From: Gracilinanus agilis
Taxonomy: Eukaryota
NCBI RefSeq assembly: GCF_016433145.1
Contig: NC_058135.1
Location: 276,142,426 to 276,206,425 of the forward strand
Direction: 5' to 3'
Length of the DNA: 64,000 bases
Shown: piece by piece, positions 1 to 64,000 of the stretch
Layout of the letters: the number at the start of each line of letters is the position of its first letter
Numbering within the stretch: the stretch's first letter is position 1
Made by a program: the position numbers and the translations under genes
The notes under the pieces: model-generated
Told to the model about the DNA's origin: nothing
The model's database searches: none
What the model saw: the letters and a program-made list of their open reading frames with translations, nothing else

Positions 1-1190
1 TCATTAATTCCTTTGATATATTCTTGATATTTTTCATATTAATTTTATTATTTTTTCTGGTTCTAAGAAAAATTATAGAGTAGTTCATTATGGCATTGAA
101 TAGGTAAACTTTAGGTAGGATTATCATTTAGAATTTTCAGTCTGTCCATGAGTAATTATTTTTTTTTCCAGTTGTTCAGGTCTGACTTTATTTGTGTGAA
201 ATTTTTTTTTTTAATTTTGTTCATATAGTTGCTGGGTTTATTTTGTTAAAATATACTCCTAGGTTGGTGATGGCAAACCTACGACATGTGTGTCAGCACT
301 GACACATGTAGCCATTTTTGATGACATGTGGCTGCATACAGAGAAGTATGCAGCCACATGCCAAGGATGAAACATTTGCTGTAGTGTAGTGTAGACACTC
401 TGTGCACTATAGATGAAAATTCTACCAGTGTTAATTTACCAATTTTGGTTTATATATTACAGTTATATATTATACATGTATAGTTATACAGTTATACATG
501 ATATATACATATATAAATACAGTTATATGTTATAATTATATATTTTTGTTATATAAACTATAAATATCGCAAAATTATGTTTTTTTCTTGAAGTGATACA
601 CCACTAGAGTTATGCTCATTTTTTTGGTGAATTTGAACACACCAAGATCAAAAGGTTGCACATTACTGTCCTAGATAGTATATATTTTCTACATTTATTT
701 TTAATGGAAATTTTTCCTATTTCCTGATCATGAACTTTGTTGGTGGTAAATAGGAATGCTAATGATTTATATGGTTATATTTTGTAAATAGATGCAAATT
801 TGATGTTAATTGTTTCTTTGTTAATTCTTTGGAGTTTATATAAATATATATCTTTATGTCATCTGCAAAGTAAGATAGTTTTATTTCTTCATTGCTGATT
901 CTTATTCCTTCAATTTATTTTTCTGCTCTTATTGCTATAGTTAGCATTTCTAGTACATTATTAGATAGTAGTTGTGATAATGGTCATTCTTGCTTCAACC
1001 CAATCTTATTGGGAAAGATTCTCATTTTTCTCCATTACAGATAATAACTGCTTATGATTTTTGATAGCTGTCCTTTAATTTATCACTTCAAGGAAAGCTC
1101 CTTTTATTTCAGTGTTTTCTAATTTTTATAAGGAATGGGTATTATATTTTAAATGCTTTTTCTGCATCTCTAAAGGAAATAAAAAGTTTT
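1..1190 (-). mobile_element. L1 ORF2 fragment (RT region), interrupted by a hAT MITE
   Basis: Reverse complement near 855-890 reads EEIKLSYFADD (L1 RT FADD motif); L1-like composition throughout. Confidence 0.8.
265..668. mobile_element. Non-autonomous hAT (Charlie-type) MITE
   Basis: Decayed 16-bp TIRs tggtgatggcaaacct / aggttgcacattactg (CAGTGATGGCGAACCT type); 8-bp TSD tcctaggt (257-264) / tcctagat (669-676); perfect internal 15-bp hairpin at 325-360. Confidence 0.85.
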
Positions 1191-4100
1191 CTATTAGTTT
1201 TGTAGATAGCTTTTGATATTTACATCATTACAGTGTTCATCCATCCATTCAGCATTTTTTAATACTTTCTGCAATTGAGTTTCTGTGATGTAGACAACTT
1301 AGGTGCAAAAATGTGTTGAAATCTATTTATCATCTCTGGATGATCTTATACGGACAGTTTAGTTGATAAAGAAATGGGACACTGGAGAAAATCTTTGTTA
1401 ACTCAGAGCTGCTTCTCCAAAGTGCCACTGAGTCACAAGTTTATTATATATGAAAATTCAAACTCCCTTTCACCCACAAGCACAGAGAAAGATTTATGGC
1501 TGCACAGAAATGCCATTACAACTTAGGCAATACAAAGAGGCTTCAAAGGCGTCAGGATGAAGATAAGAACCAGGTTGGACTTTCAGCTACCTGATTATCA
1601 GCAAGCTAAGTCTGCTCAGGGGTGAAATGTCCCTGCTAAACTAAGGTTTCAGCCTTGGCTTGCCAAGGAACTGCATTTCTGACCAAAGGGGAAGATTGTT
1701 AACCTCTTGACTACTGGTTTGCTAAGAGCTTAAAGTTTTCCAATAAGACCACAATATTTTTCAATAAGAAAAGGTGTGGATCACAAAAGGGGTCAGAAGA
1801 GGAGTCTCAGATTTTTTATCTATTTAATACTCTGATTCTCTTATTGTCCTCCCACAAAAATGAATAAAATATACTTTCTGTCCCCTGGAAATTTTAAAAT
1901 TAATGTAATCTAGCCATAAGTAAGTCTTTTCAGTGATCATTCAAAAAAAATTCAATGAGTGTTTTTTTAAGTTCAAGGCCATTGATTGCCAAAGTATTAC
2001 AGGAAGAAGAATAAGACATAAGTATTTGTCTCTTGGAGTTTAAAGTCAGTAAATTATATCATAATTGGAAGGATAATTTATTACTTGCACAACTGTACAC
2101 AGAGTCACAAAACAAGACAAAATTTAAACCTGTTAAAAATAACTTATTTTATGCATCTGAAAATCTATTACATGGCAAAAGGATTGGCTTTATGTTGCCT
2201 GAGCCCAGATGGCAGAACTAGGAGAAAAAAATGGGATTTGCAAAGGCATAGCTCTAGGTTTTGTGGGGGGAAGTCCTTTGCCAATTTTAAGTTATTTGTT
2301 TTATTTTTCTAGATTACTTGCTAATACAGTTTTGAATAATAATTTTCTGACATTTTGTGACCTATGTTTTATCTCTTCTTTCCAATGTTCCCCTCTCAAA
2401 GACAGCAAGTAATATTATATAGGTGGTATATCTGTTATCATGCAATTTGTATTTTCATATTTGTCATATTCTGAAAAAGACACATATTGCTTATACTAGA
2501 GAAAAACTTATGTAGGGGAAAAATTGAATGGTATGCTTCAATCTAGTTTTAGACTCAGATCATTCTATAGTGATGGATAGTCTTTTTCATTATGAGTCCT
2601 TTGGAGTTGCACTGGATTCTTGTGCTGCTCGTAGTCATTAAGTCATTCACAATTCATAGCCTTTTATTGCTATTACTATGTACAATATTTTGGTTCTGCT
2701 TTTTTTTACTTTACATCACTACATGTAAATCTTTCCAGGACTTTTTTGTGCTCACGTTGTTTATTATTTCTTATGGCACAATAATATTCCATCACAATCA
2801 TACATAATTTTTTATCATTTTGAGCTATGAAAACTTGAAATGGATCACCTAAGGAGGTAGGACTTCTCTCCCCCTGCAAAGTTTTCAAGCAAATCTGTGT
2901 ACCTACTTCTTGAGCATGTTAGATATATTTCAAACTTTCAAAAATTTTAAGTGATAGTTATTATTTTCAGATAATGATAAAAATTAGAGTTATATTTTAA
3001 GAATATTTAAAAGGATTTCAGAGATTATGGAGCAAAATATTTAAGAAAATTATTCTTGCTATCTAGGCAATAAATAATGAAGTCTAGAACTATCATGATA
3101 AAAGTTGGCTTCAGTTTTATTTTGTGAAATATTATTTTCCCTCACCCTAAATGATCTGAGTATTGCAACCTCTGTATCCAGGTATTACAAAGGATATTTC
3201 CTCTCATCGTTTTTTGACAAATGCTAATGGCCTTCCTGAGAGAAGACGGCTAAATAAACAGGATAAACATATGCAGATCAGCAAGACATGGAGCAAATCA
3301 AATCTTTATCATTTTCCAATATCATTTTAATGAAGATTTAATTGCTTTAGCAAGGAAACTTCATTCAAAAGGAGTTTGGTCATCCTTTTGAAGTCCATAC
3401 CTTATCCAGAATATTTACTTATTATTATTAAGGGAGTTCATTCTTGGATTTAGCTCATCCTGTTTAAAATTATAAAATAATTCATAAGAAAATAAACCAC
3501 CAATTCAAATGTCTCAGTTGTTGTCCAATGTAAAAAACAATTTGGTTCTTCAAATGGAATTCTATAAAAGTTGTAGCTCCAAATACTACTTTTTTTTCCT
3601 TTCTGGTTATGTTATCTTTGGGCAAATATTTCCACTTCTTTGGCACCAGAAAATTCTCTAATATTTACTTAGTACATATTATATATTTACTTATATACTT
3701 ATATACTTGTTGCTGGAAATTGTTTACATAAAAAAAGTTCCTGATGTTGAAAAAAATAATAAATTATATGTGAGTATCAAGTGAAAAGATGAATTTTATG
3801 TAAGGGATCTAAGGTTTCTTTCAGGTTTATTAATCATCCCTCTTTTACTGAATTCCTAACTTGACCTCTTTTCATGTATAAGGTCTGGCTTTATAAAAAT
3901 AGGATGAGATATATTGTATTATTTAGAATATAATATATAAAATATAGAAATAGAAGAATACAGCAGAAAAAGTCTTAATTAAATTTGTTCACATGTGGAG
4001 GATGAAGTTGTGGACAACTGTAAATCTAACTTATTTTAAGTTATCTGGCCTAGTAATATATACAATTTATGTCCATGTTTATTATTAATATTCTAAATAC

Positions 4101-4282
4101 ATTATAATTTTATTTTGTAAATAATATTAATTTTACTTCATGGATAAAGTGAGAATTTCACTTTGAATAATTTTGTTTTAACATAACATTTTGACTATTT
4201 GAATATATATATATATAATATATACATACATATATATAAGCTTATGTATATATGTATGTATATATATTTGTTGTTATTGTTG

Positions 4283-4476
4283 AAACCCTTACCTTCTCTC
4301 TTGGAGTCAATACTGTGTATTGGCTCTAAGGCAGAAGAGTGGTAAGGGCTAGGCAATGAGGGTTAAGTGACATGCCCAGGGTCACACAACTAGGATGTAT
4401 CTGAGGCCAGATTTGACTCCAGGACCTCCTATCTCTAGACCTGGCTCTTAATCCACTGAGCCATCCAGCTGCCACC
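4283..4476 (-). mobile_element. tRNA-derived didelphid SINE (SINE1_MD-type)
   Basis: Antisense of ggcagctggatggctcagtggat...cccttaccactcttctgcc; same family as the copies below. Confidence 0.85.
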
Positions 4477-5599
4477 AAATATATTTCACTAACATAATTT
4501 AGGGGCATTATTTTTATCTTTCAACTAGAAATGTGTGTATAGGATACATATATGTATTGATTCATCTGTATATGTTACATATATGCATACATACACATAT
4601 AAAGAAATATATATGCAAATCCTTACAAAGATTATTCCTAACTAGAAATACTCATGTGTATTTGTACATGCATATAAACTATATTCATTGTTTATGTCTC
4701 AGTACAGATTTGAACTCCAGACTCCCAATATCCATATACTATGTTCATTGTGTGTATATTGTCATGGAGTTAGTGGTTATAATTTTCATCATATATTCAT
4801 AAACTATGGTCTGTATGAATATGGCAAAATAATCCTTTATCTCTTCTTATACCCAAAGCTAACTCTAAAAGATAGTGAAGAGACAAATCACTTATAACTT
4901 TCACTTGGACAAAACCAAAAAGTCAATCATATTGAGAAAGCACTTCCATGTTTCTATAGGATTTTAAGCATGTAACTGTTCCACAAGTTTAAAAAATACA
5001 GATTTTTTTAAAAATGGTCCTCGTAATAGCTCTATTAAATGAGCAATGATTCTGTCATCATTACATTTTGAAGGTGAGAAAAATTGAGATGCACAGAAGT
5101 AAGTGGAATTCTTTATGGTCCCAAAGCTGAATAATGCCAAAAGAGTGAGTTTAACTTTAACGAATTCTTGCTAAACCATAATTCAGTACACTAAAATTGC
5201 CCCCAAAACACATTTTTACTAGATTTAAACACAACTTGAATTTTAACACACAATTTTATAGAAAAAAAACACTTCTTGTTGAATTTCTTATGAAACAACT
5301 TTTTTTAACATTTTTGACACTTTGACCAATGCATTTGTGTTATAGACGTTTTACCTTCCTCTCTTAAAATAAGGCTTAAGATTTTAGTTTCCTAGAATAT
5401 ATTATTTGCTGAAATATTGACATAAAGGTTTAAAACTCTATTGAGAAAAAAACACCATCATATTTTAGAAGAATGTTCATATAAGAGAAACTTTTTTTTG
5501 AATTCTGAAGCCTGGGTCAAGTGTGACAGTTCAAACTTCCATGTTGGTCAATTACGTTTATGGCTTACTCTAACATTCTATTTAATTATTTTTAAATGA

Positions 5600-5789
5600 T
5601 TGCTTTCTATCTTAGAGTCAATACTATATATTGGTTCTAAGACAGAAGAGTGGTAAGGCCTAGATGGGGGGAGGGGGTAAGTAACTTGTCCAGGGTCACA
5701 TAGCTAGGAAGCATCCCAGGCCATATTCAAACTCAGGATTTCCAATCTCCAAGCCTGGCTCTCAATTCATTGAACTACCTAGCTGCCTC
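5600..5789 (-). mobile_element. Didelphid SINE, older copy
   Basis: cagaagagtggtaagg...cagggtcacatagctagg...aactacctagctgcc. Confidence 0.75.
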
Positions 5790-5942
5790 TCTACTTAGTT
5801 ATTGTTATTTTTCATAGAGAATAGCCATTATAGCAATTTCTCTTAAAAATAAAATAGAAACAGTATATAAAGTATAGTTTCACTCAACTAAGATTTAAAG
5901 CAGTAAATTCCCATGGGAGAATCTAACTATATTTCTCTAAAG

Positions 5943-6134
5943 CAGGGATCAGCAATATATGGATCTCGAGCCATATCTGGCTCCACCTCCAGCCCTGCCA
6001 GTCCGGGCAGAGCCCCAGGATGTGCCCCACGGGAGCCTTCAGCCCTCCCCCCATATTCCAGCGCCTTCCACCTCCATCCTCTTCCTTCCACATGCATTTA
6101 TGGCTCTCATGGCCAAAAAGGTTGCCGACCCCTA
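5943..6134. mobile_element. Non-autonomous hAT MITE with GC-rich core
   Basis: TIRs cagggatcagcaa / ttgccgaccccta; 8-bp TSD ctctaaag (5935-5942) / ctctaaaa (6135-6142). Ends match the MITE at 8821 in opposite orientation. Confidence 0.85.
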
Positions 6135-6214
6135 CTCTAAAAGTTCTCTACCATTGCACATATATCTTCTCATCTCTCTTACATTTATATTCTGGCTTCC
6201 TTCAAGACTGAACT

Positions 6215-6368
6215 TTCTATTTATTTCTATTAATTTCTATGAATAAAGCTTTATTTATTTCTATCAATTTCCATCAATTTCTTTAATTTCTATAAATAAT
6301 TTCTATGAATTAAGCTTTAATTTCTATAAATTTCCATAATTTCTATGAATTTCTATAAATAAAGCTTT
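6215..6368. repeat. Degenerate AT-rich minisatellite (aatttctat units)
   Basis: Repeated aatttctat / aatttccat / ataaagcttt. Confidence 0.7.
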
Positions 6369-6862
6369 CAAAATAATTATTAGTAAATAAAAGTGCATAT
6401 TAAGTTGAGAAAAAACTGAGAGAATGAGGGATCTTCCTCTAGAAGACTCTCAAAAATCAACATTTCAAAAGATTTATAGCTCAGTGGAGTGGGTACTCCC
6501 ATCATCTAGCTAAAAATAGTCCTTGGGGTCAAGAGCAGATTTTAATACTGTCTTTGTAAATATCATAAACTCAGTTCCTCACACATAGTAAGCACTTAAA
6601 CAATACTTATTATTTTATATAAAACAAGAACATTTATAAATAGGAACTGGGTAAGACAGCCATATCTTTATTAGTCTTCTATAAAGAGTTTCTCCAACAT
6701 CCTGAATATTTCTGAGTAATTCAATATACTAAGATTAGAATGACTTTTATAGCATTTTAACATTTATATGACTATTCCTCCTAAAATAGGCTTATAAAAG
6801 AGGCATAAATTTTTATTGTCCTTTTTTTTACACATGAAAATATGTAAGTTCATCACACAGTA

Positions 6863-7010
6863 CAGTAGTGCCTCTGTATCCACAGGGGTTATGTTCCAAG
6901 AAGTATTATATAATGGTAAAACTACAGATATTAGTAAACATGGGGTCAGCAAATGTTTGCTAATATCTACAGTATTAACAGTAATAACAAAATACATAAT
7001 CATACAGTAC
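6863..7010. mobile_element. Tigger/pogo-like DNA transposon end
   Basis: TA followed by cagtagtgcctctgtatccacaggggttatgttccaag resembles recalled Tigger/MER7-type termini; the second TIR was not found. Confidence 0.4.
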
Positions 7011-7249
7011 TCTACTCTTTCTCTCTGTCTCTGTCTCTATGTCTCTGTCTCTCTCTCACAAGGTGTATAGAGGTTCAAGAAGGACTAGTGCCTTCTGTGA
7101 AAGGGATTACTGAGCCCTTTCTAGGCTGCTCACTCACATTTGTTGTCCATATGACACTAAAGTTTTATCTGTGACTCCAAGAAGTTGTAATATAAGCAGT
7201 GGCCACACCCTAGTAATACCATCTCAAAAGATAGATTAAAAAAGGTTGA

Positions 7250-7625
7250 GGGTAATTGATGGACTACAAATCTATCTATGAATTGTGTGTGGGGAGATGT
7301 CTATCATAAGCCTGTGAAGACTTTCCCTAGTGGAATGGACAGATGAGAGAAATTTGTTTCAAGGACCATCAAGACAGCTGAAGAAAGTGTTGTGAATAAC
7401 TCAGAGCTTAGAGCTTGTTTAGACATCAAAGACGCCAAGATCATCCACTGCTTCTTGGGCCATTTCCAATCATTCTGACTTTTGTCTTGCCACTAGACTT
7501 CAGTGGTGCTAGCAGAGACAATGGGACTGATGACTTTGTTCAATTCTGACTCAATTAATTAATTGCAATTAATGCAAAAGTCAGATCATCACTGTCATTG
7601 TTCCTCTTTGAAAATGAAGGAAAAA
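7250..7625 (-). mobile_element. Marsupial RTE-related interspersed repeat
   Basis: gccaagatcatccactgc...ctgacttttgtcttgccactagac matches a recalled marsupial RTE-type repeat; opposite-strand copy at 20040-20600. Confidence 0.6.
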
Positions 7626-7632
7626 GAAAATC

Positions 7633-7644
7633 TGTGTGTGTGTN

Positions 7645-7687
<43 letters not shown>
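7633..7687. repeat. (TG)n microsatellite
   Basis: Direct; one N at 7644. Confidence 0.98.
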
Positions 7688-7688
<1 letters not shown>

Positions 7689-8820
7689 TCCCCTTCTATT
7701 TCTCAGAAGGAATCTCAGAGGGAGATGAGTCATACATTGGGCTGGCAGACTTACAGTTTTATAGGCTATATTTTTTGATGGGTGGTTTGAAACCTTTAAT
7801 TTTAGGAAATTTTCCGAATTTTCCATTTTATTTTTTTTTTCTGTTGTTAACTGTGGACAACTAAATTAGCACATACTATGTCAGCAAATTTGGTGACTCA
7901 ACTAAATGTAGGATTTTTGAAGATTCAAATCAAATCCTGCCTCAGAGCCAATTAATAGTTATATAACACTGGGAAAGTTAATTGAAATCTCTAGGAAACA
8001 TTTTTATAATTTATAAAATGAAGGATTTGGGATTAATCGCTTCTGAGATGCCTCCTAGTTCTTATTAAAAGTTCCTATTTTTCTATTTGTGCAATCGTAG
8101 CTAATAAGTACAAAAGCAAGGACTTGAACATAGCTCTTCTGAATCCATTACTAATGTTCTTACAATTTCATAAATAAGTAGCCTTTGTGTAGTGACTGGA
8201 GCTTTACAACATTTTCATCTCACAAAATCTCTGTGAAAATGTAAAGGCCAAGGAAACATCAGGGAATATTATTCTCTTGAGAATAATGTAAGAGTACCAC
8301 CAGCAAGTTTGGCAAGGACAATTCCTTTAAAGTAAAGGGCTAACACAAATTAGATAATTGAAGCCAATTCAACAAATCATTTATTAAGCACCTACTGTAT
8401 ACTAGACATGTTGACACATGCATCTCATCAGAAGACGGTAAATTTCTTAAGAGGAGGGATATTTTTATGGTTCTTTCTGATTTCTCAGTGTTTTTTAATC
8501 TAACATAGCAGGAACTTAATAGATATGTATTGATTTATTATTATTATTTTTGGTATGTAGGCTAGAGTGGAAAAAAATCATTGAATTTGGAGTCACAAGA
8601 CCTGATGATCAAATCCCTTTACTACATATGATACATAGGTGAAGTCATTTAACCCCTCTAGGCTTTCTGTTGTCTCATATTTAAATTGGGAGTGTTGGAG
8701 GGAAGAAAGTAGAATGTACAAAATGGTCCCTGATAGCATTTCCAACTCTGGATCCAAGATCTCCTAATGGTGGTCAGAAAAGGAGTCAAATGCAAAAAGG
8801 TTTGCCTCTAACACCTAGAC

Positions 8821-8988
8821 CAGGGGTTGGCAACCTTTTTGGCCATGAGAGCCATGAATGCCACATTTTTAAATATGTAATGTTGTGAGAGCCGTACAGT
8901 GCTCACAGTGAGCACTCCTGTAACAGCACCTGAAAAAAAAATTGACTTTCTGGCTCCTGCAGAAAGAGCCATATATTGCCAACCCCTG
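8821..8988. mobile_element. Non-autonomous hAT MITE
   Basis: Perfect 13-bp TIR caggggttggcaa / ttgccaacccctg; TSD acctagac / gtctagac (Charlie-type NTCTAGAN target). Confidence 0.88.
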
Positions 8989-9552
8989 GTCTAGACCTTT
9001 CCCTAAAAAGGACCATTGTCTACCATAGATCTCAGTGAGAATAAATAAAATATGTTGCTATGGGAATTTTTCATGGTGATATCAACAAATGGGTATAAAT
9101 GTAAATTTAGGGAATAAGAAAAACAAAAAAAGGACCTACAGAACAAAGAGAAGATAAGAAAAGGGTACATATGGAAGGTATATTCAATACATAGAAACTG
9201 AGTCAAAAGTGAGTAATGTATACCAAAATTTTGATACTGATTTTCTCAACAATGTTTTATTTGAGTCCCAGAATTTCCTCAAACTTAAGTAATTTTGATT
9301 AAATACTTGTGTGTACTCCACTAGAATTGGAGAAAAGGGAACTACTATGGAATACTGTATGTCAGTTGACAGCCCTGATACGGCCCCTGGTCACTTTTTA
9401 TTGGTTGGCAGTAGTTAATTGGGAACCTACAGTCTCACAAAAATATGGGAAAAGTTATGCATATTATACCTTATTTCTGCATAGAGTTGTGTTTAACAAC
9501 ATTTTTTTTTCATGTGAATGAAATAAATCATCTAGATCCTATGAAATAAAGT

Positions 9553-9628
9553 TAATTGCTTATCATCAGCCCTAGGGTTAGAGTTGCTCCAGGGAACATG
9601 TCCCATATGCCAGAGAACAAGATATAAA
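9553..9628 (+). promoter_or_regulatory. Predicted promoter of the OR5AS1-like gene
   Basis: Homeodomain site TAATTG (9553-9558), EBF/O-E core CCCTAGGG (9570-9577), shared motif CCAGGGAACATGTCCC (9589-9604), TATAAA (9623-9628). Confidence 0.6.
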
Positions 9629-10237
9629 TATTCCTCTTACTTCACTCAAGTTGTTTTTAATATCAAGAAGAGAAATGTGTGTACACTGCACATGTAAGTT
9701 CTGCAAATTATATTTTGAAGCTTTCTAAAACTGATGTGCATTTTCACCAAAATTATGAAAAGAACTCTTTTAAGACAAAATTGTGATCTTGGTAAGGAAC
9801 TAGGCATCAAATACAAAAATGGTTCTACTGTCCCACCACTGAAATTATTTATGCTTTATATTCTTTTTTAATAATGATGATTGTTTTGGCCTGATCTTAC
9901 TGCAATAGTATCAAAGGCACTTGTGAGGCAGCTGGTCAGGTAAGGTAAGTATTAAATCTGTGGACAAGGGAAAGGTTAAAACTGATGATTCTTCATAGGC
10001 AAGAATGACTATCTTTGGTACTTATTTTATTTTGTTTTTTTGGCAAGTCTTAAGTGTGAGATCTTAAAAATGTGATACCATATTTTAGCTTGGGAGACTC
10101 GAGCCTTATCATCTTGATCCTATGTAGTTTCTCAAATATTACAAATTTCCATACAACTATAATTGGAATGGTCTTTCTAACTTAATTTATAGATATCAGC
10201 CTTTTAGGTAATATGTTTTCTGCATGTCCAAACTGCA

Positions 10238-10294
10238 GGAGGGGGAGGAGGGGGAGGAAGGGGAGGGGGGAGGAGGAGGAAGAGGAGGAGGAGG
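10238..10294. repeat. (GGA)-rich polypurine tract
   Basis: Direct. Confidence 0.9.
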
Positions 10295-10670
10295 TTCAGG
10301 AAGGAGTTGGTTCAGGAAGGGTTATTCTTGTATGAGTTGGTAGCAGTTTGTAACATCTTCCAAGGAGAAAGACTAGAGTCATGAGGCTTCATAAATCAAC
10401 CAGTAGCACCAATACCCTAATTTCATGTGCTGTGCTGGACACACAATACATGTAACATCCATGATATATGTATATGTTATATGTGTTATGTGTATTTTCT
10501 GTATGAAAAATGTGTGTATATACACTAATGTGTATATGCACACATATGTATGATCATACATGATTTCTCCAGTTCCTTTTCACTCTTAACTTTCTATTAT
10601 TGAAGGATCCTTCCAGTTCCAATGTTCATTCTATGTCCTTAACATTCTATATCAAAGGATATTTTAATTT

Positions 10671-10800
10671 NNNNNNNNNNNNNNNNNNNNNNNNNNNNNN
10701 NNNNNNNNNNNNNNNNNNNNNNNNNNNNNNNNNNNNNNNNNNNNNNNNNNNNNNNNNNNNNNNNNNNNNNNNNNNNNNNNNNNNNNNNNNNNNNNNNNNN
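10671..10800. other. Assembly gap (130 N)
   Basis: Direct. Confidence 1.
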
Positions 10801-13800
10801 AGCACTTCTATTTTACACAAAAGTGCCATTTTACTCTGAGTCTATATTTTCTATGCTTTACAAAGCTTATCATTTTATAATCTATGTTATAAGATCACTT
10901 TCATTTCATCATTTTGGAGGAGGTGCTTTCTACCTCTAATCATCTATTATGTTTGGATTCCATACAGAAGCAGAAGATATCAATATGATAAATGATCCTC
11001 ACTAACTTAACACTCTGATGCTTCAGAGTGACAAGGAGGTTATGCTGTGACTCAGGTTCTGTGTCAGCAGAGTTCAGTCTCTTTGAGATCCTTCAGAATC
11101 ATAAAGTCTTGGTGTATTTCCATCTCCTTTAGTATTATTTGTCATTCTATTTAACCAAGGAACCATATAGGGGAGTGTGGAAAGACTCCTTTTTGGGGGC
11201 TGCTGGGACACAAATTTGACTCTTTTTGAAGCTGTAGGTTAGATATGATCTGTTAGAGGTTAAATCTATAAAATCACAGACTTGTAGAATAATTTAAGCA
11301 TACTATTTAACATAAAACAATTAGATCTTGCTAGAGGATAAATTAGAGTAGTAAGTGAAGGAAAATGAGAAATCTTGCCTAGTTAAAGGGGGACATATCA
11401 CTATATGTGATCTATATATAGTAAGCTGCATTTCAGTTTTTCAAGAAAATATCTATCTATATTAGTATTATTACATCTTATTTTTATTGTTTTTTCCTAT
11501 TCCTTAATTTCAAAAGATAAAAAAAGGTTATCAAAAACAATGAGACCAAAACATTAATCAGTCAACAAGCATTAATTTTATATTTACCCTATACCAGTTA
11601 GTACTAATTTTCTGATTGTGAACAATAGGCGTCTTCCCTTCAATTAAGAATAATTACATTAGCTCACTCTGATCCACTCATCTATTACTTTTCAATTAAC
11701 AGAGACCTGTCCTAGAAGAATACTATGATATAGGCAGTACGAATAAAATTTGTCATATGAAAAAGAAATAAAAGGAGAAGTCAAATGATATGGCCCCAGT
11801 TACAGCACAATTAAAGGACTTAACAGAAACAAAATGCTACATTTTCTGATAAAGTCCCTGGAAAGTGTTTCCCTGAACCTCTCAGGGGAGATAAAGTTTA
11901 AGAAGTAGGGATCTGAAAAAAAATATACAAGATGTATTTTTATGAGATTAATCTGTATTATAAACATATTCTCTATTAAGTTATAAGTTAGGCTATCAAC
12001 AAAATATTAAATAAAATGTTTACAGTATATATTGAAATTTGAGTTATAAATGCTAACAATGAAAATTTAACAGTTGAAAATAATGAACAGGTGTAAGTGG
12101 GCTCCAGCACCCCTCTGAAGCTTTCTCTCATCAGTGAATCCAGTTTTCTTTATTCAGGAAGAAAACAAGTGGTCAAGTTTAACTTTCCATTCTGGACTCC
12201 CTGGTACCATTTTTTTCAGTGTTCTTTAGGGGTCTCCAGGCACCCTCTGTTTGGCTTTTGCTTCATGTTGTAATGCCCAGAAAATGACATTTTCCTTTGT
12301 GTAGTTGTTTGTACAATGACTTTAGGATTATTTTTTGTTTAGAGTTGATACTAAGAGAAATTCAAAACATTGACATATATTGTATTACAGGTAACTCACT
12401 AAAAAATGGAAATATAAATACCCAGAAAGAAAATAGTCCTTGTCCCCAGAAAACTAGCATTCTGATGACAGTCTCTATACATTGCTTTTTGTTTAGCTAA
12501 TGTCCCTAAAATTTATTCCTTTATGAATGACCTTTTAATGAAATCTGTCAAGGAAAAAAGTCTCAATGGATTAGCTTCCATCAATCAATTATTCAATAAT
12601 CCAATAGCAGTTCAGTAAACATGTATTAAATAACTACTTAAGCAAGGTCCAAATTCAAGTGTCCTCTCCTGGAGGAACTTATATTCTACTAAAAAGATGT
12701 AGCATACAATATGAAGACCTAGCACTTGAATAATGCTTTAAAGATTATGAAGAACTTACTTCAGTATGATGAAATATTTTATTATAAAAACTCTTTAAGG
12801 TAAGCAGTATACTTATCTTCATTTTATAGATGAGCAAACAGAAATTAAGCAATATATGATCAAACAACAAGTAAGTTTCTATGGCAGGATTTGAATTGAT
12901 GTCATCCTGAGTTCAAAGTCACAGTCTCTTTTTGAAGATTCCTAAGATCTCTGATAGTGATAAATATATAACCTTATTCTTTTAAATAATCTGAGCAGTG
13001 TGATAAAAGTAATAGAACGTCAACTTTTGCAGCCAGGAAACCCTGGGTTCTAGTGTAGCATCTGTTACATACTGATTGTTTGACATTAGTAAATCATTTT
13101 TCCTCTTTCTAGGCAACTCTAAAAAATAGATGTTGTTTTGTGTTGTTGGAAAGATTTTCCTCATGAATTATTCCCTATTCCAGTGGAATCACAGATCTAC
13201 ACATTTCCCCTTTCCTATTAATCTATTAATTGCCACAGTCAATAAAGGTGAGAATAAATATTTGAATTCAGTTCTCTGACACTAAATCCAGTGGACTTAC
13301 CCACCATACTTTACACATATCTACATAGTGCAATTGAGAATACTCTCAGCCTTTAGAGAGCTAAATAATTTAAATACACAATAGAGATTCAGAATCCAAC
13401 CTTGTCTAGCTTAAGATGAAAAATTTACTAAAGAATTTTCTTGGTCATGACTTCTTACACTCCATAGATCCCAACTATCTCTTCTTTCTTCTTCTTAATA
13501 ACTATAATTTATATAGTGGTTTAATATTTATAAAGTTTTTACAAATATCTCATTCTATCATCATAATAGCATGGGAGGTAGGTACTATCATTATACACAT
13601 TTTACATTTGAGATTATTGAAGTATACAATAAAAAAATTGGCCAGGGACACAGAACTGGAAAGTCTTTGGATTCAGTTGATCCGAGATTTTCCTAACTCC
13701 TTATGCAGTATGCTATCCACTTTGCCACTTAGATGACTATCAGTGAATTTTTATTATTTTTTGGAAATATTTGAATTCCCCTTGAGAAATTTACTATAAA

Positions 13801-14381
13801 CATAATGAATTTTTTATCTTTGCATTGTCTGTACATACTCCTGTCATTTTCATACTTTGGTGCACTGATTAGACAAGGTGAATAGAATGCTGGATTTAAG
13901 TTAGAAACACTTGGGTTAAAATGCTACATCTGACTTAAAATTAAGTTCATGACAATGGATAAGTTATTTGAATTATCTGGGCTTCAGTTTCCTTATCTTT
14001 AAATGGGGCTATCCATAATAGTGGTACAAGTTTAAAAAAAATTTGGAAGGATCAAAGGAGGTAAATATTGAGATTGCAGTGAATGTTAAAAGACCATATA
14101 AATATTAGTCATCATTATTTCATTAGAACTTGAACTTTCAGATAAACTAAATTAGTGTTTCTTTGACACCATTGTTGAACATCATTTAAGACTTTCCCCT
14201 AAATATTGACAAGCAAGGAAGAGGAAGTGATTTGTTGATGAAACAAGAAAGACATTCTTATTTGTCTATTCATTTTCACAGAGGTGAGATAGAAGGAATT
14301 CTGGGACTATCCAATCACACACACCTCAACTGAAAACCCCACCTACTATTCATCTCATTAGTGAAGTTCTTCCCAACTGAG

Positions 14382-15320
14382 ATGTCTGAAAGAAATTATA
14401 CTGCACCAACTGAATTTGTTTTCGTTGGCTTCACAGATTATCTACCAGTCAGGATCATTCTCTTTCTTTTGTTTTTGGCCATCTATGTTTTGACCTTGTT
14501 GGGGAACATTGGTTTAATAATCTTGGTCAATATTGATTCTAATCTTCAAACTCCCATGTATTATTTTCTCAGTAATCTCTCTTTTCTAGATATTAGTTAT
14601 TCCACAGCCATAGCTCCCAAGATGCTGGCAGACTTCTTAGCTTCTAGGAAGAATATTTCTCTGTATGGCTGTGCCCTTCAGATGTACTTCTTTGCATGTT
14701 TTGCTGATGCAGAGTGCCTTATTCTAGCTGCAATGGCCTTTGATCGCTATGCAGCTATCTGTAACCCATTGATTTATTCAACACTTATGTCCAGAAAAGT
14801 GTGTGTTTGCTTTGTTGTCTTGGCTTATGTCAGTGGAAGCATGACTTCACTGGTTCATGTATGCCTGGCCTTCAGGTTGCCATTCTGCAGATCCCATGTC
14901 ATTAATCACTTTTTTTGTGACATACCACCATTACTAGCTTTGTCTTGTGCCAGCACCTCCCTCAATGAACTTTTGCTTTTTGCTTTGTGTGGCTTCATCC
15001 AGACTACCACCTTTGTGATCATTTTCATTTCTTACTTCTGTATTCTCATTACAGTCCTGAGCATCAAATCTTCTGGAGGGAGAAGTAAGACTTTTTCCAC
15101 TTGTGCTTCACACTTAATAGCTGTAGCTTTATTCTATGGGACACTTCTGTTCATGTATTTACGTCCTAGCAACAAATACTCCCCAGACACAGATAAAGTA
15201 GTTGCTGTTTTTTATACTGTAGTCTTTCCCATGTTTAACCCTATTATATACAGTCTGAGAAACAAAGATGTGAAAAATGCACTGAAAAAAATGTTAGACA
15301 GAATATCTCCAAATCAATAG
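14382..15320 (+). CDS. OR5AS1: Olfactory receptor, family 5, OR5AS1 orthologue (312 aa)
   Basis: Intact ORF with OR motifs: N-glycosylation [58 protein letters not shown]. Matches recalled human OR5AS1 stretches ([55 protein letters not shown]). The ORF track starts at a GTG (14361); the ATG at 14382 gives the canonical OR N-terminus. Confidence 0.92.
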
Positions 15321-16888
15321 TTCCATGGCTTAAGGAATTTCACAATATCTTTGAATTGGAATGGATCCTAGAGAATATCCAGCCTAAAGAATAATTGTAT
15401 AACAATATGTTTTATTACACCCCAACAAATCATTATCAAATATTAACTTGAACTTTAGTCACATCACTACTACCTGAGAAATTACATTGTATTTTGATAT
15501 GGTTCTAAGCACTGAGGAAGTTTGGAAGAAAGAGTAATTATAATAAGGTCAAATTAGTTTACTATTGAATATATTTCTCAGACCCAAAGAGTTCCCCAGT
15601 AGGCAGGATATGACTTGCTTATTAAATAAGGGGGAAATGAAAAAAAAAATAAGTGCATTCAAAGATGATGTGAAACAATTCTTATAGAAGTGTATCATTT
15701 TTCACATAGTATGGTAAGTGTTGGGATATTAATATACTATTATTCATAATTGCACAATTAGCTTCATGGCTCATTGGTCCAGAGTTTGAAATTTTATTGT
15801 ACCATACCTAGGGCAGTAATCCCCAGTAATAGAAATAGTTAGAGGAAAGTGAAAGAAATATTAATTTATTTTAAGAATTAAGAGAGGCAGCATTGAATAG
15901 TGAGTAGAGACCTAATACCAGAAGTCATAAACCTGAGTTCAAGTCATTCATTTGACACAGAGTTTATCAAATGGCCAGCCTATTATTGAAAATGAAAATT
16001 TTCATTTCAACCCTTTTGTATATATTAATAGGCTCTGTGTTTTCAGGAAAAATACCAATTGATTTTTATTGTGTGATTTCAAAAAGTAACATATCATACA
16101 ATGATCAAAGGAATTCTAAATGACAGTCATTGGCATAATATGGTCATATCTGACTCATCAATTTTTTGTCAGGATGTCTTATTTCATGAGATCACTTGAT
16201 TCTTCCCCTCCCTTAATCACTCCTAAAAAAAGGTCAAGAATAGGAAATCAACTAAATATTCTTTAATGATGAACATATTTATTGGTTCCAAATTATACAT
16301 AAGTGTCAGTGATATAAACGCAAATTAAAACCAAGCCCCTGGCCTCATGAAGCTTAAAATCTAGTAGGGCCTTACTTAAATACTGGTAATTTTAACTCAA
16401 CCAAAAAAAATTATCATGCTATCAAAACTCCTAGAACAGAAGAGGAGGCAAAAAGGGAGAAAGAAAAAAATGAAGGAAGGAAAGGAAAAAAATAAGAAAG
16501 TGTGAAGGAAACTATAAAAGGCAGTATTAATGAAGTAATGATGGAAAGAAGGGAAAGAGGGAGGAAGAAGAGAAGTAAGAAGAATATGGAAGGAGAGAGA
16601 GAATGGGAATTTGATAGAGGTTTAAACCAATCAATCAAATAAACACATTCATTAAGCACTTAATATTTGCCTGGCACTGGGAATACAAAGACAATTAAAA
16701 AAAATAGTCCCTAGAACAGGGACCATAATCTTGTGTTTTGCTGGGAGGGGAAACAAATCCATATATACAAATAGATACAGAATAAATTAAAAATAAATGC
16801 AAGATTCTCTAGGGCAATGAAGAATGGCTTTATTAGAAGATTGTTCTTTTACTAATTCTTGAAAATATCATCTCACATCCTTAAGACT

Positions 16889-17715
16889 TGGCTAACATGC
16901 CAAAAAAGGAAAATATTAGAGGGGATGTGGAAAAGCTGGGATACTTAATACATTGCAGGTGGAGCTTCAAATTGATACAACCATTCTGGAGAGCAATGTG
17001 GAACCATTCTCACAGGTCCATAAAACTAGCCATACTCTTTGACCCAGCAATACCCCAACTAGGTCGTTATCCCAAAGATATTAAATGTAAGGATAAAAAA
17101 AACTTACCTGTGCAAAAAATATATTTATAGCAGTTCCTTCTGTGGTAGCAAAGAACTGGAAACTAAAGGTATATACATCAATTGGGGAATGGCTGGACAA
17201 GTTGTAGTATATGCTTGCAATGTAATACTATTTGTCATAAGAAATGATGATAAAATAACAAAAGAAAAACAGGACTTAAATAAAATGAAGCAAAATGAAG
17301 TGAGCAAAATTAGAAGGATATCATACAAAGAAACAACAAAAATGATTCATGATCGACATGATGACAACTATTATCAACAAGTCAAGGATCCAGGACTTCA
17401 AGAGACTCATGACAAAAAAAAATATCTACTGCCACAGAAGGAACAGAATGCAAATTGAAACATACAATTTTTACTTTATTTTCTTCATGAATTTTTGTCT
17501 AGTGTAAGCATATCTGTGTCTTCTTTCATGACATGATGAACATGGAAATATGTATTATATGATAATATATGTACAACCTGTATCATATTACCTGCCATCT
17601 TGGGGAGGAGAAGAAGATGGGAGAGAAAGAGAGATATCACAGATTACAGAATATCAGAAAATGGAAATTAAGAAGTAGTATTGGCATATGATGTGGAAAA
17701 AATAAAATTTATTTA
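16889..17715 (+). mobile_element. L1 3' end (ORF2 C-terminus + 3'UTR)
   Basis: ORF 16888-17130 translates to L1 C-terminal sequence (LIHCRW, PFW, FDPAIPQLGRYPK); A-rich tail near 17700. Confidence 0.85.
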
Positions 17716-19724
17716 AAAATGCTGGGGAGGTGTGAAAAGTAACATTATCATTTTCCTTGTAATTGATTGGTGGCAAAAGTTACACTGTGAGACATATGCT
17801 GTTTTTCATTGTTCGAGTTCCTCTGAGTACTAAATTTATTATGCTTTCAAGGGTGATTATTGGATTAATATTTCATAGCAAATATATGCTCTTTATTGAA
17901 TCTGTGTCAAGGAATTAAGCAGAGGCAATCTTAAAATTTTGTCAGTTATCTCATGATACCACACATTTTATATCATGAGATAACTGAGTATGTGATTCCT
18001 GATTACTGGAAGACTTGTGGTCTAGGAAAAACTTACTTTTTCAGATTGGTGGAAAATGGATTGGATTGGAGAGAGTCTTGAAGGATGAAAACCAATCAGG
18101 AAATTATTGTAATACTTAAGGTGAGACAAGACAAAGATCTGAATTAAGATGAAATTTATTTGAGCATTATGAAGGCAATCAATATGAGTAATGTTTTGAA
18201 AGTAAACATATTTTCTGTCTTCATCCAAGAGTTCAAAATAAATCACTCTGCAAGCAATTGTAAGTCTTATTAAATGACATCAAGTAGGAAAATCATACAA
18301 TTTCTTAATCATAGAGGCCATGAGAGCTTCTAATCCAACCCATATCTCAGGTAGAATTCTTTCCACAAAAATCAGAGTAGATAATTGGCTCTTCAATCTA
18401 TATTTGAAGACTTAGAGTGATTGGGAGCCACATCTGAAGAAATTAATATATTTCCCTTTTTACATTCTTTATACTGTAATAATATAATTTTAGTCTGATG
18501 CCTCTATAAAGGTAATTGCATATTTCTTACACTATTCTCATTTAAGATAAATTACCTTTGCTATTTCAACTTTGTGGAAGAGAAAGTCTGTTTTGATTTG
18601 TAGAAATTACATAAAATAAGTAAACGTGTTGGAATTTGGACAGTTGAGAGCAAGGGAGAGAGATAGAAGCCTTTAAGTCATGATCCTGAAAAAGAATAAC
18701 AAGGGAAGGAAATATCATATCTTGGCCTTGGACTTTATGTTAGCAGGAGGAATTTCAGACCATAGAAGATTTTCATCTATTTTTAGCAGTACCTCTGCAA
18801 CAGTAGTGGTCATGCAGTATCTGCAATGGGTGCAAAATACAATTCAGAAAAACAGAGGAAAGTAGTAGTCAGGATTCTATAAGGAACACAATAGAAAAGG
18901 TACACCTGTGTCTCAGGGAAACTCCATGAGTAATCCATGAAGGGGAGAAAAAGCCTTATAGATATAATAGTGAACAATAAGTTATCCTTTGATACATGAG
19001 CTCTGTAAAGGTTGTGCTTACATTCTCTTGTAATCTGCAGGTAATTATGGGAGAGTATGTCACAGACTTTAGCAAAGAACATTTTAGATGAAGTGTACTA
19101 TTGAAATAAATATTTAATTCTTAGTCAAGTTCATTAAATTGTTCTAACTAACTGCTATTATGTGATAATCATGGTGAGAGTACAGAGTTGTAGACTTCTG
19201 AGCTATAGAATTCGAAAGACTAACTCTAGCAATTTCCCTAAAATTCTGAAAAAGAAATATAGAAAACAAAATCTGGAGCTCATCTGCCAATATATAAATG
19301 GAGCTTGAAGAGAGTGAATCTAGGCAGGAATTCTTGATCTAGACTAAGAGTGTAATATATGAAGTGCTCCAAAATTTGAAGAGGAAAAAATTATATGTTG
19401 CTAGCTGAAATTTAGTATTTGCTTCAAATATGAATGTAACCAACAGGTATTCTGAGAAGAGGTCTATAGGCTTCACTAGGCTGCCATAAAAGACCATGAT
19501 ATTATTTTATTTTATTTTTAATTTTTTTCAGTTTCCAACATTTTATTTTTTTTTGAATATTTTACCCTAGTTACATATTTCATGTCATGATTTTAAAAAT
19601 ATCACCAATCACCAATTTAGAACATGTACTATACCTAATAAAGGGGAATCCATTTGTTGAAGGTTAGGTTTAAAAAGCAGAGCCTCTGACAGGTCCTAGA
19701 AAGTTTGATTGTCTTTATTTTTTT

Positions 19725-19917
19725 AAACCCTTACCTTCTGTCTTAATATCAATACTAAGTATTGGTTCCAAAGCAGAATAGTTGTAAGGGCTAGGCAATG
19801 GGAGTCAAGTGACTTGCCCAGGGTCACACAGCTAGGAATTATCTGAGGCCACATCTGAACCCAGGACCTCCCATCTCTGGGCCTGGCTCTCAATCCACTG
19901 AGCTACCCAGCTGCCCC
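19725..19917 (-). mobile_element. Didelphid SINE
   Basis: Full-length antisense copy ending in ccactgagctacccagctgcccc. Confidence 0.85.
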
Positions 19918-20039
19918 ATAATTATCTTTAAATATGTATCAGGATCTCATTACTTCTCACATGGATTACTATGTTAGCCTTTTTAAACTAGTTTCTCTGC
20001 CTCATGAGCCACTAACCAAAATTCATCTGCCACTTAGAG

Positions 20040-20600
20040 ACTAAGGTGAATTGGCCTCCCAGTGATTGATTGGTTAGTTTGGGAATATCTTTTGACTCAA
20101 ACAGAAATTAGATTGAAGGAAAGCAGTAATATGAAGTCATTGGCTCTTCACCCTCTCTTCCAGTCATCAAAATTCAGTGGAAAATCAAAAGTCAAGATGG
20201 TTGGTAATGGCTCAGGAGACAGGAGATGATCTTGGTGTCTTCTATGTCTAAACAGGATCAAAGTACTCCACAGTGCCTCCTTCTACTATTCTCATAGTAC
20301 ATTTGAACAAATTGTTCACATCTGCCTATTCTGACAGGTTAGTCTTCACATGTCTTGAGTCACACTTCCATAATTCACTGATAAGTTTGAGGTCTGTTGG
20401 TTACCTCCAACTTGGTTTAGCCTATCAGCAAAAGGATTCACTGTACGGGGTGAGGGTGGCTATTGTGCATGCTATGGCTTTTGGGAGCCACAGATGAGAG
20501 CTGAGAGTCAGATGGACAGCAAGTAAGAAAATATCCATGTAAAGAACGGCTTGGCCAGTCTTCAAATCAGAGGTATTAGTCTTCTTTGAACACCCTGTAC
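20040..20600 (+). mobile_element. Marsupial RTE-related interspersed repeat
   Basis: ctctcttccagtcatc...aaaagtcaagatgg...gatcttggtgtctt is the reverse complement of the 7250-7625 copy. Confidence 0.55.
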
Positions 20601-20629
20601 ACTCCATTTTCCAGAAGCAAAGATAAGAT

Positions 20630-21500
20630 GGCAGAGTAAAGCAAGCAAGTAAGCTCTCAACATTTTCCTCCAAAAATCTTTAAAATAATACCTCAAAACA
20701 ATTTCTGGAGAAGAGCCAACAAAAGGTCAGGGTGAGATATTTTTCTAGCTTAAGAAAACATAGGAAATCAGAAGGAAAAGTCTTGCTGTTAGAGTGGGAG
20801 TCAGTACACTCTCTCCCAGAAGCAACACTAAGAAATTTGGATGTGGCAATAGCATCAGAAAGAGAAAAAGGAAAAGAACAAATATGTTCTAAAATATTAA
20901 CTGCAGTTCCTTTTGTGGTGGCAAAGAACTGGAAATTGAGATAATGGCTATCGACTGGGGAATTACCAAATAAGTTATGGCATATGTTTGTGACAGATTA
21001 CCACTGAGTAATAAGAAATGATGATCAGGTTCATTTTTTTAATGGTAAGACATTATATTGTGAAAAGTGAAATGAGCAGAATAAGGGAACATTATATACA
21101 GCCACATAAAATTTGAATAATTATGAATGTCCACCTTCAGAGAAAAATCTGGAAATTAGAAACATGCATTGAATAGTTTTGCAAATTTACACACCTTTGC
21201 ATACATACAATTGTATATTCATTAGTTTTACATATATGCAAATAAATTTGTAAATTATAAATGCTTACTTATATCTAAAATTAGTGAATATATTGGTGTA
21301 TGTATGCATATAATGTGTATGTGCATGCATATATGTGTATGTATATATTTGTTGATGGATATATAATTATATGTAGTGATAAATATTTTTTATATATCTC
21401 TATATAGCTATGTCTATCTAGCTATTTATCTTGTGTCAAACCATGCCTTCTCTAAGGTAGAGAGGTTAAGAGGGATATATTTGGGACTTCAGTGTAACAG
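20630..21500 (+). mobile_element. L1 remnants: 5'UTR start joined to ORF2 C-terminus/3'UTR
   Basis: aagatggcagagtaa 5'UTR start; ICSKILTAVPFVVAKNWKLR in ORF 20732-20944. Confidence 0.65.
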
Positions 21501-21877
21501 ACTAATATATTTAAACTGAAAAAATAGATCTAAATATCATACACTATGACAGATATAATTTATACTAGAAATTAAGAACTGGCTTTAAGACAGGGAAATT
21601 ATAAGTATAATTGACTCAATAATTACAAGAAAATTCATATGATTAAGTCAATAGATGCCTACATTATCTTGGACAAAATAACACACTCATTTATATTAAA
21701 ATAACTAGAGAACATAGGAACAAATAAAATCTCTTAAAATGATGTTATATGTATAAAAAACAAAGACCAACATCATTTCAAATTGAGATGAACTGGTAGT
21801 CTCCTCAGTAAGATCAGGGATGAAAAAAGAATAACCATTATTATCATAACTCAATGTTGTTCTAAAATGTGAGTTAT

Positions 21878-22058
21878 GGGGTGGATCTAGGTGGCTCAGT
21901 GGATAGAGAGCCAGGCCTAGAGATGAGAGGTCCTCAATTCAAATATGGCCTCAGACACTTCCTACCTGTGTGACCCTGAGCAAGTCACTTAACCCCCATT
22001 GCCTCGCCCTTACCACTCTACCACGTAGGAGTCAATACACAGAAGTTAAGGGTTTAAA
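21878..22058 (+). mobile_element. Didelphid SINE inserted in L1
   Basis: ggtggctcagtggatagagagcc (A box), ttcaaat (B box), CORE-like gtgtgaccctgagcaagtcacttaac. Confidence 0.85.
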
Positions 22059-23899
22059 GACAACAACATTAAAATTTAATCCTCATATAAGTAGGTATGG
22101 GATTTAAAAAAAAATCAAACCTCAAATTTATCGGTGAATTATGGAATTATATTATATTAGAAAGTAAATTTTAAATAAAATAAATAAGACAAGGAAAGAG
22201 AAATTGATAGAATAAGAAAAATCAATGAGGAAACATAACTATCACTCTTTGTAGAGGACATCATGGTATACTTAGAAAATCCTACAGTATAAGCTGAAAA
22301 TCTAGTTCAAACAGTAAAGAACTTCACCAAAGTTTTGGGAATTAAAGTAAGCTTGAAGATAATATCAGCCTTTCTGTATATGAACAATAAAACCCAATAG
22401 TAAGAGATAAAAATTTAAATGCCATTTAAAATTTCTAAAAAAATGATAAAATACTTGGAAGTCTCTGTAAAAATAAACCCAGCAACTATATGAACACAAT
22501 TACAGAACACATTTCTCACAAATAAAAAATCTTTAAAATTGGAGAATGAATTGCTTTATTATTTAATAGGCCAAGCCATATCATGAAAATGAAAGTTATA
22601 TCTAAATTGATTTACTTTCTCAGTGCCAAACCAATAAATTTATGGAATTAGAGAAAAATCATAAAAACAATTCTAAGGATATGAAGAGAATCAATAAAAA
22701 ATGTAATGAAATGTAGGTTAGCAGTATTGCATCTCCAAATATTATAAAATCAACAATAATCAAAACAACCTAACACTAGTTATGAAATATATTTAAGGTT
22801 CAATGCAATTCATTAGGTATACAATATGCAGTAGTAAATGAACATTATAATCAAGCATTTGATAAACCCAGAGATTCAAGATTTTGGGCCTAGGACTCAC
22901 TATATGACAAAAATTGCTGTTGAAAAAAAAGATGGGTATAGATCCAACTTCTCACATCATATGCCATGATAAAGTAAAGATGGGAACAAAATTTCAACAT
23001 AAAGGGTAATATCGGAAATAAGTTAGGGGAACATGGGAGATTTTACTGATCAGATTTGTATATAAATGAGTACTTTATATCCAAAGCTAAGATACAGAAG
23101 GTCATAGGAAGTAAAATGGATTATTTTGATTACTCTCATTATTCAATCATTTCAGTCAAAACTGATTCTTCTTAACCTCATTTAGTGTTTTCTTGGCATA
23201 CAATGGAGTGGCTTGCATTTCCTTTGGTAGCTCGTTTTAGACATTATAAAACTGAGACAAATAGGGCTAATATCTCTGTCTGGGGTAATATCTCTGTCTG
23301 AAGCCAGATTTGAACTCAGGAAGATGAATATTCCTGATTCTGGGCCCAACATTCTACCCACTGTCCTACCTAACTGCCATAATTTTCATTATATAACATT
23401 TAAAAAATTTTACGTAAGAAAATCAATATTGCCAGTATTATGAGGAAAAAAGGAAACAGGGGGAAATTATAGCATGTTTCATCAATAAGGGATTAATTTC
23501 CCACAAATACAGGTAACTGTGTCAAAATTATAAACAGGAGCCAATACCCAATTCATAAATGGTGAAGAATATAAACAGGTAGTTTAGAATTCAAAAATAT
23601 CAAGAGTCACATAAAAATGTTCCATATTATTTTTGATTATAGAAATGCAAACTTTAAAAGTCTTAGATACCTTATCACACCTATCAGATTAGGTAACATA
23701 AAAAAGAAAATGAGAAACACTCGAAGTGATTTAAAAAATATGGTCAGCAATTCACTGTTGTTGGTGTTGTGAACTTGGGTAGCCATTTTGGAGAACAATG
23801 TGGACATATAGTCAAAGGTCTATAAAACTGTATATACCTTTTGTTTAGTAATATTTCCTGTAGGTCTCTATCCCAAAGAAATCAAAGAAAAGAGAAAAA

Positions 23900-23901
<2 letters not shown>

Positions 23902-23956
<55 letters not shown>
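23902..23956. repeat. (TC)n microsatellite
   Basis: Direct. Confidence 0.98.
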
Positions 23957-23959
<3 letters not shown>

Positions 23960-26900
23960 CCCCTTTATTCCATAAAAATTGACAGTCTCTGTCTAATTTT
24001 CAAGTTCTGTTCAGCAGAAGAGTCCTGTCTTGCTATTGGTTATTTACTCCTATCATTTAGAGGCACTTTTCAAAGATTGTTTTGGAAGGATTCTCAGAGT
24101 GGTTTCCACTTTTGCTGTTACTCAATCACCATCTTGGCTCCACCATTCCTAGAGGGGATTAAAACAAATATGACAATAATTCTCTGTTGGTGGATCTCAT
24201 ATTTTTGTTTTTATTGTTGTAATTTCTATTTTGTTTTGTTCTTTTAAGTAATTGTGGAAATGAAAATGTTTTGCATAAAATTATTTATAATTTACATCAC
24301 ATTACTTGCCTTCTTCCTGGGTGGGTCAGAGGTAAGAAGTAGAGAAATAATTCTGAATTATTTTAATGAATTTCATTAATAAAAAAAGGAAAATTAGATA
24401 CCATGACAATATTTCTAATAGCATAGGGCTGGCTATTTCATGTCTCTCTTGTCCTCATGCTTAATGAGTTATTCTTTCTCCCTATCACTTTAAATTCCAA
24501 TATAAAATTTTCTGTTTGGCATTTCTGTATCTTTATTATCATGTCCCTTAGTACTTGACCTTCCTTTTATACATTACACCCTTCCATCTAGTGTATGATC
24601 TATTTATACCAGAGTACATGCTATTTCTTGAAAATATCATTCCATGTTCCATTTCTGTCTTATATTTTATTTTCCCTGTGTAAAGAATGCTCTGCTCTCC
24701 TCTGTCTATTCGTTTTACTGTCTTCCTTAACAACTGTTTTCAAATCTTATTTATATATGAGGCTTTCCACATATTTTTCTTTGAATCAATCACAATTGTA
24801 ACTAGAAAACAATTTTATGGATTTCCCTTTGTTCGTATAACTGTTTTTGAAATTTTCTAGGTTAATTAAACCTTTCTTGGCTACTATTTCTTCACATATA
24901 TTATCTCCCCTATTATAAAATAAGTTCTTTAAGGCAGGGGCTCTCTTACTTTTGTACTTATATTCCCTTTATTAAATGCAATTCTTGCAACATAGTAAGC
25001 ATTTTTTTCTTTCTTAATATTTTAGAGAATGATAACATGCCATTATTTCATAGGAAATCACTGAATAATATCAGATTCCCAAAGTGTGTATCTCTATGAG
25101 AACTCTAGGAAAATAATATTTTGGTAACAAATATTTAATTAATTATGGATCTTATACATATTCTTATGGAAATAATAGTAGTTCTAAACAGAGTTCGTAA
25201 TTTCTGAGTGTTTGGGATGAAGAAATAAATCATCATGGTAAATTATGGAGCAAAGGCTAAGAAAGAGCACATAGTTTGTCTCATATTATGTATGTAGTAA
25301 ATGACAGAATAAAAACTGGAAAATAAGATCTCTAGATTAATTTTTTTCCTTAACAGTTCTCTCTGCTCTATGAGCCCTATAAGAAATTATAAAGAATGTG
25401 ATTTATATAGCATTTTAATTTGAACAATAATTTGCATTAGGAAGTAATTCATGTGCAAAAAATGAGAACTTTAGGCATTAGCTATAAGATTTTAAGATGC
25501 ATAAATAGAAATATAATTGAACTACTTAGAATATTTTATCAAAATGATTATTGGAAAATATGAACCTCTAGGATTTCTTATAAATTAATTGTCATTTTAA
25601 GCATTGACATAGTTAATACATTATATCACATGTGTACCTGTGGTCATAATGACTTTTTGACCCCATGAATGTCACTTGGTACCTCACTGTTCTATATAAT
25701 TCCTTAAAATTATCTGATTATACATTTCAGAATACATTAACTTGCATTGGTAGAATTACTTATTGATCTTAGCCCACAGTCCTTAGCCCCCTAGATTCTT
25801 TACTTTATTGACATCCTAATCATTCTATGAATTAGGCAATGTAAACATGCCTCTCCTGTACAAATGGAGGAACTAAAATTTTAAATTACTTTTCCATCGG
25901 TACATAGTTATGAAGGGATGGAATTGGGATTTCAAACAAGATTTTTCTGTCTGCAGGTCAGTCATATTGTCCCTTGTTCCACTCTGTCTCTGTATTCACA
26001 TACATTTGCTTTGGTACTGAACTAAGTAATGAAGAGTTGAAATACAGAATAATGAAGCTATAGATTTAGATTTTTCAGTATGTCAAGAGTTTCTAAAAGA
26101 GGTGAGGTGTTTATAGCAATCAATACCATCCTTGACAACTTTAGCTTTGTTATTTTAAGCCATTCATATACTTAGTGCTGGAAGAGATCATAAAGATTAT
26201 CTAGTGAAATTATGCTCATTTTGTAGATGAGGAATTTGAAACTCTGAGAAAGCGAAAGTCATATGACCAAAGTCATAGAGATACACAATGATAGTATTTG
26301 GATTAGAACCCAAGTCTCCCAACTCCCAGTGGAGTGCATTTCGCCTAAATCATATAATGAAACTGAATAGCAGTGAATCTTTTCTTAATATACTGTATAC
26401 ATATTTTTCACTTGAATGAATATGTGTTTAAATTAGGAAATAACATGGTAGGTTTATTTTTGTGTAGTTTCCTTATGATAATTATATAGTTCTAGCAAAC
26501 TGAAGCAGCTGATTGCTCAGTTTCTACTTGGACTCAGGAAGAACTCAGCTATTATTTGGTCTCATACTTATTGCCTGTATAATCTTTGGCAAGTTACTTA
26601 ACCTTTATTTTTTCCCTCAGTTATCTCAAATGCAAATATGTGGAAAATAAAGGAAAACAATGCAAACCCCCCCCCAAATCTCACAGGTATTTTGTGAAGA
26701 TAACGTAAGATAATTTCTGTAAAAATGCTTAGAGATATGCATGACACAAAATAGGTGCTACATAAATGATTATTCCCTTTATCTTCAATAAATTAAGCTC
26801 TTTTTCAAATGATTGCATTGCTCATAGGAGATATTATAGAAAATATTCATTGTTAGAGTATGTTACATATAAAATCTATTCCAACTTTATGAAGCTAAAA

Positions 26901-26999
26901 TTGAGCTCAAATTTGATTAAAGATTTTTTTTTATTTTAGTGAACTGCAAGATCAATACTAAATAATATTGTGATATTAAAACCATTAAAAAAAACTACT

Positions 27000-27270
27000 T
27001 TGAGAGTAGGTGCTCCATTTAGAAAATCATGGAGATTCAAACTAGGTAGATGTTGGTTCCATTCTTCTATCCATGACAAGAGAAGAGTATTCCATTTTAG
27101 TTGCCAATGTATAGGAGGGAAATTAATTGCAAGGTGGAGGTCATTCATAGGAGAGTGACCAGGAATGTGAGGGACTCAAAGTCATTCGATATGTGGATAA
27201 ACTGAAGAAACTGGATATTTGAAGGAGAGATGACATTGAGGCATGAGAATTATCTTATACATTTTAGACT
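27000..27270 (+). mobile_element. L3/CR1 fragment
   Basis: ggagagtgaccaggaatgtgagggactc...aaactgaagaaactgg resembles the CR1 3' region. Confidence 0.45.
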
Positions 27271-28056
27271 AGGTGCCAGGTTTGAGTCATTTTACTTGTA
27301 ATGTCTTGATGAAAGTAGTAAGTTCCCACACAGTAAAAGCTCCAGGTAAGTCTGGGTAACAAAATGAATGTCAGACATACAAAACAGAATATCTTTATAT
27401 GGGCACATATTGCAACAAATGATTTCTAAATTTCCTTTCATTTGTGACTCTCTGCCTCTGTCTTTCTGTCTTGCTCTAAGAGTCAGGATTGTGTAGCAAT
27501 TGTATCCCAAGGCATGGGAGATAGTATATGCCAAAATTTTGAATCAGAAAATGGAATGTGAGGTTCAGTGTAAGACTGCCAAACATGAATATGATTAAAT
27601 GAGAATGGCAGGGGAGGGAAATAAAGAATGTAAGACAGTATATTTCACAGTTAGGTTTCAATTCATATTCACTGAATTAAATTCGAGTAAGGGGATGAAA
27701 TAGACTCATATCTCTGTCTCTCCACATCTTTGTCTTTGGTCTTTGTCTCTGTCTCTCTATATCTCTCTGTCTTTCTCTGTTTCTGTCTCTCTCTCAATCT
27801 ATCTTCCCCTTTGGGATTACACTCAAAATATATCTAAGGAGGAAAATGTCATTCATCAGACAAACCCTCTCTTTTAAAGAAAATAATTAAGCAAAACATT
27901 TTATAGGAGTAAAATGGCCAGATATGAGAACTTCTAAATTAAACATGTGTATTTGTGCCTCCCTACTGCAAAGGGAGCTGTCATTTTCTCTTGTGGAGAA
28001 AAAGAAATTCAATTAACAACTCTTCAAAGAATAGAAAGTTCTATCTTCATTTCTAC

Positions 28057-28177
28057 TCCCTGAAGACTCCAAAAGATACTTTAATGACCTAGTCTGAAGA
28101 TCAGAATTAAGTGACCTGAGATTCAAAGCTAGGAGCCAGGGATGATGTCCCTGAATAATAACGAATGAAATTATAAA
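28057..28177 (+). promoter_or_regulatory. Predicted promoter of the OR5J gene at 36363
   Basis: EBF-like TCCCTGAAGA (28057-28066), TAATGA (28082-28087), shared motif CCAGGGATGATGTCCC (28136-28151), TATAAA (28172-28177), perfect donor AAG|GTAAGT at 28246. Confidence 0.6.
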
Positions 28178-28589
28178 AATACTTTACATAAGCTTAAAAA
28201 AGCATGAAGTTATACTTAACCTGGATACTGGCTGGCCTAAATAAGGTAAGTATTACTTGATAATCATATTATAGGTATTTTGATCAAGATTCACAATGTT
28301 CATGTACCTTCTCTAAGAGTATCCACCCAATAATATTTTTATACTGCACTTCTCAAAAACTCTGAACTGCAAATCAAAATTTAATGGATATTTCAGGGTT
28401 TTTTAAAAATTGATTCAAATTGGAAGTATTAAGTGTATTTATTGTTTATGTTTTTCCTAATAATAAGACTTGGTGATTGAATCAATAGTATCATTGCCTC
28501 AAATCCCTACTTCACTTTTGAATTCATTCTTTGAGCACTGGTTCCTATGATTCTATGATAGCATCCCCTTAATCAATTAAAAAAAAAAC

Positions 28590-28760
28590 TTTCCCTCCCA
28601 TCCTAGAATCAATACTTTGTATTGTTTCTAAGGAAGAAGAGCAATAAGGGCTAGACCTTCAGGGAAGGTCACATAGATAGGAAATAACTGAGGCCAGATT
28701 TGCTCAGGACCACCCATCTCTAGGCTTAGCTCTCAATGCACTGAGTCAACTAGCTGTCTT
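28590..28760 (-). mobile_element. Didelphid SINE, degraded
   Basis: tagaatcaatactttgtattg...gaggccagattt...gagtcaactagctg. Confidence 0.65.
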
Positions 28761-29639
28761 CCACTACTTAATCAAGTTAAATTTAGTGAATTAATTAAGA
28801 CCTAATTGTGAGATACACTAACTTATATTGTTTATTCCCCTACCTTGCTATCCCTGCTTATTTATATTCATCTTTGAGAATCTTGCCCTGAACTTCATAT
28901 TCCATTTCATGACTTCAAATATTTGCACATACCATCTCCCAGACCTAGTGTGCACTGATTAGACAGTTCTGCCATTTTGAAACATTTTCCATGCTCAAGT
29001 CAGATTCTGATTTGCCATTTCCTACAGACCTTTCTGATGTCTCAGACCTCTGTACTCTTCTTCCTGAATTTTACCTCCTATTAACATAATTGTATGTATT
29101 CTGTATTTCCCTGGTAGAATTTATGTCCCTTGAAGCCAAGTACTGTTGAATTTCCTTATTTTCCCAGCACTTAGTATATAACAATGACAATGATCAGCAT
29201 TTAATAAAAGTTTACAAAATTAAAATTATTTTAATTTTGATGGCTGAATAAACTGAATTAGGTGGAATAAAACTAAGAGCCAAAAAGATTCATTATATGG
29301 TTTCATTCAGGAAAATGATATTCAAAAATTCAAGGATTCAAGATTTTATCATTGTGGCCACACTCTCTATTCATCAAGTCTTCTTTAGCATCCAGTCTCC
29401 TTTTCATATAACTTTTGGTCAAACAAAAATAAACAGAAATAAAAGAAAAAAATTAAAAATCCATTACAGTGATATCTTTATTTAATAGTCAGAAGAGCTA
29501 TGTATTTTAAAATAAAACATTATTTTTCTCAAAGTAATTAACGTTTTGAAGATGTCAGATAAAAATATAAGCAAAAAAAAGAAAAAAATTACACAGGACT
29601 GATTTTAACAAAGTGGTATAGTTAAACTTAATTGTCATT

Positions 29640-29960
29640 GTGTTTCTCAATATGTCCATTTCATCTATCTATCTATCTCTCCATGTGTCTGTTTGTCTCT
29701 GTCTGGCTGTTACACTCTGTCTCACTCTCAGTCTGTCTGTCTTTGCCTCTTTCTATTTTTTCTGTTTTCTTCCTTCTTTTCCTCATCCATCAATTTCTCT
29801 CTCCCTTCATCCCTTTCTCTCTCTCTCTTGCTATCTGTCTTCCTGTCTCTCTCTTGTCTTTCAATCTCTATGACTTTTTCTTTCTGAATCTGTCACTCTT
29901 TATATATATTAGAGATTGTGAGATATATATCTCACAGTCTCTATTCCTCTGTCTCTTGAC
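29640..29960. repeat. CT-rich low-complexity tract
   Basis: Direct; explains the spurious Leu/Ser/Phe-rich ORFs here. Confidence 0.8.
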
Positions 29961-30733
29961 TCTAACTTTTTGTACAGGGATAACAGTGAGTCAGACTCAC
30001 TTTTTTTTCTTTCCTCAATGAGCCTATCATACTTATATTTAATTGTCACAACTTACATTAAGGTACAGGCACAGATGATATTTTTGTAGATATGACAGCA
30101 CCCTGAAACAAAAACTGCACCCAAACTCTAGAAGCAAAATAAAAACAGTTAAGATCCATGCACATAATCTTCCTCCCAGCATCAGTTTGGGAGAATCCCT
30201 TGATAAGAACACAGCATTTTTGTACCCTTTCCTTAAGTTTCATTTGTAGAAATAAAACTATTTTGTCTTCTCAATAGAAGGTAGGTTCATGGAATATTTT
30301 GTTTTCATTTTTTTCTTTTTTTGGTCTCATCTTAGTGATTTACAAATAGTCAGGTTTTAATTAAAATGTATTAAATTATAGAAAATTAATTCAGCCATCA
30401 AACTTTATAAATGAGTGTACTGACCATTCCCAGGAAGGTACAATAAATTATCTGATTTTACACACTAGATCAGATATAGAGATTGGGTTAGAACTGCACA
30501 TCTTTTTACTTTAAGATGGATTCTTTTCCCTCTCCATTTATTTTTTCCACTCAGCAATGATGAGCAAAATCACTTTGCCCAGAAGACTAGACTCTAAACT
30601 ATAGTTTATTTGATTTGGGCATGCATTAACTGAGGTACAATTTGTACATTTTGGATTTAATGAGATTTCTAAAAAAAGAGTCTATAATAAATATCATTAC
30701 TGGCCTTTCTACTAAGGTAGACCATAGACTTTT

Positions 30734-30935
30734 TTTGTTTTTGTTTTTGTTTTTCTTTTTAACCCCTTAACTTCTGTGTATTGGCTCCTAGGTGGAAGAG
30801 TGGTAAGGGTGAGCAATGGGGGTCAAGTGACTTACCTAGGGCCACACAGCTAGGAAGTGTCTGAGGCCAGATTTGAACCTAGGACCTCCTGTCTCTAGGC
30901 CTGACTCTCAATCCACTGAGCTACCCAGATGCCCC
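30734..30935 (-). mobile_element. Didelphid SINE (copy A of tandem pair)
   Basis: Full length with T-rich tail; flanked by gaccatagactttt at 30720 and 30937. Confidence 0.9.
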
Positions 30936-30950
30936 TGACCATAGACTTTT

Positions 30951-31139
30951 TTTTTTTAATTTTAAACCCTTAACTTCTGTGTATTGACTTATAGGTGGAA
31001 GATTGGTAAGGGCAGGCAATGGGGATCAAGTGACTTGCCCAGGGTCACACAGCTGGGAATTGGCTGAGGCCGGGTTTGAACCTAGGACCTCCTGTATCTA
31101 GGCCTGACTCTCACTCCACTGAGCTACCCAGCTGCCCCA
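30951..31139 (-). mobile_element. Didelphid SINE (copy B of tandem pair)
   Basis: Full length; flanked by tgaccatagactttt at 30936 and 31140; diagnostic bases shared with the SINE at 35081. Confidence 0.9.
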
Positions 31140-34100
31140 TGACCATAGACTTTTAATAGAGTTTTATAAGTTTTTTTTTTTGTGTTTGTGAGAAAAAATC
31201 ACATAATAATCAGCGTATGATTTTAGTTTATTCAATACAATGGAGATTTTAAAAAGAAGATAATTTCAAATAAGGCATGCATATCTTTGCTGCTTATTTA
31301 TTCAATCATTTCCAATTCTTGTGATCCCACTTTCTTGGCAAGGAAACTGGAGTTGTCTGTCATTTCCTTCTCCAGGTCATTTTGAAGATGAGGAAACTGA
31401 AGAAAACAGAGTTAAGTGACTTTCTCAGTGTCACATACCTAGTAAGTGTCTAAGCTCAGATTTGAACTAAGATCTTAACTTTAGGCCTAGCACTCTCCTC
31501 ATTTTCCACTTAATTGCACTATTCTATACCTATACTGGTCTGATTTCTGAGGATAACTAAATGGAGATTTGAGGGAAGTTGTCCTTTTTGTTTGGGTATG
31601 TCTAAATAAGTACAAAGGGTCTTGCTTTTCTATTTATATATAGAATATTTAGAAGAGTGATTTTAACAAACTAATCATTTTGAATTTTATTTTTCTTCAT
31701 TCATTCCAAATATGGGCCATCTTTTCACATTTTCAGCATCAGAATAGACAGAGTTCTCAAGTTTATATTTGGAAATAAATATATTTTTAATTGCTTTTTT
31801 CATCTGTGGAATTTTGAATACTGCATTACATGTGTTTAAAGGAATGTGTGGGCTAGTTAGGAATTCATTTTATAATACAAGAATGTGAGCTTTTAAATAT
31901 TCTATATTTTATTCACAGTCTAGTGTAGCATTGAGGATTGGACATAAAGTAACATAAGACTTGGTTTTAAATATTGACTTGGCTCTTAAAATATGTTTGT
32001 GGTCTTTGAATTTAAAATATTTTTATAATTGAACTTTAATACAGTTAATTTCCTTCATCTTTGGGTATATACATATATATGTTTATACATAAAATTTATC
32101 CTTTTAATTAGACTAACTTGTATACATATTTAATTTGAATAATTTTATACTGAGAAGTTCATGGGCATCATTAGTCTGCCAAAGCAATTCATCTCTTGGT
32201 TTATCTGTGTCTATTTGCCTGCCTCTCTCATACCCCCACACATATATACTAATAAAAAGTTAAGAAACCTGGATTAAGAAGGAAATATGACTGATAGAGA
32301 TGTGGGTGGAAGTAGACATGTTTAATTTTTTTTTAATTTTATTCTGCTTATATCTAAAATTAGAGCCAAATGGAACCAACTGAAAATAAAATAGTGATAG
32401 TTTTGGTCATTATCTTGTGGATTTCTTTTATACCCCAAACATGCTGTTAGCTAAGGTTCTTTCCAAAATTTCTTAGCACACTTACATGTAGTAAGGAGAT
32501 AATAAGTATTCAGCTGACCATGATGAAATATAGTTTCTGATAAAGTCTGCATCAATATTTTTCATTGTTCAGGAGAAAGATTATTATTTTGAGAGTTTGG
32601 GGAAGGGTTTTTTTAAGCTACTTTGTTAAGAGTCAAATTTCTAAGAACAGTGATGAGATTTGTGACTTAATGACTGAAACTTCATCTACATATTTGAAGA
32701 TGATGGAGATATTTTGTTTAAAATATTTTACTGAATGCATATCCATGAAGAAAGAGAAGGGAAGGATTTTTCCAAATGAAAATTATATGATTTGAAGTAT
32801 CTATCGACAGTAGGCTATTTTCTGTGAGGGGGAATTTACTCATAAAAAGATAATATATATGAATTAATGCAAGAATTCTAGGCTAATATGACAATCACAG
32901 ATATCAGTTCTAACTGTTAGAATATTACATTGCCTAAAATAAAATAATAGTCACTAAACCTACAGTGTTGGTATATATAGAATGATTCATTATTGCAGAT
33001 GGAAAACATGGAAAGATTGAAATTAAATTAAATACATCATAATTTGTTGAAAATGTTCATTCTTAGCTCAATGATCACGATTATAAATAAGGATTAGATG
33101 CATTTTATCCATCATTTGTTGAGGCCAAAATTTATCATTTTAATTAGACTAACTTGTTTTCTATTATCGTTCAGAATTTTTCTTATATATCAGTTCATAA
33201 TATATAGTGATATTCCATATCAATCATTTTCATCTACTATCATTGTATTAACTGCATTTTTACTCATTACCCTGTTGATGTTATTTCTAATTCAAATGAT
33301 CTAGAAATAAACTATCTCAAAACTTAAAATGTTAATCACAAACTCAACAATGTAATTATAAATTTTTATCTCTATCTCGGACCTACTTTTGGGGAAAAAA
33401 GTGATCTCTGGGCAAGAGATTATTTCTTTTTAATTACTTTTAATTAGAATAATTGAAAATTATTTTCCAGAATGATTAAAATGTGTAATTTTCCCTCTAA
33501 GTTATCACTATGTCAACGTTCTCATAATTATTCCAATGCTTGCATTTTTGTGTGAAATCTGAATTTACTTTTTGGTTTTGCTAATTTTATTATGGATTAT
33601 TTGGAGCTATTTATTAAATGGTTATTAACATTCATCATTTCTTTTAAGAATTAATTTGTGATATCTTTTCATCACTTTTATGTGGGGTGAAAGGTTGGTA
33701 GTATTTTGAAGCTGTAATAATTCCTAATGGAACTTGGATATAGAAATCATATCAGAAATGTTTGATGAAATTTTCTAATTGAATGATTTCTTATTCTAGG
33801 TTCTTTCATCTTGTCTGCAATTTAAAAAAATATTGTATTTTTAGGTCAAAAGGAAATATTTTTATTTCTTCTGTTGTCACTTTGATTAGAATTTTAATAT
33901 TACCACAAAATCTCATTGCTTTCTCCCAAAAAACTTATAAAATAGTGCTATTACAACCACCATTTTACTGATGAGGAAATTGAGGCTGATGATAGGCAGA
34001 AATAGTTTGCCCAGCATCACATATATATAAATTGATTGAGGACAAATTTGAACTTAAATATTCCTGATTGTTGGTCTACTACCCAAACAACCTTGTTGAC

Positions 34101-35080
34101 TAGTTTTTTTTTTCAAAATGGAAAGAAAATATTTAAAACAGTTAATACTTTTGTAATATCATCCTTAAAATATCATTTGGAATTGAAAAATGGACTATGT
34201 AAACTGAAAATTATCCAAATAAAATTCTATGAAGATTAAGTAATTAGAGTTCCCATTAATTTTACATACTCCACTCTGCTGATTGACCTTTCTATAAGGT
34301 CACTGAAAAAAGACTAATCCTACCTGATCAAAAAAAATATCAAATTTAATATAATCACTTAAAGCACATTACAATTTAAAAATCTACAGGAATATTTTAA
34401 ATAAAAACATCCATTTCACTGATCAATAAAAAGTCAAATTATAGGTAAAATTTCTTGCATGTAACATTTTATTTTGGATAAAGAATGTATAAGAACTAAT
34501 TAAAGGAAAAGAATAATAGTTGTGTTTTTTTTAAGCCTACCTTGGGCAAATCTACATTATCATGACAATTGAATTTCAAATTAATAGTCAATGCATTGTA
34601 AGAAATAAAAAAATCTCTGGATCATCATTCTGAGCTGAAAACTGACTCTATGCATGGATAAATAGTGGTCTCATCACACCCAGCCTGTGATGAAAAGTCC
34701 TTTTGTGTATGTTCATAGTTGTTTTTATAGGTTTTTGAGAGTCGATACATATCATTGATTAATAACCCCCCCCACTCAAAGAATGTTAGCAAATAGATGC
34801 TAAATTCTAGCATAAGGCCTAAACATTTTATTGATCTTAAAACTGATACCATCAGACAAAAGCTTTTGTCTTTCTTAGATATTGAATCTAAGGACTCTGT
34901 TATCAGCATTAATTCTTTGAAAATCAAATACTATTCCTACTTTTACAACTGACTATAATTGCTTCTGTTATCTTTATACAGAATTAGGATTTAGTCAAGC
35001 TCTTTACTTCACATTCCAAGATTAATAGCAAGAGCTCTTAAACTAATTCTTCTTCTACCTATCATTGCTTATACACATTT

Positions 35081-35261
35081 TTTTTTTACCCTTGTACTTC
35101 GGTGTATTGTCTCATAGGTGGAAGATTGGTAAGGGTGGGCAATGGGGGTCAAGTGACTTGCCCAGGGTCACACAGCTGGGAAGTGGCTGAGGCCGGGTTT
35201 AAACCTAGGACCTCCTGTCTCTAGGCCTGACTCTCACTCCACTGAGCTACCCAGCTGCCCC
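35081..35261 (-). mobile_element. Young didelphid SINE
   Basis: Perfect 14-bp TSD gcttatacacattt (35067-35080, 35262-35275) ending at an L1-endonuclease TTT/AA site; retains CpG. Confidence 0.92.
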
Positions 35262-36362
35262 GCTTATACACATTTAATTAGCAACTGGGACTACACTTTC
35301 TAACATCCTAGTTACAGATATAACCTAAAAGTTTACATGAGATGACTTGAATTTGCAAAAAAAGGTTATAAAAGTAATAAATACAATTTAATCTTTTCAT
35401 TATACAGATTTATTTGTTGTTGAAATGAAATGGTTAATGTTGGCAATTTAGAGACATGCCATTACCACTAAAAATCACAAGTATTATCACTAAAGGCATT
35501 TAAATTAGTGATGAATGAAAAAATTTAGGCACATGGCAGAAACACTACAACACATTACCTCACGTTATAAAAATTAAGTATCTGCTAAATACTTATCAAG
35601 AAATAATCTGATGGAATTTCCCCACATACACACAATCTATCTTCCATGGATCAACAGATCGGACTAATAATTAATCTCAATATGAATCCCAATAATAATT
35701 TCAAAATGTCATGAAGATATTTACTTAATAAATTCTACTAAAATTCTGCAATTATCAAAGACTGAAATGTAAATAATTGCCAAATTATAACATCAGTTAC
35801 AAAAAAATTACAGATTAATATTTATACCAGATGTGATTTTGACAAACACTTATAATCTTCCAACTTTTTAGATGAAAAGTTTTACAAATGTAGCAAGGGA
35901 GAGCAAACTTATATGGGAACAAGATCAAGAAAATATAATTACTATTATCCTGTTTACTATTGAAGGTATTTTGCAAATGTTTTTGAAGGGCTTAAAGGGA
36001 ATGTATTTATTTTAATAGCTTTTATATATAATTAGCAAATTATCCTAAGAATATTCTAGTACTTGATAGAACATTAAATAAAATGATATCACATCTTGAC
36101 TTTTTAGCTAAGGTCAAGCTTATGAATGTTAATTATACTACCACCCACAATAGGATAATTTCTGTGTGAAACTAATTTTAAAGTATGAAAATCATAACAA
36201 TTATAATAACAAATTACAAGTTATTATTTCTCTTTTATAGGATGATCTGCACTAATATCTCCTGCTGTCAAAATCATATCCCAGAAAAAAAAAACAGTAC
36301 TATTTATTCCTGAATGACATTTAGTTAGGTACAGAGAGGATCAGTAACACTGAAATCTTGAC

Positions 36363-37304
36363 ATGGCAGTATGGAATCACACTGGATTTGTGAAAGAATT
36401 CCTTCTTGTAGGACTGACTGATATCCCAGAATTGCAGATCCCTCTTTTTTTGCTCTTCTTTGTCATTTATATGGTTACTCTTGTAGGGAATTGGGGTATG
36501 ATCATAATTATCTGGATGAATATTCAACTTCATACCCCTATGTACTTCTTCCTCAGCAACCTCTCCTTATGTGACATTTGTTACTCTACTGTCTTTGCTC
36601 CCAAGATGTTAGTCAATTTTTTAGTAGAGAACAAAGCAAGTTCATTTGCTAGTTGTGTTTTACAAAGTTTCTTTTTTGCCGTGTATGTTACCACTGAGGG
36701 TATCCTGTTGTCTATGATGGCATATGATCGCTATGTGGCCATTGCCAATCCATTGCTTTATACCGTTGTTATGACTCAGAGAGTCTGCATTTTAATGGTT
36801 CTTGGCTCCTACTTAGGAGGTTTAATTAACTCATTGACCCACACAATTGGTTTGCTCAGGTTGAATTTCTGTGGCCCCAATGTTGTAAATCATTACTTCT
36901 GTGACATCCCCCCACTCTTGAAGCTCTCTTGTTCTGATGCACACACCAATGAGATGTTACTTTTAATTTTCTCTGGAGTGATTGCAATGTTTACCTTCAT
37001 AATCATAATGGTGTCCTACATCCATATCATCATTGCTATCCTGAGAATCAAATCAGCCGAAGGAAGACGCAAAGCATTCTCTACCTGTGCATCCCACTTG
37101 ACAGCTGTGACCTTGTTCTATGGCTCTGTGACCTTCAGTTACATACAACCAAGTTCTCAGTATTCCATGGAGCAAGAGAAAGTTTCTGCTGTGTTTTATA
37201 CACTCATAATCCCTATGCTAAACCCTCTAATCTATAGCCTGAGAAACAAGGAGGTGAAGGATGCAGCAAAGAGATCGATCATTTGGAAACATTCCCATAA
37301 TTGA
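36363..37304 (+). CDS. Olfactory receptor, family 5, OR5J subfamily (probably OR5J1-type; 313 aa)
   Basis: Intact ORF: NHT glycosylation site, [49 protein letters not shown]. Shares OR5J hallmarks with the two downstream genes (TTEG in TM3, [14 protein letters not shown]). Confidence 0.93.
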
Positions 37305-37495
37305 TTTAGTTCTGAAATTTATTGACAAAGTAATAATAATGCTGTGGAAAGGTAAAGAAAGATCTTTCTTTTAGGTTCATGTCAGTGATATTATCAGTTT
37401 GAATGTCAAACTGATCTACTCTTATGAATCTCCATGGGAAGAACAAAGAAATAAGAATTAATTAAACATTTTTTGTGTGTTTCAGTTACTATGCA

Positions 37496-37860
37496 AGTCA
37501 CTATTGCACTTTGCAAATATCGTCTTATTTGATCCTCACAAGAACATTGTGAGATAAGTGTTGTTACCGTAAGTGAAGGAAGATGAAGCAAATAAAGGTT
37601 AAAAAACCTTATCAGGCTCACACAGGTGTTAGGTGTCTAAGGCTGAAATTCTGTGGCCCAAATTTAGTAAATCATTACTTCTGTGACCATGTCCTAATGC
37701 CTACACCAATGAGATATTACTTTTTGTCTTTTCCAAAGTGATTGAATGATTACCTTCATAATAATTATAATGGTGTCCCACATCTATAGTGTCATTGCAA
37801 TCCTCAGAATAACTTGGGAATTCCTGACTCCAGGCCCAACACTCTAATCACCGTACCATT
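37496..37860 (-). mobile_element. CORE-SINE (MIR/Mar1-type) split by an OR-derived insert
   Basis: atttgatcctcacaagaac...ggctcacacagg...gtgtctaaggctgaaatt [insert] aact...ttcctgactccaggccc: the two halves are in consensus order. Confidence 0.7.
37641..37810 (+). pseudogene. Degraded internal fragment (ECL2-TM5) of the neighbouring OR5J gene, inserted in a CORE-SINE
   Basis: Aligns by eye (~80%) to 36859-37048, e.g. gtaaatcattacttctgtgac, acaccaatgagat, taccttcataat, ataatggtgtcc. Has an ~25 bp internal deletion and small indels. Confidence 0.85.
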
Positions 37861-39008
37861 AAATTATACAAAATTGTACTTAGAAAGTCTATCATCATTG
37901 TATGCAGAGCTGAAAGGGATTTTGGATCATTTTCTTGTATCCCATCATTTTTTAAATGCAAAAAAGTTGAGTTTAAGGAAAGGGAAGTGAATTGTCTAAA
38001 AGTCTAAAAGGATTATAAAAGGGAGGGTGATACCCTATGTTTCCCAACTATATGTAAAAACATTTATGTAAAAAATGAATTCTGACTTTTCTCTCTCTTG
38101 CCCTACCCTTCCCCATCCTGAGATAATAAGGAATTTGATATGCTCTAAATATATGATCTTTCAAAATATATGCCTATATTATTCATGTTGTAAAAGAAGA
38201 TACATATGAAGAAATAAAAACATAAAATAAAAATGAAAATGAAAAATAGCATGCTTCAATCCACATTAAGTTTTCCTTGATTTGTGATCCACTAGATGGT
38301 TTAGTGAACTGAAAGCAAGTCCTAGAAGTGTTAGGTTCTGGACTGAAATCTAGCCTCCAGACATTTCCTAGTGGTGTGACCCTATCCCTTGCCTCTGTTC
38401 TGTATTGGAAAAAAAATAATAACACACACATATATATATATGTTATTAATTCTAAGATAGAAGGTAAGTGTTTATTTATTTATTTATTTATTTATTTTGC
38501 TGTGACCACATTTAATTTCATCAGTCATTGAGCATGCATCAAGCTACTTCCAAAAGTATAAATACCATAGTTCTTAAACTAATTTCTCTCTTCTTTTCAT
38601 TCTTTCTTCCTATCACTCTGGGGAGTAGTTTGTTCATTCAGTTTTGTTTGTTTTTTTTTTACATACTAGGTACTTATTAAAAGTCTGTTGGGCATCATGA
38701 ATTAGCAAGATTGGGGCAGCATATCTTTGGTTTTACTTGGCTGACAGAAAACAGGGTGGATTGAAGGATGATCATACATGACAATAACAATAGTTCACAT
38801 TTATATAGTGCTTGCAAACAGGGTTAAATACTTTATAGTTATCTCATTTGATCCTCAACAGAACACTGAGGAAATTGAATCAGAAGTTAACTTGACCAAG
38901 GTCACATAGCTAGTCTCTGAGATCAACTTTAAACTCAAATCTTTCAGATTCCAGATCCAGTGCTGTATCTACTGTACCATTTAGCTACATGAATATTGCC
39001 AGTATAAT

Positions 39009-40875
39009 TTTTTTTCATTTTTTCATTTAATTAATTTAGAATGTTTTCCATAGTTGCATAATTTATGTTCTTTCCCTCACCTCTTCCCACACCCCTTCCT
39101 GGAACTGAAGAGCAATTCCACTGGGTTTTACATGAATCATTGTTCAAAACCTATTTCTATATTATTAATATTTTCAATAGAGTGATCATTTAAAGTCAGC
39201 ATCCCCAATCATATGCCCATGGAAACATGTGATCAATCATATGTGTTTCTTCTGGGTTTCTACTCCCACAGTTCTTTCTCTGGATGTGGATAGTGTTCTT
39301 TCCTATAAGTCCCACAGAATTTTCCTGTATCTTTGCCTTGCTGCTAGTAGAGAAGTCCATTATGCTCGATTGTGCCACAGTGTATCAGTTTCTGTATAAA
39401 TGTTTTCCTGGTTCTCCTCCTTTCACTCTGCATCAATTCCTGGAAGTCTTTCCCATTCACACAGAATCCCTCCAGTTCATTATTCCTTATATAATAATAT
39501 TCTATCACCAACAATATTCTATCACCATCAGATACCACAATATGTTCAGCCATTCCCCAATTGGTGGACACCCCATCATTTTCCAGTTTTTGACACCACA
39601 AAGAGTGTGGCTATGAATATTTTTGTGCATGTGTTTTTCCCTATTATTTCTTTGGGGTACCAACCCGGTAATTGTATGGTTGGATCAAAGGACAGGCAGT
39701 CTTTTAAAGCCCTTTGGGCATAATTCCAAATTACCTTCCAGAATGGTAATTCACAGCTCAACCAGCAATGCATTAGTGTGCCAATTTTACCATATCCTCT
39801 CCAACATTTATTACTTTCCTTTGCTGTCATATTAGCCAATCTTCTAGGTATGAGGTGGTACCTCAGCGATGTTTTGATTTGTATTTCTCTAATTATAAGA
39901 GATTTAGAACACTTTTTCATATTGTGATAATTAAATTAAGTCTTTACTGCCCATCTTTAGATTTAATCACCAAAGGTGAGAGCACCTCCAAATTCCTGAA
40001 CTTCTCTTAAGGAACTTCCTTAATAGACTCTGTGAATGAAACTTTGCTTCATTCACCTCTGGCCCTCTGGCCCTCTGACTCTTGGCTGAAGGTTAATTAG
40101 ATCTAACTGGATTGATTAGAGGATCAAAACAATTTATCTGCTGTGTTAGATTCTGATTTCTTTATTTCCTCTCTTTCTTCTTAATTGTAAATAAACTTCC
40201 ATAAAAGTTAATTTTGACTTGAGGTTATTCCTAAATTGGGGAGATTTCCCCTAGAGAATACCTTTTAATATATTGAACCCAAAAAAACCCTTTTTCTCAA
40301 TTAAAATGTGCTCATTGATAGTTTTGATTTCTTTATCTGAAAACTGCCTATTCATGCCCCTTTTGATTTCCTTTTCTGAAAACTGTCTATTTATACCTCC
40401 TTGCTCATTTATGAATTAATAAAGGGCTTAATTTTTTCATACAAATGACTTATCTCCTTATAAATTTGAGAAATTAGATCTTTGTCAGAGGTTTTGTTAT
40501 AATTTTTTTTCCAATTTGTTGCTTCCCTTCTAATTCTGATTACATAGGTTTTGTTTGTACAAAACCTTTTTAATTTAGTGTAAATCAAAATTATTTATTT
40601 TATATTTTGTAATATTCTCTATCTCTTGCTTGGTCTTAAATTCTTTTCTTCCCCATATATCTGACATATATACTGTTCTATGTTCACCTAATTTACTTAT
40701 GATTTTCTTTACATTTAAGTTATGTACCCATTCTGAATTTATCTTAGTATAGGCTGTGAAATGATGTAAACCCAATCTCTCCCATATTATTTTCCAATTT
40801 TGCAAGCAGTTATTGTCAAATAGTGAGTTCTTGTCCAGTTTTTGTCAAATAGTGGGTTCTTGTCCCAAAAGCTGG
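39009..40875 (-). mobile_element. 5'-truncated L1 (ORF2 C-terminus + 3'UTR) carrying an LTR insertion
   Basis: ORF 39576-39920 ([28 protein letters not shown]) and ORF 40575-40805 (ISKLGEH); T-rich tail at ~39009. Confidence 0.9.
39923..40305 (+). mobile_element. Solo LTR inserted in L1
   Basis: Starts with TG, AATAAA at 40190, L1 resumes exactly afterwards; candidate 4-bp TSD atat/atgt. Confidence 0.7.
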
Positions 40876-41295
40876 TGTAAGAGTTAAAATTAGTTTTGGT
40901 CAAATTGAGAGTTATAAAAATTGTTATGGTCACCATTTATAAAAATTAACTGTTAAGTCATGAGACTGTTAGCTTTAGTAGCTTTATTACAGGAAATTAG
41001 AGATAGTAAAGGGGGAAATGTAGGAAGGAGGCAGAAAATATTACCTACCTAAATTCTCTAAGTCTGGATCTGAGTGTCTCACCAAAGAGTGTCTCACCAA
41101 AGAAGGGAGAATAGACGAAAGGAAAGTGTCTCTGGCCAGGGTCTTCTCAACCCAAATGAGTAATTGAAGCCAAACTCCTTGAGCCACTATCGCAGAATCT
41201 CCAATGCAGAATGAAATCCAATATAGAGACGCTCTTGCAGTAGAATCCCTTCAATGTAGAAGTCCTCCAATGCAAAATGAATCCCATGCGGAATC
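40876..41295 (-). mobile_element. LTR fragment with internal tandem repeats
   Basis: tgtaagagttaaaatt terminus, antisense AATAAA near 40985, 15-bp tandem gagtgtctcaccaaa, repeated ccaatgcagaat units at ~41190-41290; far end missing. Confidence 0.55.
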
Positions 41296-42240
41296 AATTA
41301 TCACCACTATTATTTAATATTAAACTAGAAATGCTAGCTATAGTAATTACAGAAGAAAAAGAAATCGAAGGAATTAAAGAAGGCTATGACAAAATTAAAC
41401 TATCACTCTTTGCAAATGATATGATAGTATACATAAAGAATCCTAGAAAATCAAATAAAAACCTAATTGTATTAATTATTAACTTTGGCAAAGGTACAGG
41501 ATGCAAAATAAACCCATATAAATCACCAGCATTTCTATATAATTCCCACAAAACTCAGCAACAGGAGTTAGAAAGAAAAACTCTATTTAAAGCTATTCTA
41601 GAAAATATAAAATACTTGGGAATCTATTTGTCAAGACAAATGCAGTGATTAAATGAAAACAATTACAAAACACTTTTCACATACATTATGTTAGATCCAA
41701 ATAATTGAAAAAATATTAATTGCTCATGTGTAAGCTAATATAATAAAAATGACAATCCTACCTAAATTAATTTATTCAGTGCCATACCAATGAAATTTTA
41801 AAAATCTTTTATAGAACTAGAAAAGTAAGAATAAAATTCACATGGAAGAAGAAAAGGTCAAGAATATCAAGAGAACTAATGACGTAAATATATGAAGGAT
41901 AGAGGCCTAGCAGTACCAAATCTTAAACTGTTCTATAAAGCAGTAATCATGAAAACAATCTTGTACTGAATAAGAAATAGAAGGGTGAATCAATGGAATA
42001 GATTATGGGTAAATGAAGGCAGCAATCTAGGGTTTGATTATTCTAAAGATCCCAGCTTTGGGGATAAGAACTCACTCTTTGATAAAAATTCTGGGAAAAT
42101 TGGGAAAAAAAATCATGACAAAAATTAGTTTTAGATCAGTACCTCATACTGTAATACCTAGGTGAGGTAAAAATAGGTATTTGATTTAAATATAAAGAGG
42201 GATATTATTAGAAAATTAGGGGAACATGGACTACTTTACC
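41296..42240 (+). mobile_element. Older L1 ORF2 fragment (RT to C-terminal region)
   Basis: ORF 41277-41648: LSPLLFNI, EEKEIEGIK, KLSLFANDMIVY, GCKIN, IKYLGI. Confidence 0.9.
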
Positions 42241-42799
42241 TAAAATTGAAAATAATGGAGTACTGGATAAGTGTCTACAATGTATCAAGAACTATGGCAA
42301 ATTTTGGGATACAAAGAAGAAAAAAACATTGCTCCAAATTTCAAGATTGTCACAGAAAGCCTATTGTGGAAGAAAACATAAACATCTGTATACCAAAATA
42401 TATATACAACAGGATAAATTGAGAGGAAACTCAAATGTCAAATAGGGGTGGCTAGAAGATAACAATAGATAAGTACCAGAATTGGAATCAAGAAGACTTA
42501 AATGCAATTTTGATCTCAGACATTTACAGGGTGTATGACTTTAGATAAGTCACTTAATCTAGGTTTGCCTTAGTTTTTTTTCTCTGTAAAATAAAGATTA
42601 TAATTGCATTTTAATTGTGAAATTGTTCCAAAGTTAAAATGAGATATTGTATTTAAAGTACATGGAATATAGTAAGGGTTATATAAATGTTAATTATTTT
42701 ATCATTACTAATAATAAAGATAGTGAAAGATTTATTGAAGAAAGTAGGAATTTTATTGATACTTCAAGGAAGCTAGCCATTTATTCTAGTCTTGAGGAA

Positions 42800-43660
42800 A
42801 AGGTATTCAAGTCACTCAAAATCAGAAGATAAACTGTTGTGTAAAAGGAAAAATAAGAAGTCCAGTATGTTTAGCATCCAGAATACATGAAGTTCAGTAA
42901 GGTTTTAGAAGATTAGATACATCAGAAGAGGCTAGTTTGTGAGAGGCTTTAAAAGCCAAATGAGATCTCTATTAACTAGGGAGAGTGAAATGGTCTGGCT
43001 GAGATTTTAAGAAGATTAATTTGAAAGAGGAGTGGAAGATGAATTAGAGGGGAGAAACTTGAGTCAGAAAGACCTCCTGATTCCCCCCATGTTCAAACAC
43101 AGTTAGTGGAATTATTCTGTCATAAGTTAATGAATTTACTTGCCAGTTTTGTCATAGTTATAAAGTTAAAGAAAAGAAGAGAACATACACAAGATATGTT
43201 AAAAGCATAGAAATGATAGAATTTTATAACTGATTAGATAGCAGGGTATGAGAGAGTGAAGAGTTTCGAAATCATTCAAGTTGTGGACCTGTGTGAGTGA
43301 AATCATCGGGGTACCCATTATACTGAGAGGGAATTTAGTAAATGGGGGATCTATGGTGGAAAGATGGGCTCTGTATTGAACACTGTGTTTACAATGAGTA
43401 CAGGCCATCCAATTGGAGAAATCTAAATAAAAATGAAGGACTAGGTTATGGAAATATTTAGAGTTTCACAAATAGTTCTAAGAATTGTCTACATGAAAAT
43501 TATAATAGAAACTTTGGGAATTCATGAGTTTAACAAAGGAAGAAGAAAAGGGAACCCAGGAAAGAGTGACAGAGAAACCCTATTATTAATACATGTCCTG
43601 ACAGAAGATTTAGTAAAAGAGAGAAGGTGCAATAAGACAGGAAGGAGGAAAGTGAGGAAG
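42800..43660 (-). mobile_element. L2 fragment
   Basis: Purine-rich antisense L2 pattern (gagtggaagatgaattagaggggagaaacttgag). Similar L2 pieces lie at ~16630-16830, 18020-18260, 53870-54480 and 56100-56550. Confidence 0.5.
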
Positions 43661-43679
43661 TAATAGAGTCAAATAATCA

Positions 43680-44840
43680 GGCCAAGATGGTGGTTTAGTA
43701 AAAGCAACAATCCTACCAAATCAATATTTATAAAGTGACTCAAAACAGCAGGAGTCAAAAACAAACAGCAAATCAGAAATAGAGGGCTCTTCTGTGGAAA
43801 ACAACTTGAAAGTTAAACACAAAGTCAATTTTCATGGGATAAAAGGGAAAAAGAAGTAACACATGGAGTAGTGCTGGCCAACTATCCCAACCCCCAAAAC
43901 TATATAAAGTTCTAAATCTGGACATAGGCTAACTTCAGCACCCCAAGACCCTGCCTGTATACAACAAGAGAGCACTCTGCATCCCATATTCAGCCCCTGA
44001 ATTCCCCAGCCCTGGCACCAACAAACAGTAAGACCTAAAAATACATAGTGCTTGGCTCTTTCAAGCCTGTGCTATTGTGAAGACCTAGACTCTGGGTTCA
44101 ATAGCTCAGACTGCTGAGTCTTGCAAGCCATCAACAAAAGAGACAGAATAATTAGCTTTCAGAACTCCCAGTTAACAGGCAAAAAAAAAGAAAAAAAAAC
44201 AAAGAAACAGCAAAAGAAATACCTAACCATAGAAAATTTGTATGGAGACAAAGCAGTGTACAAAGCCAATAGGGGATGGTGATATCCAAGCAGACACATC
44301 CAAAACTTAAAAGAAAAGTGGAAAGTGGTCTTAGGTGATGGAAGAACTAAGAAAGAATTCAAAAAATCAAGTAAGAAAAGTGGAAGAAAAAAGAAAAAAA
44401 TGAAAGTAATGAAAAAAGAAAATAGCTTAAAAATCAAAATTCATCATTTGGAAAAACAGGCTCAAAAATCCAATGAAGAAAAGTATTTATTTAAAAAACA
44501 AACAAACAAACAAACAACAGAATTGACCTTCTGGAAAAAGAGACAAAAAAATCAAATAAAGAAAAGAGTTCCATAAAAAGCATAATGGAACAAATAGAAA
44601 AGGAGGATCAAATGGTAATGAAAGAAATTCATACTTCAAATATAAGAATTAGAAAAATAGAAGCTAATGACTTCATGAGATATAAAAAAACAATTAAAAA
44701 GTCAAAGGAATGAAAAAGGAGAAAAAATATGAAATAACTCAATGAAAACAACTGACTTAGAAAGTAGATCCAGGAGAAACAATTTAACAATTATTGTACT
44801 TATTATGACTGAAAGTCATAATAAAAAAATCTAGACGAAA
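43680..44840 (+). mobile_element. L1 5'UTR and ORF1 remnant
   Basis: gccaagatgg start; degenerate ORF1 (ENSLKI, IEANDFMR, TTDLESRSRRNNL). Confidence 0.75.
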
Positions 44841-45756
44841 GAGAATACCAAAGATAAAAAGACTAGTAGTTTAATAAAAGTTCTGCAGAGGAATCAAGAA
44901 AAAGAGGCATTGGGATTTGAGAAGAGATCATTATTATCTTTAAATTGAGTTATTGAATGATGACACTGGAAAACAAACAAAAAAATTAAGAACAGATTTA
45001 GAGGGAAAGAATGAAGTTTTTAAGTTTCACAAAATATATAAAATATTATCTCATTTGATTTTCACAGAAACCTTGAGATACAAGTGCTATTCACATACAT
45101 ATTTTACAGACAAGAAAACTGAAGGAGAATAAGATTAAGTAATTTATCCAGTTACACAGGTATTAAGTGACATATGTGGGCAAAATTCTATTAACAGAAA
45201 CACCAGTAAGAGAAACAAAGTTTCCCAACCAAAAATAGGCTTTTTTGAGGAAGAATCAGTCTCTCAATAAAGCCAAACTCTGCTCAAGACCAAACACCTC
45301 ATGCTCACTGAGATGGCCTCCTTTATATACAAAAGACTTATCAAAATTTATATACCCAAGTAAAAATGATAAAGTGTAAAAATAATTCATGACAGGTGTC
45401 ATTAAAAGCTGATTCATTGTGAATACATCAAATGACTGCTTAAGCACTCACCCTTATCCAACACTAAATTGATTCTGAATTTCAATATTTTAATCTTAGA
45501 TGCCCTAATAAAAATGTTTAAGTAACTAAATTTGGGGGTATGTTTAGAGGAAGAGGACTGGCTGAAGTTACTAAATCTGGGTTAAAGGAAGAGGTAGAGA
45601 CCAGACTCAGAATATCCAAGCTGTATGAAACTATAGAAGCTAGAATATCAAGCAACTTAATGAGGAAGGTCATGAATTACTGAAACCTGAATCATGAAGA
45701 ACTGGAATTCACACAAATCAAGATCAGTACAGAGAATACAGAATTCTTTGTCTACT

Positions 45757-45808
45757 CTATATCTATATCTATATCTATATATCTATATCTATCTATATCT
45801 ATATCTAT
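45757..45808. repeat. (CTATAT)n microsatellite
   Basis: Direct. Confidence 0.95.
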
Positions 45809-45960
45809 GGAGAGGGCCCTCTCTGCAACTTGCATCTGCCACTGGATGTGGAACCACCCAAATGATAGTAATGTTCTACATGCAATTTTTGTGAATGCCC
45901 CAAGGTCTTCAAATTATATTCTTAGTGATATATTTTTGTTGTTTGCTTAAGCTTTTATTG

Positions 45961-46001
45961 ACCTATAGGGAATATGTCCCCAAGTACAAGATAAATATAA
46001 A
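45961..46001 (+). promoter_or_regulatory. Predicted promoter of OR5J2-like A
   Basis: Shared motif AGGGAATATGTCCC (45967-45980), TATAAA (45996-46001). Lies in a block alignable to 58868-59300. Confidence 0.6.
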
Positions 46002-46296
46002 CAGGTCTCTTGTGTGACATATGTAAAAGGAAGAATTTGGCTTACTATTTATGAATTCAGTCAGATTGAAACTATTTTGTATTTTTGTTTATCTTTCTGA
46101 ATTTTTATAACTATCAGAAATGGAATTTACTTTTTGATTCTACTACCTAGTATTCACTTCACTTTGGTGTATATCAAAAAGATATAACAATGAAAAATAT
46201 TAAGTGATGCACTATTATTTTTGTTCTATAGAAATAACTAACAATGAAAATAAGCTAGCCAGTTTGAAGGCACTAAAATCTTCAATTAGTTTTTTG

Positions 46297-49200
46297 GTAA
46301 GTAAAATGCATTCTTAAAATTCTGTTTTATTGATTTGAATATAAATGAATGCTTTCATATTTGAATTTTCTCAAAATATTTTAATATAATGAGGAAACAC
46401 ATGGGCACTAATCTTTAAAGTACTGTGTTTGGATCATGGCTTTGATACTTATTAGATTTTTGACCTGAGGAAAATGAAAAATTATCTCTATAGAACTTAA
46501 TTTCTTCATCTACAAATTAAGAGGAATAATTCTTCTAATGACTGAAATTCAGTGGTTTTGTGGATGAAGATCAAAGATAATAAGAGTTGCAAAGTTTCTA
46601 TATATTTTAAGAAGCTACATAAATTTACTGTTGCAGATGATGATACTAAATATGGTAGTGATGGTAGTGATGATGATAAATCAGTTCATGTTTGGGCTTT
46701 GAAAGAGAAATAGTCATTTAAATGGAGCTCAAAACAAGATTAAAAGCAAAGAGAACAGTGTAAGGAAAGACTCAAAGGGGGATAAATAAGGTTTTATTTT
46801 TCTTAATTGCTTACGAAGTCACTTTGGCTAAAACATATAGGTCTATACAAGCTCATTGCTTTGGGTTGCCATAAGTGAAGAGGAATATGGGTATCAGGAT
46901 GATTGTGTTTCACTTATAGATGTGTAAGATGAAAAAAATCACAAACTCTTTGACTCTCTATAGCCTCATTTATAAAATCAAGGCAATAACTTTCCTACTT
47001 TACTGCTATTGCCTTGAAATCAGGAAAAGATAAGTTTAAGCTTTGCTTCTGCCAGCTTTATAGTCAGTGTTGTCTTAGTCTATAAGACCTTCATAGACAA
47101 AGACACATTAGTAAATTGAATTTTTTTAAAAACTGATAACCTATAGATATTATTGCAGAATAGGAGAAAGTAGGAAAAAGGAGAAAGGTCCAATTAACTC
47201 ATTATATATTTGGCATTTTTTCATTCTTGTCAACAAAATGAGATAGGGACTAAAATTATTTATGGGATTTAGAATCCATTGAATGGTCAATTTCTAAAAA
47301 TAATCATTATTACTTCAATATAAATATGGAAGGAGATTTCTCACTAAGTACTCCAGGGCATATGATGCTTGATATTAATGATGCTTAATTCAACACATTT
47401 TGTTGTTCTCTGGTCATTTTTAGTGGTGTCCAACTCATCATGACCCCACTTGCAATATTCTGGAAAAAAATGGATTATAATGGATTGACTGGTCATGTCT
47501 TTCTTCAGATTATTTTATAGATGATGAGAAAACTGAGGGGGAAAGGTTTAACTCACTTGATTTTTGTCACAGCTAGTATGTGTGCTAAGTCTGGATTTAC
47601 ACTCCAGAAAAAGAGTTTTCCTTATTCTTGGCATTAAACTATCCACTTAACTATCTCACTAGTCGAATTCAATCCACAGATAGCATAATTATTCAGTTTC
47701 AGATAATATAAACTTATTTTGGATATAGAATTCACTAGTAAAATCAGAATTCAGTCAGGATCTAAAAAGATCTTGATAAGCTAATATATTTATTTTATTT
47801 TAATTCAATTAAATCCCTTGGAAATAAATGTAAAATGTTGTGTATTAACATATAAATGTCATAAATAAAGATGAAGGAAATATCACTAGAGAGCAGTTTC
47901 TCAAGGGAAAAAATAGAGTTCACAATAGTGGAGTGTAGTTGTGTTCATGGACAGCAAAGTCAATAGAAGTCAGCAGTGAGTTATATAAAAGGCAGTAAGA
48001 AGCTAAAAAGGCAAATACTATCAAAGTTTATCTTAATATATTGTTGTATGAATAGAGTCATATGAAAAAGATAGTACTCTGTGAATCACTTTGGTCACCC
48101 TGGCTTAGAAATGACATCAGTAACCTTAATTCCATTCAGAAAAAGTTTGACCAAGGTGGTAAAAGGACTCAATACCATTTCTTGTAAAATAAAAAAAATG
48201 TTTAGAATAGGAAAGGCAACATTTATTTCGTAGCTGATTCAAATACTTAAAGCATTTCCACATCAAAGAAATATAAGAGAACTTCCTGAAATTTGAGGTG
48301 GGGCCTAAGAAGAATTGGTGGGAATTAAGAAAATATAAGTTTGGATCAAAATAAAGAAATGCATCTTCTAATTATAAATCTGCAGCTTTTTGGAATCAAT
48401 AGCTTTAGGAGATTATAGATTACACTCTTTGGTGAGGATGAATGATTAATTATGATTAATATTGCAGAATTTTTCTCAGTAATATGTGATGACTTAAATA
48501 TCTTCTTCAATCATGTGATGTATTACTAATATCGATTATGTGATTATTGTTTTCCTTTTAAATTAAAGGATGAATTTCCTCCATAACTGAAGAAAATCCA
48601 TCAAATAATTTTGGACTAAAATACTAAATATATGATGTAAATATAAATATAAAATGCTAAAATGTTTATTTCTAACAGGTTCATAATGTTCAATACACAA
48701 ATGAGGAGCCTGATTGTCAGAATAATTAAGTACTACATAGTGGCTTGGTGGCAGAATTGAGATAAGACTAATTCCACACAAGTGCTTAGTGCCAAATATG
48801 AGACTGGAAGTTTAAAGTCTGCTATTCTGAATCCAGTGTTTTGGTTCCTGCACCATGATGCCTCCTTAGTTTTCATTTAAATCTCAACTAGAAAAAAAAT
48901 AATAATAGTTATTATAAAGTAAATTCTGAAACTGATATAAAACTCTTTCTCATTACATATTTTCCTTATACAGTGTTCATTTAACCTCATTTTCCCATTT
49001 CAAATCTAAATGAAATAGAGGAAATAATTCAGAGGAAAGTATTGAAAAACCTTGAATCTAGTCTCAATTCTCATACCAATGTCTTTGAACAAGTAATTTC
49101 TCAAGGTGCAGTTTCATTAAAATGAGAACATTGGACAATATTAAGTCTATAAACTTTTTATTTCTAACTTCTAAGATTTTCTCCCCAATTCTGATATCTG

Positions 49201-50787
49201 CTCAAAGATACTTCCCTATTTCAATATTCTATTTTCAAATCCCCTTGAGAGAGGTCTCTTTCCATGTCTGATATTTTAACTTTTTTTTGAAGTGAGAACT
49301 TGATCATTCTTGAAAGGAGACAGATGAAATATATATATATATATATATATATAAATATATATATATGTACATATATGTGTGTGTGTATGTAAATGATATC
49401 CCCTTCTCAGAATCATAACTAAATTAACACGTGATAGAATAATAAGGAGGGACTTGGAAGGACTCAAAACTTGTCTACTGAAGTGATTTGAGAAATCCCG
49501 TCCTTAATGTATCTGAAAGTCCAAATAATAATATGAACAAAGGAGAACTGGTCAGAAAACATGCAGTAAAAGACCCTGAATTAATGGTCTCAAGTCAAAG
49601 AAATCTGAATTGAAATCTGATTTCAGATCTTCATGAGTTGCGTGGCATTTTCTGTGACAGATTTCCCTGCTTCAAAACATGGATAACAATGGAATCTACA
49701 TTCCATGTGGAAAGGGGGAAAATGGGATTCATATGTATAAAGCACCTTGATAATCTGAAACATATACATAAATATATTTTTCTAAATATTCATTTTACAT
49801 ATTAGTTTCAATTATTTTAATTTTAACATAGAATTTTAGAGGTAAAAGGCATCTTAAAGACTACCTAGTTTAAGTACACATTGATATACGCCTACTATTA
49901 ACTAGAATGATCTCTGAAAAAATACCTGAGAAATAGTTAACATTTTTTTGAAAATGCCCATTGAAATAGAACCCACTAGTCATTCCACTTTTAGGTACTG
50001 CTGTGAGGAAACTTTCTCTTGAATAAAACCTGAAATTACCATGTTGGAAGCTCTGAAATCAAATCTCTGATTTTCTACATATTATTTGTGTAATCATAAG
50101 TAAGTCATTTCTCATTCTTAGTTTGACAGTATTTCACAAAGGATATTTTCTGCTTTAAAATGCTAACTTTATGTGAGTAGGCTCAATAAAATGAAATATT
50201 TCCTTTATATTTATAAGCTTCTTTTCTCAAAGGTAGCATGGTGTAGATGAAGGAGAATTAGTTGAATATTTCAGATGTATCATTTACACCCTGTATTCCT
50301 TTCAGCAAGTCAAAGAATCAGAGGATACAAAATTGGACATTACAGGTATTGTCCAACATGATATTACCAATATTAATCAGTATCTCACATTTAGTTCTCG
50401 ATTTTATCCTCTCTAAACGAATGAGGTTGGACTCAATGACTTCTGTCCTAGGAAAGAATATGGAAGCAAATAAAGAGATTATGGAATTAGAGGCATGGAT
50501 TTGGTTGGATTTTTTAATAATTATTACCTAAATCAGTTTACCTCATTGAACTTAAGTTTCTTCAATGAAATATTGAGGAACAGATAGTATCTGAGATCCT
50601 TTTACATCTATATATACAATACAGTACTATTTAAGATAACATGTTAATCTAAAGCTTATGCATCTTTTCAGTGGAAAAATATATTTTAGGGAATGGGTTT
50701 ATCTTAAGCAAACTTGGTTAGTTTTTATGTTTTTGCTGATATTATTGTTCTCATAAATTAATTCTGTTCTTGCTTTCTTTCTCATAG
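46297..50787 (+). other. Predicted 5'UTR intron of OR5J2-like A
   Basis: Donor TTG|GTAAGT conserved with the paralog (59291); acceptor ttcttgctttctttctcatAG 24 nt before the ATG. Confidence 0.55.
47695..48400 (+). mobile_element. L3/CR1 fragment (shared with paralog B)
   Basis: tttcagataatataaac...caggatctaaaaagatcttgataagcta resembles the CR1 RT region; homologous to 60480-61130. Confidence 0.55.
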
Positions 50788-50811
50788 TCATTGACATGAC
50801 AAACCAGATGA

Positions 50812-51756
50812 ATGGCCAAGGAAAATTCTACAGTAGTCACAGAGTTCCTCCTTTTAGGACTGACAGATCGTGAAGAATTGAAATTGATTCTCTTTATACT
50901 TTTCCTAATGATCTATATCATTTCTTTGATGGGGAATCTTGGAATGATTGTATTAATTCAAACCACCCCTAAACTTCATACTCCCATGTACTTTTTCCTC
51001 ACCTGTCTCTCATTTGTTGATGTTTGCTATTCTTCTGTTGCTGGACCAAAAATGCTGGTGAATTTCATTGTGGATAAGGCAACCATATCATTCACTGCTT
51101 GCATGTTGCAATATTTTTTACTTGCAATATTTATTACTACAGAGGGATTTTTCCTAGCAGTAATGGCATATGACCGGTATGTGGCAATTGCTAAGCCACT
51201 TCTTTATATGGTAGTCATGACCAAAAGAGTGTGTATCATGTTGGTCATTGGATCATGTATAGGAGGCATAGTTAATTCACTCACACACACAATTGGTTTA
51301 GTCAGATTAACATTCTGTGGGCCAAATGTCATCAGTCATTTCTTCTGTGATTTACCACCACTGCTGAAGCTCTCCTGCTCTGACACTTCCCTAAATGAAT
51401 TATTGGTTATAATATACTCAGGAATAATTTCTGTGATCACTCTCTTGACTGTAATCATCTCCTATATCTTCATTGTTGTTGCCATTCTTAGAATCTGCTC
51501 AGTAGCTGGAATACGTAAAGCCTTCTCAACATGTGCTTCCCATTTGACAGCTGTGACATTATTCTATGGCTCCATAACCTTTAACTACATTCAACCAAGC
51601 TCCCAGTATTCCCTAGAACAAGAGAAAGTAGTCTCTGTATTTTATATCATGGTGATCCCAATGCTAAATCCATTGATCTATAGTCTAAGGAACAAGGAGG
51701 TCCAGGATGCTGTTAAAAGAATAATAGAATTAAAAACATCTTTTTTATCAAAATGA
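50812..51756 (+). CDS. OR5J2-like: Olfactory receptor, OR5J2-like paralog A (314 aa)
   Basis: Intact ORF with all OR motifs. TVVTEFxLLGLTD, KLHTPMYF, KATISFxACM, FITTEGF, LSCSDTSxNELL, YIQPSSQY and EQEKVVS match recalled human OR5J2. Confidence 0.92.
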
Positions 51757-54700
51757 AGCCTTTGGTCCAAAAATAGTGAATGTAGAGAATGTAGCAACAC
51801 TAACCTAAATAGTGCTTCATTGTAAAAATCAAGGAAATAAAGTGGAAACAAATCTTAGAATCACTCTTTGTGAAAATGTTCATCTCTTCTTTATATATAT
51901 TTTTCATTACAGACTTGAGCACTAAATCCTCTGTATGAAGAAGACTTTTTCACATCTGTTTCTTACTTATATTTATGAATTTATTCTATGGGAAACTTTT
52001 GCTTTTATACTTATGTCACAGAGTCAGCTACTCTCTAAAAAGAAATAAAATTCTTGCTGTTTATTATTTCATGGTCTTACCAATGTTTGATAGCCACACA
52101 AATCCATCCATCTATATACATAAATGTAAACATATCTAGTTTGAAAAATGAAGATGTGAAAAATATATTTTAATATTTTATACAATATCTAAGAAACTCT
52201 ACAATATTTTAGAATATAAAAATAATATAGAATTTATAGTCTAAAGAATAATTATATAGTGATGTGGTTATTATCCCCTTTTGATGGAGATTGAATTAAT
52301 GCTCATTTAGTAATAACTTGAAGATCTCTGGTCACTTCACTACAAATTAAACAAATTAAATTTATTTTGAGATAGTTTTAAGCATTAAGGAATTTTGTTG
52401 GAAAGGAAGGGAACTGCATTATTGTGAGACCAATTTCCTAAAATTAGCTTAAAATAGTGTTCTCCAGTTGGAGCAATTGATGTGATCATTAGAGGAGGAA
52501 AATTAAAAAAAAAAAAAAGCTAAGTTCCTTTAAAGATGACACAATATATATCCCTTTTAGTATCATATTATTTGAGTTGGAAGTATGCCACAGAAAACAC
52601 TAGATGTTAATTCATTGGATTCATTTATTGCATACTTCATAGCCTATTGGCTCAGTTGTTCAAAAAGTTATAATGCTATAATTAAGGCATTAATTCTCCA
52701 CTAATGGGACTAGAAAAGAAAAGTAAAAGAGATTTCCCATTCTTATCTCTACTTAAGAGAGTCATCATTGAATAAAGAGAGAAAAAAAACCTCATATCAC
52801 ATGTAAAATTATGTGGATTCAAGTCTATCTTGTGACATATTTATAATGTGAACTTGGGCAAATTATTTAATCTTTCTAGGTTCTAGAAAAAAGACCAAAT
52901 ATTTTAAATTTTTGAAAATTATCTAAAGGAATTGCCTTAGTCAGGATATCTCTAAATCAGTAAAAGCAAAGATCTACTTTATATCCTTTCTTAACAAACA
53001 TTGCAGTTGTCAGTTTAAGCTCTTAGCAAATATGAGTAAATTTGCCTCCTCAATGAAAACACCTTCCAATTGATTGGCAGTAGATAGACAAAATAATCAT
53101 TTGTATTGCTGAATATTTTTCCTTTTTAGCTGACTATTTTTCAAAATTTTCAAATAGCCAATCTCTAAATATCTAAATGACTAGTGTTCCAGGTAGGATT
53201 TCTTATACTTGGAACATTTGTTCTATGACTTGAATAATTTCAAAAGGCAAAATTTATTATTCTATTCTTCATGGAAATAAAATCCCATCAGTTTTTCTTT
53301 TCTTTCTTTTCTTCTCTTTTCTCTTTTTAAAAATACCAATAATCCATTAATGTGGTTAAATGTCAGGAAGACAGAAAATATAGTAGTATATCTAATCAAA
53401 TATTATATAAGATATAATATATATTATATGGTATATATAAATGTTAAATGGCATAAAATAATGGCCATGGAGAAATCCTTGCTTTATGTTAATTCACTGG
53501 CCTGTAGACAATGATGCATTTTAATCAATAAATGGAATAAAAGTTATCAAGGAAATACATGAGAGTCGCATATAGACTGGTCATAAGAACAGAGGATGAC
53601 AGAGTTCTGATACTATCTATTTGTGATCTTAGAAAAAAGGACAAGAGTTCTCTAGCACATAAGAACTATGATTTGATATTTATACTTCATGGAAAGGAGA
53701 CAGAGGAAGAAGGAAAATCAGAGAAAGGAAGGAATAGCAAAGAAAGAAGGAAGAAATAAAAATAAACTGGAAGAAGTAAAGATCAAAAAATGAGGGAAAG
53801 AATAAATGAAGGAGGAAAAGGAAGTTATGTAAGCAGACATAAGTGGTAGAGAGAAAGAAGGAGCTAGAAAATGGTACATTCAAATCAAACAAGCTTTGTC
53901 CTAGGCACTGAAGTCACCAGAACAAAAAATAAACAGTCCTTCTTCTCAAGAACCTATTGTTCTGATGAGGGAAATAGCAAGTCCATATATAAATATTTAC
54001 AGAATAATCAGAGCAAAGAATCTGATATAAGGCAGATGTGCTTTATATGAGGAAAAACAAAAAGGCTAGACAGTCTTGAACATAGTTTCAGAGAAAGGGA
54101 GAAATGTGTGAAGCTAGTCAGGTAGATAAGAGCAAGCTTTTAAAAGACTGTAAAAGAGGAGGGGAGGAGAAAGAGCATAGTTTATTTTAGAGGAAAACAG
54201 AAAGTACTGGATTTTTTAAGTAGGCAAATGAAATCATCAAAATTGTGTTTCAAGGTGAAAAATTACTTTTCCAGTTTTGTGGAAGATATATTGCATTGTA
54301 CAAGGACTTAATAGAGGAAAACCAATTGGAGGAAAACCATTTAAAAAGTTACTGTAATAATGAAGGTCAGAAATGATAAGGGTTTCATTTAAGGTCAGAG
54401 ATCTGTGAGAATTTTGATGTGATTGATGGCAATTAATGTGCTTGATCATGAGGAAGTGAAAATAAATTATATTATGCCAAGAGATTAAAATTCTATCAAT
54501 CAATCCACAAGCAATTATAAGTCCTATAAGGTGGGGAATTAAGAAGCAGAATCATAAAATCTTCTCAGGATAGGGAATGAGAGGGCCTCTAATCCATCCC
54601 GTCTTTCCTCCACATGATTACAATGGATTTTTGGCTCTCCATTCTATATGTGAAGATGTCCAGTGTTCAGAAAACAGATATATAGAAAATAACATAATCC

Positions 54701-57700
54701 TCTTTTGGGTCTTTATAGACTGCAACTCTATAATTTTGCATGGATGTCTCTTGTAAGGGTGAAGCTATATTAATTATCCCATCTCCATTTAAATTATATT
54801 ATCTTTGCATTTCAACTGTGTGCACAAAAAAGACACTTTTGATTTGTTTTAGACCTACTCATAGGACTCATAAAATGAGCAAACTAGTTGATAATTAGAT
54901 ATTTGAGAGGGAGAGAGACAAGTGAAAAACCTTTAGCCAATACTCTGAAAAGGAATTATTTCAGGAAGAGAAGAGCACTGAGATAGTTTGTGACTTCTTC
55001 GTCAGAAGAAGACCTCATGAACTTTAGAGAATCACTGCCTGAGATATTTCTCCCTTATCCTATCAGCATCTCTGCAACAGTAGTGATCATAAAACTCCGG
55101 AGTTGGGAAATATAAAGTATAAATTAAAAAAAAAAACACTGTGGAAAGTATTATTCAGAATTCCACAAGTAGTGTACTAGAAATGGTACACCTATGCTTC
55201 AGGGAAATTTCATCAATATGAAAAGCAGAAATGATGGACAGCTGCTATATTATTTAGTTGATTTTTTGCTCTCTTCTTTCTAATATGATTGGCTCAATAT
55301 GAATTTCATTTATTTTTTCACAGAATTAGTTTTTAACTTAATTTTAATTTCTGTGATTTATCCTATCACCCTTTAATTTTTTATTATTTTCTCTTTTGTG
55401 TTCATTGTTAGTTTTATTTTATTTTGTTTTGTTTATTTTCTATTTTTAAATGAATATGCAGTCTAGTAAATCATTGGCTTTTTTTTTTCTATTTTGTTAC
55501 TGTATGATTGTAGGTATATATATTTCCCATTTGGACTGCATTAGCTCCATCCCAGAAATTTTGCCATACTGTTTCATTATAAATATTTTTACCCAATTAT
55601 TAACAAATTCTATGATTCAACAATGTTGTTTGACCCATTCATTATTTAATTTAACAATTTTACTTTTCATTTGGGTGCTAAACTTTTGTTTCTCAGATCT
55701 GAGCCAATTTCTTATCGTCTATTTTAAGGATTGTAAAGCATGCATTAATTATTTCTGCATTTTTATATCTTGTGTAACATCTCTGTACTTTAGGATATAA
55801 TCAGTTTTTTAAATAGTTTCCAGTGATATAGAAAAAAATTATCATTATGATTTTAGATGCCATGTCTTTTAACTCTAATTTGTCCAAAAATTTGTTCATT
55901 TTCTTATTTATTCTTTTTCTATATTTCCATTAGCATAAAGGGAAATTGAAGTCTATCACAATTATGTTACTATCTACATATTTAAATTGTGTTACTATAT
56001 ATTTAATATCTATATATTTAAGGACCAAACAGAGAAAAACTAGTTTATATTGTTGCTAATAGGCTGTCAATTGAGTTTAATGAATAAAGAGTGTAAAATG
56101 TTTTGGCCTCTGTTTTCATAACATTAATTTGAAAGCTGAGTGGAAGATAGATTGGGGGAGACAGACCAAGGGAGGATTACTGGCCTCCATCCAACAGCTA
56201 GTATAATTATTCAGGCATAAGTTACTGAGTATACATAAATCAGGATGGTGAGGGTGTAAAAGAAGAGAAGGGAACATATACAAGAGATGTTACAGAGGTA
56301 GAAATTACAGGATTTTATGAATGATTGGATAAGCCAAATATGAGAGAGTGAAGAGTCTGGAAAGACATTTAAGTTGTGTGACTATGCTTTACAGTGATAA
56401 GGAAGTTAGCAAAAAAGGTGGATCCAAGGTGAAAGATAATTAGCTATGTATCAGACAATGTATGGTATGTTTGCAATGAATATAGAACAGCAAATTTGAG
56501 AAGGAAAGGAAAAGGGTGACTAGGTTATGAGCATGTCCAGACTTTCACACACAGATTTAGAATAGAATAAATACCAGTACAGAGTGACAGGGAAACCTTA
56601 TAGTTTCCCTGATATATTTAAGTGATATATTTAAGAAGTTAAATGTTAAAGAATTAGAATAGAAGAAATACCAGTACAGAGTGACAGGGAAACCTTATTG
56701 TTAAAAATTAAGATCTGTTGAAAGATCTAGCAAAAGAGAGAGAGAAGGAGCAATAAAACAGGTAGAAGGAAAGCCAGGAGAAAATAGTGTCAAGCAAAAA
56801 AAATCTAGGGAGAAAAGAATATTAATAAATAGATTGATAGGAAAAGAAATTGAGCTCACATTAAACCATATAAACTGTTAATGGATTAACTTAAAACCCT
56901 GTATCATTCAATGTGACTGAAAAAGAGAAGGCTAGAATAGAGCAGAGTTTTCTAAATTGCAGTACTCCCACGTAAAGAACCAGGGTGAGTTAAAGAGACT
57001 GGATGAATTTATAGGTACTCGAAGTCCAACAGGTGAAAAAATATTAGTTATTTAATCCAATAATTCAACCAACATATTCACTTAAAAAATAAACATATAT
57101 AATCAGTCAAAAATTGAGTTTAACATGGCTAATTCATTCCAGCAAACTGAATAACAGTGTAACCCTCGACCTTAACATTAAATTTGTTAAATATAATTTG
57201 TGTAAAATGAGTTTTGTGGTTTGATGTCATATATATGTGTGTGTATACATATGTATATATATATATGTATGAATACATATATATATATATTAGAGAGAGA
57301 AAGATCCTTATTGTTGAAAAAAATTGTGGATAGAAAGTCATTACTGATGTCATGTTTTGAGAAAATTAAAAGAAATTAAGCTCATCTGTAACATTATTAA
57401 TATTCTTATTTATATCATTATGAAAAGTATAAATTATCTCTCATTATATCTATATATTTTTACTTTGGGTTACTTTATTTTAGCTTTTGATGTTAAAAAA
57501 TGTAATATTGATTTCATTTTCCTGACATGTAAACTAAAATTATTTGTATAGATTATTTTATAAAGTATATGGGTGCTTTGATAATATTTTAAATTTGACT
57601 GGAGAATTTTTTCATGACTCTGGAGATTATTGGGATAATGAATTGATGGGAGCCATTTTAATTCTGGCATATTAAAATTTAAAGTTCTTCTCACCTCTGA

Positions 57701-57819
57701 TAGAATATATTTTAAGTCTTTCTTTGTTGGTTTCGACTCCACAATTACTGCCAATTAATGTTCAGTTGTACAAAGTTTGTTGCAAATTTGACATTCTATG
57801 TCTACATTTGAATAAAATG

Positions 57820-57869
<50 letters not shown>
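57820..57869. repeat. (TAA)n microsatellite
   Basis: Direct. Confidence 0.98.
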
Positions 57870-57871
<2 letters not shown>

Positions 57872-58973
57872 CACCACTTTGCAAAATATTAAATTTTGTA
57901 AAGTATATAAAAATATCTTTTTATTCTGAAAAATTGCTATAATGCAGATATTATTTACAAACATTTACAACAAAATAGAAAACTGAGGGAAATATAGCTT
58001 AAATGACTTGCCTCTAATTGCACAACTATTAAGAAACCAAGGTCAGTTTTGAACCTAGTTCTTTCTGACACAATGTCCCTCATTCTATTTGCTTCAGAAT
58101 AAAACTGCTGGGCATTACTACTTCCATGGTCCTATAGAAATCTAATTTCTGCTACATTAAGCCTTCACCACAACTAAGTAATTTCAGCCAATCTCCCATA
58201 GATAAGAAACAATGAATGTCTTAATTACTTTTACTGCATCTAGGACTAAAGCATTGATATTCAGAATCCTTTCAGTATTAGAGAAAGGATCACTGGAATA
58301 GAGGACCAAAGATATGGATTGAGTCACTTTCTATGTTTGGGGATTTTACCTAATCTTTTAAACACTGTGAAAATGAATTTTGTGATCACCTCATTTCTAA
58401 ATCTTAATGTTCTACTTCTTTATTTGAAGAAAAAGATTATTCATTTGATTCGTGCCATGGAGTTGAAAAAAATAAACCAGCCATAACTAGTACATTAATA
58501 TTTAGTATAAAGAACTTCTTGAGAAAGGAAATATTGAAAATTATTATTTCTACAAAATATTAACTTTTCTTGAATATTTTTAAATAAGATACTTCATAAT
58601 TCCCCCCCCCAACATAGTTTTGTTGCCCTCCTTCTAGAGGAGAAAAAATTAAGCATATTCAAAGTCTATTTTTCTAAACTGAGGTAGCAACACACTAAGG
58701 AGGTTTCTTTGCTCCTCAGATTCTCAGAAATAAGAAATCAACTGAAATATAACCATTTATATTCACTCAAATTAAGATCAATGAAGATCTCCTTCACTGC
58801 TCTCTAACTTCTCCTCTATTACATATATGCTCATCTCTTAAATTTACAACTCTGAATGCAGAACTGCTCAATTGATAGAAATGTGTTTTCTGTGATTTTG
58901 TTTGCATTCCCCATGGTCCTCAAATGAATATTATTAATGATGTATTTTTGTTATTAGTTTAAACTTTGCCTGA

Positions 58974-59015
58974 CCTCCAGGGAATATGCCCCCAAGTACA
59001 AGAAAAAAATATAAA
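58974..59015 (+). promoter_or_regulatory. Predicted promoter of OR5J2-like B
   Basis: CCTCCAGGGAAT (EBF-like) with shared motif AGGGAATATGCCCC (58979-58992), TATAAA (59010-59015). Confidence 0.6.
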
Positions 59016-60479
59016 ATGCTCTCTTGTGTCAACAAAGCTTAAAGGAAAGAATTGTTTTCTACTTCTATATCTAACATTTTCATAGTCTTGTGCCTTTTTT
59101 TGTTGGTTTTATAACTATCAAAAACTACAACAACTTTTGGTTCTACTTCCTAAAACCTCAGTTTAGTCTATGTTTGAACTATAAGGTAATGAAGCATTTT
59201 AAGTTATATGCTACTATTTTGATGTATCTGAGTAAGAAACTATGAGAATTAGGTGAGCAACTTCAATAAATTGAAATCTCAATCTATTTGGTAAGTGAAA
59301 TGAATTTCATGTAAATTCCCTTTATTTTTAAATTACTATGAATATTTCAATATTTTGAACTTAATAAATAAAGTGTTTTAACATAATGAGAAAAAATGTG
59401 GACATTTATCTTCAAAGTTTTATGTTTAGAGCATGGCTTTTATACTTAGAACATGATTGACCTGTAGCAATTACCAAATTAGTTCTTTGTGCATCAATTT
59501 CCTTGTCTAGAAAATACTATTATTAACTAAATCACAATAATTATGTATCATAATGGATGTATAATAACACATATATTTTAAGAGGCTATATAAAAGTTGT
59601 TTTTCATGCTACTGTTGCTACTGAAAGTAAATCAGTTTGTTTTGAGTTTTGTCTTAAAGGACAAATACAGAAATGGGAAGATTAATAGAAACAAAAAAAG
59701 TATAAGAAAAAACAGAGAAAGACAATTTTAAAAATTATTTGTTTTCTTTTGTTTTTAAATGATTAAGAAATCCCTTCTGGCTTGATAATAAGGTTCAAAA
59801 CTAGCTCATTAGTTGGAATTGACATATGTTAAAGGGAATTATTGGGTAGGAAAGATAATAATGAATTGAAAGTTATCAATCCAAGAAATGGACATCAGAA
59901 ATATTGGGCTTCATTCCTAGATGTATGAAAGGGAACAAATTATAACCCCTAACCCTCAATATCATCATTTTATAAAATCAGTATAATAACTCAATCTACT
60001 TGACTGGCCTTGACTTGATATCAAGAAAAGATAAATGCAGTCCTGCTTCTTCTGTATACTGGCTTTGTGTTTTTTGTTTGTTTGTTTGTTAGACCATCTC
60101 TATATTATCTACCTTTGCGACCAGATGGACATTTTGATTAAATGTTGGATTTGAACTATATGGTACTTAGATCACCATAAAGTTAGCTAAATACAATAAC
60201 AGAAAATGATAAAAGGACAGAGTCCAAATCCCTGATTTTTAAATTTGACAAAATATTTTATATTATTCCTATGAATAAAATTTGAGATAAAGACTACAAA
60301 TTTTTCTTTAGGTATAGAATTCAATGAGTGAATCATTTTTAATCTTTTAAAATCATTATTTATTCCTTGTAAATATTGAAATAATTGCCTAATATTGTAT
60401 TCCAATGATCACTTCATGGTCAAGAGCTAGCTGATATTACTAACAACTTCTCATTGCAACCCAATGATATCCTAAAAAT

Positions 60480-61130
60480 CAAATTTTCAGATGATATAAA
60501 CGTGGGTGAGAGAATTCACTTAGTAAATCAAGATTTACTCAGGATCAAAAAGGATATTACTAAACTATTTTTAATTTATTCTAAATCAGCTAAATCCAGT
60601 GGAAATGAATATATAATGCTATGGGTAAATATATACATTTCACAAGGAAAATATGAAGTAAATATAGCCAGACAAGTTTCTCAGGAAAAAGCGGGGAAAA
60701 TAACCTCAATAATTGGGAAAGTAAGGGATGGCAAAGTCAAAACAAGTTAACAATGGGATATGGCAGTCAATTTCTTTGTGAACTAATAGGGGCACTGGGT
60801 TTTAGGAATGACCCTAACAAAGTTAAGCCAATTCAAAGGAGAATGACTATAATGATGAAGAGACCCAATATCATTTATTTTTTACATTATATGAAAAAAG
60901 AATAGATTAGAAAATGCTTCATATATATGATACATATATATTCAAGTCAATACTACATATTTAATTGAAAAATGCATAAGCCATTTATTATTATATGTTA
61001 GCTGCTTCAACTATAAAAGGGTCATCATCTGAAAGAAATGTTAGACATATTCACTTTGAAATTTGAGATTGGAATTGGGAGAAGTAAGAAAAGATAAATG
61101 TGGGCTCTTAATAAGGAAAAAGAAATCCTC
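60480..61130 (+). mobile_element. L3/CR1 fragment (shared with paralog A)
   Basis: ttttcagatgatataaac...caggatcaaaaaggat; same position in the intron as 47695. Confidence 0.55.
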
Positions 61131-61345
61131 CTTAACAACTACAGGTATAGAACTTTGGAGTTAATTGCTTGAGGGGGAAATGCATATCCCCTTTCTTGGA
61201 AACTTTTACTCCAAATGTGGATGGCCAATTCACATTGATATTGTCAAAATCATCAGAGAGATATTTGATGGCATAAACAACTTCCTCATTGCCTTTAATT
61301 ATCACTTATTGTGATTCTCTAATTATTCCTCACTACTCACAAATC

Positions 61346-61347
<2 letters not shown>

Positions 61348-61387
<40 letters not shown>
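61348..61387. repeat. (GA)n microsatellite
   Basis: Direct. Confidence 0.98.
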
Positions 61388-61388
<1 letters not shown>

Positions 61389-61390
<2 letters not shown>

Positions 61391-62069
61391 TATCAAATAC
61401 TTTCCCCTGGCTTATGTAGCTAGCTTTTGCAAGTAGCCATCTTCTACAAACTGTAAGAAGATGGGGTTCAGAGTTTAGGATCCCCAAAGAAGGCATGGGA
61501 CATTTGGAAGACTGTTGGACCAGCCCTATAAAAAGGAGGTGATCCCAAGGCAAACTAACTCAGTCCTGAGTGGTGGGTGGTAAGGGTATAAAGGGAGGTA
61601 GCTCTCCATTTGAACCCCAGAACCTTCACCAGGATTTGTGTTAACCTCATCCACATTGCTGGGCCTGGCAACTTAGGTCTATACCTGTCATTATTGAATT
61701 TATTGAATATCATCCATCAATTAATATCAATGACAACTTCAACAAGACATCTTTGAAGAAGCATCAGCTACTTGCCTTCATCTGGTTTAGCTAACACTTT
61801 TAGACCATTTGCTAGCAGGCAGAAAACTGTAACAACTGAGTATATAATTCTCTCAGAGCTTTCCCTGTGGGGAACTGCCAGATTCTCACTCATTTAGCTT
61901 TAGTCTTAGATTTCCCTGAATCCACAATACTTCCCCATCAATCCTGAATTCCCCATATCATTAATTTATACTTTTATTAGTTAATTAAAAGTGATCTGTT
62001 GAAGAAACCGAAGTTATCTTGGTCTGATCCATCAACTCCAGAAGGATTCCCATATTTTGAAGCTTGGCA
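61389..62069. mobile_element. Putative solo LTR in the intron of paralog B
   Basis: GC-richer 680-bp block, TG...CA ends, TATA-like ctataaaa and gtataaag, no counterpart seen in the paralog A intron; no TSD found. Confidence 0.35.
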
Positions 62070-62751
62070 ATTGGGAAATTTCTATACTGTGAGGGGTATC
62101 ATAGGTCTTTTACAAATCTGAGCCTAAGATTCTTCCCCTCAACAGTTGAATATATTTACCACCTTGGCATTAATATCAGCTTAAACCATATTTAACATCT
62201 AAAGATATCTGATTATCCATCACAAGGAAGTTAGTGAGTTTGGGCCCTCATCTGTTAGGAGTTCTCAAGAAGCCTGACTGCTCCCCCTTTCAGAGTGGGA
62301 AAACAGCAGACCAGACAGCAGCTTTGAGAAATAATACTAACACTAATGTGCTGATTTGTAGGTAAAAAAATGGCAAAATTAGATGATTAAATGAATTCTA
62401 AGACTAATTTAAAGGTGAGATTTTTGTTGTTGTGGTTTATTTGTTTTTGTTGTTGTTTTTTAAGTTTATTTATCACCTAAGTCACTTTACCTTACTGAAC
62501 CTCTATTGATTCAATGGGGAAAAATTGGACTAGAGGGTTTCTGAGGTCCTTTTTTTCTTTATATTAATGATATATTATCTAAGAGAATATGTTCCTCTTC
62601 TTTTTCGATTTCAATTTTTCAATGAAAAACATTTTTATGTACTGGTTCCATCTTGATGACTTTACTGAACTTTTTTCCTTCTTTTTTGTATTCCAGATTA
62701 ATTCCATTTTTGTTTTCTTTCTTGCAGTAATTGATATGAAAAACCAAGTAA

Positions 62752-63690
62752 ATGGCCACAGAAAATTCTACAGTGGTTACAGAGTTCCTCCTTTTAGGAC
62801 TGACAGATCATGCAGAATTGAAAGTGCTTCTCTTTATTCTTTTCCTGATAATATATATAATTTCTTTGGTGGGAAATGTGGGTATGATTGTATTAATTCG
62901 AATCTCCCCTAAGCTTCACACTCCTATGTATTTTTTTCTGAGTTGTCTCTCGTTAGTTGATGCTTGTTATTGTTTTGTCTTTGGACCTGAAATGCTTCTG
63001 AATTTCTTTGAGGAGAAGGCAACTATATCATTTGCTGCTTGTATATTACAATACTTTGTATTTGCAGAACTTATTACCACTGAAGGTTTTTTCTTAGCAG
63101 TGATGGCATTTGATAGGTATATGGCGATTGCTAATCCATTACTTTACATGGTGGTCATGACTAAAAAAGTGTGTGCCATTCTGGTCATTGGATCATGTAT
63201 AGGAGGAATCATTAATTCATTGACCCATACAATTGGATTAGTCAGATTGTCTTACTGTGGACCAAATGTAATCAGCCATTTCTTCTGTGATGTGCCCCCA
63301 CTGTTGGAGCTTTCGTGCTCTGACACTTCTGGAAATGAATTGTTGCTCCTGATATTCTCAGGTGTAATTGCTATAATGACCTTCTTAACAGTGATCATCT
63401 CTTATATCTTCATTGTTGTTGCCATCCTCAGGATCCGCTCAGCAGCTGGTACACGTAAAGCCTTCTCCACCTGTGCTTCCCACCTGACAGCTGTGACTTT
63501 GTTCTATGGGTCTGTAAGCTTTAGCTACATTCAGCCAAGTTCACAGTATTCCATGGATCAAGAGAAAGTTGTTTCAGTATTTTATACTATCGTAATCCCA
63601 ATGCTTAACCCATTGATTTATAGCCTAAGAAACAAGGAAGTCAAAGATGCTGTGAAAAGGGCAATAGAATTGAAACCATCTTTTTGTTAA
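62752..63690 (+). CDS. OR5J2-like: Olfactory receptor, OR5J2-like paralog B (312 aa)
   Basis: Intact ORF with all OR motifs. [10 protein letters not shown] and AVKRAIE match recalled human OR5J2. Colinear with the ORF at 50812. Confidence 0.92.
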
Positions 63691-64000
63691 TGTTATCACA
63701 GTGATGTGATATATTTGGTCCAAAAAATAATGCAACAGCCATAAGGGAACATCATGCAAAACATTTACAAACAATATGAATTTAGAGTTGGTAAAGGCAT
63801 TGTTAAATGGTCTCTAGAATGTTAGATCTGGGACATCCTCAAAGTTCAACAAGTAAGAACCAATATATTTTTTTCAAGTTTCAGAGTAGATAATGAAGAC
63901 ATAGAAGAAATTTAGACTATCTACAACCATATATCCAGTAGTTGAGTAAAATGTGTAAGCCAGATATTCTGCTGCATGTTCTAGTCCACCCCCTTCTTGC

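Follow-up and report, generated by a model that had tools for sequence, protein, structure and literature searches.

A homeodomain, O/E and TATA cassette upstream of olfactory receptor genes in Gracilinanus agilis and other amniotes

Each of four olfactory receptor (OR) genes in a 64-kb stretch of the Gracilinanus agilis genome (64,000 nucleotides, hereafter the window) is preceded by a short cassette that is probably the proximal promoter of the gene downstream. The module covers about 90 bp: an O/E (Olf-1/EBF)-like site, CTCCAGGGA, lies ~45 bp after a TAATKR homeodomain (Lhx2/Emx2-type) site and forms the left part of the motif CTCCA-GGGA-NNN-T-R-TCCC, which is the consensus of the 24 promoters analysed, and a TATA box follows. 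Judged by its motifs, the cassette belongs to the known type of OR proximal promoter (homeodomain, O/E/EBF and TATA) and is not a new kind of element. The novelty is a conserved everted half-site and a fixed phasing to the TATA box, both undescribed in the literature accessible to us, which excludes Clowney 2011 and Plessy 2012.

Four cassettes and the receptor genes downstream

The four genes (OR1 to OR4) are intact plus-strand reading frames of 312-319 aa, all of them Pfam 7tm_4 olfactory receptors (Table 1); the reading frame listed for OR1 begins at a GTG at 14361, ahead of the ATG. OR1 is 98% identical in protein sequence to Monodelphis domestica OR5AS1 and ~50% identical to the other three, OR3 and OR4 are 80% identical to each other, and OR2, an unnamed relative of that pair, is 65-68% identical to them. 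OR3 and OR4, called OR5J2-like in the first-pass annotation, are OR5J3-like or Olfr1052-like by database naming. GC content is ~32% throughout the window. Just downstream of OR2 and OR3 lie plus-strand OR-like coding fragments (37616-37743 and 51852-52136; tblastn over TM4-5 and TM6-7, 33-71% identity), which are probably relics of dead OR copies. The OR2 intron carries a 203-bp unit twice (30744-31154, 88% match) that looks like a duplicated interspersed-repeat fragment, and the assembly has a single N at 7644 and a run of 130 N at 10671-10800, the latter in the OR1 intron.

The core of the cassette, the 14-mer AGGGAWNATGYCCC, occurs exactly four times in the window, always on the plus strand, against 0.01 copies expected from dinucleotide-preserving shuffles, and no fifth exact copy exists on either strand. 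TATAAA lies 32, 34, 29 and 31 bp from the A of AGGGA, GTAAGT follows at about +104, +109, +331 and +313 from the 14-mers, and the cassettes, all in the sense orientation, stand 4791, 8225, 4845 and 3773 bp before the ATGs of OR1 to OR4. The first-pass annotation had listed these four copies with their strand, TATA boxes, donors and distances and had seen no fifth, and every coordinate was reproduced.

The joint pattern, GGGA-N5-YCCC with TATAAA at +28 to +34 from GGGA, gave four matches on the plus strand of the window and none on the minus strand, where 0.007 were expected on both strands together (300 shuffles). Allowing up to three mismatches to the 14-mer added window matches at background level only, and a definition independent of the right half, YR-GRGA with TATAWA, is weak alone (10 matches against 3.9 expected); its matches were kept only where extended homology confirmed them. 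Two one-mismatch GGGA-N5-TCCC sites with a TATA box (23489 and 39442) and a YR-GRGA match with a TATA box (23791) lack supporting features and were set aside as chance. A two-mismatch copy of the 14-mer, AGAGAATATGTTCC, lies at the end of the OR4 intron (62582-62595, plus strand), 170 bp upstream of the ATG; it is probably a chance occurrence, because about seven matches with up to three mismatches are expected in the window.

Comparison of the flanks (blastn, ±1.5 kb around the four copies) found collinear similarity between the OR3 and OR4 cassettes only, which are 61% identical from -260 to +1400 (~1.8 kb), whereas the OR1 and OR2 cassettes have no blastn-detectable flank similarity to any other copy. 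The window therefore holds three independent observations of the cassette, and a shared repeat or a recent duplication is ruled out as the source of the OR1 and OR2 copies. This bears out the earlier remarks that the two OR5J-like copies are not independent and that the flanks of the OR5AS1-like and OR5J promoters do not otherwise align.

The usual plan of an OR gene is a non-coding 5' exon, an intron and a single coding exon. Strong polypyrimidine-AG acceptors lie 20-122 bp before all four ATGs, and these, together with the donors downstream of the cassettes, fit that plan.

Table 1. Cassettes, splice sites and coding exons in the window, and cassette copies at loci of other species
Feature	Position	Strand	Details
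OR1 (OR5AS1) cassette	9553..9628	+	TAATTG 9553-9558; O/E-like GCTCCAGGGA 9586-9595
OR1 cassette core	14-mer 9591-9604; TATAAA 9623-9628	+	pattern match
OR1 GTAAGT donor	9694..9699	+	end of putative non-coding exon 1; conserved with its flank in koala and platypus
OR1 candidate acceptors	14282 or 14362	+	first exon base
OR1 coding exon	14382..15320	+	312 aa from ATG; Pfam 7tm_4, E = 3.8e-55
OR2 cassette	28082..28177	+	TAATGA 28082-28087; 14-mer 28138-28151; TATAAA 28172-28177
OR2 GTAAGT donor	28246..28251	+	
OR2 coding exon	36363..37304	+	313 aa; acceptor, first exon base 36241
OR3 (OR5J3/Olfr1052-like) cassette	45923..46001	+	degenerate TAGTGA; 14-mer 45967-45980; TATAAA 45996-46001
OR3 GTAAGT donor of putative exon 1	46297..46302	+	block conserved with OR4 and devil
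OR3 coding exon	50812..51756	+	314 aa; acceptor, first exon base 50788
OR4 (OR5J3/Olfr1052-like) cassette	58935..59015	+	TAATGA 58935-58940; 14-mer 58979-58992; TATAAA 59010-59015
OR4 GTAAGT donor of putative exon 1	59291..59296	+	
OR4 coding exon	62752..63690	+	312 aa; acceptor, first exon base 62728
Koala copy	L001:4886		OR5AS1 group
Mouse lemur copy	L002:4609		OR5AS1 group
Mouse lemur copy	L002:15609		OR5J3 group
Platypus copy	L003:7709		OR5AS1 group
Platypus copy	L003:14075		OR2 group
Echidna copy	L004:325		
Tasmanian devil copy	L005:5284		aligns with OR3/OR4
Tasmanian devil copy	L005:18060		
Asian elephant copy	L006:8130		
Asian elephant copy	L006:13272		
Peromyscus copy	L007:472		
Peromyscus copy	L007:7435		
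Peromyscus copy	L007:15186		
Painted turtle copy	L008:9195		
Painted turtle copy	L008:22999		exact 14-mer pattern, from 22998/22999
Tiger snake copy	L011:38970		same strand as the OR

The cassette in other amniotes

We surveyed 11 loci around orthologous or related OR genes of species other than human and the great apes, 305 kb in total, from koala, mouse lemur, platypus, echidna, Tasmanian devil, Asian elephant, Peromyscus (deer mouse), painted turtle, prairie vole, alligator and tiger snake. The strict cassette, its definition unchanged from the window, gave five matches on the gene strand and none on the opposite strand, where 0.07 were expected. The pattern had indeed been defined after the fact, as the first-pass annotation cautioned, but its unchanged recurrence out of sample removes that objection. 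Searches with the exact 14-mer, or with up to two mismatches, missed most distant orthologues, and the distant copies were found by a looser GGGA-N5-TCCC plus TATA scan, an O/E plus TATA scan and an nhmmer profile; relaxed forms of the cassette stand upstream of orthologues in koala, devil, mouse lemur, elephant, deer mouse, platypus, echidna, turtle and snake.

Among copies of the OR5AS1 group, the koala cassette reads AGGGAACATATCCC, 5.1 kb upstream of its gene, and its block is 85-93% identical to the opossum OR1 cassette against a local background of 55-75%, although with an overall opossum-koala background of ~70% identity that pair alone resolves little. The mouse lemur copy keeps GGGA-CAGTG-CCCC with TATAAA at +31 between unalignable flanks, and the platypus copy reads GAGA-TCAGG-TCCC, followed by ATATGYCA and ACAAGAT blocks as in the opossum, together with a TTAAAA box and a GTAAGT donor. 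Two turtle copies have ~25 of 27 bases around the motif in common with the opossum, together with TAATTA 48 bp upstream and a GT donor ~120 bp downstream. One painted turtle copy is the sole recurrence of the exact 14-mer pattern among the 11 loci, with TATAAA 31 bp after GGGA and an OR 2.4 kb downstream.

The platypus copy of the OR2 group has an 11-nt left flank identical to that of OR2, then AGGA-GTTTG-TCCC and TATAAA at +32; 4.4 kb downstream of it comes the platypus OR most similar to OR2 (74% protein identity). The OR3 cassette aligns with OR4 and with devil, eutherian and monotreme copies; the devil copy matches the OR3/OR4 pair from the homeodomain block through the motif and TATA block to the distal GTAAGT donor, and the mouse lemur copy, GGGA-CTCTA-TCCC with a CATAAA box, was matched by a profile untrained on it. 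In the OR5J3-group copies of elephant, echidna and two Peromyscus genes, CTCC(A/T)G(G/A)GA persists with a TATA box at +28 to +32, and the right halves have decayed to TTCT in elephant, CCAT and TCTT in Peromyscus and TTCT in echidna. A fourth group, made up of the devil 'dn' copy, the elephant 'dn' copy and that of Peromyscus gene 3, the product of which is only 46-54% identical to any window OR, has a near-canonical O/E site, TCACTGGGGA or GCCCTGGGGA, then N5, TCCC or TCCT, and TATAAA at +32. The snake copy, GGGA-TAATA-TCCC with TTTAAA at +31, has a frameshifted OR 0.8 kb downstream, and the alligator copy keeps GCTCCAGGGA and has lost the right half (AGTG). Pattern and profile scans found no cassette on either strand of the prairie vole (Microtus) OR5M9 region with its four ORs (L009); in this rodent at least, therefore, family-5 ORs do not all have the architecture.

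These copies in marsupials, eutherians, monotremes, turtle and snake support the earlier proposal of one shared promoter cassette, which was to be sought in orthologous promoters and is found there. It has been kept since the OR5AS/OR5J split, as proposed, and is in fact far older than that split and amniote-wide. The proposed GGGA-N5-TCCC inverted repeat holds in part: T-R-TCCC is widely conserved, but elephant, deer mouse, echidna and alligator copies show decay of the right half. The ATG within ATGYCCC did not generalise, the spacer becoming NNN-T-R.

Across the 24 promoters, many of which are related by descent, the distance from GGGA to the TATA box is 28-34 bp (mean 31, sd 1.44), in agreement with the near-fixed distance first noted; the search did not impose this narrow range, since the first scan admitted distances of 18-55 bp. 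TATAAA itself is present in 15 of the 24 and one-base variants in six others, and the box is weaker in three turtle copies of a second type (below) and in alligator. The homeodomain site that the first-pass annotation expected of OR promoters, TAATKR, is found 29-57 bp upstream of GGGA (sd 6.4) in 17 of 24, while TCCC, CCCC or TCCT stands exactly at N5 in 15 and TCTC in 3 more. In a lineage-collapsed set of 17 promoters, GGGA carries 1.76 bits per position and TCCC 1.12, both upper bounds because GGGA, and partly TCCC, served as search criteria for several promoters; the outer CTCCA carries 0.85, T-R 0.61, the first three spacer bases 0.11 and the flanks ~0.25. By this measure the TCCC half appears about as conserved as the outer half of the O/E-like site.

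Several smaller features accompany individual groups. Inside the putative OR5AS1 exon 1, ~45 bp after the TATA box, a conserved AGAAGAGAAATG(T/C) block (9666-9679) has counterparts at the matching place in koala, platypus and mouse lemur; the block includes an upstream ATG (window 9675-9677) and may represent a uORF or downstream promoter element. An E-box-like CATATG directly follows TCCC at 9605-9611 and reads CATCTG in koala (L001, ~4900); CATCTG is the RP58-type core, which PMC3247230 discusses in connection with OR and V1R promoters. This E-box-like sequence is limited to the OR5AS1 group of opossum, koala and platypus, turtle reading CATACA or CATAGA. The turtle locus also holds a second cassette type at 3340, 14347 and 28286, GCTCCAGRGA-N5-TCTC followed by a GTCATCAA block and a TTTA-type box at +31 (TTTAAC in one copy). 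It occurs once per 11-14 kb OR repeat unit, beside the proximal cassette, which points to a pair of alternative promoters for each turtle OR. The platypus OR5AS1 and snake copies likewise carry a (G/T)CATCAAA block after TCCC. On the minus strand of the turtle locus, one-mismatch 14-mer matches at 18180 and 19363 lack a TATA box, and the latter sits in apparently repeat-derived sequence.

Proposed function of the module and of its right half

The comparison shows purifying selection on four sequence elements (homeodomain block, O/E-like site, T-R-TCCC and TATA box) as well as on the O/E-to-TATA distance. The cassette is kept in mammals, turtle and snake while the flanks diverge beyond alignment. 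It therefore goes back to an ancestral amniote OR promoter, was copied when the genes duplicated, and has been maintained by purifying selection.

We infer the start sites, exon 1 and the identities of the factors from the DNA. Transcription would start ~30 bp after the TATA box and yield a short non-coding exon 1; the conserved GT donor would close this exon, and splicing across an intron of 3.5-8 kb would join it to the acceptor before the ATG. For OR1, a start near 9650 would make exon 1 ~45 nt long. EBF-family dimers would occupy the left site and Lhx2/Emx2 the TAAT site, the TCCC half may serve as a second, weaker EBF contact or as the site of another partner, and the fixed phase to the TATA box, about three helical turns, may allow the upstream complex to cooperate with TBP/TFIID. 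Loss of the right half in several lineages indicates that it is dispensable there, and hence that it would modulate promoter function rather than be essential to it.

The foremost alternative, to which we give perhaps a quarter of our belief, is that the cassette is an ordinary O/E plus TATA promoter in which TCCC is the decaying relic of a second O/E site or a neutral hitch-hiker. Consistent with this, elephant, echidna, alligator and two Peromyscus copies have a lost or degraded right half but keep the O/E-like site and TATA box, TCCC has no good GRGA partner 2 bp downstream, and more than one O/E-like site is often found in an OR promoter (mean 1.38 per 200 bp; PMC3247239). However, the half-site at N5 spans four OR subfamilies, some with only ~50% protein identity, as well as turtle and snake; three spacer bases and the bases after TCCC are randomised, while the T-R before it is conserved too, and TCCC is more informative per position than the outer left half.

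Somewhat less credible still is the bolder proposal that GGGA-N5-TCCC is a distinct cis-element read as a unit three turns from the TATA box, an amniote-old core module for the competence or choice probability of a large clade of class II ORs. In that case two EBF dimers sharing the inner halves, or another factor, would read it.

We consider it unlikely that the everted pair is recognised as a unit by a factor other than canonical EBF, such as an Ikaros-type or other zinc-finger protein, a Rel-like dimer or another factor of olfactory sensory neurons (OSN), with the O/E resemblance secondary. The inner halves are more conserved than the outer, and a canonical EBF dimer, which needs TCCC-N2-GGGA, cannot span the everted pair (PMC4312928). 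Ikaros matrices (yyTGGGagr) are likewise enriched in OR promoters, yet this enrichment is attributed to their likeness to O/E (PMC3247239). Moreover, the element is no true palindrome, its half-sites having unlike flanks (GGGA-W-N against T-R-TCCC), and the extension of its left side to CTCC is exactly what the O/E matrix predicts. To our knowledge no factor fits the 13-bp spacing, NF-kB needing 10-11 bp, and a p53-type decamer is present in the first copy only.

Specific candidates were dropped on similar grounds. A p53-family element requires two RRRCWWGYYY decamers, of which there is one, GAACATGTCC, in OR1 only, broken in koala and in OR2-OR4; an RFX X-box (GTTGCT...GGGAAC) is confined to the OR5AS1 group and a nuclear-receptor TGACCT half-site to OR3 and OR4, and NF-kB, and MEF2 at the TATA box, were rejected for wrong spacing or for presence in one orthology group only. 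An RNA or cruciform reading was rejected as well: the element lies upstream of the putative start, its stems are only 4 bp, and an Rfam scan of the whole window was empty.

It is highly improbable that the cassette is a distal enhancer or insulator-like element and that the true starts lie beside the coding exons. The cassettes are 3.8-8.2 kb from the window ATGs and a two-mismatch copy of the 14-mer sits close to the OR4 ATG; against this, the cassette lacks the juxtaposed Lhx2/Ebf composite motif of OR enhancers (PMC5608512). Furthermore, its TATA box keeps a constant distance of 31 bp and is invariably in sense orientation, the conserved GT donors 60-330 bp downstream and strong acceptors near the ATGs make up the classic OR structure, and the turtle, snake and alligator cassettes are only 0.8-2.4 kb from the coding exon. 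A post-hoc chance match, or an unconstrained remnant of a recent duplication or shared repeat, for which speak the post-hoc definition and the recent paralogy of the OR3 and OR4 copies, is already refuted by the shuffle counts (four observed against 0.007-0.01) and by recurrence of the unchanged pattern in independent species. In addition, the OR1 and OR2 flanks are unalignable to the others, and orthologous positions are occupied by copies in lineages whose separation is commonly dated to more than 150-300 Myr ago.

The choice of an OR gene rests on weak promoters with common O/E and homeodomain sites, and the cassette is a very old and unusually well-kept example of this known promoter type. 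It offers a concrete, mutable grammar of half-site identity, N5 spacer and TATA phasing, testable in minigenes or in edited orthologous mouse genes (Or5as1 and Olfr1052 relatives). Should the right half or the phasing prove important, architecture and not motif counts could be what sets promoter strength or choice probability; should neither do so, the cassette is still a clean marker of OR start sites and 5' exons for annotating the poorly annotated genomes of marsupials, monotremes and reptiles.

Relation to known OR promoters, EBF sites and OR enhancers

OR proximal promoters have reportedly been characterised through mouse M71 and MOR23 minigenes and large start-site maps, in work by Rothman (2005), Michaloski (2006), Clowney (2011), Young (2011) and Plessy (2012). 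Those studies are summarised in PMC3247239 and PMC12547500. OR promoters are AT-rich, M71 expression needs both site types, and a promoter of ~300 bp can drive OR-like expression (PMC12547500); PMC4161876, citing Plessy 2012, reports positional preferences of EBF1 and HOX motifs in OR promoters.

The cassette resembles mammalian OR proximal promoters in being AT-rich, CpG-poor and conserved across mammals, in having an O/E-like and a TAAT-type site within ~100 bp upstream of the putative start, and in its TATA box, short putative non-coding exon, multi-kb intron and single coding exon. It differs from them in the second, inverted TCCC half-site exactly 5 bp from GGGA, in a near-invariant O/E-to-TATA distance of 31 bp and in a sequence retained as far away as turtle and snake. 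Apart from Clowney 2011 and Plessy 2012, the published surveys report no common motif beyond O/E, homeodomain and TATA; they masked the full O/E matrix footprint, which takes in the five spacer bases and only the last base (the final A) of the half-site.

The EBF-type site named in the first-pass annotation is evident in the left part of the motif, which on the minus strand reads TCCCTGGAG and fits the MatBase V$NOLF O/E consensus TCCCyngrgar (PMC3247239); the right TCCC half falls outside this matrix. The reverse complements of the sequences that end in GGGA, TCCCTGGAGC in OR1 and TCCCTGGAGG in OR4, each have one mismatch to the consensus, and the match is weaker in OR2 and OR3, the comparison being by consensus only. 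Like the canonical COE/EBF palindrome 5'-TCCCNNGGGA-3', the cassette uses the tetranucleotide half-sites TCCC and GGGA; unlike it, the strongly conserved pair is everted, GGGA ... TCCC with a 5-bp spacer, and thus not of the TCCC-N2-GGGA form. Read as an N2 palindrome, the left site has 5-6 of 8 core positions in the window, and the 'dn' copies of devil and Peromyscus reach a maximum of 7 of 8. Since one EBF dimer clamps both halves of TCCC-N2-GGGA, each monomer touching both (PMC4312928), the everted pair would not be bindable in the canonical way.

With the composite motif of the Greek Islands, in which homeodomain and Ebf sites abut and a 2-bp insertion impairs function (PMC5608512), the cassette has in common the same two factor classes and stereotyped spacing. 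The two differ in which spacing is held: in the cassette the homeodomain site is not juxtaposed to the O/E-like site but stands at a variable distance from GGGA, and the TATA box is the tightly spaced partner.
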